A stretch of DNA of 64,000 nucleotides from an uncultured Planctomycetia bacterium. GTDB lineage: Bacteria; Planctomycetota; UBA8108; UBA1146. The notes under the pieces were generated by a model. The model worked only from the letters and a program-made list of their open reading frames with translations, had not been told where the DNA came from and made no database searches. The translations under genes and the position numbers were made by a program. Below are positions 1 through 64,000 of this stretch, piece by piece; the first letter of the stretch is position 1; every line of letters starts with the position of its first letter. The DNA lies in contig CAYRAM010000001.1 in NCBI GenBank assembly GCA_964422295.1, forward strand, positions 135,448 to 199,447, read 5' to 3'.

Positions 1-503
1 GACGTGACTACACCCTGGAAGAATATTGTCAGGCGATGCAGCGAGTCCGGGAAAGGCTTCCCGATGCGACGCTGGCGACAGATCTGATCGTCGGATTCCC
101 TGGTGAAACGGAAGAGGATTTTCAAGCTTCCCTGCAGCGGATCGATGAGATCGGTTTCGCCAAGGTCCACCTGTTCCCTTACAGCCCACGTCCACGAACC
201 AAGGCTGCGAGATTGCCGGATCATGTCGCGGCGGAGGTTCGGAATCAGCGTATGCAACGGGCACGTCAACATTGCAATATCGTCTCACAGAGGGTTGCGG
301 AGCAACGTCTTGGTCAATCGGTACTGGTATTGGTGGAGAAAACGGATGGCAACGGAACTGCGGAAGGACTCTCCAGAGAGGGATTGCGAGTCGCAGTGGA
401 AGGGGAGCGATTGATTCGCGGTCAAGAGTACCGGGTGAAGTTGGAAACGGTCGTTGGTGAGCGATTCAACGGGGTGACTCTCGAGAAGGTGAACGATGGG
501 TAA
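1..503 (+). CDS. MiaB/RimO/MtaB-family radical-SAM methylthiotransferase, C-terminal part (5' end lies outside the window)
   Basis: Frame-3 ORF runs to TAA at 501-503. It carries the 'LIVGFPGETEEDF' motif followed by a TRAM-like C-terminal domain (GQSVLVLVEK...YRVKLETVVGERF), typical of MiaB-family enzymes. Confidence 0.8.
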   Translation, partial: RDYTLEEYCQAMQRVRERLPDATLATDLIVGFPGETEEDFQASLQRIDEIGFAKVHLFPYSPRPRTKAARLPDHVAAEVRNQRMQRARQHCNIVSQRVAEQRLGQSVLVLVEKTDGNGTAEGLSREGLRVAVEGERLIRGQEYRVKLETVVGERFNGVTLEKVNDG

Positions 504-1308
504 TCGTACTGAAAAAGATCGGGAATCGTCGAAACCGCTGCATTTTCCCGCTGGATTGCATGATCGCAGCCTCGTCGGATGGGGTATTCGGAGGCGTCGT
601 GGGGATCTGGGGGGCCCCACTGACCCCGATGACGCCGATGCGGATCTGCAAAGATCCAAAATCGGTGAGAAATCGCAGGAGATTTCTCCTGCCACCGGAC
701 TCGCTGGGAGGACCGGAATCGAAGAAGAGACTGCGGTTGTCATCGAGGCGGATGACCCCCTTGGTGCGTTGGCCACTCGGGTCGCCTCGTGTCAAGAGTG
801 CAGCCTGTGCCAGACGCGGAACCGGACCGTATTTGGTGTCGGCAATCCTCATGCCCGTCTGATGTTTGTCGGCGAAGCTCCCGGTGCCGAAGAGGATCGG
901 AGAGGAGAGCCCTTTGTCGGTAGAGCAGGGCAACTTCTCGACAAGATCATTACACAAGGACTGAAGTTAACTCGTAAAGAAGTTTACATTACAAATGTAT
1001 TGAAATGCCGTCCACCGGAGAATCGGGATCCGCAGCCGGATGAGGTGGAACGGTGCAGGTCTTACCTGGAGGCGCAGATCGATTTTGTAAAGCCGCAAAT
1101 TCTTGTGGCGCTGGGACGTCCTGCAGCAATGTTTTTGACGGGTCAGGAGAGTTCCCTCAAACAATTGAGGGGAGGGAAACACGAATTTAGAGGGATTCCG
1201 GTGGTCGTCACCTACCATCCCGCCTTTCTTTTGCGTCAACCCCAATACAAGGCCCATTGTTGGCACGATCTGCAGTCCGTCATCGGCACCCTCGGAGAGT
1301 CGGAGTGA
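496..1308 (+). CDS. Uracil-DNA glycosylase family 4 (UdgA-like, 4Fe-4S type)
   Basis: Contains CQECSLC ... MFVGEAPGAEED ... PFVGRAGQLLD ... NVLKCRPPENRDP ... VTYHPAFLLRQP, the hallmark motifs of UDG family 4. The ~90-aa low-complexity N-terminus suggests the true start may be further downstream. The ORF overlaps the upstream gene by 8 nt. Confidence 0.8.
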   Translation: MGNRTEKDRESSKPLHFPAGLHDRSLVGWGIRRRRGDLGGPTDPDDADADLQRSKIGEKSQEISPATGLAGRTGIEEETAVVIEADDPLGALATRVASCQECSLCQTRNRTVFGVGNPHARLMFVGEAPGAEEDRRGEPFVGRAGQLLDKIITQGLKLTRKEVYITNVLKCRPPENRDPQPDEVERCRSYLEAQIDFVKPQILVALGRPAAMFLTGQESSLKQLRGGKHEFRGIPVVVTYHPAFLLRQPQYKAHCWHDLQSVIGTLGESE

Positions 1309-1536
1309 GCCCCGCGCAGCAGCGGTCAAATCTCTCCAGGGGATCGATTCTTGGCAAATGAGACCCTTTCGGTAAGTTGACTCGGGATTATGGGGATCTA
1401 TACTTTCCTCTTCCCCGGGAGGGAATTCGGTCGAAACGGAGACGTCTCCGTCGGGCCTAAATTCTTCGTGGGGAAGGAAAGAATGAGCCGATCGGCGCCG
1501 ATCAGGACGTCCGTGCAGTGATTTAGTCTGCAGTAA

Positions 1537-1620
1537 TTTTTTGCCGTGAGAATTTTCTGTCGTGAGAATTTTCTGTTGTGAATTTCTGTTGAGTTTTCTC
1601 TGTAATGAAGATTACGGCAA
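1537..1620. repeat. AT-rich degenerate tandem repeat (~15-bp unit GTGAGAATTTTCTGT, ~4 copies) bracketed by inverted repeat TTGCCGT/ACGGCAA
   Basis: Direct reading: ttgccgtgagaattttctgtcgtgagaattttctgttgtgaatttctgttgagttttctctg...acggcaa. It is an AT-rich island within a ~1-kb non-coding gap in a GC-rich background. Confidence 0.6.
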
Positions 1621-2204
1621 CGTCATGGTCGCTCCGTCGGAATTAGAGGATACGAGGTCGTGAGTTTCGGCGCAAAACGGGGACGTCTAGCGCCGGGATT
1701 GTGTGCAGTGTCTGCGATAAGTGCGGATCCCATTGGTTTCCGGCATTTCAGTCACCGCTGTTCGATCCTGTTCAGAATTTCGGGGAGATTGAGGGTATTC
1801 ATGTTGGGGATTTTTCCCCACTGAAACTCACGAGTCCTCCCCGGATTCCCGGGGTCAAGCGCGACTGTCAAGCTGACCATGTTCGTTGTTCGATTTTCTT
1901 GTGAAATCGTCAGCGCATGCGTTCACCAGGTGGATTCGAGAGTCGCCAACACCGCCTGGACTTTTGCCACGTATCTCGAAGGTTGAGTTTGAGGATGTGC
2001 GACCCGCTTGGATCGGGTCTGCCTTCTCATGGGTCCGGCTCGACATCGTTGGGTCGGCATGCTGGGTCGGTATGAGGATCCATAAGATGAAGTCCGTGAG
2101 GTCAAATCCGCGGGGTTACGTATGGGTCAGACCGTTTCACGGGGTGGTTGGAGAACATCGATAGCGCGGTTTGAGGATGAGAAGGATCGTCGATGGCGTG
2201 CGCT

Positions 2205-2402
2205 TAGGTCCTGCGACCCTGAGAGTTGAATTAGAGAAAACCAAACCCGAGTGATCCACTGCTAAAGGGGATCCTGCGACCTTGAAGCGACCTTGAAGCA
2301 ACCTTGGAGCGACCTTGGAGCGACCGAGGGGCAAGCGAGGAGCAAGCGAGGAGCGACCGGGGACGACGTTGGAGAGAGGTATTCGTGGAGAGAGGTATTC
2401 AT
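2205..2402. repeat. Cascade of short tandem duplications immediately upstream of and including the pilM-like start codon
   Basis: Four successive units each occur twice or more in tandem: gcgaccttgaa x2, gcgaccttggag x2, gcaagcgaggag x2, gagagaggtattcRtg x2. 'cctgcgaccYtga' also appears at 2208 and 2270. The last unit duplicates the SD-like sequence plus the GTG/ATG start. Confidence 0.6.
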
Positions 2403-4263
2403 GGCTGACTTCGAAGAAGTCTGGTGTCTCGATGGAGGAAAAAACTCCCTCAAGGCGATCAAGATCCAGCGGTCCGGCAACGGCGCTGAGATCGTCGCCG
2501 CCGAAAAAATCGAACACCCACTGGGCGCAGGCCCCGAGGCGACCGCAGCAGCGATCTCCAATTTGGCTTCTCAACATTCTCTCGCCGGGCCCTTGGCAGT
2601 TTCCCTACCGAGTCGTTCAGCACTGACAAGTTTCATCACCGTTCCTCCAGTGGACGGCAAGAAATTGGAGGAGCTGATCGGTTATGAGGCGCAGCAGAAT
2701 ATTCCGCTGCCGATGGAAGACGTCATCTGGGACAGCCACATTTGTGGCGATACCGACGACGGCGAGAAGGAGATTGGAATCTTTGCTGTCAGATCTGAAG
2801 AAGTTTCCGATCTTCTTCAAGATCTTGAGGCCGACAATTTGGAAATTGATGTACTCACACTCGGTAATGTCGGATTGCTGAATCTGATTCGCTTTGACCT
2901 CCGCCCCAAGCGTCCGATGGTCGCAATTGAAATCGGCGCACACCACACCGACCTGGTCGTGGTCAATGGGTCGCGTTACTGGTTCCGTTCGGTGCCCGTC
3001 TCCGGCAAGGATTTCACCCAGGCGCTTCAGGAACGTTTCAATTGCACTGAGGAGGAAGCGGAAAATCTCAAGGTGACCGCAGCCAAGTCTGACCATGCTG
3101 CCAAAATATTTGAAGTGCTGCAGCCGCTCTTGCGCGACCTTGTCAGTGAGATCAATCGTTCGATTGGCTATTACAAGTCCCGGGCTGGTGAGCTCAAGAT
3201 CGAAGATTTGTTCCTTTTCGGTGGCAGCGGCAAAGTGGTGGGGTTGCGAAAGTTCTTAGAAGACAACCTGCGGATTCGGGTGCAGATTTTCAAAAGTTTG
3301 CAACGCGTGCGGATTCGCCCCGAAGCGAATATTGTGCAGCAAGATCTGCAGGCGTTTTCATCTTGTATTGGAGCCGGACTACAGGCACTGGGGCTCGGTG
3401 AGATAGACCTCAATCTTTTGCCGCAGGAGCAACAGGAAGCCGCAGAATTCAAGAAGAAACAGAAGGTTGTTCTTGGAGCGACAGCCGCTCTCTATCTACT
3501 CATCGCATTCTTCGCAATCGTCTTCGGTGGCAAGATTGACGATGCCAATGCAGTCCTTCAGGAAGCCGGACTCGTCGACGAGTTGAAGGATAATGAAAAG
3601 TTGCTGGCGAAACTCCAGGAGGACAAGAGAGTAGTCCTTGAAAAGATGCAGAGCGACCTGGTTTCTCATGGAGCGGGTCGCCTCGTTCCCCGGGAGGTTC
3701 TCGAAATCATCGCCACAATCCCGAATGCCGAGCAAGTCTCCCAATCGATTCGCATGGAAGTGGAAGACGGTCCTGAAAAGGATAGCACCCGCGGTTCTGT
3801 TGAGGCGGAACAGGAATCACTCAACACCCAAAAGACTTGGCTCTCCGGGTTTGATGTTCGCAAGGTCAGAGTGACTGACTCGGGTACTGTTCTTGAAAAG
3901 GGAAGCAAAGTCGATTCGGGGATGACGGTCTTTGATGATCGTTACCAGGTGACTGTTCGTGGATTCCGATACGACCAAGGGGATGCCTCGACCAACGACC
4001 AGCAACTCAAATTGGTGGTCGTAGATCCGATTGAAGCCCGACTGACTGAAACATATGGTGCTCCTGAATATGGAGAGCGGGTCAGTCGAAATGTTGGAAC
4101 TGAAACGATGTTGATGTGGGCTCCCGACGATAATTTCAAGAGGGGTCGACAACGAGGACGCAATGACGAGGCATCTAGGGATCACGGGACTCCCCTCTAC
4201 CCCTGGACCATCTCTTGGGTCTATCCGCCGCTCCCGGTGGATCCCTCGGATGAAGAAGAATAG
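2401..4263 (+). CDS. pilM: Type IV pilus/T2SS-like assembly protein PilM fused to PilN-like segment, with an extra ~200-aa C-terminal domain
   Basis: Start taken at ATG 2401 (MADFEEVWCLDGG), which is the second copy of the duplicated SD+start unit. The ORF track extends to 2293 through the repeats. The N-terminal actin-like ATPase-fold pattern is typical of PilM (...IGAHHTDLVVVNG..., GKDFTQALQERFNCTEEEAENLK, SEINRSIGYYKS, LFLFGGSGKVVGL). A PilN-like 'LNLLPQEQQE' motif with one TM helix (VVLGATAALYLLIAFFAIVFGG) follows. Confidence 0.75.
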   Translation: MADFEEVWCLDGGKNSLKAIKIQRSGNGAEIVAAEKIEHPLGAGPEATAAAISNLASQHSLAGPLAVSLPSRSALTSFITVPPVDGKKLEELIGYEAQQNIPLPMEDVIWDSHICGDTDDGEKEIGIFAVRSEEVSDLLQDLEADNLEIDVLTLGNVGLLNLIRFDLRPKRPMVAIEIGAHHTDLVVVNGSRYWFRSVPVSGKDFTQALQERFNCTEEEAENLKVTAAKSDHAAKIFEVLQPLLRDLVSEINRSIGYYKSRAGELKIEDLFLFGGSGKVVGLRKFLEDNLRIRVQIFKSLQRVRIRPEANIVQQDLQAFSSCIGAGLQALGLGEIDLNLLPQEQQEAAEFKKKQKVVLGATAALYLLIAFFAIVFGGKIDDANAVLQEAGLVDELKDNEKLLAKLQEDKRVVLEKMQSDLVSHGAGRLVPREVLEIIATIPNAEQVSQSIRMEVEDGPEKDSTRGSVEAEQESLNTQKTWLSGFDVRKVRVTDSGTVLEKGSKVDSGMTVFDDRYQVTVRGFRYDQGDASTNDQQLKLVVVDPIEARLTETYGAPEYGERVSRNVGTETMLMWAPDDNFKRGRQRGRNDEASRDHGTPLYPWTISWVYPPLPVDPSDEEE

Positions 4264-4271
4264 GGGGCCGC

Positions 4272-5099
4272 ATGAGTGACAAGGTATTCTGGAGTTTGCT
4301 CGGTGCGGAAGTGGTCCTTTGGATCGTTCTGTTTGTCATCGTCGTAGTACCCAAAATGTCGGAATACGATTCTGTGAGTGCAAAGTTGAAGAGGCAGCAA
4401 AAAGACCTGAAGGAGTACTCACGAAAAGTCGACAGGGATTTACCCACCGAAGATATGGTGAAGGCTGAAGAGAAGTACCTCGAAAGTTGGAGCAAAGAGA
4501 TCGATCGCGCAGAAGAGTTTTACTCAAGCCGTGTGAGTCGCTTTGCTGAAGGAACTTCCAGCGATTTGAGTGGGTGGTCGACTCGTTATCGTGATGGCTT
4601 CGATCTTTTGGTGAAGCGCTACCGCTCTGAGGTGGGGCTCGATGCTGCTGCCGAGTTGCCATTTCTGGCCCAGGAAGATCTCGACGATGTCGACAAGATC
4701 GTCAATTATGAGCGTCGCTGGAAGGTGCAGAGTCACTTGGTGAACCTTGCACTGGAGAACCGAGGCTCAAATATTCTCGAGTTGACGATCGATCGGAAAA
4801 CGGCTCGTGCGAATCGTGGAGACGGCGATGGAGCGGCCCGATTCCCCGTATATCTAAAGTTGGAGATTCCTGGGAACCGTGTGGCGAATTTCGTCGACCA
4901 GATCATGAGGCACCCATTCATTGACTATTCCATCGGCCACTTGGCGGTCAGTAAGGATCGCGAGGAATTGCTCTTCGATGTCGTCAATGAAGCCAAGTCG
5001 GAGGAGGAAGAGTTGGGTGAGCCCAATGTCCTTCTGTTGCTTGAAATGGAAGTCCATGAAGGGACGATCGTGAGCTCTTCTGAAGAGGAACGGGGCTAA
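4272..5099 (+). CDS. PilO-like inner-membrane platform protein (N-terminal TM helix + coiled coil + C-terminal globular domain)
   Basis: Has an N-terminal TM helix (VVLWIVLFVIVVV) and a coiled-coil region rich in K/E/Q. Size and position directly after pilMN fit PilO. The call rests on architecture only, not on a specific motif. Confidence 0.5.
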   Translation: MSDKVFWSLLGAEVVLWIVLFVIVVVPKMSEYDSVSAKLKRQQKDLKEYSRKVDRDLPTEDMVKAEEKYLESWSKEIDRAEEFYSSRVSRFAEGTSSDLSGWSTRYRDGFDLLVKRYRSEVGLDAAAELPFLAQEDLDDVDKIVNYERRWKVQSHLVNLALENRGSNILELTIDRKTARANRGDGDGAARFPVYLKLEIPGNRVANFVDQIMRHPFIDYSIGHLAVSKDREELLFDVVNEAKSEEEELGEPNVLLLLEMEVHEGTIVSSSEEERG

Positions 5100-5103
5100 T
5101 CCA

Positions 5104-6210
5104 TTGCAAAATATCGATAAAATCACGATCGCTGTCGTTGCTTTGCTCCTCGTCGGAGGTTTTGGCTACCCCTTCCTGATGAGTGATCCCGGGAGTGAAT
5201 ACTCGAGCAAGATCAGCGAAGCCAATGAGGCCATCGAGGAAAATATGGCGTCCCAAGATCTGGGCGACCAAAGTGTTCCGGAAGTCCTCGGCAAAGTTCG
5301 TATGGCTTACGACATCTCCGGAGACGTGGCGATTCCTGAATGGTCTTTTTACCGCAAACCTGCCCGTCTCGATGTCAAGGAGCGGATCATCCAGGTTCCG
5401 CCGACCCTCGATCCCGCCTACCTTGCATCAGTCGCAGTGGTTCGGGATGCGGGGGGGCAACTCACCTATCATGAAATATCTGGTCGCCATGCGATTTACA
5501 CCAATGCGGAGATCACTTCCTGCGTCGTCGAAATGCGGGAAGGGGACGGGGAGTGGACGAAGCTGGATCAGGTAAACAGTTTCGCTTCTGGCCAGGCCTT
5601 TTCGATTCGGTCCGGTGCCTTGGAAGTTGGCCGCAGTTATCGCTATCGCATTTCTACCAAGGCCGCTGCTCTTCCTGGAAACATGTCCTTTCCCCGGGAT
5701 GGATCGAACTCTGTCTTGTCGGGAGAGACGGGACCCGTGTTGATGCCCGCTGATGAGGCTTGGAAGGTCAGTGGTGCCCAGGTGGGCCGCCTTGATAGTG
5801 CCGGCAACTTCATGCCCGGTCGTGCCACCATCCAGTACTCGCGTTGGGATTGGGAATCTTCCTCAGCGAAAAAATCCGCAAAGGTTGTGACCGAGCCGAA
5901 GGCGGGTGATCAGAGTGTCGAGCTGTTTGATACCGGTTTCCGATTGGAACGGATTCAGGATACGGCGGATGGTCGCGTTGTCGTTCTGCGGAACGAGAGC
6001 GGCAAAAGAGCCTATTTGAAAAACAATGATGACCCCCAGTCCCTGACCCCTCCGGGGTGGGACAACTTCGACAGTGATCCCGCTGAATCAACAGGGGAAG
6101 AAGACGAGGATGACGACTTGGGAGCGGTAGAGCCCGCCGACGAAGTCGAGCCGGTCAAGCCGAAGAGAACCCGCCCGAGCGGGGGGGGTCTCTTTGGAGG
6201 TGACGACTAA
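5104..6210 (+). CDS. Membrane-anchored periplasmic protein occupying the PilP position (FN3-like segment, acidic C-terminus)
   Basis: Has an N-terminal TM helix (ITIAVVALLLVGGFGY). 'GRSYRYRIST' resembles an FN3 strand motif. The C-terminus is Asp/Glu-rich and ends in a Gly-rich tail. It is co-directional with its neighbours and separated from them by only 4 nt and 2 nt. Confidence 0.5.
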   Translation: MQNIDKITIAVVALLLVGGFGYPFLMSDPGSEYSSKISEANEAIEENMASQDLGDQSVPEVLGKVRMAYDISGDVAIPEWSFYRKPARLDVKERIIQVPPTLDPAYLASVAVVRDAGGQLTYHEISGRHAIYTNAEITSCVVEMREGDGEWTKLDQVNSFASGQAFSIRSGALEVGRSYRYRISTKAAALPGNMSFPRDGSNSVLSGETGPVLMPADEAWKVSGAQVGRLDSAGNFMPGRATIQYSRWDWESSSAKKSAKVVTEPKAGDQSVELFDTGFRLERIQDTADGRVVVLRNESGKRAYLKNNDDPQSLTPPGWDNFDSDPAESTGEEDEDDDLGAVEPADEVEPVKPKRTRPSGGGLFGGDD

Positions 6211-6380
6211 GAGTGAGACAGGTGACGATGCCATGGGGCGGGTCACCCGTTCTGAAGGAATCTGCGAGGCAGACTTCGGAGCAAATTGGAAAGATTGAAA
6301 CTCGGCCACCTCTGGTGGCTGGAATAGCCAGCGGTCGCAAGGTGAAGCGACCGATTGACAACCAAAGCAAGGAGAGATCG

Positions 6381-8897
6381 ATGTCGATAAGCCTCCGGGA
6401 GCCCCAATTCAGAATCGTCATGGCGAGAAGTACCTTCTCAATCTTTGCCATGACCCTGTTGCTCCTCTGCGTTGCCGCCCAACCTGTCACAGCCCAGGAA
6501 GAGGGTGTGGATGGTCTGATCCGCGATGTCAGCTTGGAGAATCAGGCCCGGGCAGGTGCCGCTGTCCAAGCGGTGAATGCAGCGGAAAAACTGATCAACG
6601 AGTTACGCTATATCGAGGCGGAAGAGAAGTTGCAGGAGGCTGTTCGCCTCGATCCTGGCAACCAAAATGCCCGCGATCTTCTCGACACGGTACTGATGTT
6701 GCTCAGTGATCGCAGCGGAGATATCCGCGATCTTCAACGCCGAATGGTCGATGAGAAGAAGGTGCGACTGCAGCAGGACGTCTTTGAATTGGAGCGTCTG
6801 TATCTCGATGGCCGCAGGGCCATGGACGATGGCAGTTACGACAAGGCGGTCGCCATCTTCGATCAGATTCTTGAGCGGATTCGTTGGTTCCCCTTCGACT
6901 ATGATCTCAGCGATCAACAGAATCGGGCTCGCCAGTCGAAAGAAGAGTCGCTTCGCCTGCAAAATGAGAACGCCGCAGCCGAGAAGCGTGAGCGCGAGAT
7001 GCGTATTCTTGCAGAGGCAGAGTCGGAAATGGCACGGTCTGTATCCTTCATCCAAAACCGGATTGATGAGATTCTGCGCCAAGCGCGTCGCCTCTTTGCC
7101 GAAAGAGATTACGAGAGGGTGATCACTCTCTGTGACGAGGTTTTGCAACTCGATCCTTCAAGGAAGGATGTTCGTGCGCTTCGCCGTGAAGCCGCTGAAT
7201 TGCGCCATCTTTATGAGGTCCTCGACACCAGTTTGCAGACGCAACTTGAGTGGGATCGTACATTCCTGAGCCAGTTGGAATCGGAAATCCCTTACACGGA
7301 TATCTTTAATTTCCCTTCCCGTGAAGAATGGATGCGAATTACTCGCCAGGAACAGTCCCTCGAAGATCGTCTTCAAGCAGTGGAAAGCCAGCAGGAAAAG
7401 ACGATTCGCTCGCGTCTAAAGGTGCGTGTCGCCAGCGTTGAGTTTGAAGATGAGCCCTTTGAACAGGTGATCCAATTTCTCAGGGAACTCTCCGGGATCA
7501 ATTTCGTTCTCACCAAGGAAGCGTCCGAAGCTCTCGAAGGTGGCGATGGAACAGTGCGGCTGGCAGAAGTTACGGACCTGCCCCTCGAAAACGTATTGAA
7601 CCTGGTACTTCAAGGGAACGATCCACCATTTACCTACGTCATCCGGTCGGGAGCGGTTCTCATCGGCCCTTCCGATTCTGTTCGCAATGATGTGTTCCTG
7701 GAGTTTTACGAAGTTTCCGATATCACCAAAGACAAGCCTGATTTCCGTGCACCGCGTCTCGCTCTGCAGTCGAGCCAGGATGGGGATGACGGCGGAGCGG
7801 GGGGACTCTTCGACATCGGCGGGGAAGAAGACTCCCAGGAGACCACGCTGGATTCCGATATCCTCGTCGAGTTGGTCGTCAACGCCCTTTTCGGTGACGA
7901 AGGTGAACCGGACGGCGAGTCTGTGAGGATCCAAAGTGGTCGCCTTGTTGCGAACACCACTCTCGCCAACCACCGCAAGTTGATTCAATTGCTCAAAGCA
8001 TTGCGCAAGTCCACGGGGGTCATGGTGACGGTGGAGAGCCGCTTTATCGATCTCCAGGACAATTTCCTCGAATCGATCGGAGTCGATTACGGAAATCCGT
8101 TCAATTCCAATTTGCCGAACCCCATCAATGACATCGACGGTGCCGGTACCCAGATCGCAGCCGGCTTCGAAATCGTCGACGCCCAGGGAGAGATCGACGT
8201 GAGAGCAGCGGTTTACAACGCATTTTCGCTGCCTCTGGGGTCTTCCGTTTCACCCTTCAATCTCTCTGATACCGGTGGATTCGCGATTCAGTACAACGTT
8301 CTCGACAGTTACGCACTGGAAGCGATTCTGGAAGCCAATCAGAAGATGCAGCGCACCAAGAAGTTGGATGCGCCCCGTGTGACTGCCTTCAACACCCAGA
8401 TCTCCCACTCTCTCGTGGTTGATCAGAGTGCCTATATCGAGGATGCCGAAGTCAACCAAACCGGTGTGGTCCCCGTGATCAACCCTGTGATCGGGATTCT
8501 GAACTCAGGTTCGATTCTTCAGGTTCGCCCGACGGTCAGCCACGATCGCAAGTACGTGATTCTTGAGATCGAGCCGACCCTTGCAGTGCAGCTGCCATCC
8601 CGATTCAAGACTCTGACCCTCGGATTGACCAATCTGAATGTCGAGTTCCCCGTCCTTTCCGTAACAAACATCAAAACCACTGTGACGATTCCTGACGGCG
8701 GAACGGTTCTGGTGGGGGGACTCAAGCGCACCATCACCCAGGAATCCCGATCAGGAATTCCGGTGCTGTCGCGATTGCCGATTCTGGATCTCCTCGTCGG
8801 ACGCAAAGGGAATGCCCGCATGCAGTCGAATTTGTTCGTGTTGATCAGCGCAAAAATCACAGTTATCCGTGATGAAGAAGAGAAGCGGTTCAATTGA
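6381..8897 (+). CDS. Secretin (PilQ/GspD family) with N-terminal TPR/coiled-coil region and STN/N0-like domain - secretin paralogue 1
   Basis: The C-terminus carries the canonical secretin signature (...VTIPDGGTVLVGGLKRTITQESRSGIPVLSRLPILDLLVGRKGNARMQSNLFVLISAKI). Start chosen at ATG 6381, preceded by GGAGAG, which gives the signal-like 'MARSTFSIFAMTLLLLCVAAQPVTAQ'. The ORF track begins at 6213. Confidence 0.85.
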   Translation: MSISLREPQFRIVMARSTFSIFAMTLLLLCVAAQPVTAQEEGVDGLIRDVSLENQARAGAAVQAVNAAEKLINELRYIEAEEKLQEAVRLDPGNQNARDLLDTVLMLLSDRSGDIRDLQRRMVDEKKVRLQQDVFELERLYLDGRRAMDDGSYDKAVAIFDQILERIRWFPFDYDLSDQQNRARQSKEESLRLQNENAAAEKREREMRILAEAESEMARSVSFIQNRIDEILRQARRLFAERDYERVITLCDEVLQLDPSRKDVRALRREAAELRHLYEVLDTSLQTQLEWDRTFLSQLESEIPYTDIFNFPSREEWMRITRQEQSLEDRLQAVESQQEKTIRSRLKVRVASVEFEDEPFEQVIQFLRELSGINFVLTKEASEALEGGDGTVRLAEVTDLPLENVLNLVLQGNDPPFTYVIRSGAVLIGPSDSVRNDVFLEFYEVSDITKDKPDFRAPRLALQSSQDGDDGGAGGLFDIGGEEDSQETTLDSDILVELVVNALFGDEGEPDGESVRIQSGRLVANTTLANHRKLIQLLKALRKSTGVMVTVESRFIDLQDNFLESIGVDYGNPFNSNLPNPINDIDGAGTQIAAGFEIVDAQGEIDVRAAVYNAFSLPLGSSVSPFNLSDTGGFAIQYNVLDSYALEAILEANQKMQRTKKLDAPRVTAFNTQISHSLVVDQSAYIEDAEVNQTGVVPVINPVIGILNSGSILQVRPTVSHDRKYVILEIEPTLAVQLPSRFKTLTLGLTNLNVEFPVLSVTNIKTTVTIPDGGTVLVGGLKRTITQESRSGIPVLSRLPILDLLVGRKGNARMQSNLFVLISAKITVIRDEEEKRFN

Positions 8898-8931
8898 TCG
8901 AGGCAAACTCCTGGCTGATGTCAGGTAGGAA

Positions 8932-11790
8932 GTGCTCATGATTTCAGGATTTTCTTTCCCGACATGGACAAAGATCGTCCATGGTTTGGCTCTGGCGACG
9001 GTGCTGACGGCACCGACGACAGTGTCTGCCCAGTCGTTGGGAAGAGGTCCGTTGACGATGGAGGAAACCCGCTTCGTCAGTGAACTTTTAGGAACCTACG
9101 CCAGTCCTGATCTGGCCAAGGTTTGGATCGGGTCTCGCATCAAGACGGTAGATTCCGGGGGACGCGCAACTCTGGAGTTTGCCCTTGCTGACGCGATGCG
9201 GATTGAAGGAGATGTGGATGGGTATGAGGCGGAGATCCAGAGTCTCGCCAAGAAGTATCCCAATCATCCCCGTTCAAAAGGGGCACAGCTGGAATCAGTG
9301 CTGGCCGCACTCTTGCGCCTCTCCGATGCGAATACGGAGATGGTATTTGCCACCAGCCCGGCAGCACGTCAGCAAGCGCAGGATTTTCGCGATCGAATTT
9401 GGAACGATGAGATCGAAAAGTTGCTTGCGGAGAATATCCGCAGACTCAACGAGCAAGTCTCCCGGACCGAGTCCAAGGTCATGGATGCGAGTGATGCCGA
9501 GAGAAGAGATGAACTGGCGGGGACCCTGGCTGAGGAGACCCGCATCAGGGATCTTTGGGAGTTCAATCGCCTGAATGCCTACAAGGTGTACGCAGCGATG
9601 CTCCCCGATGGCGGTGAAGAGGCACAAGAGAAATTCGTCGCGCTTGCCAATTACGCCAACGAGTTCGTCAATTCCCGTTACGAGAACTTTGGTCGCAGAT
9701 ATGAAGCCCAACTGATCTACGGTCAGGCGCTCTCTTCTGCGGGTCAACCGGAGGAAGCGGCGATGGCTCTGGAGCTCCTCGTCGATATCGAGCCCAGTGC
9801 TGATCCACCCTACAGTGACGATGTGGTCTATTTCATCCGCCAGATGCGGATCGAGGCATTGACCGGATCCCTGCGCGCCTACAATCGATCGGGGCAACCT
9901 CAGGAGGGTCTCGACTTGATTGAATTCCTTTACGAGGACGATCAAGCCAGTTTTCCCTACCGCAGCACTCCCGAAGATCCGGAACTGGCGACGTTGGTCG
10001 CACTTTTGGATGTGGAGGAAGGAGTCACTCGGTTGGCCTCGGGGGATCGCCTTCGCGGATTTGAGTTGATTCGAGGTGTGATCGATCGATTCGATCAGCA
10101 GGAAGCATATTCTGCGGATCCTGCACAGGCGCGAGAAGTGGTCACCGGAATCCAGCGGGGCTTGAGTCGCCTGCAGGAATTGGGTGCGGGAAATCTGCCC
10201 GCTGAATTTTATGCTCGGGCGGCACTCGGTTTCCGCGACCGTGGGCTATCGGAAGAATCGATCGAAACCGCAAAATTGGCGCTGTACACCTCCGATGACA
10301 GCAAGGATGCAGACCGATGGCGCGCTGAGGCACTCTACGAGATCGGTGAATCGAGTGACGCACTCGGCCGCTCCATTGAAGCGGCATTGGCCTACCAAGA
10401 GTTGGCAGAAAATTATCCTGGTTCCCCAATGGTGGCGATGGCTTCTCAAAATTTCTTTGCCATCTCTGGTGACATGGCATCCTCTGATAACGGAGGCTCT
10501 GGAGAAGCGGGCCCATGGAACGAATTGCTCGTTGTCGCCGAAAAGTTGTTTGCCGACAATTCCAAGGGGTTGGGCAGTGAGCAGTTAAAACTGCAGCAAG
10601 CGGTCGAAGCTGAAGTGGAAGGGGATTACCGCAAGGCCCGGGAGCTCTTCCGCAGGATTTCCAGAAATTACAAGGATGGTGGCGTCGAAAAAACGGTTCC
10701 CTTCTTCTTCCGTGCTCGTGCTGGTGCTGCACGGTGTCTGTTCCGATCCAGCAGTGATGTCGAGCAGGCCCGCAAGGATGCCAGTGGGGAGATCCTCCCG
10801 CTCCTGGCTCAAGCCCGGGAAGCACGAAGTATCGGTGGGGAGTCGGTCCTTCGATACGAGTTGGCAAAGATGCATTGGGGAGACAAGGGCAAGGATCCTG
10901 ACGAAGCGATCAAAGCCTTGAATCCTGTTCTCAATGAGCTCAGTGGTGACAGCGTTTACCGGGAAGGGGCCCTTCTCTTCCTTCTCGAAGTCCTCTCTGC
11001 TGAAGGCAAGACGACCGAATCGGAAACGATTCTTGCGGAGCTTCGCAAGGCATGGCCCGGGAGCCAGACATTGGTGGCGGGAACCTATTATCTCATCGAG
11101 GCCTATGCGGCATCGACCGATCGGGCCGATCGTCGTCGTTCGGGAGAATTGGTGCTCGATTGGATCCGCCTCCCCGGATCCGGTTATGAAGAGTCTGGTC
11201 CAGGAGTGCGTCTCGGACTCGCCTCGATCTTGATCGATGGAGGTTTCTCGGCAGAAGCAGCCGGCATGCTCAGTAAGGCCCAAGAGGAAGCGATGGAGAG
11301 CGGTGAGCAGTCGTTGGTCATCGGTGTTTCCTACTTCCTTGCCAAAGCGGCCAACGCAGCGGGAAAGAACCGGGATGCCCTCGACAGCCTCAACGACATC
11401 ATTGAAAACTATGAAGATCTGACCTATGGGGGTTCCTACAATGAAGCCCCCTTTGTTCTGATTCAGAGGGCATCGGCAGAATTGGGTCTTTACCAGGTAG
11501 ATCGTTCAGCGAAGCGATTGAGCGCAATGTCCAAGGACCTGCAGGCAGCCATCGCAATCCTCGACCAAAGAAGAAAGTCACTCCTGTTCTCGGGTGGAAC
11601 CAATCCCGTCTTTGAGAAAGATTATTGGTCTGCCTGGTTGCAGTACATGGAAGTGCTGAAGGCGCAGGATCGTTGTGAGGACGTAGTGCAACTGATCCGC
11701 AGTCGCAGGCTGATGGCGGGGGATGGGAAAGACTTTGCCCCCAGAGATCTCCAGTCACGATTTGACCAACTGGAGAAGGATTGCAAATGA
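8932..11790 (+). CDS. Large secreted TPR-repeat protein (952 aa)
   Basis: Signal peptide (LALATVLTAPTTVSAQS) followed by helical-repeat composition throughout. An AGGTAGGAAG SD-like sequence lies upstream. Confidence 0.7.
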   Translation: MLMISGFSFPTWTKIVHGLALATVLTAPTTVSAQSLGRGPLTMEETRFVSELLGTYASPDLAKVWIGSRIKTVDSGGRATLEFALADAMRIEGDVDGYEAEIQSLAKKYPNHPRSKGAQLESVLAALLRLSDANTEMVFATSPAARQQAQDFRDRIWNDEIEKLLAENIRRLNEQVSRTESKVMDASDAERRDELAGTLAEETRIRDLWEFNRLNAYKVYAAMLPDGGEEAQEKFVALANYANEFVNSRYENFGRRYEAQLIYGQALSSAGQPEEAAMALELLVDIEPSADPPYSDDVVYFIRQMRIEALTGSLRAYNRSGQPQEGLDLIEFLYEDDQASFPYRSTPEDPELATLVALLDVEEGVTRLASGDRLRGFELIRGVIDRFDQQEAYSADPAQAREVVTGIQRGLSRLQELGAGNLPAEFYARAALGFRDRGLSEESIETAKLALYTSDDSKDADRWRAEALYEIGESSDALGRSIEAALAYQELAENYPGSPMVAMASQNFFAISGDMASSDNGGSGEAGPWNELLVVAEKLFADNSKGLGSEQLKLQQAVEAEVEGDYRKARELFRRISRNYKDGGVEKTVPFFFRARAGAARCLFRSSSDVEQARKDASGEILPLLAQAREARSIGGESVLRYELAKMHWGDKGKDPDEAIKALNPVLNELSGDSVYREGALLFLLEVLSAEGKTTESETILAELRKAWPGSQTLVAGTYYLIEAYAASTDRADRRRSGELVLDWIRLPGSGYEESGPGVRLGLASILIDGGFSAEAAGMLSKAQEEAMESGEQSLVIGVSYFLAKAANAAGKNRDALDSLNDIIENYEDLTYGGSYNEAPFVLIQRASAELGLYQVDRSAKRLSAMSKDLQAAIAILDQRRKSLLFSGGTNPVFEKDYWSAWLQYMEVLKAQDRCEDVVQLIRSRRLMAGDGKDFAPRDLQSRFDQLEKDCK

Positions 11791-12899
11791 TGGAGAGAAC
11801 ACCTGCAATGAATCTTGTCTCAACGAAGCTTTTGAAGCGGATCAAGTGGGCCGTGGGATCGATATTGTTCCCATTGTTGATGGTCATGAGTTCAAATGCG
11901 CTTTTTGCCGATCAAATCATCGTGACCGGTGGGCGTAATTACGAAGATGTCACCATCACTGGTGCCACGTACGAGCAGGTGCAGTTCAAGCTTCCGGGAG
12001 TCAGCACCTCTCAAAAGGTGGACGCCGACAAAGTTCTTCAATTGGTGTTTTCAAGGGAGTCATCGAGTCTCGCCAGGGGCAGGGGTGCTTTTGAAAAGGG
12101 AGATTGGGAGACCGCTTCCAATAGTTTCCAATCTGCAAAAAGCATGGGAGATGCACTCAAGAAATCGAGTGCCATGTACATGCACGGCTTGGCGCTGTTG
12201 CGATGGGGTGACACCGATGCGTCCAAATACGCCGCAGCAGTCGATGTGCTGAATGCTTATCTTACCGAATTTGAAGGCAAGAAGGATTTCTATGTTCCCC
12301 ACGCACGCATGGCGCTTTCGGAAGCGCATCGGAAAGCGGGGAATTACTCTGAGGCGGAAAGTGCACTTGCAAATCTTGCATCCGGGAACCTGGGCCGCCG
12401 TTGGGTATTGGGTGCACGCCTGGGCAAAGCCCAGAGTCTGCTCGCCCAAGAGAAGTGGCCCCAGAGCAGAGAAGAATTCTCATCGGTTTCTGGTGACTCG
12501 AATGCGACCACTGATCAGATCTGTCAGGCGTGGATCGGGTATGCCAGTGCGCAGCAAGGTCAAAAGCAGTGGCGGCAGGCTGCAGAGACAGTACGACAAC
12601 AGATTCTGGAAACCCGCGACAAGAACATCTTGGCCAATACTGCGGCGCGTGCCCACGGTTGGCTGGTTTGGGGACGATCGACGGAAGAACAGGCCGGGGG
12701 AGACTCTGCTGAGATGCAGTGGGCGATGATTCGTTATCTGCGAGCAGCAATCATGGCCTCCGGAGCAAATGGCGAGGTACTCGCAGAAGCTCTTTATCGC
12801 GCCAGGGAGTTGGCCAAGAAACAGGGAGATTCTGATAGAGCTGAGAGTTTGACCCAAAGATTGAAGCAGGTAGCTCCAGACTCCCGCTGGAACAAATAA
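11781..12899 (+). CDS. Secreted TPR-repeat protein (372 aa)
   Basis: Signal-peptide-like N-terminus (ILFPLLMVMSSNALFADQ). TPR-like repeats are visible (AAVDVLNAYLTEFEGKKDFYVPHARMALSEAHRKAGNY...). The ORF overlaps the upstream one by 10 nt. Confidence 0.65.
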   Translation: MQMMERTPAMNLVSTKLLKRIKWAVGSILFPLLMVMSSNALFADQIIVTGGRNYEDVTITGATYEQVQFKLPGVSTSQKVDADKVLQLVFSRESSSLARGRGAFEKGDWETASNSFQSAKSMGDALKKSSAMYMHGLALLRWGDTDASKYAAAVDVLNAYLTEFEGKKDFYVPHARMALSEAHRKAGNYSEAESALANLASGNLGRRWVLGARLGKAQSLLAQEKWPQSREEFSSVSGDSNATTDQICQAWIGYASAQQGQKQWRQAAETVRQQILETRDKNILANTAARAHGWLVWGRSTEEQAGGDSAEMQWAMIRYLRAAIMASGANGEVLAEALYRARELAKKQGDSDRAESLTQRLKQVAPDSRWNK

Positions 12900-12917
12900 T
12901 CGAATCATCAAAATTGG

Positions 12918-13709
12918 ATGGTGAGAGAGGAAAGAAAAATGAAGTTGACAGGTTTCATGAGCAAGAATCGGGGGAAGTCAATTTCCCGAATTCTGCTCCT
13001 GACCATCTTTGCAATGACGCTGGCTTTGGGGTCGAGCGTCATCGCTCATGCACAGCCTGAAGAGGCTGCTGCAGAGGAAAAGGAAACGATTTCTGTCCTC
13101 GATAATATTCGCGCAGCGGGGGCGGTCGGTGTGATTCTGATTCTGCTTTCGGGTGCGGGGTTTGCTTTGACCCTGATGCACGGTATGCAGTTGCGACGGG
13201 ATGTCCTGGTGCCGCCCGATTTGCTGGATCATGTCGAGTCGCTCTTTGAGACCGAGGATTACGAGGGGGCTTTGGATGCCCTGGAGCAACAGCCCAGCTT
13301 CCTTTCCAGTGTTCTCGCTGCAGGCCTGCCGAAGATCGATCGACCCTACGACGATATCGAAGATGCCATGGAGGAGGCCGGAGAGATCGAATCTTCCGAA
13401 TTGCATCGGAAGATCAGTTACATCTCGTTGATTGCGGCGATTTCTCCCATGTTGGGGTTGTTGGGTACAGTGATGGGAATGGTTACGGCGTTCAACGTGA
13501 TCGCTACCGAAAAGACATCACCGAAGCCGGCGGATTTGGCAGAAGGAATTTCGGAAGCGTTGATGACCACCATGATGGGATTGATCGTTGCGATCCCAAT
13601 GACGGTTTTCTACTTCATATTGAAAACGATCATCGATGGTGCATCTGTGGAGGTGAGCAGTATCGCTTCTGAGTTGATGTCTCGTTTTGATGATGGTGTC
13701 AACGCCTAA
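12918..13709 (+). CDS. exbB: MotA/TolQ/ExbB-family proton channel
   Basis: Carries the family signature 'SPMLGLLGTVMGMVTAFNVIA' and three TM segments. Confidence 0.85.
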   Translation: MVREERKMKLTGFMSKNRGKSISRILLLTIFAMTLALGSSVIAHAQPEEAAAEEKETISVLDNIRAAGAVGVILILLSGAGFALTLMHGMQLRRDVLVPPDLLDHVESLFETEDYEGALDALEQQPSFLSSVLAAGLPKIDRPYDDIEDAMEEAGEIESSELHRKISYISLIAAISPMLGLLGTVMGMVTAFNVIATEKTSPKPADLAEGISEALMTTMMGLIVAIPMTVFYFILKTIIDGASVEVSSIASELMSRFDDGVNA

Positions 13710-13726
13710 GGCTGGACGGAGCAAGA

Positions 13727-14233
13727 ATGGCACGGAAACAGAAGAAAATACTGAAAAAGAAAGGAGTCGACATGGACATGACGCCCATGATCGACATCGT
13801 TTTCTTGCTCATTGTTTTCTTCATGGTGGTCACAGAACTCACGGTGCAGCAAGCAGAGGTGATTTTGCCGATCGCATCTGAAGCGACCGTTGAGGAGCCT
13901 CAACCCGGTAGCCGAATCTTGTTCATCAACGTCTCCTTTGACAAAGAAGGCAATGAAGTTGTGCAGTTGATGAATAGCTCTCCGCTGACTCCGGAGAGGT
14001 TGCGATTGGAATTGAAACTGGAGGCGGAGGCGTACGGACTTTGGGAAGATAATCCTGTGAACCCCGATCCAAAGATGCGCCTCTCGAAACTCGAGGTGAC
14101 AATTCGTTGTGACCAGGGTGCCGAGAGTGGAAACATTCACAAGATTTTTGCCGCTTGCCAATATGCACGGATTTACCAGGTGCGATGTGCGGCGATTTCA
14201 GAAAGATTTGAGGACCCTTACAACCCTGAGTAG
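13727..14233 (+). CDS. exbD: ExbD/TolR-family protein 1
   Basis: 'MDMTPMIDIVFLLIVFFMV' is the canonical ExbD/TolR N-terminal TM motif. Confidence 0.85.
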   Translation: MARKQKKILKKKGVDMDMTPMIDIVFLLIVFFMVVTELTVQQAEVILPIASEATVEEPQPGSRILFINVSFDKEGNEVVQLMNSSPLTPERLRLELKLEAEAYGLWEDNPVNPDPKMRLSKLEVTIRCDQGAESGNIHKIFAACQYARIYQVRCAAISERFEDPYNPE

Positions 14234-14297
14234 CGGGGTTCGTTGCAGTGAATCCCCCGGAGGATGTCCGTGGTGGAGGAGAAAGAAGGGAGGAAGC

Positions 14298-14810
14298 ATG
14301 GCGAGAAGAAAGATCATCGATCCGGACCGCAACAAGGCAGATGCGGATATGACGCCTATGATTGACGTCGTGTTCCTTCTGTTGATCTTCTTCATGTTGG
14401 CAACCAAGTTCAAAATGCCCGAAGGAACGCTGAGGTCCTATCTCCCTAAGAATCGGGGAGAATCCAACAGCCGTCCGATGTTGTCAGAAAATTGTCGGGT
14501 CACCCTGCTTTATCAGGGGGATCAAGTGGTGGCCTATGCTGATCAGGCGCAGGTCCCAACCAGTGATGTCCTGGAGTCTGATTTCGAGTTGCACACCGGC
14601 GTTCCTGGTCCCGATCTCGATTACATTGAACAGCACATCCTTCGCCGCAGGGATACCTACGTAGCCCTGGGTGATACTGCGACATTGCCTGTTGTCATCG
14701 ATTTTGCAGAAAAAGTTCCGTACAAGTACGTGATCGACGTTTTGAACATTTGCGCCAAGTTAGACATTGAGAACATAGCCTTTGCCCAACCGGAAACTCC
14801 GATGGACTGA
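14298..14810 (+). CDS. exbD: ExbD/TolR-family protein 2
   Basis: 'ADMTPMIDVVFLLLIFFML' motif. Start set at ATG 14298 after GGAGGA. The ORF track's 14109 start would overlap exbD-1. Confidence 0.85.
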   Translation: MARRKIIDPDRNKADADMTPMIDVVFLLLIFFMLATKFKMPEGTLRSYLPKNRGESNSRPMLSENCRVTLLYQGDQVVAYADQAQVPTSDVLESDFELHTGVPGPDLDYIEQHILRRRDTYVALGDTATLPVVIDFAEKVPYKYVIDVLNICAKLDIENIAFAQPETPMD

Positions 14811-14977
14811 GGTGACGTTTCGGAAGTTCGATTGCTTTCGACGTTGTGAAGTTTGCAATTTGCCGATCTCGTCCATTTACCCTTGGAGGGGTGGACGAAA
14901 GAAGAAAGGGTGCTCTCGTGATTGAGACCCATAATCCCCAGAACGGCGCTGTCCCTGCCGTCTCTCGTGGAACCTCC

Positions 14978-17590
14978 ATGCTTCCGGGCAACATCGTTTG
15001 TCTTGGAATCATCGTGCTCCTGTTTTCCGGCTGTAGTGGATCTGCGGATCCGCGTCCAAGCGAGGTGGCATTCGAGCCTCCGCGCAAGGAAGCGAGCTCG
15101 GAAGGACAGGATCTTTTCGCCCGTACCCAGGATCCCGACGACCGCGGTGTCCAAGCCGTTGCCGACGAGGTCAATCTCGCCAGGCAGGCGAATCGAGCTA
15201 CTGCGAATTGGCTCCTGGAACAGGCAAACAAGCTGTTCGCAGAAGCGAATTACGCTGCTGCCGAGCGGGCTTACCGTCGGGCACTCGATGCCGATCCCAC
15301 CCTTCAGGAGGCGAAGGAAAAGTTGTCCCGCTGCCTGATGTTCCTCGGTCGCAGGGACGGTGAGATCCGAACGATTCTTCAGCAGTTCGGTGAAGAGGTT
15401 CGGGTGCTGGAGGAGCAACGTCTCAGTGAGGCCAATCGATTCCTCTCTGATGGCAAGGCTGCTCTCGACGCCGGGAAGATCGACGAGGCTCTCGGTCTGC
15501 TCCAACGCGCAAGAGAGCGACTGATCTGGTTCGATTACGGAGTCGATGTCACCGACATGCAGGCTGAAGCTCAGAGTCTTTATGACACGGCGCGCGGACT
15601 CAAGATCGACATGGACAAGCGGTCGAGAGAGCAGAGAGAAGCCCTCGCCATCGAGGAAGCGGAACGTCTGACGAGGGAAGTTGAAAAGCGTCGCTTGGAG
15701 CGAATCGCAACTCTCATGGATCGCATCGAAGATGCGATGGTTCGTGAGGACTTCCGAGAGGCGATCCAATTGTCGAGGACCATCTTGGGCATCGACCCCG
15801 AGAATCTTGCAGCACGCCGTCTTCAGGATCGTGCCAGCGAGTTTCTTCGTTCCTTCCGCTATGTCAGTTATCTTGGGCGTGAAAAAGAGCAAACCACGCG
15901 GGTCTGGGAAGATTTGGAAGCGAGTGCGATCCCGTACGAGGACCCATTCCGCTTCCCCGAAGACAAGAATTTCTGGCAGGGAGAAGTGCAGAAGCGCCTC
16001 GATGAGCTCTCCAGTTCCAATTTGGAAGAGTCCCCCGAAATCCGCAAAATTCGCCGCACTTTGGCGACCGGTACCACCTCATTTGACTTCCCCGATGCCA
16101 ACTTGGGTGAAGTTGTGGAGTTCCTGCGATCGGTAAGTGATCTCAACATCACCATTGATCCTGAAATCGATGCTGCGGATGTTCCAGTCAACCTGTCATT
16201 GGAAGGCGTCAAACTCGGCGAAGCGCTCGACCTGATCATGAAGGCTACCGGCAAAGCCTTCACATTCAGGGAGAATATCCTCTTCATTACAGAACCGGAA
16301 AATGCCTTTGGCGATCTGATCTTCGATATTTACAACGTGACCGACATTCTCAACAAGATCAGGGATTTCCCTGGTCCGGCGATTCGAGTATCGAGCAATG
16401 ACGAGGGAGAGGACGGAGGTGGTGACAACCCCTTCGACTTCGGTGGCTTCGATGAGGAAGAAGACGCAGAACTGACTCCCGACGATCTCGTGGAGTTGAT
16501 CCAGGAGTCCACCGGTGGTGCAGATGCCTGGGATGAATCCAATTCGACCATCAGTGGTCACAAGGGCCAGATTCTGATCAATGCCACCCGTGAATTGCAC
16601 CTGTCGATTCATGATTTCCTCACCAATCTTCGCGCTAACAGTGACGTCTTTGTCGTCGTGGAAGCTCGATTTATCGACATGGTCGATGATTTCCTTGAGG
16701 ACATCGGGGTCGATTCGAGAAACTTGGGGCAACCTCCCGGGCAAGGTTTTGGTACCGCATACGGGAGTTTGAACAGTTCTGGAACCGGGGGGACCGACAT
16801 CGGTTTCAATAACCTCGGTGATCCGGCAGATCCTCTGCTGGTCATGGGTCAAAATCGAACCGCAGGCCGTATGCAGAATATCCTCGACGGCTTTGTTGGG
16901 GGGGCTGCTGGAAGTCGCCTGAACTCCACACTGCGAGGACTGACGATGCAGGTCACCTGGCTTGACCCCTTCCAGATCAACGCGATCATTCGTGCCAGTC
17001 AGGAAGAGCGTGCTGCGAGGATCGTTACTGCACCCAAAGTGACCGCGTCCAATGGCCAGCGTGTCCATGTCTCTGTGATCACACAGCGCTCCTATGTTCA
17101 GGACTACGAGTTGGTTTCTGGTGGTACAGGACTAGTCGTATCCGAGGTTGCTGACCCGGTGATCGACACCTTCCAGGACGGCGTTGTCCTCGATGTTCGC
17201 CCAGTGATTTCAGCGGATCGGCGTTACATCACTGTGGATGTTCGTCCGACTCTTGCAAGTTTGATCAACGGAGTCATTTCGACGGTAACCATCAGTCTGG
17301 GAACACTTTCGAGTGCGGCGAGTCTCGTAGAAATCGATCTGCCGGAGATTTCGTTGCAGCAGGCGTTTACTTCGGTGACGGTTCCCGATGGCGGTACTGT
17401 TCTATTGGGTGGATTCCGTTCGCTCAATGAACTGAATTACGAATCGACGGTGCCGATTTTGGGGAATATTCCGATTCTCAAAAACGCTTTCCGTCGCAAA
17501 GCGAACCTTAATGAAAAGCGCAGTCTTTACATTCTTGTAACTGCAAAGATTGTCGATCTGCGTGCTGAAGAGCAGAAGTTGTTCAACTAA
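14978..17590 (+). CDS. Secretin (PilQ/GspD family) lipoprotein with N-terminal TPR/coiled-coil region and STN/N0-like domain - secretin paralogue 2
   Basis: The C-terminus carries the secretin signature (VTVPDGGTVLLGGFRSLNELNYESTVPILGNIPILKNAFRRKANLNEKRSLYILVTAKI). Start at ATG 14978 gives the lipobox signal 'MLPGNIVCLGIIVLLFSGCSG'. Its architecture parallels secretin 1 (ARERLIWFDYGVDVTD vs ILERIRWFPFDYDLSD). Confidence 0.85.
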   Translation: MLPGNIVCLGIIVLLFSGCSGSADPRPSEVAFEPPRKEASSEGQDLFARTQDPDDRGVQAVADEVNLARQANRATANWLLEQANKLFAEANYAAAERAYRRALDADPTLQEAKEKLSRCLMFLGRRDGEIRTILQQFGEEVRVLEEQRLSEANRFLSDGKAALDAGKIDEALGLLQRARERLIWFDYGVDVTDMQAEAQSLYDTARGLKIDMDKRSREQREALAIEEAERLTREVEKRRLERIATLMDRIEDAMVREDFREAIQLSRTILGIDPENLAARRLQDRASEFLRSFRYVSYLGREKEQTTRVWEDLEASAIPYEDPFRFPEDKNFWQGEVQKRLDELSSSNLEESPEIRKIRRTLATGTTSFDFPDANLGEVVEFLRSVSDLNITIDPEIDAADVPVNLSLEGVKLGEALDLIMKATGKAFTFRENILFITEPENAFGDLIFDIYNVTDILNKIRDFPGPAIRVSSNDEGEDGGGDNPFDFGGFDEEEDAELTPDDLVELIQESTGGADAWDESNSTISGHKGQILINATRELHLSIHDFLTNLRANSDVFVVVEARFIDMVDDFLEDIGVDSRNLGQPPGQGFGTAYGSLNSSGTGGTDIGFNNLGDPADPLLVMGQNRTAGRMQNILDGFVGGAAGSRLNSTLRGLTMQVTWLDPFQINAIIRASQEERAARIVTAPKVTASNGQRVHVSVITQRSYVQDYELVSGGTGLVVSEVADPVIDTFQDGVVLDVRPVISADRRYITVDVRPTLASLINGVISTVTISLGTLSSAASLVEIDLPEISLQQAFTSVTVPDGGTVLLGGFRSLNELNYESTVPILGNIPILKNAFRRKANLNEKRSLYILVTAKIVDLRAEEQKLFN

Positions 17591-17616
17591 GCCTGATACT
17601 CAGGGATGGTTATTGG

Positions 17617-17669
17617 GGGTCGCCACCGGGTGGAAATCTCGGTGGCGACCCTCGTGCCTTGAACGAGGG
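17617..17669 (+). terminator. Two overlapping, mutually exclusive GC-rich hairpins downstream of secretin 2; no U-tract
   Basis: Hairpin A is GGGTCGCCACC(17617-27) paired with GGTGGCGACCC(17641-51). Hairpin B is CCCTCG(17649-54) paired with CGAGGG(17664-69). The two share 17649-51. Confidence 0.45.
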
Positions 17670-17677
17670 TGAGTGAG

Positions 17678-18409
17678 ATGAGTCAAATCCAGGCCATATT
17701 TTTTGATGTCGATGGGACCTTGTTCTCGACGGTCGATTTTGCTGCAAGGGCAAGGCGGGCCAGTGTACGAGCGATGATTCAGGCTGGTCTCGACATCGAG
17801 GAGGATCTCCTGATGGAGGAACTCCACGAGGTGGTCAAAGAGTTTTCATCCAATTACGAGGGACACTTCGACAAACTTTTATTGCGTTTGCCCCGCAGAT
17901 CTTTGAAGGGATTGAACCCGGCTGTCATCATCTCTGCAGGCATCGTCGCTTATCACGATACAAAAACTCGCTTTCTGGAACCTTTTGAAGATGCCAGTGA
18001 GGTCTTGCGACGCCTTGCTAAAACTGGGCTTCGTCTGGGAATCATCACAGAGGGACTTGAAGTCAAGCAGTCAGAAAAATTGATTCGCTTGCGACTGCTT
18101 GAGTACTTTGACCACAAGGCGATCTTTATTTCGCATCAGGTTGGGATTTCGAAGCCTAATCCAAAGCTCTATCAGAGGGCATGCACGGATCTCAACCTCC
18201 GTCCATCCGAATGCCTGTACGTGGGCGATAACCCCATGCTCGATATCGATCCAGCCAATGAGATCGGAATGGTCACGGTGCTGGTGAGCCGAGAGGACAG
18301 ATTTCGATCAGTCAGTGGCAATACACAACCGGACCACGTCATTCAGAATTTCTGGGATTTGTCGGAAATCCTGCGTGAACAGGGTGTGAGTGTCCCGGAG
18401 GTACTGTGA
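17678..18409 (+). CDS. HAD-superfamily hydrolase (phosphatase)
   Basis: Has the 'IFFDVDGTLF' DxDGT motif I and 'YVGDNPMLDI' motif IV. The ATG at 17678 with a GAGGG SD is preferred over the GTG at 17669. Confidence 0.8.
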   Translation: MSQIQAIFFDVDGTLFSTVDFAARARRASVRAMIQAGLDIEEDLLMEELHEVVKEFSSNYEGHFDKLLLRLPRRSLKGLNPAVIISAGIVAYHDTKTRFLEPFEDASEVLRRLAKTGLRLGIITEGLEVKQSEKLIRLRLLEYFDHKAIFISHQVGISKPNPKLYQRACTDLNLRPSECLYVGDNPMLDIDPANEIGMVTVLVSREDRFRSVSGNTQPDHVIQNFWDLSEILREQGVSVPEVL

Positions 18410-19371
18410 TGGCACATCCTGAGTTGAGCATGGTGATTCCGGTTCGTGATGAGATTGAAGCGGTCGATTCACTGGTATCACGCTTATCTGAGTCTCTGGA
18501 AATGCTCGACGTTCGATCATTCGAGGTGATCTTTGTGGATGACGGATCTACGGATGGAACTGCAGAGCGACTTGAATGGCTGACCATCGAGGATGACCGC
18601 TACAGCCTTTTACGATTGCGCAGGCCTATGGGAAAAGGGGATGCCCTCGCAGCGGGATTCGAAAAAAGTCGCGGTGATTGGGTTGCGACCATCGATGCCG
18701 ATTTACAGGAACCCCCTGAAGAAATGGGTTCTTTGTTGCGTATTGCTCGATCCGGAGTTGACCTTGTGATCGGTTGGCGTCATCAGCGTAGTGATCAGCT
18801 GAGTCGCAGGATTTCTTCAACCCTTTACAACCAAATGGTCCGCTGGGTCGGTGGGCCACCTCTCCATGACGGCAACTGTGGCTTCAAAGTAATGACCCGG
18901 GAATTAGCGCTCACCCTGCCACTGGCAGGAGGAAGATTCCGATTTATGCATCTCGTTGCTGCTCGCTGGGGATACACCGTGCAAGAGGTTCCTGTTTCCC
19001 ATCGGCCACGACAGACGGGAGCTTCCCACTTCGGAGTATCGCGTGCTTTTTCAGCAATCTTCGATCTGGTAACAGTCCTGGTTTATCTGCGTGGGCAGGA
19101 TCGACCAGGTAGGAGTCTCTTGCGCTGGGGCATCTTTACAGGATCTCCCGGATTGGTGATTTTGATGTTCCTCGGCTATCTACGATTCGCCGATGGCACG
19201 ATAAACTATCGCTACCCACTTTTAGTATTGGGCGCACTGTTGACTCTGGCAGGATTGCAACTGGTTCTCTTTGGTTGTATGGCGGAATGGTTCTCAGGAA
19301 AGTCAAATGCAACTTTCACGCGCAAGAAATCAAACAATGTGGTACTTCGAGAGCGTGAACGACTGCCGTGA
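18406..19371 (+). CDS. Family 2 glycosyltransferase, polyprenyl-phosphate sugar synthase type (DPM1/ArnC/GtrB-like) with C-terminal TM helices
   Basis: Carries 'SMVIPVRDE', 'FEVIFVDDGSTDGT', 'DADLQEPPEE' and C-terminal hydrophobic helices. It overlaps the upstream gene by 4 nt (ATGA). Confidence 0.85.
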   Translation: MMAHPELSMVIPVRDEIEAVDSLVSRLSESLEMLDVRSFEVIFVDDGSTDGTAERLEWLTIEDDRYSLLRLRRPMGKGDALAAGFEKSRGDWVATIDADLQEPPEEMGSLLRIARSGVDLVIGWRHQRSDQLSRRISSTLYNQMVRWVGGPPLHDGNCGFKVMTRELALTLPLAGGRFRFMHLVAARWGYTVQEVPVSHRPRQTGASHFGVSRAFSAIFDLVTVLVYLRGQDRPGRSLLRWGIFTGSPGLVILMFLGYLRFADGTINYRYPLLVLGALLTLAGLQLVLFGCMAEWFSGKSNATFTRKKSNNVVLRERERLP

Positions 19372-20504
19372 TGTCTGTTCCAACCCTGCGTGTATTTTCT
19401 GCATCCTGGCCTGGCAAAGTGGAACCGTGGCGCGCACGATTCATCCGGGATCTTCATAAAGACTTGTCTCAGGATTTTGAAACGAGTGTGCTCGCGCCAG
19501 CCATCCATCAGGAGGACCCTCTCGAAGAGCAGGATGGGGATCTAAAGATCCGCCGCTTCCGATACCGGTCCGGTGGTAAGTCTCCCAGGCAGGGGGGAGC
19601 AGGAATCGTCGAATCGGTCTCATGGATGCTGTCAGGCCGAAGGGCTTTGCAGCAGTGGAAAATGGATCAAAGGAACAGTGTGACACTGGTTCATTGGGGG
19701 GTTCCAGGTGCATTTCTTGCGGCGCCGTTTTGCGACGAGATCAACAATCCAATGGTTGTCTGGTGTCATGGGAGTGATGTTCATAATCATGGACGCGGGT
19801 TTTGGGGCTCATTCCTTCTAAGGAGGGGCTTGAAGTCGGCGACTCGCGTTCTTGCTGCCAGTGCTGAGTTGGCGGATGAACTGAAGAGGAAACATGGAGT
19901 TCCTGCGGTGGAGGTGCTGCCTGTTGGAATTGATGCAACCTTTCAATCTCCGGCGATTGTCGGCAGGAGAAGTGCAGGGTTGCAAATACTCTGGGTTGGG
20001 GAAAGGGTCGAATCGAAAGGTTACGGAAGGGCATTACGCGGAGTCCAGAGGGCTGCGGAAAAGGGAGTGTCAGTATCGATGGAAGTCATTGGGGATGGAC
20101 CTCTCAAAGGCGTTGGAAACTTTACTCCGAACTTGCGAGGAGTCATCGATTCCAGGGGCGTTCGTGAAGCGATGGATCAGGCAGATCTATTGTTGCTACC
20201 CAGCCATGGTGAAGGGACTCCTCTGGTAGTGCAGGAAGCCAAGGCCCGCAATCTGCCTGTGGTCGCAACTCCGGTGGGTGGGATTCCAGCGATGTTCGAG
20301 GGTGACCAAGGATGGTTCGCGCTGAATTCATCCGGGGAGACAGAACTTGAAGCAGAAATTTGCGATTTATTGTCAATGTTGGAGCGGGACGCAGATGCAC
20401 TTGCTCAGCGGAGGCAGCAACTCGCAGAGTCATCGATTCCGGTTCAGTACCGGCGACAAAGTGCTGACAGATTGACCGAGATTATTCAGGAATTGAGCCC
20501 GTGA
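19368..20504 (+). CDS. Family 4 (GT-B) glycosyltransferase
   Basis: 'LLPSHGEGTPLVVQEAKARNLPVVATPVGGIPAMFE' matches the GT-B EX7E region. It overlaps the upstream gene by 4 nt. Confidence 0.8.
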   Translation: MMSVPTLRVFSASWPGKVEPWRARFIRDLHKDLSQDFETSVLAPAIHQEDPLEEQDGDLKIRRFRYRSGGKSPRQGGAGIVESVSWMLSGRRALQQWKMDQRNSVTLVHWGVPGAFLAAPFCDEINNPMVVWCHGSDVHNHGRGFWGSFLLRRGLKSATRVLAASAELADELKRKHGVPAVEVLPVGIDATFQSPAIVGRRSAGLQILWVGERVESKGYGRALRGVQRAAEKGVSVSMEVIGDGPLKGVGNFTPNLRGVIDSRGVREAMDQADLLLLPSHGEGTPLVVQEAKARNLPVVATPVGGIPAMFEGDQGWFALNSSGETELEAEICDLLSMLERDADALAQRRQQLAESSIPVQYRRQSADRLTEIIQELSP

Positions 20505-23266
20505 TGTGGGATTCACCCTTACTTCGCTTGATGATTCTTCTCGTCACAGGTTTGGCTCTCTATTCACCGGTCTTTGATGGTGAATGGGTATTTGATGACG
20601 AACGTCTGGTGGCGGGACACGATTGGCTATGGAGAGACTGGTCCGGAGTCTCTGCGGAGTTGAATTCTTGGGGCGAGATTCTTCGGGATGGTCCTCGGGA
20701 GGGGGATGAAGTTCGTACAGGATTTCGTCCGATTCGTTTCATTTCATATCGCATCGATGTATTGGTGCTAAAGTCAGCGGGAATCGACCAACCCAATCAT
20801 CCCGACGCACCGATACCGTTTCATATTCATAACCTGCTGTTGCATGTGTTGGTGGCGTGGTCCATCTCAGGTTTGATCGGGCGCTTATTTCCCTGGAGCC
20901 GAGGTGGACTTCATTTGGTAGTTGCCTTGGTGTATCTGGTTCATCCTGTTCAGACGGAAGCGGTCGCCTGGATCTCCGGTCGTAGAGATGTGTTGTTTTC
21001 CCTCTTCTATCTGTGTGCTTTGCTCGGAATTGCCGGACAACCGCTTCGAAACCTGCGTGGCCTCAAGGGGTGGCTGAGGGGATTCTTTCTGGCCTTGCTG
21101 GGGGCGATGGCGATGGCTACCAAGGAGATGGCCGCAACTCTGCCCTTGGTGATGGTAATGCTGGCGGCAATTCCTTCGGAAGATGACTCCGGTGCGGAAT
21201 TCGGTGAGGGCTCCTCTTCAAGCAATGCGCTGTCTTTGCGGCGGGCACTCTTGGCTTTTCCAGTTTGGATTCCGGTATCCCTGGTGGTTTGGGGAATGAC
21301 TCTACAACTGCTGTTGCATCACCACCCGGGAGAAGGTACCGAACGGTGGGGGGGCAGCGCTTGGGCGACCGTGTGGACTTCTGGACGCGCATTGGTCGAT
21401 TACATGTTGTTGATCATCGCTCCATGGGGGCTCACGGTGGATTACTCCCATGGAGCATTTCCACCTTCATCCGGCCCATTCCAACCGATTAGTTCCATCT
21501 TCTGCATGATCGCATTGGTGGTCCTTTCCGTGATCACCTGGAGATATCGGGGTTCAGCTTGGTCAGTGCTGGGGTGGCCGCTGTTTTTTGTACTCCTGAG
21601 CCCTGTGTTGCAGCTGATTCCTCATCCGGAGAGATTTGCGGAGCGATTCATGTACCTGCCAATGCTGGCGCCGATGCTGCTGCTCGCTGGCGGACTTTAT
21701 CGTTTAGAGAAATCCCACCCCGGTTGGAGGCAGATTCTGGTTCCGATTCTGTTGGTAATATTGGCGTTATTGACGCGATCCCGACTTCGCGACTGGGAGG
21801 GACCGTATCCCCTTTGGAAAAGTGCAGTCGAAGCGCAGCCGCAATGCGCCCGGGCATGGTTTGGTCTTGCAGACGCTGCCAGTGAAAAAGGATGGAACTG
21901 GGAGGCTGTGGAAGGATTGCGGACGACGATCGAGATTCTGGGACCAATGGAGAGGGACCATCTCCAACAAGGATTATACCTCCAGGCGTTACAGATTCGT
22001 GCCGGATTGCTGGCAACCTTTCTCCCGCAGCAAGCATTGCTTGATGCCCGCTCCCACTGGGAGGAATTGTTGGAAGAAGTGGATACGGATGGGACAGCCG
22101 TATCAGATCAGGCTTTGCCTTGGTTTGAACGCATGAAGGTCGAAGTCCGGCTGGGTGATGACGAGGCTGCGCTGTTATGTGCGCGACGACTCTTGGAATT
22201 GGAGTCTTCTCTTCCCGAACAACGCTTTGAATCCCTGATGTTATTGGCGGCTTTAGGCTCCAGTGAAGAGAGTCTCGACAGTTTGGAAGTGGCCCGGGAG
22301 CTCGCAATGGAGATGGGCGGGAATGCGCCCTCAAGGGTGTTTTATCAGAAGGGGATGTTACACCTTGCCGCAGAAGAATATGAATTGGCACTCAAAGCAT
22401 TTGTCGAATCTCAAAATAATCTGACCGCCGACGGTCGAGCTAGCAGTGCACTCTATCGTCAGGCGGAATGCCAACTGCAACTTGGACGCACTCAGGATGC
22501 AAAATCGATCCTCGAAAATCTCTTGAAGGTGGATCCAGGACATCTTGCAGCACACCTGTCTTTGGGTGAGTTGTTGTTGGCGACTGCAGAGAGAGAATCG
22601 GCCCGTGGGCATTTTGAATTTGTCTTGTCAGTTTCTCCCGACAATCCCCAGGCAATTCAGGGGATGCGTCAGGTGATGATTCGTCAAAGATTGGAAGAGG
22701 GTGATTCAGTCGCATTACCCGATCCGACCCGGATTGCAACATTGACCCTGTTGGCAGAAAAACTGCAAAAAGAAGGGCAATTTGAAAAGGCCAGGGAAGC
22801 ATTGGTCGAAGCCGAAAAGGAGGCGGAAGGTCCGGCAGAGAGGGATCGGCGCCTCGATCTCATCTTGCGAATCGCCCGTTTGGATGCCCGCATGAATGAA
22901 TGGGATCGAGCCGGTATTGGATACAGCCGTCTGTTCGATCGAACGGAGGTCGCTGATCGTGGTCGATTCATTCTTGAAGCTGTCGAGGTGCTCAGACGAA
23001 CCGGAGGAGCCAGCATTGCGCTGGAGTTTCTCGAACAGCAGCAACGGGAAGGAGTTTCGCATCCGGCTCTGAGGTCCCAATTGGGTGCACTCGCAGATCA
23101 AGTGGGGGATGTGGAAAAGGCTTTGAGGTGGTACCGTGAAGCTTTGGAAAATGACGCAGAAATATCCGAGCAACGCCGTCAACAGATCGATGACAGGATC
23201 AAAGTCTTGAAAAAAATGGGCGAAGTCGCTGATCCAGAAAACAACACGGTGAAAACAACACCATGA
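20501..23266 (+). CDS. TMTC/PMT-like multi-pass membrane protein (putative GT-C glycosyltransferase, DUF1736-like) with C-terminal TPR repeats
   Basis: About 450 aa of polytopic membrane domain beginning 'LALYSPVFDGEWVFDDERLV', followed by ~450 aa of TPR-like repeats. It overlaps the upstream gene by 4 nt. The TGA stop lies inside the 14-nt tandem repeat. Confidence 0.6.
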   Translation: MMWDSPLLRLMILLVTGLALYSPVFDGEWVFDDERLVAGHDWLWRDWSGVSAELNSWGEILRDGPREGDEVRTGFRPIRFISYRIDVLVLKSAGIDQPNHPDAPIPFHIHNLLLHVLVAWSISGLIGRLFPWSRGGLHLVVALVYLVHPVQTEAVAWISGRRDVLFSLFYLCALLGIAGQPLRNLRGLKGWLRGFFLALLGAMAMATKEMAATLPLVMVMLAAIPSEDDSGAEFGEGSSSSNALSLRRALLAFPVWIPVSLVVWGMTLQLLLHHHPGEGTERWGGSAWATVWTSGRALVDYMLLIIAPWGLTVDYSHGAFPPSSGPFQPISSIFCMIALVVLSVITWRYRGSAWSVLGWPLFFVLLSPVLQLIPHPERFAERFMYLPMLAPMLLLAGGLYRLEKSHPGWRQILVPILLVILALLTRSRLRDWEGPYPLWKSAVEAQPQCARAWFGLADAASEKGWNWEAVEGLRTTIEILGPMERDHLQQGLYLQALQIRAGLLATFLPQQALLDARSHWEELLEEVDTDGTAVSDQALPWFERMKVEVRLGDDEAALLCARRLLELESSLPEQRFESLMLLAALGSSEESLDSLEVARELAMEMGGNAPSRVFYQKGMLHLAAEEYELALKAFVESQNNLTADGRASSALYRQAECQLQLGRTQDAKSILENLLKVDPGHLAAHLSLGELLLATAERESARGHFEFVLSVSPDNPQAIQGMRQVMIRQRLEEGDSVALPDPTRIATLTLLAEKLQKEGQFEKAREALVEAEKEAEGPAERDRRLDLILRIARLDARMNEWDRAGIGYSRLFDRTEVADRGRFILEAVEVLRRTGGASIALEFLEQQQREGVSHPALRSQLGALADQVGDVEKALRWYREALENDAEISEQRRQQIDDRIKVLKKMGEVADPENNTVKTTP

Positions 23267-23303
23267 AAACAACACCATGAAAACAACAGCATGAAAGCGA
23301 CCC
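23235..23303. repeat. 14-nt tandem repeat (RTGAAAACAACASC, about 4.5 copies) spanning the stop of the TMTC-like gene and the start of the next gene
   Basis: Direct reading: cagaaaacaacacg / gtgaaaacaacacc / atgaaaacaacacc / atgaaaacaacagc / atgaaagcgaccc. The stop TGA is at 23264-66 in copy 3 and the next ATG is at 23291 in copy 5. Confidence 0.85.
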
Positions 23304-25618
23304 ACTATCTGGCGATGATTGGCGCAGCACTGATGGTGCTCGAAGTCTTGGTTGCCCGAGAATTGGCAACGGTGTTTGGCAACACGTTGTCCGGGGTCAC
23401 TTTGGCGATGAGTCTCGCATTGATCGGACTCGCGGCAGGTCTAATTGTGGTCACCTTGGGCGCCGAGCGCAGATCCGAGTCCTCCCATTGGTGCAGGATT
23501 ACCCTTTTGGGAATTGTTCCTGCAGGGATCTGGGTGGTGTATCTCTTGCCGTTGCTCCTCGATGGCAGTCGGCTGCATGGATCTGCTGCATTGAGACTTT
23601 TGTTGTCGCTGCCGCTATTGTGTGGAGCGATTCCACTGGGAGCTGCGATTACCGCAGCATTCAATGCCTCTCGGAAAGAAGTCGAAGAACGGGCATCCAA
23701 TGGGGTCTGTGCTCTCGATCTCGGCAGTGCAGCGGGTGCACTGCTGACCCCGCTTCTGCTCTTGCCTGAACTCGGAGAAGCCGGTGCTCTCGTGGTTGCG
23801 GTGCTTTTGTTGTTGGCTTGCTGCCGACGTGGGGAAACGGTCGCCAGGGTCCCATCCGAGTTGACAGAGGCGGATCATCCTGTTTCTCGGAGAGACATCG
23901 CCATCGCCGCATGGATCGGCATCGTGACGATGGCGTTACAAATTGGCTGGATCCGAACCTTGGGAGAAGTCTTTGGCTCAACTTTGACCATCTTCGGATT
24001 GACGACGGCAGCCATCTTGCTGGGTGGAGCAGCGGGTGCTCAGGCGATGCCGGCCATCCGTTCCAAGGTAGGCAATGAAAAGGTTCAACGATTCGCTTGG
24101 GCGCTGTGGCTGACGCTCCAGGGCTTTTCAATGCTGTTGCTGTCATTTACACCTTACATCTTCATCGCAATGGTTCAGTGGTTTAGCAACCAAGGTGAAT
24201 CGGGATTGCTGTGGGGGGAATGCCTGCTGATTCTTGCAGTCGTTGGTTTGCCATCCTTTTGTGTGGGGATCATCGTCCCTGCATTGATGGTAAAGCATGG
24301 TGAATATGGCCGCCTGGACAAGGGTGCGGGAGTCTTACAGGGTGCTCAGCTCATCGGAGGGGTGGTTGGTCTTGGATTGACAGCAACCTGGCTGCTTCCC
24401 GCATACGGTTCCCTTGGGCTCTTCATTGCTTGCGGAATAATGACTTTTGCCGGAGGAGTTCCTCTGCTGCGCAGGAGCGGTCACGGCACCACTGCGGGGG
24501 CCTTTTTGTGTGGCGGTCTGCTGATGGCTGCTTCCAGCCAGTTTTGGGATTCATCCCTGATGTCTGCAGGTGTTTTCCAGTGGGATCGGGCAGAGGTGGC
24601 CCGAGGGGAAGCATTGAAAGCTTGGGAGCAGCGGGAGGTGGTTGCAGAATTTTCAGGACAGTTTGGCAACGTACTCATCGAACGCGACTATTCGCAAAAC
24701 ACGGCATACCTTCGTGTGGGAGGCAGAATCGAGGGCAGCGTGCCCATCGACCCTGCTGCATCCACAATGGCAGATTTGCCCACGGAGGTTCTCCTCGGAG
24801 TTTTACCCACATGGGCGGGATCGGGACAGGGTCGGCTCTTGGTGGTGGGCCTGGGTGGAGGCACGACGGTGGCTGCAGCAGTCGAGACCTGGGATGGGGA
24901 GATGGTCGTCCTCGAAATTGAGCCGGCGGTGAAGGAAGCACTGTTATCGCGGCAGGGAGCAGAAGTTTTTCCCATTGAAAATGAAGCACTTCGAGGCCGG
25001 AAAGCTCCCCAGCTGGTGATTGAGGATGCGCGTTCATACCTGGTCCAGGATAATCGCCAGTGGGATGCGATCGTCATTCAGCCATCGGAACCGTGGTTGC
25101 CTTGGTCGGCGCCGCTCTTCACCCCAGACTTCCACCAATTGTTGGCGAATCGTCGTGCAGCGGGTGGGGTTGTCATCCAATGGTTGCAACTCTATCGCAT
25201 TGGAATTCCGGAATTTGCTGCCATCCTCTACTCCTTCAAAGAAGCGCTGGGAGAGGTGCAAGTATGGCATCCGCCGGGGACCGGTGAGGTCTTGCTGGTT
25301 GCCGGAGATGTGAAGGTGCCCGAGTCACCCATCGAATCCGTGGAAAAGGCGTGGGGCAGGGTGCTCGGAGTTCCTTTCCCCACTCAACCCTGGCTCGACG
25401 ATGACGACGTGGTGGCATGGCTTGAATCTGCAGGAGGGGCGGACCTCGACCGTCTCAGGGAGCGTCTGGAGTACTACTTGCCCCTGAGGGAAGAGAGTGG
25501 GATGGATCTGTCCCGGAGCCTCCTGTCCTCACTGGAGGCGATCCGCCGCAGGAGTCCTAGCAAGGGCCCCGCAGGGGAATCGACCGATTCCGTCAGCGGG
25601 GCTCCAGATGGGGGCTAA
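23291..25618 (+). CDS. Polytopic membrane protein fused to a spermidine-synthase-like (SpeE-fold, SAM-MTase-like) C-terminal domain
   Basis: About 430 aa of TM helices, then 'LLVVGLGGGTTVAAAVE...VVLEIEP...LVIEDARSYL...WDAIVIQPSEPW', which matches the aminopropyltransferase fold pattern. Confidence 0.7.
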   Translation: MKATHYLAMIGAALMVLEVLVARELATVFGNTLSGVTLAMSLALIGLAAGLIVVTLGAERRSESSHWCRITLLGIVPAGIWVVYLLPLLLDGSRLHGSAALRLLLSLPLLCGAIPLGAAITAAFNASRKEVEERASNGVCALDLGSAAGALLTPLLLLPELGEAGALVVAVLLLLACCRRGETVARVPSELTEADHPVSRRDIAIAAWIGIVTMALQIGWIRTLGEVFGSTLTIFGLTTAAILLGGAAGAQAMPAIRSKVGNEKVQRFAWALWLTLQGFSMLLLSFTPYIFIAMVQWFSNQGESGLLWGECLLILAVVGLPSFCVGIIVPALMVKHGEYGRLDKGAGVLQGAQLIGGVVGLGLTATWLLPAYGSLGLFIACGIMTFAGGVPLLRRSGHGTTAGAFLCGGLLMAASSQFWDSSLMSAGVFQWDRAEVARGEALKAWEQREVVAEFSGQFGNVLIERDYSQNTAYLRVGGRIEGSVPIDPAASTMADLPTEVLLGVLPTWAGSGQGRLLVVGLGGGTTVAAAVETWDGEMVVLEIEPAVKEALLSRQGAEVFPIENEALRGRKAPQLVIEDARSYLVQDNRQWDAIVIQPSEPWLPWSAPLFTPDFHQLLANRRAAGGVVIQWLQLYRIGIPEFAAILYSFKEALGEVQVWHPPGTGEVLLVAGDVKVPESPIESVEKAWGRVLGVPFPTQPWLDDDDVVAWLESAGGADLDRLRERLEYYLPLREESGMDLSRSLLSSLEAIRRRSPSKGPAGESTDSVSGAPDGG

Positions 25619-25812
25619 TTTCGGCATCCCCCCTGAAATTCGGCCTCGAATGGCGGATGTCCGTTGACACTTCCGGGCGATACAAATACGATCCGGGCTT
25701 GCACTTCGGACCAATGTTGTGCAGACAGGACTCGTTGGAGTCGATCAGAATGGAACCCGGGGATCGCTGTACAACTTGCTTTGTGCAGCTCTTACCTGAG
25801 GTATAGAGCAAG

Positions 25813-26283
25813 GTGAACAGAATGCAGAATTACAGCCCTCAGAAGAGCTTCGTCCAACGCAAGGAGGATGTCGTTCGCGACTGGTATCACGTCGATGCTT
25901 CCGCAGAGATTCTCGGACGCATGGCGACGGGGATCGCCAACATTCTCATGGGCAAGAATAAACCTACGTATACCCCTCATGTCGATGGGGGGGACTATGT
26001 GGTCGTGACTAATGCGAGCAAGGTGAGGACCACCGGCTCCAAGGGTGAGAAGAATCTCTATCACTACCATACCGGATACTTGGGAGGCCTTCGTTCGAAA
26101 ACCATGGGGTGGATGATCGAAAACAAGCCTGAAGAAGTGGTTCGATTGGCTGTGCGTCGCATGTTGCCAAAGAGTCGCCTGGGAAGAAAAATGCTTTCCA
26201 AATTGAAGGTGTACTCTGGGGAAGAGCACGATATGTCAGCCCAAGCTCCACATTTTGAGACGATCCGGATTACAGACAAGTAA
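25813..26283 (+). CDS. rplM: 50S ribosomal protein L13
   Basis: 'DWYHVDASAEILGRMATGIANILMGKNKPTYTPHVDGGDYVVVTNASKV' is strong L13 family identity. Confidence 0.95.
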   Translation: MNRMQNYSPQKSFVQRKEDVVRDWYHVDASAEILGRMATGIANILMGKNKPTYTPHVDGGDYVVVTNASKVRTTGSKGEKNLYHYHTGYLGGLRSKTMGWMIENKPEEVVRLAVRRMLPKSRLGRKMLSKLKVYSGEEHDMSAQAPHFETIRITDK

Positions 26284-26326
26284 AGAATGAGGAGGACCGG
26301 GAGATTCCGGTTCATAAGGAGATCAA

Positions 26327-26725
26327 TTGGCCAAGCCCAATGACTACATCTGGGGAGTTGGACGAAGAAAGACCGCCGTCGCCCGCGTTCGAATACGCGA
26401 AGGCAGCGGTAAAATGAACATCAACGGCAAGGAACACACCGATTACTTCCGCCTTTCCCCTGACCAGGAGCGAATTTTTGATCCCCTGAGGGCGGTCCAA
26501 TCAGAAGGAGCCTTTGATGTTTGGGCCAATGTCAATGGTGGAGGTACCACTGGGCAAGTGGGTGCCATCATCATGGGGCTCGCCCGTGCATTGGCAAGAG
26601 TCAATGAGGAAAACGAAACGACCCTGCGCAAAGGCACTTTTCTTACGCGGGATTCGCGAATGGTTGAGAGAAAGAAGCCTGGCCGCAAGAAAGCTCGCCG
26701 CTCCTTCCAGTTCTCCAAGCGCTAA
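26327..26725 (+). CDS. rpsI: 30S ribosomal protein S9
   Basis: 'GGGTTGQVGAIIMGLARAL ... RDSRMVERKKPGRKKARRSFQFSKR' is the canonical S9 C-terminus. Confidence 0.95.
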   Translation: MAKPNDYIWGVGRRKTAVARVRIREGSGKMNINGKEHTDYFRLSPDQERIFDPLRAVQSEGAFDVWANVNGGGTTGQVGAIIMGLARALARVNEENETTLRKGTFLTRDSRMVERKKPGRKKARRSFQFSKR

Positions 26726-26754
26726 ATCGAGATTCTCGACATCGACAACTTTTC

Positions 26755-26786
26755 AAAAGGGTTCGCAGTTGTGGACCCTTTTTTTG
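26755..26786 (+). terminator. Rho-independent terminator after rpsI
   Basis: aaaaGGGTTCgcagttgtGGACCCttttttt: a 6-bp stem (one G-U pair), an 8-nt loop and a 7-T run. Confidence 0.7.
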
Positions 26787-26836
26787 TTTCGAATCAAATT
26801 TGCTGGATTTCACTGCGTGGTCTCGGGGTAGGGGCA

Positions 26837-27640
26837 ATGAGTTCTTCAGCCAAGCGGAGTCTCCTTCAAAGGATTCAGGATCGTCTCCGCCGGAGAATCA
26901 AGTCTCTGGATTTCAGGTTCCGGCGGCGATTCCAACTGAGTACTATTCGATCCCTCTACGGCCCGCGATTTCACACGAACTTTGGAGACGCCACGTTTCG
27001 TCTCTATATCAAAGCCTCCTATGGGTTCTTTTACTGGGACAGGTTGCGGTCGATAGATCATGATTTCGTCTTCATCGATGTCGGAGCAAATCAAGGGCTG
27101 TACACCCTCGGGGCCGCCTTCAATCCACACTCGCAAGGGTGTCACGCTTTTGAGCCGGTTCCTGCAGTGGCCGACCTATTGTCCCGAAATCTGGAGTTGA
27201 ACGGTGTCTCTGAAAAGTGCCGCGTCAGCGAAGTGGCAATCTCTCGTGATTCGGGAGGGGCGACGATCACCTTGCCAGAGAACCACACCGGCGGGGCATC
27301 GATCCAAAAACACCCAGAGGAGAGCTCCACGAAGACTAGAACGATGGAAATCGAAACGATTTCCAGATCAGGATTGGATCAGCTCATTCGTCGGGATAAC
27401 TTTCCCGTCCGAATCAAGGTGGATGTCGAAGGCCATGAGGAGGTGGTCATTCAGGAGTTGTTGGCGAGCCATTTCGCCGATCGGATCGAGGAAATTTTCT
27501 ACGAGGTCGATGAGCGCTGGGTCGACCCGAACCGGCTTCAATCCAGCCTTCGGAATCTTGGATTCACCCTGATGAAAATCGGTGAAGGAAGCCACTACGA
27601 CATTCTCGCGGAACGAGTCCTGAAACCTCTTAAAGGGTAG
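26837..27640 (+). CDS. FkbM-family SAM-dependent methyltransferase
   Basis: 'FIDVGANQGLYTL' is the FkbM-family motif. The start is moved to ATG 26837 because the ORF track's 26771 start lies inside the rpsI terminator. Confidence 0.75.
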   Translation: MSSSAKRSLLQRIQDRLRRRIKSLDFRFRRRFQLSTIRSLYGPRFHTNFGDATFRLYIKASYGFFYWDRLRSIDHDFVFIDVGANQGLYTLGAAFNPHSQGCHAFEPVPAVADLLSRNLELNGVSEKCRVSEVAISRDSGGATITLPENHTGGASIQKHPEESSTKTRTMEIETISRSGLDQLIRRDNFPVRIKVDVEGHEEVVIQELLASHFADRIEEIFYEVDERWVDPNRLQSSLRNLGFTLMKIGEGSHYDILAERVLKPLKG

Positions 27641-27686
27641 TCCAGTCGCAGAGGAAAAGGCAGTGGAAGAAGGCAGTAGAAAAGGC

Positions 27687-27773
27687 TGGTACCGGAGGTG
27701 GGACTCGAACCCACAAGACCCGAAGGTCAGCGGATTTTGAATCCGCCGCGTCTGCCAGTTCCGCCACTCCGGC
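27687..27773 (-). tRNA. tRNA-Leu (anticodon CAA), 87 nt with long variable arm, CCA encoded
   Basis: The reverse complement is GCCGGAGTGGCGGAACTGGCAGACGCGGCGGATTCAAAATCCGCTGACCTTCGGGTCTTGTGGGTTCGAGTCCCACCTCCGGTACCA. The anticodon stem is GCGGA/TCCGC and the loop TTCAAAA gives anticodon CAA. Confidence 0.85.
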
Positions 27774-27850
27774 AACAAATTGACTGGCCGAGCCATACTA
27801 GTCCCTGAGTGTCTTCCCGTCACCCGATCCCAAGAAACCAAAGGTCGACC

Positions 27851-28504
27851 TCAGGAATCGTGCTCCCTGAGGCAGAGGGGCGGGCCGAGAATCTCTCTCC
27901 AGATCAGGCGATCGCGCAATTCCTCGCGTGTGATTCTGCGAAATCTGTTTCGGGGGGAAACGAGTTGTGGTGAATGGCCGGGAAGATTTCTGCTGAGGTA
28001 GGCAGCGGAGACCTGGTCCGGAGCGAGATGAAATGCCTCCTCCGCTCGCACCGGATCACCGGGGACATCTTCGATGATCGGTTCTTCCGCCATTGGGAAG
28101 GTGAAGATCTCGAGGCCCTTGGGGAGTTGGGGTTGCAGATCGGGGTTACTGATCGCGGGTTGCGGCGCAGGCTCAGGAATCTTGACCCAGCCGCCGGGAC
28201 CGGGTGGTGGCTCGGGAGCAGGTAAATTGGGATCGGGAAGACTGACCGGGTCCGCACCGGCGACAGGAGGTTCATTTCCAACCCTGATCCAGCCGGGATC
28301 ATCGAGTCCGGATGCGGGTGCCGGAGCACCCGGATCGGCAACGGTCTCATTGTCGCGAGCTCGTTGTCGATTTCTGCGGGATTCTTTCCTCATCATCCGT
28401 TTTGCTTCGGCAGCGGCCTTTTCAGCACGTGCCTTGTTCATCTCGATGATCCGACTGATGATCGGGACGACGATGAAGATGACGATGTAGATCCAACTAT
28501 CCAT
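27851..28504 (-). CDS. Pro-rich membrane-anchored protein (last gene of the nfeD-floA operon)
   Basis: It has an N-terminal TM helix (IYIVIFIVVPIISRII), a basic helix, then a PxP-rich stretch (PAPEPPPGPGGW...PEPAPQP). Only 16 nt separate it from floA on the same strand. Confidence 0.5.
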   Translation of the reverse strand: MDSWIYIVIFIVVPIISRIIEMNKARAEKAAAEAKRMMRKESRRNRQRARDNETVADPGAPAPASGLDDPGWIRVGNEPPVAGADPVSLPDPNLPAPEPPPGPGGWVKIPEPAPQPAISNPDLQPQLPKGLEIFTFPMAEEPIIEDVPGDPVRAEEAFHLAPDQVSAAYLSRNLPGHSPQLVSPRNRFRRITREELRDRLIWREILGPPLCLREHDS

Positions 28505-28520
28505 GGGCTAACTCTTCGCT

Positions 28521-29576
28521 TTACAGAGGTGTATCAGGATTGTTGTCTTCATCGTGCCCCAGGGACTCTCTCATCGAGGTGTCCGCCTGAAGGTTTTTCA
28601 AGCGGTAATAATCCATGACACCGAGGTTGCCAGATCGGAATGCATCGGCGATCGCTTTCGGCACTTCTGCTTCTGCCAAGACCAAGACCGCTTTGTTGGC
28701 GGCGATGGCTGCCACTTCTTCTTGCTCTTTTGCTACTGCTAGTGCGCGACGTTTCTCGGCCAGCGCCTGGGCGACTCGTTTGTCCGCTTCCGCCTGTTCA
28801 GCCTGGAGTTTCGCACCGATGTTTTCCCCAACGTCGACGTCGGCGATATCGATGGAAAGGATTTCAAAGGCGGTCCCCGAATCGAGTCCCTTGTCGAGAA
28901 CGGTTTTTGACATCAGATCCGGGTTTGCGAGTACTTGTTTGTGGTTGCCGGCGGAACCGATGGTGGTGACGATACCCTCGCCGACGCGGGCGATGATCGT
29001 CTCTTCGGTGGCACCACCGACCAGGCGGGCTAGATTGGTCCGGACTGTTACCCTGGCGCGGGCACGAAGCTGAATTCCATCCCCGGCCACTGCATCCACC
29101 GTGGAGCGCGCTTGGTCCCGGGAGGGGGCATCGATCACCTTCGGTTGAACACTGGTGCGGACAGCGTCGAGGACGTCCCGACCAGCGAGGTCGATGGCGG
29201 CTGCTTGGTCAAAGTTGAGGCTGATGTGAGCCTTGCTTGCGGCGACCAGGGCCAGGGTTACTCGTTGAACATTGCCCTTGGCCATGAAATGGGCTTCCAG
29301 CTTGTTGCTGTGAACATCACTGAGACCCGCCTTATTCGCCATGATGAGACTGTCGACAATGATCCGCGGGTTCACTTTTCTCAACCACATTCCGATGAAC
29401 GCAAATACGCTGATCTTCACACCTGAGGAAAGCGCCTGAATGTACAGTCTTCCGAAAGTGACGAAGAAGATAAACAGGACGATCGCCAGCACTCCGAGGA
29501 GGAACCAGCCCAAGATCTGCAAAGCGTTAGGCACTTGTCCAATTTGGAACAGACCTAAAAATAGGTTTTCTGACAT
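28521..29576 (-). CDS. floA: Flotillin-like protein FloA (SPFH/band-7 family, YqfA/UPF0365 type)
   Basis: Near-colinear with the Bacillus YqfA pattern: 'GVKISVF...GMWLRKV', '[26 protein letters not shown]', '[74 protein letters not shown]', '...[26 protein letters not shown]'. Confidence 0.9.
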
Positions 29577-29617
29577 GATTTCTCCCTGAATTTATCGGGA
29601 TCGAGTTCGTGAATGAC

Positions 29618-30094
29618 TCACGATTCCGATTCGTTGTTTTTAGCTTTTTTTACGACGATGCGGTTACCATCCGATTCGATGACTACGACCGAATCTCCTT
29701 TGTTGATGTAGCCTTGAAGGGCGACGACATCGAGTCTTTTTCCGGCGATCAGTGCGATCCCTGCCGGTCGGAGGTCCGACATGACGAGACCTCTCTCACC
29801 GATCATTTCCCGGGAGTCTTTGACGTCATCCCCGATGGAGTCCGATTCGCTGAGATCGGTTCTTAAACCAACCCTGCGCAGCCAGAACCGGAACAGGAAC
29901 ACGATCCAGGATACAGTCAAGACTGAACAGGAGACCGCTAGCAAGGTGTACCCCTGAAGGTACAACTCCCACACCGAGTATGCGATGCAGAGCAGGGCTG
30001 CGATCGCCAACACGCCGCCACTGGGGATGAAGACCTCAAGGAAGATCAAGATGAGACCTGCGAGGCAAAGCATGGACAGAAGCCACCATTCCAT
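29618..30094 (-). CDS. NfeD-like short protein (membrane N-terminus + C-terminal OB-fold)
   Basis: Has a hydrophobic N-terminus and the beta-rich C-terminus typical of NfeD-short/YuaF partners of SPFH proteins. It is followed immediately by floA. Confidence 0.7.
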   Translation of the reverse strand: MEWWLLSMLCLAGLILIFLEVFIPSGGVLAIAALLCIAYSVWELYLQGYTLLAVSCSVLTVSWIVFLFRFWLRRVGLRTDLSESDSIGDDVKDSREMIGERGLVMSDLRPAGIALIAGKRLDVVALQGYINKGDSVVVIESDGNRIVVKKAKNNESES

Positions 30095-30096
30095 CG

Positions 30097-31611
30097 TCAG
30101 GCCCCCTCTCCAGCGCTTACCACGATCCTGTTTCCTTCGATCTCCACAACCTCGACGGCGATTGATTTTTCGATGAAGTCTCCCACTGAGACTACGTCGA
30201 CCACTGTGCCATCAAAATCCGCTTTTCCCGCCGGGCGAAGTACTTCGAGGGTCATTCCTTTCTGTCCGACGGACAGGTCGGCTCCTGAAAAATCAGGTGC
30301 GGCTTCGAAAGGATCATCTGAAGACAAGGTCGAATTGTCGATCAGGGAGCCAGAAGGACGTCGCGACCCTGGTAGGAAAAAAGAGACGACCAGTATTGTT
30401 AACAAACCTCCGACCAGCGACCCTGTGACGATCAGGGCGTCTTCGCTGAGGACTTTCAAACTCAAGGGCTTGTCGACGGATTGGAATGACAGACCCATTG
30501 CGGCAATCACTGCAGCCAAGCCGACGATTCCGGCGATGCCGAATCCGGGAATTACAAACAACTCGATCACCACCAAGAACACTCCGATACCCATCGTCGT
30601 CAATTCGATCCAGCCAACCCCTCCGTCGGCGTAGTTGGCCATCATGAAGATGGTCAAAAACATCAGTGCGAGGCCAGAGCCGAGGCCGACTCCCGGTAAC
30701 TTCAGTTCGATGACGAGGCTGATAGCAGCAGCCAGGATCAATAGAAACTTGATAAAGCGCGTCCAGCCGCGGAAAGCATCGAGGGCCATCCCGCCGGCAT
30801 CGCCGATACGTTTTTCTCCCAGGGATTCTTCTGCAGTGATGACATTGAGTCGCGCAAGATTGAAATCGTTGAGTAATTGTGCCGGAGATTGACAGATGTA
30901 ACTGATGAACCCGTAATCGAAAGCTTCCTCCTCGTCGATGGTCAGAATCTCACCGTTTTCGACGATTCTTTCGACCGAAGCGGCTGCCCTTTCTGCAGCG
31001 GGCAGATCATCCAGCTCCTGGTCAGTCAAAAATCTCTCAGACCGATTGCCGCTACGCACACGCAATACACCTATTTCCTTGGTCACCATCGCTTCAGCAA
31101 GGGCAGTGGGGTATCCCCGTTCACGAGCCCAGCGCCGCATGTCGGCGCGAACGGTGGTTTGTATCTTTTCGGGAAGCTCATTGCCGAAGAGATCGATGGG
31201 CTGAACATCACCGATGCGGCTGTTGTCTCCCATAACCAAATTCCTGCAGGAGAAGGCCACCAGGGTTCCGCCGCTGTATGCGCTGCGACCATTGGGTACC
31301 CAGCCAAAGGTTTCGATATTTTCGTCGGAAAGATTGTCGATGTACTCTGCCAGTTCCCGGCTGGCTTCGATGGTTCCACCGGGAGTGTCCAACTTGATGA
31401 TCAGAAACCGAAGATCCTTTTTCTTCAGTGCCTCCACCGTATCGCGGAAATCGTCGACGGTTCCGCCGCTGATGGTGCCGAGAATCGTGACGATGACGGC
31501 AGAATCGGAGAGACTCTCAGGCGGGCCTGCTTCCTGGGACTGAACCGGATTTGTCATCCAGGCCATACTGAAAATCCAAAGGGTGCAGAGAATTACGCGA
31601 GAGGGTCGCAT
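30097..31611 (-). CDS. NfeD-long: membrane-bound ClpP-class serine protease with C-terminal TM + OB domain
   Basis: Signal peptide from ATG at 31609-11 (MRPSRVILCTLWIFSMAWMTNPVQSQ). 'LDTPGGTIEASRELAEYI' is the ClpP/SppA-like protease motif. Multiple TM helices and a C-terminal OB-like segment follow. The ORF track extends 34 codons further upstream. Confidence 0.8.
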   Translation of the reverse strand: MRPSRVILCTLWIFSMAWMTNPVQSQEAGPPESLSDSAVIVTILGTISGGTVDDFRDTVEALKKKDLRFLIIKLDTPGGTIEASRELAEYIDNLSDENIETFGWVPNGRSAYSGGTLVAFSCRNLVMGDNSRIGDVQPIDLFGNELPEKIQTTVRADMRRWARERGYPTALAEAMVTKEIGVLRVRSGNRSERFLTDQELDDLPAAERAAASVERIVENGEILTIDEEEAFDYGFISYICQSPAQLLNDFNLARLNVITAEESLGEKRIGDAGGMALDAFRGWTRFIKFLLILAAAISLVIELKLPGVGLGSGLALMFLTIFMMANYADGGVGWIELTTMGIGVFLVVIELFVIPGFGIAGIVGLAAVIAAMGLSFQSVDKPLSLKVLSEDALIVTGSLVGGLLTILVVSFFLPGSRRPSGSLIDNSTLSSDDPFEAAPDFSGADLSVGQKGMTLEVLRPAGKADFDGTVVDVVSVGDFIEKSIAVEVVEIEGNRIVVSAGEGA

Positions 31612-31854
31612 GGTTGGACGACACCGAAATGCGGTCAAGGAGATCTCCTTTAATCTTAGCTTGGCAATTTCACTCTTTGGCAGCGTTGACAGGAGAAGCT
31701 GCCCACTCCCCAACGTCGATATTGTCGGGAGTTATTGGGACTCAATCAAGGCATCAACACCCGGATAGGTCGAGTCATGACCATTGTTTACGGGAAATCC
31801 CCGCTTTTTCTTTCCAATTATGGAATCCGGAATTTCAAATCATCGAGACAGGGA

Positions 31855-32940
31855 TTATCGACTTGCAGGATCCCTGCAGAGGTCAAAGGCGAGGAGTGCA
31901 AAATGGGTGGCAGCATGACTGATGAAGTGATGACCATCTCTCTTGGGGGATCGGGTAAACCAGCGGCCACTCTCACGCTGCTGCCGTCGGAGCCAATTGA
32001 GGCCCTTTTTGATGACGGGATGTTTCGCAGAGACTCCGCTATTTCTGAGGAAAAATACGGAGAAGGCCGTTGCATAGGCATCGCTGGGGAGATCTGCGAC
32101 CTCATCCGTTGAACGTTTCCATCGGGAAGCCCCTAGGTCGACCAGACGCCAGCCTCCATCGGTGCGCTGTTTGGTGAGCAACTCCCTTTGCCAAGAGCGC
32201 TTTTGGGCTTTGCTCACCCAACCTCGCCAGCGGGATTCTGCCCACAGCAGCATCCCCTTGTGATGCAGGTTTTCCGGGGGATTTTTCTGGAGCCATCTTT
32301 TCAGTTTGGCGATTCCCTGGAGGGTGCGGGCAGATTTTCGCTCAGATTCAGGAAGGTAGCTCAGCGCAACTGTCACCAATGAGACTCCAAAGTGATCATC
32401 CGATTCGAAGGGGGGCCACCCACACTTGAGCCACTGGGACCAAGCTCCATCTTCGTCTTGCAGAGTCCAGATGTGATCAAGGGATGCGCGAGTTGTTTCC
32501 GAGAGATTGCCTTCGGTGAGAATATCACTGATCGTCAGAAAAGCGGCGGTGGCGACCTTGCCCTCCACCGAACCGTGCTGGCGTGAAGGGGGTTGCTGAT
32601 CGATGACGTATCTGTGCAGATATTCCTTGGCGAAATCTCTGGTGCGCTGGTTGCCGGCAGATTGAGGTGCGAGGTGGGCAGCGGTGATCAGGTGGAGCCC
32701 ATTGGTGTGGCAGGTGACACAGTTGCGCTTCTGTGCCCACTGATCTGCGACCGTCTGTGAAAATTTAAGGGCTGCTGCGAGAGAAAATTCCTTTCGCAGT
32801 GACTCTTTGGCATCGTTGGGTGCCAGCGTCTCTCCGGGCTGTGGCGAATCATCCTTGGCGAAGGAGGGGGGGATCAATCCCACCGCCAAGATCCCCAAGA
32901 TCAGGGCCAACACAGCAAGTTGCAGGGGGGATCTCAACAT
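31855..32940 (-). CDS. Secreted protein with one c-type heme motif (CVTCH) and prenyltransferase/squalene-oxidase-like QW repeats
   Basis: Has a signal peptide, a single CxxCH motif, and three 'Q..DGxW'-type repeats (LQDEDGAWSQW, TKQRTDGGWRL, RQQRESGRWF). Confidence 0.5.
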   Translation of the reverse strand: MLRSPLQLAVLALILGILAVGLIPPSFAKDDSPQPGETLAPNDAKESLRKEFSLAAALKFSQTVADQWAQKRNCVTCHTNGLHLITAAHLAPQSAGNQRTRDFAKEYLHRYVIDQQPPSRQHGSVEGKVATAAFLTISDILTEGNLSETTRASLDHIWTLQDEDGAWSQWLKCGWPPFESDDHFGVSLVTVALSYLPESERKSARTLQGIAKLKRWLQKNPPENLHHKGMLLWAESRWRGWVSKAQKRSWQRELLTKQRTDGGWRLVDLGASRWKRSTDEVADLPSDAYATAFSVFFLRNSGVSAKHPVIKKGLNWLRRQQRESGRWFTRSPKRDGHHFISHAATHFALLAFDLCRDPASR

Positions 32941-32943
32941 CTT

Positions 32944-34146
32944 TTAACCTTTCCCAAATTCCAGATGCTCGATACCCAGGGTCGCTTCCAATCGGGCTTC
33001 CAACTGATCCATCAGGGACACCGAATCAGGGGCTTCCTTTTCAGAAGGAACTTCCAGCGGATCACAAACGGTCAAAATCACTGACCTCGGGGCATATCGC
33101 CGGGCGGTTCCGGTGAAATCTTCCTCCAGACGCTCCACCGTTTCGAGGAATCGGTCGGGGGGCGCATCTTCTGAGAGGTACCCCCGGGGATAGAGGGAGA
33201 GTTTTTGTGCCAGTTCAAGGATCCGAAACTGATGCCAACGGCGTTCCCTTTCCTCATCTTCAATCTCTCCACTGACCATTCCCTTGAGGATCGCCGATCG
33301 AAGATCCTTGCCACGTCGGACGACATCTCCATCCTGAGGGCCGGAGAGCCATTCTTCCTCCAAGGGGTGGAGCAGGTGATCGATCAGGCGGGTGGAGCGT
33401 TCAAAGAGATCTCCCGACTGGACCTCGCCGAGGAACTCGATCTCTTTCAGACCGAGCAGCGCGCGAGCCACCTTTCGAACCCGCTCCAGCATCGGCAGCC
33501 GGGTTTGCGGCTTCCACGAGAGACGCTCTTCCATCTCTTGCAGTGCCGGCTCGATCGATTCTTCGATGGACGATTCCAGGTGGTAGCGGAGGGCCAGGGG
33601 GAAGAGCAGGACTTTACCTCCATCCGCCTTGGCTTTCTTGCGAGCCGCACCTCGTGCGATCGTGGCGATCCCATCCATCAAGGGGCTGAGGAGATCGTTG
33701 GTACGGGTCACTGCGCCTTCGGGAAAGATGACCAGAGGGCGCTCCCCCGATTCCAGCATCTCCATAGCAAACTGCAGCGAAGAGCGATCCATGCCCTCTC
33801 GATAGATGCTGAATGCACCCATTGAGCGGATCAGGAATCTCTGCAATGCGCCTTCCATGAATAGATGCCAACTCGCCATGACATAAAAGAGGGATCCGGT
33901 CGCCTGGGACAGGTGAAACAGAGTCATCGGATCTGCAGGGTGGGGGTGATTGGGTGTGATCAGGATGCCGTGACCTGCAGCACGTGCCTCCCGAATCTTC
34001 TCCTGTCCCAAAACTTTGGCAGAGGTGATGCCATAGGTGCGATCCAGGGTGCGCGGCAAAAGAAGTTGGCCTAGCATCCGTGGCAGTAATCTGCCCCGGT
34101 GCGGGGGGACGAACTGATACGGTTGATCGACGACCACACGGCTCAT
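32944..34146 (-). CDS. Lysophospholipid/glycerol-3-phosphate acyltransferase (PlsC/LPLAT family)
   Basis: 'ITPNHPHPADP' is the HX4D-type motif I and 'VIFPEGAVTRT' is the FPEGTR-type motif. Confidence 0.8.
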   Translation of the reverse strand: MSRVVVDQPYQFVPPHRGRLLPRMLGQLLLPRTLDRTYGITSAKVLGQEKIREARAAGHGILITPNHPHPADPMTLFHLSQATGSLFYVMASWHLFMEGALQRFLIRSMGAFSIYREGMDRSSLQFAMEMLESGERPLVIFPEGAVTRTNDLLSPLMDGIATIARGAARKKAKADGGKVLLFPLALRYHLESSIEESIEPALQEMEERLSWKPQTRLPMLERVRKVARALLGLKEIEFLGEVQSGDLFERSTRLIDHLLHPLEEEWLSGPQDGDVVRRGKDLRSAILKGMVSGEIEDEERERRWHQFRILELAQKLSLYPRGYLSEDAPPDRFLETVERLEEDFTGTARRYAPRSVILTVCDPLEVPSEKEAPDSVSLMDQLEARLEATLGIEHLEFGKG

Positions 34147-34580
34147 TCAGCAGATTCCTCAGCAGTGGATTTTCCGCTTCTCCTCTTCTCTTCCAATATC
34201 CCTGCTCCATAAGCGACGATGAGATAGAAAGGTGTTTCGGCCCAAGTCCAAGAGGGAAGGGGGATCATCATTTGATTCAAGATGCCGCCGATCATCGACA
34301 GTACGCCGATCGTCATTGCCATGCGCATCGGATAGCCAGGTGCCAAGCGAGCCGCGAGCCAGCCTCCAAAAAACGCCTGGCCGAGGTGGGCAAGGATCAC
34401 GAGTACAAATGCTGAAGCCGGCAGGGATGAAAGGTATATTTTTGTGGCCTCGGCGTCGGTCCAATCGAATCCTTCTGGCGGAGGAAAGTAATCCATGTTG
34501 ACCCCAACCAGATCCAAGTTGATTTTCAATCCCAGGTAGAGGCCGATCACCAGCGCACCGAACATTTTCAAATAAAACAT
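34143..34580 (-). CDS. Small polytopic membrane protein (4 TM), function unknown
   Basis: Hydrophobic helices throughout. It overlaps the downstream acyltransferase by 4 nt. Confidence 0.5.
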   Translation of the reverse strand: MFYLKMFGALVIGLYLGLKINLDLVGVNMDYFPPPEGFDWTDAEATKIYLSSLPASAFVLVILAHLGQAFFGGWLAARLAPGYPMRMAMTIGVLSMIGGILNQMMIPLPSWTWAETPFYLIVAYGAGILEEKRRSGKSTAEESAE

Positions 34581-34594
34581 CTTGTCTCCTCAGT

Positions 34595-35023
34595 TTATTT
34601 CAGTGGATTAAAGGGAGCCAATGGGTCGCGCCCCTGTGCCGGATCCAGCAGAATTTGGGAATCACTGATTTCAGAGAGCACTCCATCGATGTTGATCATC
34701 TCTCCGACCTTGACCTCTTGGGCCATCGCCTGAAATTTTCCGTAATGACAACGAATATTGCCCTCAAGGATGATCCAGCAGGATTTGGGGTCTGAGGTGT
34801 CGGTGCTTGTAACTTTGCCACGGACCGTGATTTTCTTGCCGATGAAAGGGGTTCCTTTCTCCCTCAGATCCTCTGCCAAGACTTGAACTGCCGGATCGGA
34901 GTAATCCATCTTCCAACCGGTGCATCCGCAGAGAAGGGCCAGAATCAAAGAAAGGAACAGATTAGAAAGGAACAGATTAGAACTGAGTCCCACGGAACAA
35001 CACCCTTCCTGTGAATGGATCAA
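34595..35023 (-). CDS. Lipoprotein, function unknown
   Basis: Has an 'ILALLCGCTGW' lipobox. The N-terminus contains an SNLFLSNLFLS duplication, encoded by the DNA tandem repeat gaaaggaacagatta x2 at ~34950-34985. Confidence 0.5.
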   Translation of the reverse strand: MIHSQEGCCSVGLSSNLFLSNLFLSLILALLCGCTGWKMDYSDPAVQVLAEDLREKGTPFIGKKITVRGKVTSTDTSDPKSCWIILEGNIRCHYGKFQAMAQEVKVGEMINIDGVLSEISDSQILLDPAQGRDPLAPFNPLK

Positions 35024-35145
35024 CCCTTGAAAGGATAAGGGGCCTGCGCACTTGGGAACAGGGAAGAATTGAATGGGAGTTGTTTCTTGGTTCAGTAAGG
35101 TGAGCAGGGAGATGAGGCCGTCGGCTGGAATTTGGGGGTGGACGC

Positions 35146-35778
35146 ATGGATTTTGCGGACCTGGTGAAAGCCTTTGGGGCGTTCTTTGCGATTATGAACC
35201 CCTTTGTGAATTTGCCGATCTTTCTCGCATTGACGGCGGGACTCACCGTTGGCCAGCAGCGCACACTTGCGATCAAGATCACGATATTTTCCGCACTGAT
35301 GTGTGCGGCGATCCTCTTTAGCGGTCAAAGCGTGCTCAATTTCTTTGGCATCACCGTCGATGAGTTTCGCATTGCAGGTGGATTGGTGTTGGCCCACATC
35401 GCTTGGTCGATGCTCAATGGCAGTGGCATCTCATCCCACCATGGCAACGATCAGGAACAGGAGCACATACAAGATCTCACCAGCCTCGCTTTTTATCCGA
35501 TCACCTTTCCGATGATCGTCGGGCCCGGCACGATTGCGACCCTGATCATCTACGCCGGTCGCTCCAGCGGCGCTGAATCCCTGGTCGAGATCGGTGGAGT
35601 GGTGGGGATCATCCTTTCTCTTCTATTTGTGGTGCTCTTTTTTGCGTCCTTCTTCGGCAAAATCCTCAGTGACACGATGCGGGTCATCATGACCCGTCTG
35701 ATGGGCATGGTATTGCTCGCCATCGCCATCGAGATGATCGCCGACGGGGCCAAGGCGGTCCTGCCCGGACTGGCCTGA
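35146..35778 (+). CDS. MarC-family (UPF0056) integral membrane protein
   Basis: 'FFAIMNPFVNLPIFLALT' is the family signature and the protein has 6 TM helices. Confidence 0.8.
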   Translation: MDFADLVKAFGAFFAIMNPFVNLPIFLALTAGLTVGQQRTLAIKITIFSALMCAAILFSGQSVLNFFGITVDEFRIAGGLVLAHIAWSMLNGSGISSHHGNDQEQEHIQDLTSLAFYPITFPMIVGPGTIATLIIYAGRSSGAESLVEIGGVVGIILSLLFVVLFFASFFGKILSDTMRVIMTRLMGMVLLAIAIEMIADGAKAVLPGLA

Positions 35779-35875
35779 GAATCCCGCCCAAATGAAAACC
35801 CTGGCACCTTGGGTGGCCTGGGCAGCGGCAGGATGGGGCAGATTGCGAGGTTCTTCAGCTAAGAGGTCACCGATC

Positions 35876-36673
35876 TCACTCCAGGAAGAGGTCCGACATC
35901 ACCGGTCGGTGATCGGAGGCGCTTGATTCCGGAATGACCGATGCGGACGCGGGCACCCATGCACTGGGAGGGCCAGTGAGGATGTAATCGATTTCGATCG
36001 TCGGTTGGTCGGCCGGAAATGTTGCTGCGGAATCTTCAGGCTTTTTCGCATCCCTGCCGAGCTTCCGGAAGGCCTTCATGGTGCGTGAACCCGGGACATC
36101 GTTGAAGTCGCCGAAGACGATCCACGCTGTCTCGAGGGCCTCGATCCGGCGGATGGTCTCAAGGGCCTGCAAGTATCGGAACCCATCATCTTTGACCCAA
36201 TCGAAATGGACTGCGATAGCGGTGATCACCTTCCCAGAATCTGTCCGGATGCGGGTGGCCAGTGCGACACGGGGTTCATGGCCATCGGGCAGGCGCCAGG
36301 ATTCATGGGACTGAATCGGTTGCCGGGAGAGGATCGCAAGTCCGTAGCGTCCGCCCTGGAAATCCATGAACGCACCGAATGCCGCATGCATGTCGAGCCG
36401 TTCGGCCAGCCATAAAGCCTGATCGACATCACCGCTTCGGCGTGCCTGATCGTCCACTTCCTGCAGGGCGATGATGTCGGCACCGAGCGACTCCAGGGTG
36501 GTCGCGGTTCTTTCGAGATCCAGGGTGCCATCCATGCCTAGACCGTGTTTGATGTTGTATGTCGCCACTCGAATCGGCGCAGAGGCATCCGAGGACGAAA
36601 CGTGGCTTCCCGCCAGGGAGGAACAGCCTGCAAGCACACCCGAGATCAGTATGAAGGGGAGAGCGCTTCTCAT
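35876..36673 (-). CDS. Endonuclease/exonuclease/phosphatase (EEP) family lipoprotein
   Basis: Has an 'LAGCSS' lipobox and the EEP core motifs 'VATYNIKHG...DIIALQEVD'. Confidence 0.8.
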   Translation of the reverse strand: MRSALPFILISGVLAGCSSLAGSHVSSSDASAPIRVATYNIKHGLGMDGTLDLERTATTLESLGADIIALQEVDDQARRSGDVDQALWLAERLDMHAAFGAFMDFQGGRYGLAILSRQPIQSHESWRLPDGHEPRVALATRIRTDSGKVITAIAVHFDWVKDDGFRYLQALETIRRIEALETAWIVFGDFNDVPGSRTMKAFRKLGRDAKKPEDSAATFPADQPTIEIDYILTGPPSAWVPASASVIPESSASDHRPVMSDLFLE

Positions 36674-36798
36674 TGCAGGCGCAGTTTACACAGGATCATC
36701 CCATGCCGTAACTGAGGACCCCCCTTGCCTGCAGGTGAATCTGCTGATCGTTATGCTACTGGGGGGACGATAGGGGCTCACTCGATCAAAAGCGGGGA

Positions 36799-39117
36799 TT
36801 ATTTGGTGATGACTCCTTCGGTGCAGACCAACAGTTCCTGGTGTGCTTGCGAGTCCTTTACGAACTTGTTTTCCTCCACATATCCGAGCGCTTTTTTACC
36901 GTCGTTGCACTGGGCATGGGGGTTGGCACCGCGGTCGAGGAGTATTTGAATGATGGCCGGATTGCTGTTGCAGCATGCGGCGACCATCAACGGAGTCATC
37001 CCCTGTTGATTTGTTGATTCAATGTTTGCTCCATGGTCAAGCATCAATGCGAGGATTTCAGGATTGGTGTTTTTGTATGCGGCTATGAGGAGTGGGTCCC
37101 AACCCTCCTGATTGCGAAAGTCCATCTTCGGAAATTTGCTCAAGAGCCGTTTTGTCACTTCCACTGAAGTGTTGCCGTAGGCTGCGATCATCAAGGGGTT
37201 CCAGCCAGATCCATTCAGTAAAGAAGCATCGAGATCGGAGCTGAACAGGAAATCGACGATCTGTGGGTGGTGTGAATTTGCGGCGGCATACATCAGCGCA
37301 GTTTCACCCGCTTCGTCCTGGGCATTCAAATCCGCACCTTTTTCAAGGAGGAGTTCCAGGACACCGGGATGGGACGAGTGGCTCGCTGCCAACATCAATG
37401 CGGTGGCCCCTGAGTGGTTGCGGGCATCGACGTCAGCACCATTGTCGATCAGGGAGTGCAGAACTTCCACGTTGGAATTATGATGCGCAGCGATCATCAG
37501 TGGGGTCCAACCGTCTTCATCCCGAGCATCCATCTTCGCTCCCCTTTTCAGGAGCAGATCGATCAACCATGGCTCGCCAGAGTTGCTGGCCGCATACATC
37601 ATCGGTGTCCAGCCGTTGGCGTCCTTGGTTTCGATATCGACGTCATTTTCCAGAAGCAAGTCGAGGATGGCTGTCACGCCCGTTTTTATCTCTTCTTCTT
37701 TTTGCTGAGCCTCTTGGATTCGTTTTTCTGAGCGCTCTTTGGCTTGGTCGAGGATTTCTTTTGCTTTGTCATCATCCGCGACTTGCGCCTTCAATTGTGC
37801 TCTTTCCAGAGCTCGTTTCGCATTCCTTTGGGCATATTTCACCGTTGGTTTTCTTGTTGTGATCAGCGTAACCAGGATAGGCGGTTCCCCAGCAAGGGTT
37901 GCTAAGTTTGGATCGACGCCACGATCGAGGAGCATCTTTGCAAATTCTCCATGCAACCTGTTGCATGCAACATGAAGGGGGGACCAGCCATTTTTGTTGA
38001 CTGAGGTGGGATCAGCCCCCGATTCGATGAGCGCTATTCCAATTTCAGGATTGACTCGATACTTTGCGGCGAGGTGCAGAGAACTGTATCCCGCTTTTGT
38101 TCCAGCATTGACGTCCGCCCCCGCCTCAAGAAGGATTTTGATAATCGCGGGATCAACATTTTTTGATACTCCCCGCTGCAGAGCCGTAAGATCTTGTCGG
38201 TCAGGGGCGTCGACCTCTGCGCCATGGCTGATGAGGAGACGGATGACTTCCGGATCTGCGGGTCGGTTTTCTTTTTCCGCATTTGGCTCGCGATGAGTTG
38301 CATACCGTTGAAACTTGAAGCGGCCGTTCCGATCACCCAATGCAAGGGTGAGAAGAGGGGAGATTTCACGAGAGCCTTCCTTGTACACCTCATTGACGTT
38401 TGACCCCGATTCAATCAAAGCTTTCACGAGATCAGCCGGGGCTCCGGTCTTGATGGCATGCATGAGAGCGGTGGAGCCTTGGTCGTCCTTTAATGCGACG
38501 GGGGCTCCCCGTTCGATGAGCAATCGTGTGATCTCGCCGGAAGAGTTGTGTTTTGCTGCGAGATTCAAAGGATTTCTACCTGTTTGATACAGCCTGCCAG
38601 CACTGGCACCACCGTCGAGCAAGGTTTTCGTCAGTTCGGGTGAATCCAAAAGGATTGCCTGTTCAATAGGGGTTCTCCGATGATCACCGGGGTCTTCGGT
38701 GTAAAGATGTACGCCATTTTCGATCAGCAATTTTGCGATCTCTGTGCGCGTAGAATCTCTTTCCTCGAAGTCCGGAGCCATGATGAGGTGAATCGCTCGC
38801 CCTCCCGTGGAACTCTTTGTATTCACATTGGCACCCGCCTGGATCAATCGTTCGATCACCTCCGGTTTGTAGGATCTGCTGACGGCAGTCAGTAAGGGGG
38901 TGTATCCGCGCGTGTCTTTGCCGTCAACTTCTGCACCCATCTGTATCAGTCCGGAAACGGCATTGACGTCATTGACGCCGTGAAGGTTCAGGGGGGTCTT
39001 CTTCGAAGGTTGCACGTCTGTACAGCCGATGAGGCAGATCAGTGGCGAAACCTGAAGCAGGGTGCAGAGCAGTGCCCGAACAAAAGTTGACATCGAGAGC
39101 CTCCATTCCGCCTCCAT
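36799..39117 (-). CDS. Ankyrin-repeat lipoprotein (772 aa, about 20 ANK repeats)
   Basis: Signal peptide/lipobox (LICLIGCTD). Repeated ANK consensus occurs throughout (GxTPLMxAAxxGHxxVVxLLLxxGADVNAxDxxGxTAL...). An alternative start lies 8 codons downstream. Confidence 0.9.
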   Translation of the reverse strand: MEAEWRLSMSTFVRALLCTLLQVSPLICLIGCTDVQPSKKTPLNLHGVNDVNAVSGLIQMGAEVDGKDTRGYTPLLTAVSRSYKPEVIERLIQAGANVNTKSSTGGRAIHLIMAPDFEERDSTRTEIAKLLIENGVHLYTEDPGDHRRTPIEQAILLDSPELTKTLLDGGASAGRLYQTGRNPLNLAAKHNSSGEITRLLIERGAPVALKDDQGSTALMHAIKTGAPADLVKALIESGSNVNEVYKEGSREISPLLTLALGDRNGRFKFQRYATHREPNAEKENRPADPEVIRLLISHGAEVDAPDRQDLTALQRGVSKNVDPAIIKILLEAGADVNAGTKAGYSSLHLAAKYRVNPEIGIALIESGADPTSVNKNGWSPLHVACNRLHGEFAKMLLDRGVDPNLATLAGEPPILVTLITTRKPTVKYAQRNAKRALERAQLKAQVADDDKAKEILDQAKERSEKRIQEAQQKEEEIKTGVTAILDLLLENDVDIETKDANGWTPMMYAASNSGEPWLIDLLLKRGAKMDARDEDGWTPLMIAAHHNSNVEVLHSLIDNGADVDARNHSGATALMLAASHSSHPGVLELLLEKGADLNAQDEAGETALMYAAANSHHPQIVDFLFSSDLDASLLNGSGWNPLMIAAYGNTSVEVTKRLLSKFPKMDFRNQEGWDPLLIAAYKNTNPEILALMLDHGANIESTNQQGMTPLMVAACCNSNPAIIQILLDRGANPHAQCNDGKKALGYVEENKFVKDSQAHQELLVCTEGVITK

Positions 39118-39308
39118 CTTAGGCTACGTCCGTTTTCGGGGGAATATCCATGATTCCCCCCTTCAACGAAAGACATCCGGGATGGGGATCGATTCGGACC
39201 GGGTCAGTGGTCATTTGAAACCGCGATGGATGGATCGAAGGAATGCGGAAGTGAAGAAAAAGTGTCCCCCAAGCAACCTGGAGGCCACTTGGGGGCAAGG
39301 CATCAAAT

Positions 39309-39384
39309 TGGTGGACCTGAGGGGGCTCGAACCCCTGACCTTCGCACTGCCAGTGCGACGCTCTCCCAGCTGAGCTACAGGCCC
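39309..39384 (-). tRNA. tRNA-Ala (anticodon GGC), CCA encoded
   Basis: The reverse complement is GGGCCTGTAGCTCAGCTGGGAGAGCGTCGCACTGGCAGTGCGAAGGTCAGGGGTTCGAGCCCCCTCAGGTCCACCA. The G3:U70 alanine identity pair is present and the anticodon loop is CTGGCAG. Confidence 0.9.
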
Positions 39385-39690
39385 ATATTGAGATTGGGGA
39401 AGGGGGATTGCTCCAACGAAATTGGCCTTTGAGGGCTCCCTTGCCCAATCCCAAAGCATAGCCGTGGCGTGTCTTGCGTCAAGGGAACCGATTGTGAGGC
39501 GGCATGGGAGCACCTACGATCACGGGGTGGAGTGGGGATCTGACGGGGGCCTGGGAGGTTTCCGAACTCGGCATCTTCGAATCCCGCGGCGATCGGCAAT
39601 CGGGGAAAATCGCGGCCTGCTCACAGGTGTTGGCAGATCGGTGCCGCCCCCAAAGCGATCCCGAACCAAAGTGATGGAATCGAGGCCCGA

Positions 39691-42438
39691 ATGGGCGTGG
39701 ATCTGAGAGATATCGAAAAACGTTGGCAGGAGCTTTGGCGTGAAAATCCGCTGCCGTCTCCGGTGGTCGCCGATGACGAAGAGCGCGCCAACGCAGCAGC
39801 AGAAGAAGAGGATCGATCGGCGGAGGAGAAGCCGAACTCCGAATCCCATGCCGAGTCGGAACCGGATGCCAGTCCCGACACAAATCCAAATACAAATCCT
39901 GATGGTGGGCAGGAGACGGATGCGATTGTTGGGGAGGAGAACTCTTCAGCAACTTCGCCTGGGGAAGATGCAGGGGGACCTGAAACCGATGACCAGCATC
40001 CGGATTCCGAAGGGGGACCGGATGAGAGTTTGGCTTCGCAGGAAACGGAAGCCGACGGGGAAGATCCCTCCAATCCTGACGGGGAAGATCGCGTCAACCC
40101 CGCTGCGAATGAATCCAAAAAGTCTTCCAGCGAGAGAAGAAAGCGTAGACGGGGACCCCGCACCTTTTATTGCCTCGACATGTTCCCCTATCCATCCCTC
40201 GATGGATTCAGTGTCAGCCAATTGCGTGGGGTCGCCACCAATGACGTCGTCGCCCGGTATCAACAATCCCGTGGCAGAAGAGTACTTCGTCCCATCGGCT
40301 GGGATGCGTTCCAGGCTTCGGTCGAAGAGGAAGCGCGTCAAAATCAGATATCACCCCAGGAAGTGGTTCAACAAGGCATCGTCTTGATGCAGGAGCAGCT
40401 CCGAAGATTTGGTGCGCTGGTTCATTGGGATCATCAGATCGATACCAGCGAACCCGCTGATTACCGCTGGTCGCAGTGGTTGTTTTTGCAACTATTGGCG
40501 AAGGGGTTGGTGCACCAGGATGAACAGGGCTGGAAGGTCGCGATCACCGATTATGCCGAACCTCTCCACTCCGGTTTGAAACACCTCAAGTGGCCTCCAA
40601 GGACCAAGGCATTGCAACGCAATTGGATCGGACGTCGCGAGGGCACCAAGTTGGTGCTCAAAGCCCGATCCGAGTTGTACGACGGCTGGGAGGAGTTGGA
40701 CGTCTTCTGTCGGCGTCTGGAAGCCCTGCCGGATGCGAGTTTTGTGGTTCTCTGCCCCGAACATCCTCTGCTGGCAAAAATTGTCGATCCGATCCAAGAG
40801 GAGGAGGTTCGCCAACTGCAGGAACAAACTACCCAATTGGACGAGCGCGAACGAAAGGCCAAGCGAGCGGATGCGGCCGGTGTCTCCACCGGTGCCTTCG
40901 CCCTAAACCCGGCGACACTGAATACGATTCCAATTTGGGTGAGCAGTTATGTGATGCCGGAAATCCGTTTTGGTGCAATTTTGGGCATGCCGGAAGAGAA
41001 TGAAGCCCACAAAGAGTTCGCAATCCATCATGGAATCCCATTGACGGGGACTGTTTCGGTATCCGGTCGCCGACGTCGTCGTCAAAGTCGACGTCGTTCG
41101 GGTAGCGATGGGGCTGCAGAAAAGAAAGGCCTGCAGGGGTCACTAGGTTCCCGAGGCCTGACAGAACCCATCATCGATTACAAATTGCATGACTGGGTTT
41201 TCGATCGGCAAAGATATTGGGGAGTTCCGATCCCCGTCATCGAGTGCGCTGAGTGCGGATCGATTCCTGTACCTGAGAAGGACCTTCCAGTTTGCTTGCC
41301 TCAAGTTGAACGACTGCCGGAAGTGGGTGAAGGAGAGAATCCTCTCGCAACTTTTGAGGATTGGGTGATCGCTGACTGCCCAGGATGTGGTGCTTCTGCC
41401 CGCCGTTGCACCGACACGATGCCTGACTGGATCGGCTCATGTTGGGGACATCTGCGTTGTCTGGATCCCGGATACGAAGAAGCGATTGCACGCCAGGAGC
41501 ACCTGCAGCGCTGGACTCCGATCAATCTGTGTGTCGGAGGGATCGAACATGCGGAACTTCATCTGATGTACGTTCGATTCATCAGTCATTTCTTGGCAGA
41601 TTTGAAGGTCACTCCCCGAGAGGAGCCGTACCGACGCTTGTTCAATCAGGGGCGAATCAGGTCGCAGGAGAATGAGAATGGGGATGATCCTGAAAATTCG
41701 CGCAGAGGACCTCGGGTGATCGCCAGTGAATACTTTGATCGCTATGGGGCTGATGCACTGCGACTGCATCTTCTCTTTATGGGCCCACCACAAGACCATG
41801 CTGAATGGAGCGATGAAGGTTTGAAGGGGTGTGCCCGGTTTCTTCAGAGGACCTACGAGGGGATCACCTCACGCATCGGGCAGGGAAAATTTGTCAGTCG
41901 CAACGTCCTGGTCGCCAAGCACCGATTGATTCGCAGAGTCACCAGGGCAATTCGCACGTACAGACTGAACAAGGCAGTCAGTGCGTTCATGGAATTTGTC
42001 AAACTTTTGCGCAGTGATGAGTTTTCACCGGAAGAGGTCGACAAGCAGACGCTCAAGACTTTTACGATTTTGTTGGCACCCTTTGCCCCACACATGGCGC
42101 ACGAATTATGGGATCGACTGGGGGAGTCGGGAAAATTGTCCGCTGAACCATGGCCGGAGCACAGCAACGAATTGCTTCAACCGACAGAAATTGAACTGGC
42201 TGTCTTCGTCAACAATTCTCTGGTCGATCGTATTTCGGTGGATTTGGAAGCCACCAAAAATCAGGTTATCGACCAGGTTTTGAAACTCTCCTCGGTACAG
42301 GACCGTACCGGGGGCCGATCTGCAGACCGCGTGATCCATGTTCCAGATCGGTTGCTGAAGTTGATTTATACTCCCCAGGAAGAGGGCAAGGATGACTCCC
42401 ATGAGGAAGAACCCTTTTTTGATCCCAACCTGAAATAG
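39691..42438 (+). CDS. Leucyl-tRNA synthetase paralogue with degenerate catalytic motifs (pseudo-LeuRS)
   Basis: Colinear with bacterial LeuRS: EIE..W..W N-terminus, 'FYCLDMFPYPS', 'RRVLRPIGWDAF', 'ALQRNWIGRREG', 'RQRYWGVPIP', 'CVGGIEHAELHLMYVRF', 'YGADALRLHLLFMGPPQDHAEW'. Three catalytic motifs are replaced: HIGH reads 'FSVSQLRG', KMSKS reads 'RIRSQENENG', and the editing 'GHDQRD' Asp region reads 'MPEENEA'. It also has a ~150-aa acidic insertion and an Arg-rich insertion. Confidence 0.85.
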   Translation: MGVDLRDIEKRWQELWRENPLPSPVVADDEERANAAAEEEDRSAEEKPNSESHAESEPDASPDTNPNTNPDGGQETDAIVGEENSSATSPGEDAGGPETDDQHPDSEGGPDESLASQETEADGEDPSNPDGEDRVNPAANESKKSSSERRKRRRGPRTFYCLDMFPYPSLDGFSVSQLRGVATNDVVARYQQSRGRRVLRPIGWDAFQASVEEEARQNQISPQEVVQQGIVLMQEQLRRFGALVHWDHQIDTSEPADYRWSQWLFLQLLAKGLVHQDEQGWKVAITDYAEPLHSGLKHLKWPPRTKALQRNWIGRREGTKLVLKARSELYDGWEELDVFCRRLEALPDASFVVLCPEHPLLAKIVDPIQEEEVRQLQEQTTQLDERERKAKRADAAGVSTGAFALNPATLNTIPIWVSSYVMPEIRFGAILGMPEENEAHKEFAIHHGIPLTGTVSVSGRRRRRQSRRRSGSDGAAEKKGLQGSLGSRGLTEPIIDYKLHDWVFDRQRYWGVPIPVIECAECGSIPVPEKDLPVCLPQVERLPEVGEGENPLATFEDWVIADCPGCGASARRCTDTMPDWIGSCWGHLRCLDPGYEEAIARQEHLQRWTPINLCVGGIEHAELHLMYVRFISHFLADLKVTPREEPYRRLFNQGRIRSQENENGDDPENSRRGPRVIASEYFDRYGADALRLHLLFMGPPQDHAEWSDEGLKGCARFLQRTYEGITSRIGQGKFVSRNVLVAKHRLIRRVTRAIRTYRLNKAVSAFMEFVKLLRSDEFSPEEVDKQTLKTFTILLAPFAPHMAHELWDRLGESGKLSAEPWPEHSNELLQPTEIELAVFVNNSLVDRISVDLEATKNQVIDQVLKLSSVQDRTGGRSADRVIHVPDRLLKLIYTPQEEGKDDSHEEEPFFDPNLK

Positions 42439-42601
42439 TGGGTCCAGAGCGGTCGCTGACCGGTGTCATCCCTGATTCTTGAATCGTCGGCATTCAGCCG
42501 CCTTTTGCCGTTCCTCGACACTTCATCGTATTCTCATCTGTGGGTTCCATGTACTGGATTTGAGTTTCCAGGTTGGAGTTCGCGTGGAAACGGGGAATTT
42601 G

Positions 42602-43819
42602 ATGAGACTCGACTCGCAGAACAGACTCTGGCCTATGATTCTATCGGTGCTTCTCCTCACCGTGGGCTTGACCGGTCTGTGGAATGAAGATGAGCCGTTC
42701 CAATTTCATGACTCTGCATTAGCAGACAACTTTGTTTCATTGGACCGTTGGGAAATCTCCGGATCACGACAGCGTGATGCGGCTGTGAAGGACTTCCCCG
42801 ATCCAACTCCGATGGAATTAGACCCCATTCCTTCCTGTTCGGTGACTGGGCCCCTTTCGATGCCATTTGATGAAAGGGAGCAGGAACGAAGTCGCATCCT
42901 GCGCGATTTGGATAACCGTAGTGCGACTCTTACGCAGGATCTCAGACGTGAATGGCAAGAATCGCAGAAGGATTTTGAATCCCGAATGCGTGCGATTCTT
43001 GGGGGAGAAGTCGCAACGGTATCTTCATCCACACCGATGGGAACACTCCAGCCCGTTCGCACTGAACACAAAAGCAGTAATCACAAAAAAGTCGAGCAGA
43101 TGGTTTATCCCATCGTCCAGTTGAAGGGCAATGGCACTGTTGGCAGCGGTGTGGTGGTTGCAAATGAGCCCGGTTCCAAGGGTGGTTGGCAAGTCTGGAT
43201 ACTCAGCGCATTTCACGTCGTTGAAGAGGTACGGGATTTCAGGGTTTATGATTCGAAGGTCGTCGACATACACTTTTTCGACCCCCATCTGGGCAGGGTC
43301 TCCGAGGAGACGTTCAGGGGTTGGGAAGTGGTGGCATATCCGGAAGCGGATCTGTCCCTACTCAAGGTCAATCGACCCACTCCGTGGCCGTATCTTGCAC
43401 ATGTCGCCTCAGAAGAAATCTGTGATCAACTGAGTGTATTTGACACCGTCTACGCTGTGGGTTGCCCCCTTGGCAATCAACCGATCCCCACCCGTGGAGA
43501 GATCTCCTCACAGTACAAACCGGTGGGGGATGAGGTTTATTGGATGGTCAGTGCTCCGACCTTTTTCGGCAATTCCGGAGGCGGAATTTTCCTCTCCGAG
43601 AGTGGATTATTGGTTGGAATCAGCAGCATGATCTATACCTATGGCAAAAGGGCTCCGATGGTGGTGCCCCACATGGGTCTCTTCGTTCCCCTGGCCCAGG
43701 TGCGATCCTGGCTGCGTCGCGAAGGTTTTGCCCACCTTCTCGCTGTTTCAGAGGGGATCCCCGTAACCACCTCAGGGGTGGATCAAGACGCTGCCAGAGC
43801 TGATTTCGGGTCATTTTGA
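42602..43819 (+). CDS. Membrane-anchored trypsin-like (S1 family) serine protease
   Basis: TM helix (LWPMILSVLLLTVGLTGLW), 'SAFHVV' His region and 'FFGNSGGGIF' (a variant of the GDSGGP Ser motif). Start set at ATG 42602; the ORF track begins at 42479. Confidence 0.7.
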   Translation: MRLDSQNRLWPMILSVLLLTVGLTGLWNEDEPFQFHDSALADNFVSLDRWEISGSRQRDAAVKDFPDPTPMELDPIPSCSVTGPLSMPFDEREQERSRILRDLDNRSATLTQDLRREWQESQKDFESRMRAILGGEVATVSSSTPMGTLQPVRTEHKSSNHKKVEQMVYPIVQLKGNGTVGSGVVVANEPGSKGGWQVWILSAFHVVEEVRDFRVYDSKVVDIHFFDPHLGRVSEETFRGWEVVAYPEADLSLLKVNRPTPWPYLAHVASEEICDQLSVFDTVYAVGCPLGNQPIPTRGEISSQYKPVGDEVYWMVSAPTFFGNSGGGIFLSESGLLVGISSMIYTYGKRAPMVVPHMGLFVPLAQVRSWLRREGFAHLLAVSEGIPVTTSGVDQDAARADFGSF

Positions 43820-43992
43820 CCCCGGACCCCTCTCCTTGTATCCTGTGATGAACGAGATTCCGAATTTTGTCCCCGGGAGGGGACTAGGGGATCAATCAAA
43901 TCTCTGCAGGGATCCATTCCCCAACAGGGATTCGATTCAGGAACTTCTGTGGGTCCCTGAATAGACTGGATTTAACCGGAAGGATATCAGCG

Positions 43993-45126
43993 ATGAACGC
44001 TGGATCGAATATGACTTGGTTCCCATGTGCCATTCTCTCAGTGCTGTGGACGCTGGCTCTCTGTGGAGAGGTTTTGTCCCAGGATCCCCCCGCTCCTGCC
44101 AAGGAGGTCACCAAGGATGCTTCCGCAACCGATGACGGCGCCGACGGATCGGTCGACGACATTTTGGGTTTGCCGACCAGCGAGCCGGAAGCGGTGGCCG
44201 TGATCGATCGCTACCTTGAATCGGTGGGTGGCAAAAACCGCCTAAAAAGCATTCAGGACCGGGTCGAGCGCTTCCGCAATAAAAAGATAGAGCCTACCAA
44301 CGAGACGATCATGAAGATGTCACGGTTCCTCAAGCGCAATGACGGCGCATTGATGATTCGTGAAGAGTGGCAACTTCCCGGTCTTGGTCTGACCAAGAAC
44401 AACGAGCCTCTCAATTTCGTTCAGGTCTACGACGGTGAGAAAGCCTTCGTCAAAGCGATGGGCGCAGTCTCCCCGTTGGCAGGCAAGACCTTGATCGTGT
44501 TCGTGTGGGACAAGCACATCGATGACTTTTTCTGCACTTTTTCCGATAACGGCTACATCGCCAAGGTGGCCGCGGATGACGTCGTCCTGGGCAAGGCATG
44601 CAAGGTGGTGGAACTGAACTCTTTCGCAGGTAATCAACGCATGTTGTTTGCCTTCAGCGATGAAGACGGACTCTTGCTGCGCAAGACGTGGCAAGAGGGT
44701 CAGGCACCTGCAGTGATCACAAAAGAAGTCTTCTACGAAGATTACACCCGGATCCGCTTCAGCGACGATCGCAATCAGTGGATCAAAACTCCCATCTCCA
44801 AGAAGATTTTTGAAGACGGGGAACTCAGCCTTGAAGTCAACTTTGATGAAATCACCCTCAATGCGGGGATTTCCTCCAACATCTTTGGTCGTCCTGACGG
44901 ACGATCCTTTGAAGAGGTTCGCCGCGAGCGAGAAGCTGCCAGAGCCAAAGAGAAAGAAGGCGTTGCAGGGGGCGATGCAGCCGAAGGCGATGAAAAGAAG
45001 CCGGTCTGGGAGAAGCCGAAACCAAAGCCGAAGCCTGTGTGGGAAAAACCCAAACCAAAACCTGCGCCGAAGCCGGCTCCAAAACCAGAGCCGACTCCGG
45101 AGCCCACACCTGAACCCAAGCCTTAG
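43993..45126 (+). CDS. Secreted protein with C-terminal (K/E)P-rich repeat tail
   Basis: Has a signal peptide (CAILSVLWTLALCGEVLSQ) and a C-terminus of 'KPVWEKPKPKPKPVWEKPKPKPAPKPAPKPEPTPEPTPEPKP'. Confidence 0.5.
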   Translation: MNAGSNMTWFPCAILSVLWTLALCGEVLSQDPPAPAKEVTKDASATDDGADGSVDDILGLPTSEPEAVAVIDRYLESVGGKNRLKSIQDRVERFRNKKIEPTNETIMKMSRFLKRNDGALMIREEWQLPGLGLTKNNEPLNFVQVYDGEKAFVKAMGAVSPLAGKTLIVFVWDKHIDDFFCTFSDNGYIAKVAADDVVLGKACKVVELNSFAGNQRMLFAFSDEDGLLLRKTWQEGQAPAVITKEVFYEDYTRIRFSDDRNQWIKTPISKKIFEDGELSLEVNFDEITLNAGISSNIFGRPDGRSFEEVRREREAARAKEKEGVAGGDAAEGDEKKPVWEKPKPKPKPVWEKPKPKPAPKPAPKPEPTPEPTPEPKP

Positions 45127-45157
45127 GGCGCGTACGGGTTAATTTGCTGCATGATTT

Positions 45158-45200
45158 GCAAAAGGGTGTGACCGCTTTCAGCGGTCACACCCTTTTTTTG
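45158..45200. terminator. Bidirectional rho-independent terminator between convergent genes
   Basis: caaaaGGGTGTGACCGCtttcaGCGGTCACACCCttttttt: a perfect 12-bp stem flanked by an A-run and a T-run. Confidence 0.8.
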
Positions 45201-45223
45201 GGATCAAATGGGCTGCTGGTGGA

Positions 45224-46303
45224 TTATCCCGGGTTGGGGCTGTTGTTTTTCAGTACGAGTTGACCACAAGCTCCATCAATATCGAGACCGCGGCTGCGTC
45301 TTGCAGTGACCTGTCCCTCATAGTGGTGGCATATCTCTTCTCTGAATCTCTCGACAGTTTCTTCATCCGCTGCTTGGAAGGGGGCACCTTCGAAGGGGTG
45401 AAACGGCAATAGATTGATGTGGCCATGGCACTTGCGTGCAAAAGCAGCCAATGCCAAGGCCTCGTGGACATCGTCGTTCACTCCTGGCAGAACGACATAT
45501 TCGAGGCTGATACGACGAACCTTGTTGCGCAATCTGGAGAGCGTGTCGAGCAGATCGGAGAGGGAGTGCTTCGACTGAATGGGGACGATTCGCGCACGGG
45601 TTTCCTCGACGGCACTGTGAAGGCTGACTGCCAAGCGGATCTGCGGATGTTCTTCAATGAGAGGGGGAATCTTTGGCACGATGCCGACGGTAGACACCGT
45701 GATGCGCCGGGGGCTCATGCCAAATCCCATCGGCGATGTCAGCCACTGCAACGACCGTGAGACGGAAGCAAAATTGTGCAACGGTTCACCCATGCCCATG
45801 AAGACCACTTGGGTGACTCCGACTTTCCCCTCCGAGCGGGTGAAATGGTCCACGGCATGCCATTGTCCGACAATCTCACTGGAAGAGAGATTACGGGTCA
45901 GTTTCATCGTTCCGGTCGCACAGAAGGTGCAGCCGGCTGCGCAACCCACCTGACTGGAGACGCACAGGGTTCCCCTGTCCTGGGTCGGGATCCAAACAGC
46001 CTCGACAGATTTTCCGTCTGCGAGATCAAAAAGGAATTTCAGGGTTCCGTCACTGGATCTCAGTACCGTGTTGATCGAGATCGGTGGTGCCAGGATATCG
46101 GCCGCCAGTTCTTCTCGAATCATCTTGGGAATAGTCGACATTTCTGAGGCCAACAAAGTTCTTTGTCCGATGAGATGCTCATGAATTTGACGTCCCCGAT
46201 ATGCGGGAAGATTTCTATGGCTACACCACGAGGAGATTCGCGCTGCGGCTACTTCTGGATCGCCATCGAGCAGATGTTTCTCTGGATTTCGCTGGGAGTT
46301 CAT
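45224..46303 (-). CDS. rlmN: 23S rRNA (A2503-C2)/tRNA methyltransferase RlmN (radical SAM)
   Basis: 'CVSSQVGCAAGCTFCATGTMKL' is the CX3CX2C motif, and 'GMGEPLHNF' plus a conserved C-terminal Cys region are present. Confidence 0.9.
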   Translation of the reverse strand: MNSQRNPEKHLLDGDPEVAAARISSWCSHRNLPAYRGRQIHEHLIGQRTLLASEMSTIPKMIREELAADILAPPISINTVLRSSDGTLKFLFDLADGKSVEAVWIPTQDRGTLCVSSQVGCAAGCTFCATGTMKLTRNLSSSEIVGQWHAVDHFTRSEGKVGVTQVVFMGMGEPLHNFASVSRSLQWLTSPMGFGMSPRRITVSTVGIVPKIPPLIEEHPQIRLAVSLHSAVEETRARIVPIQSKHSLSDLLDTLSRLRNKVRRISLEYVVLPGVNDDVHEALALAAFARKCHGHINLLPFHPFEGAPFQAADEETVERFREEICHHYEGQVTARRSRGLDIDGACGQLVLKNNSPNPG

Positions 46304-46953
46304 CGATTCTGTTTCCCCAGCATTTCGCCTTGTGGGCCCAGTATTAAGTGTCGGTTTCCCGCTACGGGAGTCTCGCTTCCACGGTAGGTGTACGTTACCA
46401 AGCCATCTGCGGCGAGGGTCACCCGAGCATTCTTGTAGGTCCAGACAAAGCTCCCATCCGGTCCCTGCTCTTCGACGACAGGATCGCTGTCGTCACCAAA
46501 ACAAGTGATCTCAAGGAGACCCTGTTGGCGCCAAAAAGGAAGGTCTTCCGTTGGAGGAGTATAAACCCAAATGATGCTGTCGGTGTCCCAGCGGAAAATG
46601 GATGTACCGATTTTGAAACGGTTTCTGTCACGATAGACGCGCACATTTTTTACTTCGACAAAGTCCTTACGATCGGAGTGTCCAAACACAGGATCAACTT
46701 CTTCGTTCCCTGTTGGAAGTTGGAATCGAAATCTCATCCCGCCGTAGTAGAGAGTGGGACTCCAATTGATTTCTTCCTTTTGGAGACTTCCCCGTCTTGT
46801 CAGTTCATCGGTTGAAGCGGTAAATCTGTTTGAAATTTCCCCAGGGGACTTCTGTACATTTTGGCAGCCTGCACTTCCGTGAAGACAGAGGAGAACCAAT
46901 AACGGTAGCGCCGGCCGCAGGTCGGATCGTGAATAGGTGAGGCAGCTGGACAC
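46300..46953 (-). CDS. Lipoprotein, function unknown
   Basis: Signal peptide + 'SAGCQN' lipobox. It overlaps rlmN by 4 nt. Confidence 0.45.
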   Translation of the reverse strand: MSSCLTYSRSDLRPALPLLVLLCLHGSAGCQNVQKSPGEISNRFTASTDELTRRGSLQKEEINWSPTLYYGGMRFRFQLPTGNEEVDPVFGHSDRKDFVEVKNVRVYRDRNRFKIGTSIFRWDTDSIIWVYTPPTEDLPFWRQQGLLEITCFGDDSDPVVEEQGPDGSFVWTYKNARVTLAADGLVTYTYRGSETPVAGNRHLILGPQGEMLGKQNR

Positions 46954-46962
46954 CGTAAACTC

Positions 46963-47400
46963 CTATCGGCGAGAAAGGGATTTCCTTTCGCCATGGAGCG
47001 CCATCTCAGCACGAATTTGCCGGAGTTGATACCGTAGTTTTTGTTGTTCACTCTTTGGTTGACCCAAAAATGCTCGGAATTGCTGATCGGTCAGAATCCC
47101 GGCAACAGTCATCAGGAATTCGCCCTGATCGATGGGATCACCTTCGAGAGCCTTTTCCTCGATAAAAAGGTTGCGGACTGCACGCAGTGCGGTGCGCTGG
47201 TCATCCCCGAGATCGAGTCGATCGATCTTCAAGTATAGATCCTGAATTGGACGGGGTTCCATTCGGTCAAAACTGTTTGCCATCAGGCAAACAGTCGTGA
47301 TGGATAGCAGACAAATGGAAACGAATTTTCGACGACGGGATCCGAAAAAGCGTGTAACCAATGAAACATGGTTAATCGGTAGTGACTTTGGCATCAACAC
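46963..47400 (-). CDS. Signal-anchored periplasmic protein with LTxxQ-like motifs (Spy/CpxP-like?)
   Basis: 'LGDDQRTALRAV' and 'ILTDQQFRAFL' resemble LTXXQ-family repeats. This is a weak call. Confidence 0.4.
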   Translation of the reverse strand: MLMPKSLPINHVSLVTRFFGSRRRKFVSICLLSITTVCLMANSFDRMEPRPIQDLYLKIDRLDLGDDQRTALRAVRNLFIEEKALEGDPIDQGEFLMTVAGILTDQQFRAFLGQPKSEQQKLRYQLRQIRAEMALHGERKSLSRR

Positions 47401-47938
47401 GACCCTTCAGGGTCAGCAGGGCGGCGGCAACGCCCAGCATCAGATTACACGAAATTGATAATTTAAAAATGGCAATTTCGTCACTGTGGCTGTCTTCACT
47501 TTTGACCCCACTCCATGGGGGTGGTCACCGATCGCCGCCACATCATCTTGACGACTCCATTGAGGACATGCTGGCGGATCATTCCGGTGGCCGGATTCTG
47601 AGCAGCAGACAGAACAACTCCACCGATAAACCGGTACCGGTGTTGAGAACGCTTGTCGGGCACTTCGCTGACAGTGTGGGCAGATCTGCAACTGGTAGAT
47701 GTTACAGAAGTGAAACCATTGTGCGAGTGACGCAAACCTGTGGGCACTAAACTCTTTGACGATTTCCATCAAACCTGACTCCTTCCAAGGTCGGGATTGA
47801 AGATTGCGGCCTTGCGGCTGAAGGCACGCACTTCCATACCAAGCAATGGACGTGCCAATCCATAATTCCATTCAAATGAGCCTGTATCCCTGCATTGCGC
47901 CAGAATGAGGTAGGGCGAGGATCGGAATCTTAAAGCAG

Positions 47939-49027
47939 GTGACACAAATTCACGCATCCCTGATGGGGTCGGATGTGGTCACTGCCTCGATGAGGAGAGT
48001 GGATTCAGGTCTTCCTCTGCAGGAGCCTGCTGCCTCGGATAAGGGGGCATCGGTGATGGAAGAATCAGAAACGGATCACGCAGAGTTGCCCACAGCCCAT
48101 GAATCAGCGAATTCCGATGATGAGGCATCGATTTCCCAGGATGAGTTTGCAAGAAGCAGTGAACCCGCGATTTGGCGAAGAAGCGCCGAAGATTGGCCTT
48201 CCGGTTTTACGGACTTGGGAGACGGACAGCCGAAATCTCTGTGGAGAATGGGGCCGATCAAGATCGGGGAGCGCAAAGTTGTGGCCATCGTCGGATCGAG
48301 GAGGTCGACCGTTGCCGGGCTGGTTCGTGCCCGGGCACTCGGAGAGAAGTTGTCAAAGATGGGGATCAGCGTGATCAGTGGCTTGGCGCGAGGCATCGAT
48401 TCGGCCGCTCTGTCAGGAGCCTTGCAAGGGGCTGCTCCGGCGATCGCAATACTGGGTAATGGATTGCCGAGGATTTACCCGCCAGAAAATCATTCGCTGG
48501 CGGAGGCGATCATCGATCATGGGGGAGGAGTGGTGACAGAGTACCCCTCCTCCGCACCACCGAGAGCGGCCCACTTCCCCCAAAGGAACCGGTTGATCAG
48601 TGCGTGGGCAGAGACGGTGGTCGTCGTCGAGGCAACGAGTCGATCGGGATCACTGGGGACCGCTCACCGGGCCTTGGAGATGGGGAGGTCGGTTCTGGCC
48701 TTTCCCGGGTCTGTCGAATCAGGGGAATACGGGGGATGCCATGCTCTGATTCGTGAAGGGGCCCATTTGGTCGAAAACGTCGATGACGTGACCGAGGTGA
48801 TACTGGAACAACGACAGCCAGGGGAACACTCGAGTGAGAAACGGCAGTTGGCCCGGCTCTGGAAATTGTGTGGAGAATCGGGGGAATCGCCACACCCCCC
48901 CGGGCCTGAAGCCCTGGATTTGTTACAGCAGCGGACCGGTTGGTCCGCTGCTTACCTCCTGCAGGTTTGGTGGAAGTGGCAGGAGCACCATCGTCAGCAG
49001 ATCATTTCCGATCAGGGGCACGGATAA
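47939..49027 (+). CDS. dprA: DNA-processing protein DprA (Smf)
   Basis: 'RKVVAIVGSRRST..G...A..LGEKLSKMGISVISGLARGIDSAA...IAILGNGL..IYP.ENHSLAEAIIDHGGGVVTEYP' is the DprA Rossmann-like core. The N-terminal ~70 aa is atypical, so the start may be downstream. Confidence 0.85.
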   Translation: MTQIHASLMGSDVVTASMRRVDSGLPLQEPAASDKGASVMEESETDHAELPTAHESANSDDEASISQDEFARSSEPAIWRRSAEDWPSGFTDLGDGQPKSLWRMGPIKIGERKVVAIVGSRRSTVAGLVRARALGEKLSKMGISVISGLARGIDSAALSGALQGAAPAIAILGNGLPRIYPPENHSLAEAIIDHGGGVVTEYPSSAPPRAAHFPQRNRLISAWAETVVVVEATSRSGSLGTAHRALEMGRSVLAFPGSVESGEYGGCHALIREGAHLVENVDDVTEVILEQRQPGEHSSEKRQLARLWKLCGESGESPHPPGPEALDLLQQRTGWSAAYLLQVWWKWQEHHRQQIISDQGHG

Positions 49028-51489
49028 GTGGGGCAATCGAGTGCGTCGTCGGTGGGATCCGATCCACACTGCAGGGGGGGTGGCAGGGGACCCGCGGATC
49101 CGAACAGATACGACAGGACACGAATGGCATCGGCGATGTCGATGAGGCCGTCATCATTGGCATCGAGTGCATCGTCACAGTCGATGGGGGTTTCCCCCGA
49201 AAAGAGGATTCCCAACAAGGCGATGGGATCGCCGATATCAATGGCCCCATCCGCATTGGCATCTCCGCGCGTGAATATTTCCGAGATGAAGATGACGACG
49301 GTTGCACCCTGCGTTTCCGGGGTCACCGATGCTCCTGAAACGGTTGCGAGCACATTTTGGACTGTGGGTTGTCCCAGGGTATTGACGAAATCGAGATATG
49401 GAAGCTGTGTTGGCAGCAACCCGGAGTATTCGATGGTCGCCACAGGAATACTGTTTTCGAAAGACAGGTTCTCCTGAAGGGTGAAATCGACGAGGCAAGC
49501 GATGGTGACGCCGTCGATCAGGATTGCAGTTTCAAAGAAGTCGGGGCCTGTATTGTTGCCGAGAGCAGCAAGAGAGTCACTGATCGTGACAGCGGTTGCC
49601 GTCAGGGAAGTGGCGTCATGACCGATTCCCATCGAGAAACCTGCGCAGAGAATTGGCGCACCTGAGGTCTGGAAGATTTCCGGTGTTGCCGAAAGTTCAT
49701 TTCCAGCTGAACTGGTGATCTGCGGGATGCGGTAGACAAAAGGTGAGGTGGTCGGAGGGGTGACCTCTACGGTCGTGGAGGCGTTCTCCATCAATGTTCC
49801 GAAATCAGGACCTTCGATATCCGCAAGCGGCAATCCCAAACCATCGGTCTGCCAATTTTTGTCAGCGACCATCTGCCGGGGTGCACGGCGGTAAATCAAT
49901 CGTGCTTCAACCGAAACTGGACTGACGGTCCCACTGAGATCGAAACTGATCTGGGTGAGGTCCGATGCCAAGGGTGCAATTCGATTGTCAAGCACGATGG
50001 AGTCTGCCTCGGTGAACAGAACGTTTTCAGTCCCACTGGCGTCACGATTGATTTTGGCGAAGACTTTTCCGGGCAATCCGGCAAAGAACCCTTGGGCGGG
50101 ATCACCGATTCCACCCAGGGGATTGATGATATCCCCGGAAGATTGTGATAACGCGGTTCCGTTTGAGTCTGTGGCAATGACACGGAGCACCATATTTCTC
50201 AGCGTGACTCCGCTTGGAACTGCATGTCCGGTCTGATCATTGAGTATCTCGGCTGAAACTTGTAACTCATCGCCGACCTGGATCGCATTGAGAGTGAGTG
50301 TGACCGCATTTTCAAGAAAGATGGGAGTTGTTCCCTGGATGTCGTGTCCGTGAACCGTGGACGGATCTCTGAGAAGTGGTGGGAAGAGGGCAGAGCAGGC
50401 ATCCACCGGTTCGCTGGCAAAGGGAGTCATGTGGCAATCAACGCAGGTTTGGTAGAGAGGATCTGAAGGATCGCCGTAGGGGGAGCTCAGCCATTCCGAG
50501 TAGGTCTCCTGAGCAGGAATGCTGGAGGCCTCATTAAAGTCATTGTCGTGGTCGGGATCATTGTTGTACTCATGGCAAACCGCGCATGCTTCAGCGGCCA
50601 ATTGGGGCTGAAAGCTGCCGCGCATTTGATTCTGCACCACAAAGTCGACATCGCCGAGGAGACCGTACATCACCTGATCGATGAGACCACTGGAATCGGG
50701 TCTCTGAACGGTAACCGCACCGGGGATGAATCCCGTCGCATCCAATTGGTTTTCATCCACGTGAGCGATTTTGTGACAGGTCTCACAGGAAACTCCCCGC
50801 TCTTGAGCTTCGGTGGGAGGGCCTGACAGGGGAGCGAGTGGCGAGAATGGTTGTGCGATCCAGCCTTCGGGCTGGTGACACGAAGCGCAGCTTCCATCAG
50901 GTGCGACCCCGGCATGGATGGAATCGCGGAGATAGACGAATCCACCATTTCCACCTGCTGTTCCCGTGCCGTCAAAGAGGTCGTAAACCCAGGTATTCAA
51001 ACCGGTGTGGGACATTCGTGAATCCGCCCACTGCTCATATTGCACCGGATGGCAGATGGCACATTGGAATGGGGTCACAAAATTGTAGTTGGGATCGTCT
51101 TCAGGGTTGACGGGATCGAGCGCGATCACCACCGATGTTTGAGGTGTGTTTACCGTGACAGGTGCATTGAAGTAACCCTTGTGGGCTCCAACTATCTTCA
51201 ATCCCAATCCTGAAACGGAAGGCAGCGAAAAAGTTCCATCGATGGCTGATTCTGTACAAATCGTCGTTGCCTGGAGGGTGACTTTTGCTCCTGATAGCGG
51301 ATCACCCGTGGCTGAGTTGATCACCGTTCCACTGACTTGGGCATCCACCGATTGCAAAGTCGGGCCGCAATTGAGGATCAAAATTGTTGCCACGTAGATC
51401 CAGGGCAGCCTGCCGATAAGACCCTTGGAATGGGGGTTTGAACGAAGTGTTGGGATGACGAATCGGTACACGCCTGCTCCTGATTGCAA
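49012..51489 (-). CDS. Secreted multiheme (5x CxxCH) c-type cytochrome with N-terminal CarboxypepD_reg-like domain and C-terminal dockerin-type repeats
   Basis: Five heme motifs are present: CAICH, CASCH, CETCH, CAVCH and CVDCH. The N-terminus 'VSGTVINSATGDPLSGAKVTL...DGTFSL' matches the CarboxypepD_reg pattern. The C-terminus 'GDANADGAIDIGDPIALLGILF...DANDDGLIDIADAIRVLSYLFG' is a dockerin-type Ca-binding repeat pair. Confidence 0.75.
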   Translation of the reverse strand: MQSGAGVYRFVIPTLRSNPHSKGLIGRLPWIYVATILILNCGPTLQSVDAQVSGTVINSATGDPLSGAKVTLQATTICTESAIDGTFSLPSVSGLGLKIVGAHKGYFNAPVTVNTPQTSVVIALDPVNPEDDPNYNFVTPFQCAICHPVQYEQWADSRMSHTGLNTWVYDLFDGTGTAGGNGGFVYLRDSIHAGVAPDGSCASCHQPEGWIAQPFSPLAPLSGPPTEAQERGVSCETCHKIAHVDENQLDATGFIPGAVTVQRPDSSGLIDQVMYGLLGDVDFVVQNQMRGSFQPQLAAEACAVCHEYNNDPDHDNDFNEASSIPAQETYSEWLSSPYGDPSDPLYQTCVDCHMTPFASEPVDACSALFPPLLRDPSTVHGHDIQGTTPIFLENAVTLTLNAIQVGDELQVSAEILNDQTGHAVPSGVTLRNMVLRVIATDSNGTALSQSSGDIINPLGGIGDPAQGFFAGLPGKVFAKINRDASGTENVLFTEADSIVLDNRIAPLASDLTQISFDLSGTVSPVSVEARLIYRRAPRQMVADKNWQTDGLGLPLADIEGPDFGTLMENASTTVEVTPPTTSPFVYRIPQITSSAGNELSATPEIFQTSGAPILCAGFSMGIGHDATSLTATAVTISDSLAALGNNTGPDFFETAILIDGVTIACLVDFTLQENLSFENSIPVATIEYSGLLPTQLPYLDFVNTLGQPTVQNVLATVSGASVTPETQGATVVIFISEIFTRGDANADGAIDIGDPIALLGILFSGETPIDCDDALDANDDGLIDIADAIRVLSYLFGSAGPLPPPLQCGSDPTDDALDCPTYPCP

Positions 51490-51688
51490 GGAGGCCCTTA
51501 TTATCGGACCCGAAGGGTTTCACAATTTAATGGTAACGCTGCCCGGGACCCCTGGCGGGGGAATGGAGTCCACACGGTAAATATAGCCGAGTAGCCGTCG
51601 ATATGGGAAGCGGCAGACTGCCGAAATTTGCAGAAAATCGTAGAATTCAGGGGAACAGGAGTGGTTTCGGTTCCCCGACAGGAGTTCT

Positions 51689-54600
51689 GTGGCTGCCCAT
51701 CCGGGAGACACCGGCGAAGCCGGGATGTCCGATCGCTTTGAGCCTATTCGACTTCTCGGTCGGGGGGGAATGGGAGAAGTGTGGCAGGTTCGTGATTCCC
51801 TCACCGGTGAGGAAGTCTCACTGAAACGGGTATCTGCGGCCCAAGCGAAAACTCCCATCGGTCAGAGGCTGCGCAGAGAGTATTTGAATCTGCAGCAGTT
51901 GCGCCACCCAGCCATCCTCGAAGTAAAAAATTATGCAGAGAATCCTGTCACCGGTGAAGCCTGGTTTTCCAGCGAAGTGCTTCGGGGGCCGAGTTCGACC
52001 GATCTATCAGGAACATTGAATTTCCACAGATGGTTACAATTATCGGCGGGATTCCTTCGATCATTGGCGTTCCTCCATCGAAACGGTTGGGTACACGGGG
52101 ACATCAAGCCTGACAATATTCGTCTCAGGAGTCCGGTGGGTTCACAGCCGATGGACCCGGTCCTTCTCGATTTTGGATTAACACGCAGGGAACACCTTCC
52201 TGCAGAAGAAAAGATTCTCGGGACACCCCAATCGATGGCTCCGGAACAATGGCTCGGTCAGCCTCCCGATTTCCGTAGTGATGTCTACTCTGCGGGGATA
52301 TTGCTCTTCCACTGGTGGACGGGCAGGTTTCCCTTTGAAGATGTCTCCAAGCCTCTTCTCAGCAGTGCCCACCTTCATGATGAGATTGTTGATCCTGGTT
52401 CATTGCGAAGCGGGTTGCCCGTCGAAGTCTCAGGGATACTGCTGAAGATGTTGGCGAAGAGGCCCGATGATCGACCGTCAAATGCTGGCGAAGTCCTGTC
52501 AACTTTGGCGACGACACTCGACGAAGAAGTGAATGAGAAGGCGGAAACCGTAGCCTCCTTACTGTCTCAGATCGAGTATGCGGGAGTGGGGGAGGCTCCA
52601 GTCAGGGAACTGCAGGATGCGCTATTGCAATGGGTAGGTTCTTCTGCAGAACAAGAGTCGCTCATCCATTTGCATCGAAATGACGCCGACCGAAAAATCA
52701 TCGTGGATCGGGTAGTTGGTATTCTGCAAAGCAGGGGCATCGGTGTTGTTACCCTCAAGGGTTGCTCTACAGAGCCATTTTTTGAATTGTCACGCAGTAT
52801 CGATCGTACGTGGAAAAAAATAGTCGTTCTCGTGAGAGATCCGGAACTCGGAAATTCGGAATGGCAAAAGCTACTCCAAATTCGCCAATGGAAATCATCG
52901 CGTCTTCATTGGTGGATCAGTTCCAGGGAAACCCCAGCGGGTTTCTTTGGCCAGGCTCTCTCTGTCTGTCACTTGAGGAAGATCTCCACTGACGCATCTG
53001 TGCTTCCGGAATTGGATGAGTTTGTTGAGAACGCTTTGCCTGGCTGTCAGCTTTCTTCCCGGGTGCGTGGTCGACTTCAATCATGGGGCCAAGACCAACC
53101 CGGGATGTGGCGCAGAATTCTCCGCGGGCGCATCAAATCTGGGGAATTGAATCATGATGGTCAGCGATGGATCTGGCGAGAGAATCAGCTTCCTGTGGAA
53201 GATTGTTGGCGCAAAAGGGCACAGCAAGAAGCGTCCACTCTCTCCGATTCAAGCGGCAGGATTTTGGCCGCCTTGGCGGTATTGGGAAAGCCTGGGTCGG
53301 TCGCTGAAATTTCAACGTTGGTGGAGCTGCCCTCGGGAGAATTGCCGGTTCGAATCGCAGAACTGGCTGCCCAGAAGTGGTTGAGAGTGGGGCGCAGGAT
53401 TCAATTTGTTGAGCCATTTCAGCAGGATGCAATTCTTGCCGCACTGGATGCTGGGGAGCGAAAAGAGATTCATGCCCGCGTAATCCAACTGAGTCATGAA
53501 GATCGACTGGAGAAAGCGCACCATCAATTGAGTGCAGGGAATGCCATTGGTGCTGCAGAGACCTTACGGCCATCTCTGAGAGAGGTTGAGCAACCGAAAT
53601 CTTTGGAAGAAGCCCTTCGCTGGGTCCCATTACTTTCTTCTCTGGTTCAATTGCTGCCGCAAGACTCACGGGGTGTCTGGTTGGAAATGCTGGGACAGAT
53701 GGAAGATCGATTGGGCCATTCGGCACTTCGCGACCATGCGTGGAGGGAGGCAGAAAGATGTTATCAATCAGGGTCCAGAGAGGCGTTACGTTTGACCCGT
53801 TGGCGAGCCTCAGTATATCGCAGAGATGGAGAATCTCGGAAAGCATTGGCTTGCATCGAAGGCATTGCCCGCCAAGAGATTGATTTTTCAAATTCACAGG
53901 TGATGGAGGAGGCGATCCTCGTCGCTCTGGAGTTTTCACGGATACAAAGGGGCCTCGCCAGGCAAGGCTTGGGAAAGTTGCCAAAAAAAGATCCATTGGC
54001 GGAGTGGATACCGCGCTGTCGTGGTGCGATGAGAGTTTCACTAATTCTTGAACAGTGCCGTCGGTACTTGCTACAGGGGAGCCGTCTGAGAGCACGCGAT
54101 CATGCGCGGATTGCCCTCGGTGAGAGCAGTATTGCCCGAGTCAACTGTGAAGCGATGAGCCTCCTTGCGCGTGCCAATGGAGATTTGCCATCCCTTCGCC
54201 TCTGGAGCAAGCTCCACGGATTCCTCGCGCGCAAAGAGAATCGACACGAAGCCGCCACGGCTGCAGAGGTCGACGCTGTGGAGGCTCTACAACGGATGGG
54301 TGAATCCCCCCGGATCGGAACAGAAATTCACAGTTTGATCGAAAGGGCGCGAAAAGAGTGCCCCGCTCAGTTGCCCAGGGCCCTCTTGGTTCGTGCCCGA
54401 GAGGAATCTGGAAGGGGGTTTATCCGTTCAGCGGCGAGGGATCTAGAAGAGGCGATGTCGTTGGAGGGGCCTGCAGGAATCGTCGCGTGGGAAGGAAATC
54501 TTTTGGTGGCCGCATCGGAGTGGGTTGCCGGAAGGACTGCAACTGCCATCAAAATCCTCGAGGCGGCCAAGCCGGACTGGGCTCCCCATGAGCCTGAGCG

Positions 54601-55321
54601 TATCGACGTGCATGCCCGTCATGCCATTCTCCGAAGTCGGTGTGTCAGATCTTTAGGAGAATTATCGGGGAGCTTGTTTGTGATCGATCACGCCTTAGCG
54701 GATCTGCGCATGAGAGGCACTGAGCAGGACCTGGTTTCATTGCGCTGGGAACGAATCGCATTGCTTCGATTGTTGGGGAGGGATTCCCTGGCTCGTATGG
54801 AGGAGAGCAAGTTAAAGGGATTGACTTCACTGGAGCCGGGGTTGGACCCCGAGCCTGCGGGATCCCGAAGGGCAGAGGTGACTTTTAGGGATTTGGTGCG
54901 CGGCTTTGGTCGTTCTATCGATGAGGAGGATTGGAACTCTCGCTTGGAGGGGGTGGCACTCGATGCTCTGAGACTGAGGGCCCAGCCGCTTTCGCTGCGC
55001 ATTCAGTTGGCAAAATTGTTGTCGACACCTCATCCGGATTCCGAATCGTTGGCACGCCATTGTTGGAAGAAAGCGGTGCGATTGGAGACTCGGGAAGCAA
55101 GGGCTCTTGTTTTGGGTTTTTGGGCTCGTGTACGCAGAGAGCAGGGAGATCTCAAATCTGCACAGATCCTTCAACTTGCAGCGGAGCGGGAATTGGATCG
55201 CTGGTATCAGAGGTCCCCTTCGGGAAGCGTTCAGGCGGCGATCGCAGAATGGTTGGGGATTGAAGAGGGATCTCTCCGAATTAGTTCGGCGATGGGTGGC
55301 CGAAACAACCTCCTGACGTAG
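51689..55321 (+). CDS. Ser/Thr protein kinase with ~900-aa C-terminal helical (TPR/STAND-like) region
   Basis: 'LLGRGGMGEVWQV...VSLK', 'HRNGWVHGDIKPDNIRL', 'DFGL' and 'GTPQSMAPEQ' are Hanks-type kinase subdomains I to VIII. Confidence 0.85.
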   Translation: MAAHPGDTGEAGMSDRFEPIRLLGRGGMGEVWQVRDSLTGEEVSLKRVSAAQAKTPIGQRLRREYLNLQQLRHPAILEVKNYAENPVTGEAWFSSEVLRGPSSTDLSGTLNFHRWLQLSAGFLRSLAFLHRNGWVHGDIKPDNIRLRSPVGSQPMDPVLLDFGLTRREHLPAEEKILGTPQSMAPEQWLGQPPDFRSDVYSAGILLFHWWTGRFPFEDVSKPLLSSAHLHDEIVDPGSLRSGLPVEVSGILLKMLAKRPDDRPSNAGEVLSTLATTLDEEVNEKAETVASLLSQIEYAGVGEAPVRELQDALLQWVGSSAEQESLIHLHRNDADRKIIVDRVVGILQSRGIGVVTLKGCSTEPFFELSRSIDRTWKKIVVLVRDPELGNSEWQKLLQIRQWKSSRLHWWISSRETPAGFFGQALSVCHLRKISTDASVLPELDEFVENALPGCQLSSRVRGRLQSWGQDQPGMWRRILRGRIKSGELNHDGQRWIWRENQLPVEDCWRKRAQQEASTLSDSSGRILAALAVLGKPGSVAEISTLVELPSGELPVRIAELAAQKWLRVGRRIQFVEPFQQDAILAALDAGERKEIHARVIQLSHEDRLEKAHHQLSAGNAIGAAETLRPSLREVEQPKSLEEALRWVPLLSSLVQLLPQDSRGVWLEMLGQMEDRLGHSALRDHAWREAERCYQSGSREALRLTRWRASVYRRDGESRKALACIEGIARQEIDFSNSQVMEEAILVALEFSRIQRGLARQGLGKLPKKDPLAEWIPRCRGAMRVSLILEQCRRYLLQGSRLRARDHARIALGESSIARVNCEAMSLLARANGDLPSLRLWSKLHGFLARKENRHEAATAAEVDAVEALQRMGESPRIGTEIHSLIERARKECPAQLPRALLVRAREESGRGFIRSAARDLEEAMSLEGPAGIVAWEGNLLVAASEWVAGRTATAIKILEAAKPDWAPHEPERIDVHARHAILRSRCVRSLGELSGSLFVIDHALADLRMRGTEQDLVSLRWERIALLRLLGRDSLARMEESKLKGLTSLEPGLDPEPAGSRRAEVTFRDLVRGFGRSIDEEDWNSRLEGVALDALRLRAQPLSLRIQLAKLLSTPHPDSESLARHCWKKAVRLETREARALVLGFWARVRREQGDLKSAQILQLAAERELDRWYQRSPSGSVQAAIAEWLGIEEGSLRISSAMGGRNNLLT

Positions 55322-55399
55322 AATCTCACGGAGATGGAGGACCCGCAATGATGGCGGGTCGCGAAGCGGGAGGCTTTGAGCCCCTGAAGGGAAACACCT

Positions 55400-57181
55400 G
55401 TGTTGAGAACACACACCTGCGGTCAGTTGCGAGTCGAAAATGTTGGACAAGAAATCTGTTTGGTCGGTTGGATCGACGCCGTCCGTGACCATGGAGGCCT
55501 GAAGTTCGTCGATCTTCGTGACCGTTATGGAAGGGTGCAGGTGCAGATCTCCCCTGAATCCATCGGAGGGAATGCCCTCGAAACTCTTCGATTTGACCAG
55601 GTGCTCAGGGTATCCGGTGAGGTGAAGGAGCGCCCGGATGGGATGCGTAACCCCAAATTGGCAACGGGTGACGTCGAGCTGATCGCTGGCAGTGCAGAAG
55701 TGATCGGTGAATGCCCACCGCTGCCTTTCAATCCTGACTCAGGGGACCAAGTCAATGATGAGTTGCGCTTCAAGTACCGATTCATCGACATGCGAAGGGA
55801 TGAGGTCCAGAGAAGATTTCGCCTTCGTAGCGACATGCAGTTTGCCATGCGCCAATTTTTGCACCATCAGCAGTTTATCGATCTCGAAACGCCGATGTTG
55901 ACCAAGAGCACTCCCGAGGGGGCACGGGATTTTCTCGTACCGAGTCGCCTTAATCCGGGAGAATTTTATGCTCTTCCACAATCGCCCCAAATCTTCAAAC
56001 AGATCTTCATGATCTCCGGTTTCGACCGCTACATGCAGGTGGTGAGGTGTTTCCGGGATGAAGATCTGCGCGCAGATCGGCAGCCGGAGTTCACTCAACT
56101 CGATCTTGAGATGGCATGCATTGATGAAAACGACATCATCGGTCTCGTTGAAGGGCTAATGCAACACGTGGTTCGCGAAGTCCTGGGCAAGGAAATCCCA
56201 GGGCCCTTCCCTCGTCTGAGCTACGAGGAGGCGACTCTCACCTATGGCAGCGACTCCCCGGACCTGCGTAGCGACTTGAGAATTCAGGATTTTTCTGATT
56301 TAGCGGAGGCGCTGGAATTCAAGGTCTTCAGCGGAGCGGTCGAAGCGGGTGGTTGCGTTCGCGGCTTGAAGATTCCTGGAGGTGGAGGGTGGAGTCGCAA
56401 GGAGATCGAATCCCTTGAGCCGATCGTGACCCAACAAGGTGCGGGAGGATTAGCCTGGTTCAAGATGACCGAAGAGGGCCCGGCGGGGCCTGTATCCCGG
56501 TTCCTTGCCGGAGAAGCCGGAAGCACACTGATCTCTCGTTTGGAGATGGAAACGGGGGATTTGGCCTGCTTTATTGCCGATGCTGAGACACGTGTAGTCG
56601 TCAATTCCCTGGGCCAATTGCGCAAGGAGTTGGCCCTGCGCCTCGGGCATATTGACCCCGAAGATCTTCAGTTTTGTTGGGTAGAGGAATTTCCCCTCTT
56701 TGATGAGGATGAAGAAACGGGTAACCCGACACCCTGTCACCACCCGTTTACCTGTCCTCACCCCGACGATATTGATCACCTGGACAACCGTCCTCTGGAA
56801 GTTCGAGCTCGAGCCTACGACCTGGTCCTGAATGGCTTTGAGGTTGCAGGCGGAAGTATCCGTATTCACCAGAGAGAACTCCAGGAGCGGGTCTTTGCGG
56901 CGATCGGCATTTCACCAGAGGAGGCGGAATCCAAGTTCAGTTTTCTGCTGGAAGCACTCAAGTACGGTGCACCACCCCATGGCGGCATCGCCTTTGGCCT
57001 CGATCGCCTGGCGATGCTCCTCTGTGGACTCGACACGATTCGTGAGGTCATCGCCTTCCCGAAGACCCAAAAGGGGACATGCCAATTGACGGATGCTCCT
57101 GACGCAGTCGGTGCGGAGCAGTTAGCGGAGGTGGGGTTGCAGGAGGCCCCACGGGAGTCCTCGAAAGACGAAGGAAATTGA
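55400..57181 (+). CDS. aspS: Aspartyl-tRNA synthetase
   Basis: 'LRTHTCGQL...GQEICLVGWI...RDHGGLKFVDLRDRYG', 'FRDEDLRADRQPEFTQLDLEMA', 'GGSIRIH' and 'GAPPHGGIAFGLDRLAML' are present. Confidence 0.95.
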   Translation: MLRTHTCGQLRVENVGQEICLVGWIDAVRDHGGLKFVDLRDRYGRVQVQISPESIGGNALETLRFDQVLRVSGEVKERPDGMRNPKLATGDVELIAGSAEVIGECPPLPFNPDSGDQVNDELRFKYRFIDMRRDEVQRRFRLRSDMQFAMRQFLHHQQFIDLETPMLTKSTPEGARDFLVPSRLNPGEFYALPQSPQIFKQIFMISGFDRYMQVVRCFRDEDLRADRQPEFTQLDLEMACIDENDIIGLVEGLMQHVVREVLGKEIPGPFPRLSYEEATLTYGSDSPDLRSDLRIQDFSDLAEALEFKVFSGAVEAGGCVRGLKIPGGGGWSRKEIESLEPIVTQQGAGGLAWFKMTEEGPAGPVSRFLAGEAGSTLISRLEMETGDLACFIADAETRVVVNSLGQLRKELALRLGHIDPEDLQFCWVEEFPLFDEDEETGNPTPCHHPFTCPHPDDIDHLDNRPLEVRARAYDLVLNGFEVAGGSIRIHQRELQERVFAAIGISPEEAESKFSFLLEALKYGAPPHGGIAFGLDRLAMLLCGLDTIREVIAFPKTQKGTCQLTDAPDAVGAEQLAEVGLQEAPRESSKDEGN

Positions 57182-57433
57182 GGATTTCAGGGGTCCTGCT
57201 GAGGGATCTGGCGCTGTTGTGATTACGGGACTCTACGGGGACCTCTTCTGAGTGAAATTCGTTGTTTTTCGGTAGATTACTGCGAGAATTCACAGATCTG
57301 ACTTGCCAGAAGGGTGCCTGACGGTGTATTCATCAGGGCTTGCCAATGGCAAGTTTTTTGATTGACCAATGGTTCCACCGATTTGGGAATGAAGTCCTGA
57401 AAACGGTGACCGGAAAGAACGGGAGTCAGAGAC

Positions 57434-57943
57434 ATCAGCGAGCAAACGAAATACAGGGTCATCGATCGTCCCGGGCCTGGAGAGGTTCGACTGATCGATG
57501 AAGAAGGAAATCAGGTCGGTGTACTTGGGCGTACGGAGGCCCTCGATCTGGCCGTAGACAGAGATCTTGATCTCGTCGAATTGAACCCAAATGTAGATCC
57601 TCCGCTTTGCAAGTTGATGGACTTCGGTAAGTTTAAGTACGACCAGTCGAAAAATGCCAAGCAAACTCAAAAGGTTCGCAAGATCAAAGAAATCAAATTG
57701 CGCCCGAAAACAGAAAAGCATGATTTCGATGTGAAGTTGAAACGGGCGCGAAAGTTCATTGAAGAGGGCCACAAGGTTCTCGTGACCATGGTTTACAGGG
57801 GGCGAGAACAGCGTCACCCGGAAATTGGTCGTGAAGTGCTGATGCGCTTTTTCGATGATATGGAGGACCTGGCCAAGATGGAGCGAGAGCCGCTACAGGA
57901 AGCTCGCAACCGAATGGCCATGGTTTTGGCTAAGAAAAAGTGA
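57434..57943 (+). CDS. infC: Translation initiation factor IF-3 (start codon uncertain, probably non-AUG)
   Basis: The frame is open from the stop at 57407-09. 'EVRLIDEEGNQVGVLGRTEALDLAVDRDLDLVELNPNVDPPLCKLMDFGKFKYDQ' is the IF-3 N-domain. 'HDFDVKLKRARKFIEEGHKVLVTMVYRGRE' is the C-domain. There is no in-frame ATG/GTG before the N-domain, so the candidate start is ATC 57434 (ATH-type starts are classic for infC). Confidence 0.75.
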   Translation: MSEQTKYRVIDRPGPGEVRLIDEEGNQVGVLGRTEALDLAVDRDLDLVELNPNVDPPLCKLMDFGKFKYDQSKNAKQTQKVRKIKEIKLRPKTEKHDFDVKLKRARKFIEEGHKVLVTMVYRGREQRHPEIGREVLMRFFDDMEDLAKMEREPLQEARNRMAMVLAKKK

Positions 57944-57991
57944 AATTGATACGCCGCCCTGCATGCAGGGAGGCTCAGGAAAAGGGGACTC

Positions 57992-58201
57992 GTGCCCAGG
58001 AAGACTCACAAACCTCACAAGGGGCTGCAAAAGCGTGTCAAACTGACCGCCACTGGCAAGGTCAAGAGACACAGAGCTGGAAAAAGCCACCGAATGTCTC
58101 GGCGAACCTGGACCGCCACCCGTGTTCGACGAGGTCGTCGTGCGGAGATTTGTCCGGAATGTGATGCAAAAATCATCAAGGCTCTCCTAGGCGTAGGCTA
58201 G
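57992..58201 (+). CDS. rpmI: 50S ribosomal protein L35
   Basis: 'MPRKTHKPHKGLQKRVKLTATGKVKRHRAGKSHR' matches the L35 pattern (MPK.KT....KR.K.T.TGK..R). Confidence 0.85.
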   Translation: MPRKTHKPHKGLQKRVKLTATGKVKRHRAGKSHRMSRRTWTATRVRRGRRAEICPECDAKIIKALLGVG

Positions 58202-58298
58202 GAGAATGTAAGCGCCTTCCCGGCGTAGCAACCGGCGACTGCGGGGATTGAAGTGAGTTGATTCTCCTCCCGACAGTGCCTTTTGGAAAGGGAACCAC

Positions 58299-58655
58299 AT
58301 GCCACGCGTACGCTATGGCGTCGCTCGCCACCGCAAACAGAAGCGGATCCTTAAAAAAGCCAAGGGTTTTTTCGGAGCTGGCAGTCGCCAGTACAGAACT
58401 GCCCGTCAATCCATCATTCGTTCTGAAGTCTTTGCAACTCGTGATCGAAGGAACAGAAAGCGAATGTATCGTCGACTGTGGATCACCCGGATTTCCGCTG
58501 CTTGCCAGGGAACCGGAATCTCATACAGTCGGTTTATCCATGGTTTGAAGAGGGCCAATGTGGATCTGGATCGAAAAATGATCTCCGAATTGGCAATTCG
58601 TAATCCAGAGGCGTTTACTTCACTTGTGGGAGTCGCCAGAGGCGCCCTGTCATGA
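58299..58655 (+). CDS. rplT: 50S ribosomal protein L20
   Basis: 'MPRVRYGVARHRKQKRILKKAKGFFGA.SR.YR.A.Q......FA.RDRRNRKR.YRRLWI.RI.AA....GISYS.FI.GLK.A.V.LDRK' is strong L20 identity. Confidence 0.95.
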   Translation: MPRVRYGVARHRKQKRILKKAKGFFGAGSRQYRTARQSIIRSEVFATRDRRNRKRMYRRLWITRISAACQGTGISYSRFIHGLKRANVDLDRKMISELAIRNPEAFTSLVGVARGALS

Positions 58656-59656
58656 GTCAAAACGGGTCCTTTTCGGATCTGGATGCCATCGAGATAGATG
58701 CTCTTGCGGCAATCGAAGCTGCAGGAGACGCGGCCGCACTTGACCAAGTCAGGATTCAGGTCCTCGGCAAAAAGGGATCTCTCAAGCAGATATTACGAAA
58801 TCTGGGTGGATTGACACCCGATGAACGGCCACTTTTCGGTGCTCGTGCAAACGTCGTAAAGGATAAGGTCCAGCAAGCACTCGAGACGGCCCGAGAAAAA
58901 TTGGGATCCCCCAAAGGTGCAAATGTCAGTGCGGATACGGGAGCGGACCTGACTCTTCCTGGATTGCAACCGGAAGTTGGCAGCCGCCATCCTGTGAGCC
59001 TGGTTTCTGCCCGCATGATTCGCATCTTCGCCAGCCTCGGATTCGAGGTCGCAGATGGTCCCGAAGTCGAAGATGAATGGCACAACTTCACGGGTCTCAA
59101 TATTCCCGCAGACCACATCGCCCGGGATCCCGCAGAAAACTTTTATCTTGAGGATGATCTGCTGATGCGCAGTCAAACCTCAACGGTACAGGTTCGCGTG
59201 ATGGAAAACACACCTCCACCCCTGCGGATTATTGCTCCAGGAAAGGTCTTTCGGCCTGACACGGTGGATGCCACTCATTCCTACATGTTCCATCAATTGG
59301 AAGGGCTCGTTGTCGATGAGGGCATCGCATTCGGCCATTTGAAATCGACATTGCTGACCTTCTTTCAGCAATTGTTGCAGGATGAAAACATGAAACTTCG
59401 ATTACGTCCGTCCTTTTTCCCATTCACTGAACCGAGTGCTGAAGTCGATCTGCATTGGCGCGGTGGTTGGATGGAGATGGGCGGGTGTGGCATGGTGGAT
59501 CCGAATGTGCTTGAAGCTGTTGGAATCGATCCCGAGAAGTACACAGGCTTCGCTTTTGGCCTGGGAATCGAGCGCGTCACGATGGCTTCCTACAACATTC
59601 CGGATATTCGTTACTTCACAGAAAATGACGTCAGGTTCCTCGGTCAGTTTTCCTGA
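58652..59656 (+). CDS. pheS: Phenylalanyl-tRNA synthetase alpha subunit
   Basis: 'FHQLEGLVVDEGI', 'FFPFTEPSAEVD' and 'GCGMVDPNVL' are present. It overlaps rplT by 4 nt. Confidence 0.95.
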   Translation: MSQNGSFSDLDAIEIDALAAIEAAGDAAALDQVRIQVLGKKGSLKQILRNLGGLTPDERPLFGARANVVKDKVQQALETAREKLGSPKGANVSADTGADLTLPGLQPEVGSRHPVSLVSARMIRIFASLGFEVADGPEVEDEWHNFTGLNIPADHIARDPAENFYLEDDLLMRSQTSTVQVRVMENTPPPLRIIAPGKVFRPDTVDATHSYMFHQLEGLVVDEGIAFGHLKSTLLTFFQQLLQDENMKLRLRPSFFPFTEPSAEVDLHWRGGWMEMGGCGMVDPNVLEAVGIDPEKYTGFAFGLGIERVTMASYNIPDIRYFTENDVRFLGQFS

Positions 59657-59692
59657 GGGGGATACCTTTGATGATTTACGCAAAGGGTTGAG

Positions 59693-61756
59693 ATGAAGGT
59701 ATCTGTCGATTGGCTGCGAGATCATGTTGATTTCGATCTGGAGATCAATGATTTGGCCTATCGTTTGACCATGTGTGGCCTCAATTGTGAAGGCATCGAA
59801 GAGCATGGAACGGACCATGTCCTCGAATTGGAAGTGACGTCGAATCGACCAGACCACTTGGGTCATCGTGGCGTCGCCAGAGATCTTGCGTGTCTCTTGG
59901 GGGTTCCTCTCAAACCATTGGCCATCGATTTTGAAACAGTAGACACCAATGCCTCAGGTCTGAGACTGGATGAGTTGGTATCAGTCGTCGTCGACGATGT
60001 AGATCGATGCGGACGGTACACCACCAGAGTCGCAGAAGATCTGAAGGTGACCTCAAGCCCCGATTGGCTGCAACAACGACTTTTGGCGATTGGACTGCGT
60101 CCGATCAACGTGGTCGTCGATCTCACAAATTACGTATTGATGGAATTGGGCCAACCTCTACACGCATTTGATCTCGATCGCCTGGAGGGTTCTGAAGTGC
60201 TCATCCGTCGGGCTTTACGAGCTGAAAAATTTACCGCAATCGATGGTTCCGACCATGAATTGGAGACAGGGGATCTGGTCATCGCAGATCAGAGGGGAGC
60301 AGCCGCTCTCGCTGGTGTTATGGGTGGATCGCGTACGGAGGTTCACCAGGACACGAGCAGGATTCTCCTTGAGTCCGCATGGTTTGAACCGGTTCCGGTT
60401 CGGGAGACATCCCGTCGCATGCTGCTTTCATCCGATTCCTCATATCGTTTCGAACGAAGGGTCGATGTAGAGGCATGTGAACTTGCTTCCAGACGCTTCA
60501 TGCACCTTCTTGCCAAGGAGACGGGGTGCACCATTCTCAGTGGTTGTCTTGAAGTGGTTCGCGACGGTCTGCTGGAGATTCCTGCTGCAGTTGCGATCCG
60601 GCCTGACAGGGCTTCCAGCATTCTCGGGGATCAGATCCCTGAAGGCGAGATTCGCACGATTCTGGAAGCACTCGGTTTCACATCTGAATCGGATTCCGGA
60701 GATGAGGGACCTTGGGTCGCTCCCTCTTGGCGGGTGGATTGTGGCCGGGAAGCAGATCTAATCGAGGAGATCGGCCGAATTCGTGGACTCGATCAGATGG
60801 ACGATCGACGCATGGAGGTTCGCGCTGTCCCTGAGGATCCTCGCGCAGGTCGGGTCGAGCGGGTCCATGAGTATCTCGTCGGAACAGGCCACCACGAATC
60901 GATGACATTCTCGTTTGGCGTCGCCGAGAGTGAATTTCAAGCTTTGGAGAACTGGTGGAATCTTGGTACGCCATGGGTGGTGAGAAACCCGGTTCGTTCC
61001 AACGAAGGGACTCTGAGAAGAAGTTTGGTGCCCGGACTCTTGAATAGTGTTCGCGGAAATCGCCTGCACGGCGTCGATGAAGTGCGTCTCTTTGAAGTCG
61101 GAACGGTCTTCCATCGCAAAGAGGGATTGGATCGACCTGCGGAAAAACTTCATGTGGCGTGGATCCATAGTCAGGCGCAACCGGAGAAGGGTACTGGGCC
61201 ATACCGGGAGGCCAGGGGGATCGCAGACGGGATTCTCAGCCTGCTCAGAGTCGGTGAGTCGGGACCCTTGTCCCCATCTTGGTCACCTGTAGGAGAGACG
61301 GGTGGGTTCGTAACCGGGACTACAGCGGCTCTCAGTTTCTCCAGCGATCAGATTGGCCTCGTCGGCTCTGTAATTCTGGAAGGGGTGCCGGGAGAAACCT
61401 GGTATGGAGAGTTGGATCTGGGATACCTCCTCGATCATGCGCGTCAGGAAGTAAGGTTTAGTGACTTCTCCAGACATCCGGTGATTACCCGTGACTTGAA
61501 CTTCGTTGTTTCGGAAGAAGTGCTCTGGAGAGATCTCTCTTCTGAGATTGAGGCTGCGAGTCTTGAAAATCTTGAATCAAGCAACTTTATCGACATGTAT
61601 CGCGGCAAGCAGGTGGGAGAGGGGCGAAAAAGCGTTACCTTTTCACTGATTTTCCGTGCTGCGGACCGGACATTGACCCATGAAGAGGTGGATGAATCGG
61701 TCAATGGTCTCGTCAGTCGATTGGGAGATCGATTACAGGCGGAACTCCGCCGTTAG
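59693..61756 (+). CDS. pheT: Phenylalanyl-tRNA synthetase beta subunit (short form lacking the N-terminal EMAP-like tRNA-binding domain)
   Basis: 'MKVSVDWLRDHV...TMCGLNCEGIE' runs directly into 'LELEVTSNRPDHLGHRGVARD'. This skips ~110 aa relative to the E. coli PheT B2 domain. The B3/4, B5 and FDX-ACB-like regions are present. Confidence 0.9.
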   Translation: MKVSVDWLRDHVDFDLEINDLAYRLTMCGLNCEGIEEHGTDHVLELEVTSNRPDHLGHRGVARDLACLLGVPLKPLAIDFETVDTNASGLRLDELVSVVVDDVDRCGRYTTRVAEDLKVTSSPDWLQQRLLAIGLRPINVVVDLTNYVLMELGQPLHAFDLDRLEGSEVLIRRALRAEKFTAIDGSDHELETGDLVIADQRGAAALAGVMGGSRTEVHQDTSRILLESAWFEPVPVRETSRRMLLSSDSSYRFERRVDVEACELASRRFMHLLAKETGCTILSGCLEVVRDGLLEIPAAVAIRPDRASSILGDQIPEGEIRTILEALGFTSESDSGDEGPWVAPSWRVDCGREADLIEEIGRIRGLDQMDDRRMEVRAVPEDPRAGRVERVHEYLVGTGHHESMTFSFGVAESEFQALENWWNLGTPWVVRNPVRSNEGTLRRSLVPGLLNSVRGNRLHGVDEVRLFEVGTVFHRKEGLDRPAEKLHVAWIHSQAQPEKGTGPYREARGIADGILSLLRVGESGPLSPSWSPVGETGGFVTGTTAALSFSSDQIGLVGSVILEGVPGETWYGELDLGYLLDHARQEVRFSDFSRHPVITRDLNFVVSEEVLWRDLSSEIEAASLENLESSNFIDMYRGKQVGEGRKSVTFSLIFRAADRTLTHEEVDESVNGLVSRLGDRLQAELRR

Positions 61757-61804
61757 AAGCGGTCAAATCCCTATTACTCACAAAACTCTTCCGTGAATCA
61801 AAGA

Positions 61805-63037
61805 CTATTCCTGAATAGTGACCTTTGTACCTTTGAGCACCCATGGGTAGAGCGTGATGACATCCGTATTTCTGAGACGGACACAACCCTCAGAACAAAG
61901 GGTTCCAATCGAATCAGGATCATCGGTGCCGTGAATCCCAAGCCCGAAACTTGCACCATCGACGAAACCAATCCAGCGTTCACCGAGTGGATTTCCTTCG
62001 CCGCCGTATGCGATGGGCGCACGTCCATCACGCGGTTGCCACATCGGCTGCTTTTGACACACACCAATAGTGTAATCCCCTGCGGGAGTGGGTTTTTCAA
62101 TACGTCCATGGCCGATGGGGAATCCCATTAGCCAGCGGTTCCCCAGATACACATCGAGTCGAAAGTCGCTCTTGTCCACCTCGATCCGGACCTTTCCACT
62201 CAACACCTTGAGTTTTTGTCCAGGATGGATCACGTGCGACTTCAGTTGATTGAGATGCATCAATGCATCCACCGATGTCTTGTTCCGCTGGGCGATCACA
62301 GAAAGACTGTCTCCTGAAACAACAGTGTCAAAGGTGCAAACTTCAGGGAAAGGCTTGCTGGAAAACACCCAGCGATCGACCAGGGTCCACAATTTTGCAC
62401 GAATCAGGGCTTTGGTTTCCAGATCTTTAGCGCCTAGGTAGGCTTCTGTCAGCAGATCCCAGGATTGGAGTGCCGCACCGGAGTCTGCAATGCCGACCTG
62501 GTCCGCACAGACCTCCGCTGCGAGACCGAAGCCGGGGGAGCCCGGTCCACGTTGAAAGATCTCATGAGCGAGGGCGTTCAACTCATTGCCGGTGACTTCT
62601 CCGAGAAGAAGGTATCGTGCTTCGCCCGCAACAGTGCTTTCAGGGGCGGTCGTCACGATGGATTTGAGGTTCGATCGAGCTTCACCAATCGCAGCAGGAT
62701 CGTTTGTTTCGAGGAGGAGTGCACTGAGTCTGAGCCTATTTCCCATCGAATTGTTTCTGGCGATCTCTTCCCGAACGATGAGGATTTCATTGTCCAGGTC
62801 ACTCAGCGGTTGCTCCACTGGATCTTCCACGGGAGGCTGCATTGCCGCATCCGCCGATTTGGAGCGGTCATCCGGGAACTCCGGCTCGTAGGCAGGATCA
62901 CGATCGGTTACCGAAGACTCTTCTGCTGGATACTCAGGTGTTACAGACGTGGATGTCCACAAAGTGTATGCCCAATAAACACCACCACCGATAATCAATA
63001 ATAGAATCAGGTTTCTCATTTTTCCCCCAGAGTTCAT
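61805..63037 (-). CDS. LysM + L,D-transpeptidase (YkuD) domain protein, N-terminal TM anchor
   Basis: The LysM domain is 'FDTVVSGDSLSVIAQRNKTSVDALMHLNQL...HPGQKLKV'. The YkuD catalytic region is 'GIHGTDDPDSIGTLCSEGCVRL'. Confidence 0.8.
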   Translation of the reverse strand: MNSGGKMRNLILLLIIGGGVYWAYTLWTSTSVTPEYPAEESSVTDRDPAYEPEFPDDRSKSADAAMQPPVEDPVEQPLSDLDNEILIVREEIARNNSMGNRLRLSALLLETNDPAAIGEARSNLKSIVTTAPESTVAGEARYLLLGEVTGNELNALAHEIFQRGPGSPGFGLAAEVCADQVGIADSGAALQSWDLLTEAYLGAKDLETKALIRAKLWTLVDRWVFSSKPFPEVCTFDTVVSGDSLSVIAQRNKTSVDALMHLNQLKSHVIHPGQKLKVLSGKVRIEVDKSDFRLDVYLGNRWLMGFPIGHGRIEKPTPAGDYTIGVCQKQPMWQPRDGRAPIAYGGEGNPLGERWIGFVDGASFGLGIHGTDDPDSIGTLCSEGCVRLRNTDVITLYPWVLKGTKVTIQE

Positions 63038-63095
63038 CGTTGCCGTTTCGTATTCTAAAACTCCCCACTCGCGGAAGCCATAGGGAGAAGTGGGC

Positions 63096-64000
63096 TCAGC
63101 CGAGAATCGCCTTTACGGAGATCCGTGATAAATCCACGAGCCAGTCAGGGAAAAGGCCAACCGCAATCGTCGCAATTCCGCAAACCCCAACCGTAAATTG
63201 GACTCCCCATGGAGCAGGAATCAGGTCGAATGAAGATCTCGGATCCCTGAACCACATCGCCACGATCGGCTTGAGGTAGTAATAGACGCTCACCAGCGAA
63301 GTGAGGATGCCGACGACAGCCAATTGCACAAATCCCGCCCCGATCGCGTCCTTGAAGATCATTAACTTGCCGATAAATCCAGCGGTCATTGGGACACCCG
63401 CCAGGGAGATCAAAGAGATGGTGAATCCGAGGGCAAGCAGGGGCTTGTTCTTGGCGAGGCCATTCAATTCCCCGAGGTTATCTTTGTCCGTAGCACTACT
63501 CAGGGCAGTCAGTACTCCGAATGCCGCCAGGGTTGTCGCTGCATAAGCGCAGAGATAAAAGGGGAGACTCGCACCGATGGCCAAATCGTCCCCTGAAAGC
63601 GCAACGATGAGAGGAATCATCAAATACCCGCTGTGGGCGATGCCCGAGTATGCAAGCATTCTCTTGAGACTTTGCTGATTTAAGGCAGCAAGATTTCCAA
63701 GAATCATCGTCACGATGGAAAGTGCGATCAGGATTTGATCCAGATATTCTCCGCCACCGGTGTGAAAGAGGAAGCGGCAGAGTGCAAAGAAACTGGATGC
63801 CTTTACTGCCACCGCCATCCAACCGACAGCAAGTGTGGGTGATCCCTGATAGACGTCCGGCACCCAAGAATGGAAGGGTACGAGCCCGACCTTGAATGCG
63901 AATCCAATGAGAACCATGAGGACGCCTACCGCAAAGAGAACATCATTACTTGCATCTGCAGCGGCGATACCTGAGAGGGACAACTCACCCCCGCTGAGAC
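63096..64000 (-). CDS. nuoN: NADH-quinone oxidoreductase subunit N (NuoN/ND2 family), 5' end beyond window
   Basis: 'GLVPFHSWVPDVYQGSPTLAVGWMAVAVKASSF' and 'LKRMLAYSGIAHSGYLMIPL' match the NuoN/ND2 pattern. The ORF is still open at the window edge. Confidence 0.75.
   Translation of the reverse strand, partial: LSGGELSLSGIAAADASNDVLFAVGVLMVLIGFAFKVGLVPFHSWVPDVYQGSPTLAVGWMAVAVKASSFFALCRFLFHTGGGEYLDQILIALSIVTMILGNLAALNQQSLKRMLAYSGIAHSGYLMIPLIVALSGDDLAIGASLPFYLCAYAATTLAAFGVLTALSSATDKDNLGELNGLAKNKPLLALGFTISLISLAGVPMTAGFIGKLMIFKDAIGAGFVQLAVVGILTSLVSVYYYLKPIVAMWFRDPRSSFDLIPAPWGVQFTVGVCGIATIAVGLFPDWLVDLSRISVKAILG

Follow-up and report, generated by a model that had tools for sequence, protein, structure and literature searches.

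The question raised by this locus is what a full-length leucyl-tRNA synthetase (LeuRS) scaffold can be kept for once the catalytic residues of both of its active sites have been replaced. The window, which is the whole 64,000-nucleotide stretch of DNA analysed here, encodes a 915-aa protein of this kind (Table 1). The reading that we favour, with a probability of roughly 0.6, is that of a LeuRS-derived pseudoenzyme with a full-length bacterial-type scaffold, which would no longer activate leucine, charge tRNA or edit and would be maintained for binding. On this view, an enzyme essential for translation would have given rise to a protein that has no enzymatic activity and probably binds RNA. 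No description of the LeuRS-like pseudo-synthetase of Planctomycetota was found in the literature searched, and the protein still tends to be labelled in databases as a real LeuRS.

Table 1. Position of the LeuRS-like gene, its parts and its neighbours in the window
Feature	Position	Strand	Remarks
Terminator-like hairpin by tRNA-Ala(GGC)	39266-39295		
tRNA-Ala(GGC)	39309..39384	-	Divergent neighbour
Promoter-like site by tRNA-Ala(GGC)	39455-39482		In conserved intergenic block
LeuRS-like pseudo-synthetase CDS, 915 aa	39691..42438	+	ORF, profile, alignment, structure model, 28 intact orthologous CDS
Conserved N-terminal helix DLRDIEKRWQELWRENPLPSP, aa 4-24	39700..39762	+	Aligned with canonical IExKWQxxW helix; dN/dS 0.08
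Acidic Asp/Glu/Ser/Pro-rich disordered linker, aa 25-155	39763..40155	+	Ends in basic RRKRRRGPR patch
Degenerate HIGH region GFSVSQLRG, aa 172-180	40204..40230	+	Canonical GLHVGHWRG; alignment
RPIGWDAF	40288..40311	+	Leucine alpha-amino-binding Asp kept; His of canonical LHPMGWD replaced by invariant Arg200
Deletion site of ZN1 (CxxC...CxxC) module	40513..40548	+	About 37 aa absent; T. thermophilus residues 151-189 without counterpart
CP1 editing-domain fold without hydrolytic residues	40618..41046	+	PF13603, alignments
CRRLEA (ex-TTRPDT), aa 340-345	40708-40725	+	Inside CP1; alignment
IRFGAILGMPEENEAHKEFA (ex-YGTGA...AHDERD)	40963-41022	+	Inside CP1; alignment
Arg-rich low-complexity insertion SGRRRRRQSRRRSGS, aa 458-472	41062..41106	+	CP1/core hinge
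NLCVGGIEHAELHLMYVRF	41524..41580	+	Leucine/adenosine pocket strand-helix kept; Tyr replaced by Cys614 invariantly
QGR (ex-QGM; invariant Arg655), then ex-KMSKS loop	41641..41718	+	PENSRRGPRV for KMSKSKGN; alignment
Anticodon-binding helical domain (ABD)	41719..42180	+	PF08264
ABD family signature GKFVSRNVLVAKHRLIRRV...LNKAVS	41884-41997	+	Common to P0249 and L103 ORF
ABD family signature EEVDKQTLKTF	42031-42063	+	Common to P0249 and L103 ORF
C-terminal (tRNA-elbow) domain fold (CTD)	42181..42375	+	Canonical VNGK.R replaced by VNNSLVDR; alignment
Trypsin-like (HtrA/DegP-like) peptidase	42479..43819	+	Downstream; PF13365
p377, 377-aa secreted protein of unknown family	43993..45126	+	Pro-Lys repeat tail
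rlmN (dual-specificity rRNA/tRNA methyltransferase)	45224..46303	-	TIGR00048, 311.6 bits (cut-off 290); syntenic

Scaffold and active sites

The homology of the ORF to bacterial LeuRS is far beyond chance. The TIGR00396 profile (leuS_bact) matches the protein with E=2e-170 and 568.8 bits, which only marginally passes the cut-off of 548.4, and the LeuRS of Thermus thermophilus aligns with it over three segments (E=1e-128). Pfam matches comprise PF13603 (CP1, 104.9 bits), PF08264, PF00133 and PF09334. The AlphaFold2 (AF2) model (pLDDT 86.2, pTM 0.82) superposes on LeuRS-tRNA complexes with TM-scores of 0.70-0.78, and the top 50 PDB matches retrieved with Foldseek are all LeuRS. The colinearity with bacterial LeuRS claimed in the initial annotation was borne out by these comparisons: a Rossmann core with CP1 inserted in it, an anticodon-binding helical domain and a C-terminal domain are present, with fold and domain order intact. 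The ATG start is backed by a GAGG Shine-Dalgarno sequence and an N-terminus that are conserved at 8 orthologous loci. The ZN2 cysteines and the leucine pocket are further features shared with canonical bacterial LeuRS (T. thermophilus 2BTE/2V0C, E. coli 4AQ7/3ZJT), whereas HIGH, KMSKS, the Thr-rich motif, GTG and the editing Asp are absent, ZN1 is deleted and the profile score is about half (1088.8 bits for the canonical P0034). Because the other synthetase genes of the window are normal (aspS, 770.9 against a cut-off of 443, as well as pheS and pheT), the divergence is specific to the LeuRS-like ORF.

Among 231 positions conserved in at least 90% of 72 canonical LeuRS, 125 are kept in the LeuRS-like family, and the 38 replaced positions include every catalytic residue of both active sites. 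Residue-level alignment placed FSVSQ at the site of LHVGH (aa 173-177). HVGH has become SV(N/S)Q, through H174S, G176N/S and H177Q, in all 29 family members, each of which lacks the HIGH signature. Variants of HIGH also occur in otherwise canonical LeuRS (SVGH in P0349, HVGN in L059 and L060). KMSKSKGN reads PENSRRGP at aa 667-674, with loss of K667, M668, K670, S671 and N674; the family-wide form is xxxx(H/R)RG(P/D), and the KMSKS signature is absent in 29 of 29 members. This loop is variable in sequence (dN/dS 0.23, pLDDT 64), and its rate of evolution is almost sixfold that of the remaining core. In CP1, TTRPDT has been replaced by CRRLEA, YGTGA by IRFGA and AHDERD by EENEAH, with His440 in place of the editing Asp (T341R, T345A, G426R, T427F, D440H), and the post-transfer editing residues (Thr-rich TTRPDT, GTG and the Asp of AHDxRD) are absent. 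No member of the main family has kept HIGH, KMSKS, the Thr-rich motif of CP1 or the editing Asp.

These alignments agree with the initial annotation as to the destruction of HIGH, the loss of the CP1 editing motifs (noted there as RRLEA and MPEENEA) and the description of a LeuRS derivative in which the synthetic and editing sites are both ablated. The protein was compared with TIGR00396, as had been proposed, and residue-level alignment confirmed the loss of motifs, with no KMSKS in the ex-KMSKS loop. KMSKS was rightly said to be absent, but the segment assigned to it, GRIRSQENENG, is the QGM strand with the pre-KMSKS loop, and the true equivalent lies about 10 residues downstream. From the replaced motifs we infer that catalytic activity has been lost. 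The leucine-pocket residues (FPYPS, GWD, GGIEH..LHL.Y) are kept, and neither the main clade nor the intermediate P0249 shows any variation in them. In phylogenetic terms, a long stem branch separates the family from canonical LeuRS (distance of 1.155, compared with 0.68 among canonical LeuRS of many phyla).

A quite improbable alternative is that of a LeuRS that has diverged yet still works, and that may even be the cell's only one, in which non-canonical residues such as Arg200 and Arg655 would replace HIGH and KMSKS in transition-state stabilisation. The score just above the equivalog cut-off, the natural HIGH variants mentioned above and the location in a block of housekeeping genes (tRNA genes, rlmN, aspS and pheST) speak for it, as does the result that the 64-kb window, and 10 kb to either side at 29 loci, contain no second LeuRS gene. 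Contrary to this, HIGH has lost both of its His and KMSKS both of its Lys, the editing site has gone as well, the sequence of the ex-KMSKS loop varies, and a canonical LeuRS reaches almost twice the score on the same model. Further, one lineage, L103, carries a syntenic orthologue without any catalytic core, which therefore cannot be the LeuRS of that cell. On this basis, we infer that a separate canonical LeuRS does the housekeeping charging and that the LeuRS-like gene is a paralogue.

Selection, locus and sub-lineages

Intact orthologues with the same substitutions are present in about 30 Planctomycetota metagenome-assembled genomes (MAGs), and 28 intact orthologous coding sequences come from independent assemblies. 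The dN/dS values of the family range from 0.05 to 0.18 (unsaturated pairs), and the gene is under strong purifying selection and is not a pseudogene. The absence of all catalytic signatures could suggest that the gene is decaying or that it reflects an error of sequencing or assembly. Both readings are refuted by these shared intact ORFs and low dN/dS values, and the conserved start codon and Shine-Dalgarno sequence and the confident AF2 model argue in the same direction. Strong purifying selection therefore indicates that the gene has been repurposed. The initial annotation had called for both the dN/dS analysis and a survey of conservation and synteny across Planctomycetota; in the latter, the neighbours were shared at most family loci. 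An exhaustive search of 1.84 billion representatives returned only two full-length clusters at 50% identity and one intermediate, P0249. The carriers of the family are uncultured marine Planctomycetota.

The order tRNA-Ala / LeuRS-like gene / protease / p377 / rlmN ... dprA ... aspS is conserved. At each of the 12 loci tested, among them those of the deep sub-lineages L084 and L103, the tRNA-Ala gene lies directly upstream of the LeuRS-like gene, and the divergent transcription of the two genes had been correctly described. The peptidase is syntenic at 27 of 29 family loci and also in L084 and L103; a LeuRS-like gene precedes the protease gene in all 17 metagenome loci that have sequence upstream of the latter. 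The gene for p377, a protein with no match in Pfam or NCBIfam, is syntenic at 26 of 29 family loci. A dprA gene and a gene for an ankyrin protein are other neighbours. The gene neighbours (a periplasmic-type protease and the secreted p377) do not support a role linked to translation.

P0249, the main family and L103 form an evolutionary series in one conserved locus. In P0249 (721.8 bits on TIGR00396) the synthetic site is dead and the editing motif is near-intact; the members of the main family score 569-673 bits; and the L103 ORF, in the same gene neighbourhood, falls under the cut-off with 335.8 bits. This ORF has lost FPYPS, GWD, RQRYWG.PIP and GGIEH together with most of the catalytic core, and an acidic segment of about 300 aa stands in place of core 2. 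It keeps CP1, the ABD and the CTD, and its dN/dS of 0.14 indicates that it is still under purifying selection.

In L084, the deepest sub-lineage, proS starts 45 bp after the LeuRS-like gene, and aspS is part of the conserved block too, in L084 as well as in L103 and the window. This arrangement is in line with a possible, though unlikely, alternative in which the protein, without catalysing anything itself, would serve other proteins, and not RNA, as a scaffold or partner; it might, for instance, regulate canonical LeuRS or neighbouring synthetases as a subunit. Association of synthetases is known from the archaeal LeuRS-ProRS complex, and the role could be likened to the archaeal LeuRS-ProRS-LysRS association, to HisZ or to the PheRS beta subunit; both the disordered acidic linker and the Arg-rich arm of the protein are of a kind typical of interaction modules. 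Against it, proS is adjacent in L084 only and not in the window or at the other 29 loci, no partner can be identified from the gene context, and the charge gained by the ABD and the Arg-rich insert speaks for a polyanion, for example RNA, as the ligand.

Remodelled domains and proposed function

The charged segments seen in the initial annotation were both found, with corrected boundaries. The acidic insert after the N-terminal helix, estimated at about 150 aa, extends from aa 25 to 155. In the window protein it has a net charge of -27 and a pI of 4.05, and aa 53-137 are modelled as disordered (pLDDT below 50 in AF2). Across the family, its length varies from 26 to 168 aa and its net charge from -38 to +5, being negative in 22 of the 23 members scored, and its dN/dS is 0.43. 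The Arg-rich segment, described as an insertion in CP1, is not simply inserted: it lies on the C-terminal edge of this domain, where it stands partly in place of the canonical G.M.NSG.F.G hairpin. All 23 of the 30 members that were scored have it, with 12-18 Lys and Arg per 53-68 aa, and it carries a net charge of +7.2 compared with -3.0 in canonical LeuRS (pLDDT 56-62, dN/dS 0.12).

The statement that the tRNA-binding elements are retained holds for the folds of the ABD and the CTD, the latter with strands and helices at aa 833-892 in the AF2 model. It does not hold for ZN1, which is deleted, for NGK.R of the CTD, which has changed, or for the surface of the ABD, which has been rebuilt with family-specific invariants at 23 of 154 positions. 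ZN1 is deleted in the sub-clade of the window protein; the deeper members P0016-P0031 still have the module. The net charge of the ABD is +0.3, whereas that of canonical LeuRS is -8.9, a gain of about nine positive charges. New constraint and positive charge are concentrated in the ABD and the Arg-rich insertion, which can be taken as a signal of neofunctionalisation.

Domain retention and charge suggest that the protein is most likely a non-catalytic pseudo-synthetase that acts through the binding of RNA, probably tRNA, and the retained leucine-pocket residues and ABD and CTD folds fit a binding role. The LeuRS-like protein would dock an RNA, most likely a tRNA with tRNA-Leu as the default candidate, on a platform made of the old tRNA-binding ABD, CTD and CP1 and reinforced by the new basic surface and the Arg-rich arm. 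The RNA would be held without turnover, so that the protein would serve as a binder, a sequestering factor or a sensor. The binding may depend on a ligand in the main clade, where the leucine pocket is preserved and is lined by the new invariant Arg200, Arg655 and Cys614, and the variable, disordered acidic linker may mimic a nucleic acid within the molecule and so compete with RNA for the basic surfaces. Since ZN1 and NGK.R of the CTD, which belong to the canonical tRNA-Leu interface, are lost or changed, the RNA target may not be tRNA-Leu.

The regional dN/dS values of the main clade add a different element. The most constrained part is not the ABD (0.040), CP1 (0.066) or the CTD (0.073) but the N-terminal Rossmann half that holds the dead HIGH (0.027), which hints that the old pocket still does something specific; a pure RNA clamp would not explain this constraint. 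The same constraint, the kept pocket and the new invariants Ser/Thr174, Gln177, Arg200, Cys614, Arg655 and His693 could be read as signs of a new, ATP-free chemistry, either on another anionic substrate in the remodelled pocket or as a Leu-tRNA-dependent leucyl transfer. Cyclodipeptide synthases arose from class I synthetases (TyrRS/TrpRS-like) by loss of the ATP motifs. By analogy, the former active site might not be dead and might work as an ATP-independent, Leu-tRNA-Leu-dependent leucyl transferase, in which the charged tRNA would be gripped by the rebuilt ABD and the Arg-rich arm. The ATP motifs are lost, and the main clade conserves the leucine pocket as well as Ser/Thr174 and Cys614. Nevertheless, L103 has lost the pocket and is still under selection, so the pocket cannot carry the common function, and the neighbourhood holds no acceptor-related genes. 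A new chemistry is improbable, and the leucyl transferase in particular slightly more so.

Even less probable is a sensor or decoy for leucine or a leucyl-adenylate-like ligand, in which the binding of the small molecule would be essential and that of RNA incidental. Eukaryotic LeuRS acts as a leucine sensor, and the pocket residues are invariant in the main clade and P0249, but the pocket has disappeared from the L103 lineage, family-specific constraint is densest in the ABD, a long way from the pocket, and there is no antibiotic or biosynthetic cluster context for a role as decoy or in immunity. Of the earlier proposal of a repurposed pseudo-synthetase that senses or binds tRNA-Leu or leucine, the repurposing is upheld by motif loss and purifying selection, whereas leucine sensing as a common function is weakened by L103.

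Relation to known synthetase derivatives

HisZ, the PheRS beta subunit and the HisRS-like domain of GCN2 have kept the synthetase fold for binding or regulation after the loss of aminoacylation. They descend from class II parents and have known partners (HisG, PheRS alpha and the kinase domain, respectively), whereas the Planctomycetota protein is a full-length, stand-alone derivative of a class I parent, with no partner identified from the gene context. AgnB2 LeuRS (5AH5) is among the structural matches of the AF2 model. AgnB2 and the IleRS MupA/MupB are active duplicates with intact motifs encoded beside toxin or antibiotic genes, and the likeness to them is that of a divergent class Ia synthetase gene, presumably a second copy in Planctomycetota. 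A self-resistance duplicate of this type was rejected on account of the lost motifs and of the neighbours (protease, p377, rlmN, dprA and the ankyrin protein).

The closest parallels are duplicated archaeal LeuRS. LeuRS-I of Sulfolobaceae, according to the account of Weitzel et al. (2020) given in PMC9437257, does not aminoacylate and still forms leucyl-adenylate, so that its synthetic site works; its CP1 editing domain is disrupted, it carries an acidic region of an unusual kind, and a tRNA-dependent role outside protein synthesis was proposed. The same paper also lists HisZ. As far as that account goes, LeuRS-I and the Planctomycetota protein have in common a LeuRS-type protein that does not charge tRNA (predicted in the latter from its motifs), a disrupted CP1 and an acidic region, which is C-terminal in LeuRS-I and N-terminal here. 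In contrast to the archaeal-type LeuRS-I, the Planctomycetota protein is of bacterial type, has lost HIGH and KMSKS and has gained the Arg-rich insertion. NmLeuRS2, a duplicated LeuRS of Natrialba magadii and other Halobacteria, is strongly impaired in activation and charging, shows no editing that could be detected and keeps affinity for tRNA-Leu; a tRNA-dependent, non-translational role has been suggested for it (PMC4005665). It retains HIGH, most of KMSKS (one Lys being replaced by Ser) and residual activity (PMC4005665), whereas in the Planctomycetota protein every catalytic signature is gone and the ABD surface has been rebuilt. With regard to the class of non-charging LeuRS duplicates that these two represent, synthetase descent and purifying selection were both found in the Planctomycetota family, in which the loss of catalysis is predicted from sequence.

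Homology to LeuRS and replacement of the catalytic motifs

The LeuRS-like ORF starts with an ATG preceded by a GAGG Shine-Dalgarno sequence, both of which are kept in eight orthologous loci, and its 915-aa product is unambiguously homologous to bacterial leucyl-tRNA synthetase (LeuRS). Pfam detected the editing domain of LeuRS and, from class I synthetases, the anticodon-binding domain (ABD) and a catalytic domain matched in fragments. The bacterial LeuRS profile TIGR00396 (leuS_bact) matched with E=2e-170 and 568.8 bits (cut-off 548.4), and three alignment blocks were shared with the LeuRS of T. thermophilus (E=1e-128). An AlphaFold2 model derived from an alignment of 102 sequences (pLDDT 86.2, pTM 0.82) resembled the LeuRS-tRNA complexes of Thermus, E. 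coli, Neisseria and Agrobacterium (AgnB2) with TM-scores of 0.70-0.78, and LeuRS accounted for all top 50 matches when the model was searched against the PDB. Four stretches of the model are disordered: aa 53-137 in the acidic linker, ~453-480 in an Arg-rich segment at the hinge between the editing domain CP1 and the core, ~661-670 in the former KMSKS loop, and the C-terminal tail.

Motif replacements were read from residue-level alignments against canonical LeuRS. The initial annotation had proposed a LeuRS relative whose catalytic motifs were lost, and this was borne out by both the profile and the alignments. The reference set consisted of 231 positions conserved in at least 90% of 72 canonical LeuRS; the family, that is, the gene and its Planctomycetota orthologues, keeps 125 of them and replaces 38, with all catalytic residues of the two active sites among those replaced. 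The string GRIRSQENENG, first taken to stand in place of KMSKS, belongs to the strand and loop that directly precede it; the assignment was about ten residues off, but KMSKS is indeed gone. The family thus lacks the three features that define a LeuRS (HIGH, KMSKS and the editing residues), yet it scores marginally above the TIGR00396 cut-off. In the sub-clade of the window protein, the ZN1 Cys-cluster module is also missing by deletion. The protein keeps FPYPS, the Asp of GWD, GGIEHxxLHLxY, RQRYWGxPIP and the ZN2 cysteines.

Replacement of canonical LeuRS motifs in the 915-aa protein
Canonical	Replacement	Position
LHVGH	FSVSQ	aa 173-177
His of VLHPMGWD	Arg	aa 200
TTRPDT	CRRLEA	
YGTGA	IRFGA	
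AHDERD	EENEAH	editing Asp position is His440
QGM	QGR	
KMSKSKGN	PENSRRGP	aa 667-674

Two further features were considered and rejected as distinctive. The absence of a large leucine-specific domain is not a special loss because the nearest canonical LeuRS are equally short-looped, and a T252A-like opening of the editing pocket that would hold leucyl-A76 was discarded, the T252-equivalent position being variable across the family.

Distribution, selection and gene order of the family

A search of 5.8 billion proteins returned ~33 relatives at 43-100% identity, followed by a sharp step down to canonical LeuRS at 36-37%. Their only sources are MAGs named Planctomycet* and metagenome contigs without a name, and UniRef contains none of them. 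An exhaustive phmmer search of 1.84 billion representatives yielded only two full-length family clusters at 50% identity. A scan with one genome per GTDB species located the family in 29 assemblies (30 contigs); a Planctomycete name is carried by all but three (other labels: 'uncultured bacterium', 2; 'bacterium', 1; Bacillota, 1). Carriers of the family include PAIH01 (NAT2), JAYZTT01, JABHOG01, JAAZXB01, CAZSDP01, DCAA01, NHDG01, GCA_016928275.1 and the bin with contig Ga0310124_10000196. The locus in the 'Bacillota bacterium' MAG (QNYK01000062.1) is of the Planctomycetota type and shares 88% identity with its counterpart in a Planctomycetota MAG; the label probably reflects a wrong taxonomic assignment or faulty binning. 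The habitats are mostly the marine water column, with some sediment or vents, and no member comes from a cultured organism.

All 28 extracted coding sequences are intact, and Nei-Gojobori dN/dS is 0.05-0.18 in unsaturated pairs (dS 0.15-0.54). This purifying selection rules out the decaying pseudogene that the initial annotation had kept in view, and an artefact was rejected on the same evidence. By region, dN/dS is lowest in the N-terminal Rossmann half, the site of the dead HIGH (0.027), followed by the ABD (0.040), CP1 (0.066), the second core half and the C-terminal domain (CTD; 0.073 each), the Arg-rich segment (0.12), the ex-KMSKS loop (0.23) and the acidic linker (0.43). The corrected distance between the family and canonical LeuRS is 1.155, versus 0.68 among canonical LeuRS of many phyla, which indicates that constraint returned after a long stem branch. 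Neither the distances nor an NJ tree identified a sister group among canonical LeuRS, every one of which is equally far from the long branch of the family.

Conservation of the locus in Planctomycetota was confirmed. The order tRNA-Ala(GGC) (divergent), LeuRS-like gene, trypsin-like peptidase gene, p377, rlmN (opposite strand) and, further on, dprA is kept in 26-27 of 29 family loci. The tRNA-Ala(GGC) gene lies directly upstream of the LeuRS-like gene in 12/12 loci tested, from all three sub-lineages, and is on the same strand in one locus only (L018); tRNA-Leu(CAA) is found 4-6 kb upstream in six of these 12. An Rfam search for a regulatory RNA upstream gave the two tRNAs only, and a conserved intergenic block there was rejected as such an RNA because the tRNA-Ala promoter accounts for it. 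The p377 gene encodes a secreted protein ending in a Pro-Lys/Pro-Glu repeat tail (KPKPKPKPVWEKPKPKPAPKP...) and matching no Pfam or NCBIfam family. With p377 as bait, a single pattern-based scan of JGI metagenomes recovered 21 loci, and the LeuRS-like gene precedes the protease gene in 17/17 of those with sequence upstream of the protease. The surroundings are rich in translation genes, all others of which are normal; since aspS, pheS and pheT are ordinary in the window, the divergence is confined to the LeuRS-like gene. The neighbours give weak hints to function: despite their conservation, the protease, p377 and rlmN are uninformative, and adjacency to proS occurs in one locus only.

Features of the window and of related loci
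Feature	Location	Strand	Remark
LeuRS-like gene	window 39691-42438	+	
tRNA-Ala(GGC)	window 39309-39384	-	
tRNA-Ala(GGC)	L084 7476-7551		
tRNA-Ala(GGC)	L103 4932-5007		
tRNA-Leu(CAA)	window 27687-27773		
p377	window 43993-45126		377 aa
rlmN	window 45224-46303	-	ordinary
aspS	window 55400-57181		770.9 bits, cut-off 443
pheS	window 58652-59656		above cut-off
pheT	window 59693-61756		above cut-off
Ankyrin-repeat gene	window 36799-39117	-	772 aa
Tandem gene sets	window 2293-25618		
Secretin-TPR fusions	window 6213-8897; 14846-17590		one in each tandem set
P0249 gene	L084 7719-10217		
L103 ORF	L103 5081-8284		1067 aa
LeuRS with HVGN/HIGN	L059 9905-12328; L060 6999-9389		

Two other parts of the window were recorded. 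The ankyrin-repeat protein consists almost entirely of these repeats behind a lipoprotein-like N-terminus; its gene sits between the conserved upstream block and tRNA-Ala and is missing from most orthologous loci. The two similar tandem gene sets, preceded by a PilM-like gene, each contain a secretin-TPR fusion and large TPR proteins, and look like a duplicated pilus or secretion cluster.

Sub-lineages, origin and predicted function

The family includes two forms that differ from the main clade. P0249, a singleton from the exhaustive search, is encoded in a Planctomycetes MAG (GCA_016928275.1, JAFGLC010000420.1, locus L084) and named leucine--tRNA ligase by NCBI. Its synthetic site is dead (FRLEQ for HIGH, KMSKS absent, GRGR for QGM), its CP1 is nearly canonical ('VTRPEL', 'AHSRRD'), and it has neither the Arg-rich insert nor the acidic linker. 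Its TIGR00396 score is 721.8 bits. Gene order at this locus is that of the family, with the addition of an archaeal/eukaryote-type proS 45 bp downstream of the P0249 gene and aspS further along. The extreme form is the L103 ORF, in which FPYPS, HIGH, GWD, RQRYWGxPIP and GGIEH..LHLLY are unrecognisable and the second half of the catalytic core is replaced by a ~300-aa Asp/Glu-rich segment. It retains CP1 (PF13603, 124 bits), the ABD and the CTD, and falls under the TIGR00396 cut-off (335.8 bits). This form makes up the group L103-L105; its architecture recurs on two independent contigs besides that of L103, and dN/dS over ABD-CTD (0.14) reveals purifying selection. All three sub-lineages share derived signatures found in no canonical LeuRS, namely G(K/R)FVS(R/K)xVLVxKHRLI, EEVDxxTL and WPx(Y/F/H)SxEL(L/V)xP, together with the change of the CTD motif NGK.R to Nxx(I/V)xDR.

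The L103-type protein cannot be a LeuRS and, LeuRS being essential, its lineage must carry another. The three forms are positional orthologues that have all lost the synthetic site, and this is most simply explained by a functional LeuRS encoded elsewhere since their common ancestor. No second LeuRS was found in the 64-kb window or within 10 kb on either side of the 29 loci, and the canonical LeuRS in the genome scan were unrelated; the only Planctomycete ones among them (L059 and L060) came from other genomes, with no common synteny. The LeuRS-like gene may have arisen as a duplicate of the host leuS; it may also be the ancestral leuS, whose role a xenologue has taken over. This second possibility fits the housekeeping neighbourhood (tRNA-Ala, tRNA-Leu(CAA), rlmN, aspS and pheST, and proS in L084). 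The LeuRS encoded elsewhere would do the charging and this gene would have another job.

The forms can be arranged as a series in which the synthetic site is dead, then the editing site is dead and the Arg-rich arm gained, and then the catalytic core is discarded. The series points to the ABD and CTD as the parts that matter for the new function, whose invariant core would be these two domains with CP1. In a real LeuRS, the ABD, CTD and CP1 hold the tRNA. Family-specific invariants are densest in the ABD (23/154 positions), the remaining large folded domains (Rossmann half, CP1, second core half and CTD) having them at 3-7% of their positions. Basic residues of the ABD signature are R737, K743, R748, R749, K761 and K771. 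Net charge of the ABD is +0.3 versus -8.9 in canonical LeuRS, a gain of about nine positive charges, and that of the hinge insert is +7.2 versus -3.0, a gain of about ten. Retention of the three domains, the ABD invariants and the charge gain favour a non-catalytic, RNA-binding pseudo-synthetase whose ligand would probably be tRNA; the variable acidic linker could act as an autoinhibitory mimic. The core of the repurposing first suggested for this gene is thus supported, with motif loss family-wide, coding sequences intact and dN/dS low. A simple clamp model leaves unexplained the envelope-type conserved neighbours and the top constraint of the main clade, which lies in the remodelled former active site and its new invariants (Ser/Thr174, Gln177, Arg200, Cys614, Arg655 and His693).

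Comparison with known LeuRS duplicates and annotation

Proteins derived from synthetases have repeatedly taken on new roles. In a 2022 review of duplicated synthetases, LeuRS is represented by just two cases, both archaeal and still partly active: LeuRS-I of Sulfolobaceae, which makes leucyl-adenylate but cannot charge tRNA and whose CP1 is disrupted and C-terminal domain acidic, and LeuRS2 of Halobacteria (PMC9437257). In NmLeuRS2, one Lys of KMSKS is changed to Ser; the enzyme is weakly active, does not edit and keeps its tRNA affinity (PMC4005665). Like LeuRS-I and NmLeuRS2, the Planctomycetota family is predicted to be of a non-charging type. In contrast to them, it is bacterial-type and has lost both active sites; its ABD surface is rebuilt, an Arg-rich arm and an acidic linker are present, and one lineage (the L103 type) drops the whole catalytic core. 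Full-text literature searches returned no LeuRS-like pseudo-synthetase from Planctomycetes or from bacteria in general. The family would be the first full-length bacterial LeuRS relative with both active sites erased and conserved across a deep clade, and the natural series offers a concrete system for seeing what a synthetase scaffold is used for once its chemistry is removed.

The finding is of real interest to the aminoacyl-tRNA synthetase field and has a practical consequence for annotation. Dead members (P0001, P0009, P0021, P0033 and P0249) score 569-722 bits on TIGR00396, above the equivalog cut-off of 548.4, and public names in the family are in some cases 'leucine--tRNA ligase' and in others 'class I tRNA ligase family protein'. 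Confusion with the housekeeping enzyme is therefore possible, as is automatic annotation as LeuRS. TIGR00396 is presumably among the single-copy markers in common use; in that case, members of the family may be counted as a marker and may skew marker-based estimates of completeness, contamination and phylogeny for these Planctomycetota.

Variants were also seen among other LeuRS. Those of L059 and L060, from 'Planctomycetales' MAGs, are otherwise canonical with HVGN/HIGN for HxGH and GFDAFGMH in place of GWDAFGLP, and the L059 lineage is isolated, its next relatives in a homologue search being only 59% identical. P0349 (880 aa, from the representative search) has LSVGH at HIGH and intact KMSKS and editing motifs, and is apparently a working LeuRS though its first HIGH His is Ser. 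Finally, P0081 and P0099 are canonical LeuRS homologues of ~950 aa that carry a NUDIX domain (PF00293).

Follow-up and report, generated by a model that had tools for sequence, protein, structure and literature searches.

Gene model and genomic context

The marine planctomycete locus analysed here raises the question of what a secreted multiheme c-type cytochrome ending in a dockerin docks onto, and what role its hemes play there. Cohesin and dockerin modules are the plug-and-socket pair used by bacteria in building cellulosomes. The gene lies on the minus strand of the window, that is, the whole 64-kb stretch of DNA under study, and the coordinates of its modules refer to that strand. Its open reading frame was found, as originally predicted, at 49012..51489, with the stop codon at 49012-49014 and a length of 825 aa when counted from the first TTG, as are the residue numbers used here. 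Nevertheless, the GTG at 51471 is the likelier start, because a Shine-Dalgarno-like AGGAG (51477..51481), read directly in the sequence, lies 5 nt upstream of this codon (51469-51471), and because the resulting length of 819 aa equals that of a database copy (P0001) showing 100% identity to the window cytochrome. The predicted 16-nt overlap with the 3' end of the convergent dprA gene (47939..49027, plus strand, maximal ORF; Pfam PF02481, DNA_processg_A, E 2.3e-61) was located at 49012-49027; in relatives, gaps of 27-93 nt separate both genes in place of the overlap. The cytochrome gene is syntenic in approximately 23 related marine Planctomycetota MAGs, and its heme-core family is present in 460 species genomes, so that the initial view of the protein as unusual for this kind of genome is not supported. 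Neither the window nor the relatives' loci encode an electron-transfer partner adjoining the cytochrome gene, the neighbours being housekeeping genes.

Modular organization of the cytochrome

The protein comprises six modules: a signal peptide, a CarboxypepD_reg-like spacer domain, a five-heme cap, an Ig-like stem, a cohesin, and a dockerin followed by a Cys tail. A Sec signal peptide (51340..51471, aa 7-50) is predicted from hydropathy and from an A/G-QVSG boundary conserved in orthologues; it exhibits a basic n-region, a hydrophobic core (aa 28-40) and a junction between VDA and QVSG, and contains neither a lipobox nor a twin-arginine motif. The N-domain that follows is a beta-sandwich (51136..51339, aa 51-118) whose CarboxypepD_reg-like character, already proposed, is backed by matches to PF13715 (CarbopepD_reg_2; aa 52-118, E 7.7e-7) and PF13620 (E 8.7e-5). 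Both scores fall below their cut-offs (29.5 bits versus 32.2 and 23.2 bits versus 32.3, respectively), but some homologues surpass the cut-off (P0035 with 39.5 bits and P0023 with 34.5 bits), and the domain also matches the SusC N-terminal domain in the PDB.

The heme core consists of an alpha-helical cap (50305..51102, aa 130-395) and an Ig-like beta-sandwich stem (49762..50304, aa 396-576). The five CxxCH motifs reported for this protein start at aa 143, 201, 235, 302 and 349, against 0.008 motifs expected by chance from its own Cys and His content, and no further frame with more than one CxxCH was found within the 64-kb window. They are confined to 211 residues (aa 143-353) rather than spread over about 500 aa as first described. 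All five motifs are invariant in 86 sequences: CAICH for heme 1 (aa 143-147, 51049..51063), CASCH for heme 2 (aa 201-205, 50875..50889), CETCH for heme 3 (aa 235-239, 50773..50787), which is followed by the invariant K240, CAVCH for heme 4 (aa 302-306, 50572..50586), and CVDCH for heme 5 (aa 349-353, 50431..50445), which is followed by M354 (85 of the 86 sequences).

Fold, predicted heme ligation and distribution of the heme core

The structural model of the heme core (pLDDT 93, pTM 0.91) shows the five CxxCH motifs in a single alpha-helical cap, with the C-terminal Ig-like beta-sandwich stem packed on it and an overall fold akin to that of PDB entry 5ZE8 (Foldseek E 3.6e-19, TMt 0.72). This entry, the pentaheme cytochrome c552 of Thermochromatium tepidum, was the only multiheme structure among the matches listed for the heme core. 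At the sequence level, matches were obtained with 5ZE8 (E 3.3e-4) and, weakly and over aa 301-449, with the ExtKL model NF040886 (E 0.0017). As modelled, the cap and stem thus constitute the PHC fold of c552 and ExtKL/MccSep. As the function of c552 itself is not established, the match provides a fold, not a function.

Outside the CxxCH motifs, only two His residues (H382 and H422) are invariant among the 86 sequences, both of them conserved in c552. Three Met residues are likewise invariant (M159, M289 and M567), with M354 nearly so, and a His of MccA aligns at the position of M159. Two invariant His and three to four Met residues suggest a mixture of His/His and His/Met hemes, with approximately two of the former and three of the latter predicted; the models contain no hemes, and the distal ligands are deduced from conservation. 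Such mixed ligation would imply higher potentials than those of the all-bis-His cytochromes of metal reducers. Conservation of the core extends beyond putative ligands, since its 61 invariant columns include K240, K544 and several Arg residues, and Y338 and C365 are near-invariant (83 and 79 of the 86 sequences, respectively). The stem contributes an invariant loop, NDxTG-H422-xVPxG, in addition to M567.

The heme-core family spans at least 8 phyla, with a core identity of about 50% across them, and has neither a functional name in the sources nor a dedicated Pfam or NCBIfam model. Its C-termini vary, comprising a dockerin or a T9SS, MYXO-CTERM, PEP-CTERM or IPTL-CTERM tag. Finding these sorting tags across phyla suggests that the family works at the cell surface; being interchangeable, they speak for a so far unrecognised redox function there in a large pentaheme family.

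A divergent cohesin-like module next to a dockerin

A fold search with the model of aa 575-825 revealed a previously unannotated cohesin-like module at 49279..49746 (aa 582-737). The best 50 PDB matches of this module were all cohesins (Foldseek E 6.1e-8 to 1.1e-4, probability 1.00), with TMt values of 0.68-0.74 and identities of 9-18% among the matches listed, and the model displays the nine-stranded jelly-roll typical of cohesins, most 10-residue blocks having a mean pLDDT of 86-97. A candidate cohesin partner, whose absence had been regarded as an argument against docking, is therefore found within the cytochrome polypeptide itself. The module matched no Pfam model; Pfam Cohesin (PF00963) did not match the window protein and detected only 13 of 98 proteins carrying homologous modules (best E 2.5e-11), whereas a profile derived from the cohesin modules of other proteins retrieved the window module with an E-value of 1.6e-35. 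A narrow cohesin profile found none of the PDB cohesins by sequence. The same cohesin type was detected in 662 protein clusters (E<=1e-3) among 1.84 billion representatives, most of them from Planctomycetota and organised as a signal peptide, 1-5 cohesins, and a dockerin with the same Cys tail. Among the best 149 of the 662, the dockerin and tail were present in 133, and most had 2-5 cohesins for a single dockerin. As this divergent planctomycetal cohesin largely escapes the Pfam model, cohesin systems are probably under-counted in genome surveys.

The two calcium-binding segments noted at the C-terminus correspond to a type-I-like dockerin (49099..49272, aa 740-797) with the duplicated F-hand loop-plus-helix arrangement of type I dockerins: two DxNxDGxxDxxD loops (aa 743-754 and 776-787), read in the sequence 33 residues apart, each followed by a predicted helix, with an invariant C771 between them. 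Pfam Dockerin_1 scores on this region (15.7-17.8 bits, E 0.004-0.018) were below the cut-off of 22.9, but a dockerin-plus-tail profile built only from other proteins recovered the window protein with an E-value of 4.6e-29, and PDB dockerins also match it by sequence. Dockerin_1 was matched in 36 of the 98 related proteins at E<0.01, and related tails surpass the cut-off (P0133, for instance, with 25.8 bits). The original description of a secreted multiheme c-type cytochrome with a genuine dockerin is thus supported. The protein ends in a Pro-rich linker and the Cys-rich tail already noticed (49015..49098, aa 798-825; consensus CGxDPTxDxLxCxxxxCP), which is modelled as disordered and also terminates 35 of 120 core homologues. 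Its residues C808, C819 and C824 are nearly invariant among orthologues, and the tail probably forms disulfides.

Candidate partners in sister genomes

No other cohesin or dockerin ORF is present within the 64-kb window. In two sister genomes, GCA_002167285.1 and GCA_036125855.1, which encode cytochrome orthologues at 80% and 62% identity, respectively, proteins with 2-3 cohesins plus a dockerin were found in a "planctosome"-like locus. The multi-cohesin genes adjoin genes for a dockerin-bearing M4 peptidase, arylsulfotransferase and phosphatase, together with a VKOR-DsbA gene, and dockerin-only enzymes are present in the locus. The coexistence of multi-cohesin scaffolds and dockerin enzymes in one genome is thus documented in both orthologue-bearing sister genomes.

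Proposed role and alternative explanations

On balance, we lean slightly towards a role as a secreted pentaheme cytochrome held by cohesin-dockerin contacts in an envelope scaffold, where it would act as a redox module. After Sec export, heme would be attached outside the cytoplasm. The dockerin of the cytochrome would then engage a cohesin in one of the lineage's "planctosome"-type proteins with 2-5 cohesins, while the cytochrome's own cohesin could accept a further protein bearing a dockerin, perhaps a second cytochrome molecule. In this way, the heme module would be kept within a non-covalent scaffold at the envelope, probably on the cell surface, and would exchange electrons with a partner or substrate outside the cytoplasm. 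Under this proposal, five hemes are expected, of which about three would have His/Met ligation, and the dockerin should bind named cohesins in a calcium-dependent manner. Cohesin-dockerin assembly would then extend beyond hydrolytic enzymes to redox proteins, and no description of a multiheme cytochrome fused to cohesin or dockerin modules was found in the searchable literature texts. A more elaborate and quite unlikely extension is that pentaheme units form daisy chains, each dockerin occupying the cohesin of the following unit, or that several copies attach to the lineage's proteins with 2-5 cohesins; both arrangements would give a modular, non-covalent, extracellular multiheme array. If true, this would represent a third route to extracellular redox assemblies, beside cytochrome filaments (OmcS, AvECN) and porin-cytochrome conduits, in oxic-ocean Planctomycetota not known for extracellular electron transfer.

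The heme core could instead be a catalytic oxidoreductase resembling its relatives MccA or MccSep (a polysulfide reductase), with a substrate that is soluble or bound to particles (e.g., sulfur, nitrogen, metal or peroxide species), and the cohesin-dockerin cassette would then only position it. This is possible, although rather unlikely. For a protein that only carries electrons, a core identity of about 50% over at least 8 phyla is high and may reflect catalysis; the invariant non-ligand residues, Y338 and the nearly invariant C365 are consistent with it, as are the invariant loop NDxTGH(x)VPxG, which emerges from the Ig-like domain like the catalytic DGUP loop of MccSep, and the co-occurrence in sister genomes with enzyme-bearing cohesin/dockerin proteins. 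However, the NF040886 score (17 versus a cut-off of 250) is very low, no Cys occurs within aa 316-348, where a rough alignment places the heme-ligating Cys, the stem loop holds a His in place of Sec or Cys, five invariant candidate ligands could leave all five hemes six-coordinate, and no candidate substrate can be named. A terminal metal reductase of the MtrC/OmcA or OcwA type, exposed on the outer surface for dissimilatory extracellular electron transfer, appears extremely improbable and runs counter to the observed fold and family membership; the original framing in those terms is not sustained. Besides being multiheme and secreted, the protein gave weak matches to PF22113 (E 1.5e-5) and TIGR03507 (E 1.6e-4), but these remained under their cut-offs (25 bits versus 30 and 20.3 versus 209.3, respectively), it has five hemes versus ten or nine, the all-bis-His metal reducers do not typically have His/Met hemes of the kind predicted here, and neither a porin nor a periplasmic decaheme partner is encoded nearby in the window or in the relatives' loci. 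No four-domain OmcA/MtrC decaheme structure appeared among the matches listed, the structural match being c552 instead.

The other alternatives concern location and connectivity. Planctomycetes have a large periplasm, and the cytochrome and the whole cohesin-dockerin assembly could therefore reside inside it rather than at the surface, which we consider unlikely. In its favour, a Sec signal peptide is the sole recognisable signal, no known outer-membrane sorting tag is recognisable in this clade, both c552 and MccSep reside in the periplasm, as do, by prediction, 97% of MccSep homologues, and the scaffoldin locus includes a VKOR-DsbA gene, such disulfide-forming enzymes being known from the periplasm. 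Against this, homologues in other phyla bear the surface-sorting tags described above (T9SS CTD in the first case), characterised cohesin-dockerin systems are extracellular, and the window contains secretin genes, though without a link to the cytochrome. It is very unlikely that the adjoining cohesin and dockerin pair intramolecularly, as a structural clasp or an auto-inhibited state, instead of forming an intermolecular network. Their adjacency, with about 3 residues between them, and the frequency with which proteins with this cohesin type end in a dockerin (133 of the best 149) would fit such pairing, but that linker is very short for a fold-back, and the 2-5 cohesins per dockerin in most of these proteins, together with the dockerin-only enzymes of the sister-genome locus, imply free cohesins accepting the dockerins of other proteins.

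Comparison with known systems

The c552 of T. tepidum (PDB 5ZE8; Chen et al., 2019), described as low-potential in the text citing it (PMC11976967), shares only 18-20% identity with the window protein. It is a soluble protein with 385 resolved residues (435-aa chain sequence) and lacks a CarboxypepD_reg domain, cohesin or dockerin. PHC-type pentaheme cytochromes (c552, ExtKL and sPHC-lPHC) are characterised by a Y-shaped arrangement of their five hemes. A PHC family is known from cable bacteria and Geobacter (PMC11976967), and MccSep/ExtKL (GSU2937-2936) is a pentaheme polysulfide reductase (Sci Adv 2026, PMC13510729) that shares with the window protein the pentaheme cap, the Ig-like stem and a functional loop reaching from the stem toward the hemes. 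MccSep is, however, a periplasmic tetramer with four bis-His hemes, one His/Cys heme and a catalytic Sec or Cys, whereas the window cytochrome shows an invariant His in the stem loop (His422) and predicted Met ligands, and an equivalent Cys was not found in the approximate alignment. Indeed, the window protein falls outside the MccSep (ExtKL) family (17.0 bits versus 250 for NF040886), and counterparts of U325 (Sec/Cys) and of the heme-ligating C239 were not found, with no Cys at aa 306-348, residue equivalence being approximate.

With the cellulosomal type I pairs (e.g., CipA of C. thermocellum, 1AOH/1OHZ, and 6KGF of C. acetobutylicum), the window protein shares the predicted jelly-roll (TMt 0.68-0.74) and the two DxNxDG calcium loops 33 residues apart, each with a following helix. 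It differs in joining cohesin and dockerin in one polypeptide, in a dockerin lengthened by a conserved four-Cys motif, in its Gram-negative, non-cellulolytic host, and in having a cytochrome as cargo instead of a glycoside hydrolase. With the "planctosome" that Andrei et al. (2019; PMC6461901) proposed for Planctomycetes of freshwater, and with the dockerin and multi-cohesin proteins of ANME archaea (PMC9012536), the common features are non-cellulosomal cohesin/dockerin proteins, which in Planctomycetes are linked to peptidases, and scaffoldin-like proteins combining one dockerin with up to five cohesins. These systems are themselves hypotheses, and the accessible text of both sources describes no multiheme cytochrome carrying such modules; compared with the planctosome as presented there, the marine sister-genome locus features other enzymes, namely an M4 peptidase, an arylsulfotransferase and a metallophosphatase.

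Finally, the archaeal cytochrome nanowires AvECN (Baquero et al., 2023) are evolutionarily related to c552-type pentaheme proteins, according to the passages of PMC11976967 that cite them, and they resemble the proposed array in being extracellular multiheme assemblies, although no nanowire structure was among the fold-search matches listed for the heme core. AvECN polymerise directly via the cytochrome fold, with four hemes per subunit, whereas any assembly of the window protein would use separate cohesin-dockerin modules.

An exported pentaheme cytochrome

The ORF at 49012..51489 on the minus strand proved to be real, encoding 825 aa from the first TTG, the numbering used here. The five predicted CxxCH motifs are present at aa 143, 201, 235, 302, and 349, against a chance expectation of 0.008 motifs given the Cys and His content of the protein, and more than one such motif was found in no other reading frame of the window. 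However, they are spread over 211 residues only (aa 143-353), and not over the approximately 500 aa initially claimed. A GTG at 51471 seems the likelier start, since an AGGAG lies 5 nt upstream and the resulting 819-aa product matches P0001, the database copy of the cytochrome, with 100% identity. The N-terminus, comprising a basic stretch, a hydrophobic core (aa 28-40), and a junction between VDA and QVSG kept in orthologues, was read as a predicted Sec signal peptide. The expected CarboxypepD_reg-like N-domain was located at aa 52-118 (E 7.7e-7), although the match falls slightly short of the Pfam cut-off in this protein, a cut-off that homologues exceed.

Fold and predicted ligation of the heme core

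Pfam searches returned partial matches below threshold to MtrC/MtrF II-IV, Cytochrome_C7, and Cytochrom_c3_2, together with a match to Cytochrome_C554 narrowly over the cut-off (21.7 vs 20.8) in which no single stretch was significant. NCBIfam matches to OmcA/MtrC decaheme, ExtKL, and HmcA were all below threshold, and the Ig stem searched in isolation found no Pfam family. The only informative match among PDB sequences was 5ZE8, the penta-heme cytochrome c552 of Thermochromatium tepidum (E 3.3e-4). A model of the core (aa 120-590; pLDDT 93.2, pTM 0.91), built from an 86-sequence alignment, retrieved the same structure from the PDB with Foldseek (E 3.6e-19), all remaining matches being generic beta-sandwich. 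On the basis of this match, the modelled core is assigned by fold to the PHC (pentaheme cytochrome) group, which contains c552, Geobacter ExtKL/MccSep, Gsu2801, and the cable-bacteria sPHC/lPHC, and whose plan is a five-heme alpha-helical cap plus an Ig-like stem (PMC11976967). The original prediction had suggested a placement among the OmcA/MtrC and OcwA-like families; with family matches below threshold and a PHC fold, the core is not of that type.

Assignments to MtrC/OmcA, MccSep, HmcA, an anammox S-layer protein, and SusC were dropped as partial matches below threshold. MccSep is recognised by two hallmarks, a Cys that ligates a heme and, in a stem loop, a catalytic residue that is either Sec or Cys (PMC13510729). 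In the core, the conserved stem loop has an invariant His (NDxTG-H422-xVPxG), the interval between hemes 4 and 5 is devoid of Cys, and the score with the MccSep family model NF040886 was 17 against a cut-off of 250, leading to rejection of membership in this family.

Across the 86 aligned sequences (approximately 50% identity), the only invariant His residues outside the CxxCH motifs are H382 and H422, both of which are also His in c552, so that conserved distal His ligands would be possible for at most two hemes. Three Met residues (M159, M289, and M567) are likewise invariant and a fourth, M354, is found in 85 of the 86 sequences; M159 is aligned with a MccA His that belongs to the segment after the first aligned CxxCH. 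K240 never varies, and C365 occurs in 79 sequences. The simplest reading of this pattern is a predicted set of about two hemes with His/His and three with His/Met ligation. Such a mixture, unlike the bis-His hemes of metal-reducer cytochromes, predicts higher potentials, and it also differs from the four bis-His and one His/Cys hemes of MccSep. In P0015, an orthologue with 60% identity, the heme 4 motif is CAVCL instead of CAVCH, which is due to a sequencing error or else marks a variant with four hemes.

Dockerin, Cys tail, and a divergent cohesin

Two dockerin loops and a Cys-rich tail had been proposed for the C-terminus. The loops are visible as DANADGAIDIGD at aa 743-754 and DANDDGLIDIAD at aa 776-787, and so is the tail, which is conserved in orthologues; a dockerin plus tail profile made solely from other proteins matched the window protein at E 4.6e-29. 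The tail (49015-49098, minus strand) has the conserved motif CGxDPTxDxLxCxxxxCP, which recurs in tails among the cohesin-bearing proteins P0121-P0269, and a fourth Cys sits between the dockerin repeats. Disordered in the predicted model, the tail may serve for sorting or as a disulfide clasp.

The segment at aa 582-737 gave no Pfam match when searched in isolation. A model of aa 575-825 (pLDDT 80 overall, mostly 86-97 per 10-residue block in this module) had cohesins as its best 50 PDB matches (50/50; best E 6.1e-8, probability 1.00, TMt <=0.74), spanning type I, II, and III cohesins as well as the non-cellulosomal Archaeoglobus cohesin. As judged from this model, aa 582-737 is a cohesin, a module overlooked in the original prediction.

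An exhaustive search of 1.84 billion representatives with a profile of the module from ten orthologues matched 662 proteins at E<=1e-3, of which 245 reached E<=1e-10; against PDB sequences, a narrow cohesin profile gave a chance PurE match only. The top matches, leaving out P0001 as the cytochrome's own cluster representative, made up a set of 149 proteins whose usual layout is a signal peptide followed by n cohesins and a dockerin, and 133 of them end in the shared dockerin and Cys tail according to the dockerin plus tail profile. The number of cohesins is two in 90 proteins, three in 22, and one in 17, with a maximum of five, and large N-terminal cargo was detected in 20 of the 149 (e.g., M4 peptidase, S8 peptidase, choice-of-anchor I domain). 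None of these 149 proteins contains a CxxCH motif, P0001 alone having one or more. All organism-named cohesin proteins come from Planctomycetota MAGs. Pfam Cohesin matched 13 of 98 related proteins (best 2.5e-11) and Dockerin_1 matched 36 of the 98, and a profile from other proteins only matched the window cohesin module at E 1.6e-35.

Besides the cytochrome, no further cohesin or dockerin ORF was found within the 64-kb window. P0123, a protein with three cohesins, has as homologues CBC13_05755 (Planctomycetia bacterium TMED53) and VX764_09640, whose assemblies (GCA_002167285.1 and GCA_036125855.1) are those with orthologues of the cytochrome, namely P0002 at 80% and P0010 at 62% identity. A planctosome-like locus in these sister genomes (L087 630-19074; L086 6720-16997), in which the cohesin proteins are gathered, comprises a VKOR-DsbA fusion gene, genes for proteins with two, three, and three cohesins, each with a dockerin, and an M4 peptidase gene encoding two cohesins and a dockerin; additional genes for a dockerin-only arylsulfotransferase and metallophosphatase were found in L087. 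All dockerins of both loci end in the same Cys tail.

Gene neighbourhood and inheritance

The cytochrome gene is monocistronic, with a divergent Ser/Thr kinase gene upstream, a convergent dprA downstream, and rlmN-like, leuS, aspS, and pheST genes around. Whereas the gene had been regarded as unusual for this kind of genome, the same synteny is held in approximately 23 related marine MAGs, which argues for a stable, vertically inherited component of the lineage and no oddity. Horizontal transfer was rejected, since an unremarkable GC content and the kept synteny give no support for an island. The identity of dprA was confirmed (E 2.3e-61), and its 16-nt convergent overlap with the cytochrome gene is real but absent in relatives, which have gaps of 27-93 nt instead. 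From its first start, dprA (47939-49027, plus strand) encodes 362 aa vs 279-295 aa in relatives. The kinase (51689-55321, plus strand; 1210 aa) has a long repeat-rich C-terminal region and occupies the same position in 21 related loci; a regulatory link between kinase and cytochrome is possible. The promoter and terminator scan gave one promoter-like site vs 1.8 expected, not above chance.

Every module is kept in all full-length orthologues. Over 15 orthologues, identity with the window protein averaged 81% for the heme cap, 68% for the dockerin, 67% for the Ig stem, 62% for the CarboxypepD_reg domain, 58% for the Cys tail, and 48% for the cohesin.

A gene for a membrane protein with Fer4_5 (NapH-like, 4Fe-4S) and a TPR tail co-locates with the cytochrome gene in 13 of approximately 55 distant loci (L005 9932-11890; L046 9588-11528; L075 5758-7587; and 10 others), mostly adjoining it on the same strand. 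This neighbour hints at a membrane electron transfer link and is a candidate for feeding electrons to members of the family; being absent from the window and from the flanks of near relatives, it is of no use in explaining the window copy. One neighbour cluster ("cluster 15") was discarded as antisense ORF noise in high-GC loci.

Other features of the window include a one-strand block at 2293-17590 (plus strand) with a PilM-like gene (2293-4263) and two secretin plus TPR genes (6213-8897 and 14846-17590), which resembles an apparatus for outer-membrane export of the pilus or type II-like kind; it lies approximately 30 kb from the cytochrome gene and nothing connects them. The ORF at 36799-39117 (minus strand) encodes 772 aa consisting almost wholly of ankyrin repeats (Ank_2 E 4e-89), judged unusual for a bacterium. 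A 361-aa ORF at 31855-32940 (minus strand), with weak squalene-hopene-cyclase/prenyltransferase-like repeats, has a single CVTCH near nt 32721 and could be a monoheme fusion or carry a chance motif. The 377-aa protein at 43993-45126 (plus strand), for which no Pfam family was found, has a KPKPKP/PEPTPEP low-complexity tail and a possible signal peptide in the form of a hydrophobic stretch at the N-terminus.

Distribution of the pentaheme family

The homologue search (8,000 candidates scored) yielded 462 homologues, and relatives were located in 460 of 185,579 genomes scanned, one per species. Nearly all of the 80 loci listed are titled MAG, and they belong to Planctomycetota, Phycisphaerae, Eisenbacteria, Polyangiaceae and other Myxococcota, Gemmatimonadota, Binatia, Latescibacterota, Acidobacteriota, and Ignavibacteriota. 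The conserved family unit consists of signal peptide, CarboxypepD_reg domain, and PHC core, with a C-terminus that differs by lineage. Among the best 120 of the 462 homologues, 35 end in a dockerin and Cys tail, 23 in a T9SS-CTD-like, eight in a MYXO-CTERM-like, three in an IPTL-CTERM-like, and two in a PEP-CTERM-like tail, and two in a GC-type dockerin; the remaining 47 (44 unclassified, three with a TM-plus-basic tail) include galactose-binding-like tails, Dicty_CTDC repeats, or no tail. No family member has a source-given functional name in the homologue-search outputs, and literature text searches found no published description of the family.

Putative role and comparison with known systems

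The cytochrome is an exported five-heme protein of c552/PHC fold with one cohesin and one dockerin, and its lineage has multi-cohesin proteins of the same type. From in silico data, on which all functional statements on the cytochrome rest, we infer that its dockerin would hold it in a Ca-dependent manner on these multi-cohesin proteins, and that its own cohesin may take another dockerin protein, possibly a second copy. The resulting assembly would sit at the cell surface, where the heme module, with its predicted His/His and His/Met ligation, may exchange electrons with an extracytoplasmic partner or substrate.

The results on fold and family contradict a role as an MtrC-like metal reductase. 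Among the main alternatives to the proposed electron exchange, the core could itself be an enzyme, as the high conservation of the core, the invariance of non-ligand residues, and the catalytic nature of relatives would suggest. The assembly could also be periplasmic; at present, the strongest case for a cell-surface role of the family is that a single conserved core bears surface-sorting tags that are swapped for one another. Instead of binding other proteins, cohesin and dockerin could clasp one another within a single molecule.

The sister-genome locus resembles the "planctosome" hypothesised for freshwater Planctomycetes (PMC6461901) as well as proteins reported in ANME archaea, in which a single dockerin is combined with as many as five cohesins (PMC9012536). 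PHC cytochromes, cohesin-dockerin pairs, and CarboxypepD_reg domains are already known kinds. What is new is that a multiheme cytochrome is joined to a cohesin-dockerin system, that a large uncharacterised pentaheme family with surface-sorting tags is delineated, and that a divergent type of planctomycetal cohesin, mostly missed by Pfam, is recognised.
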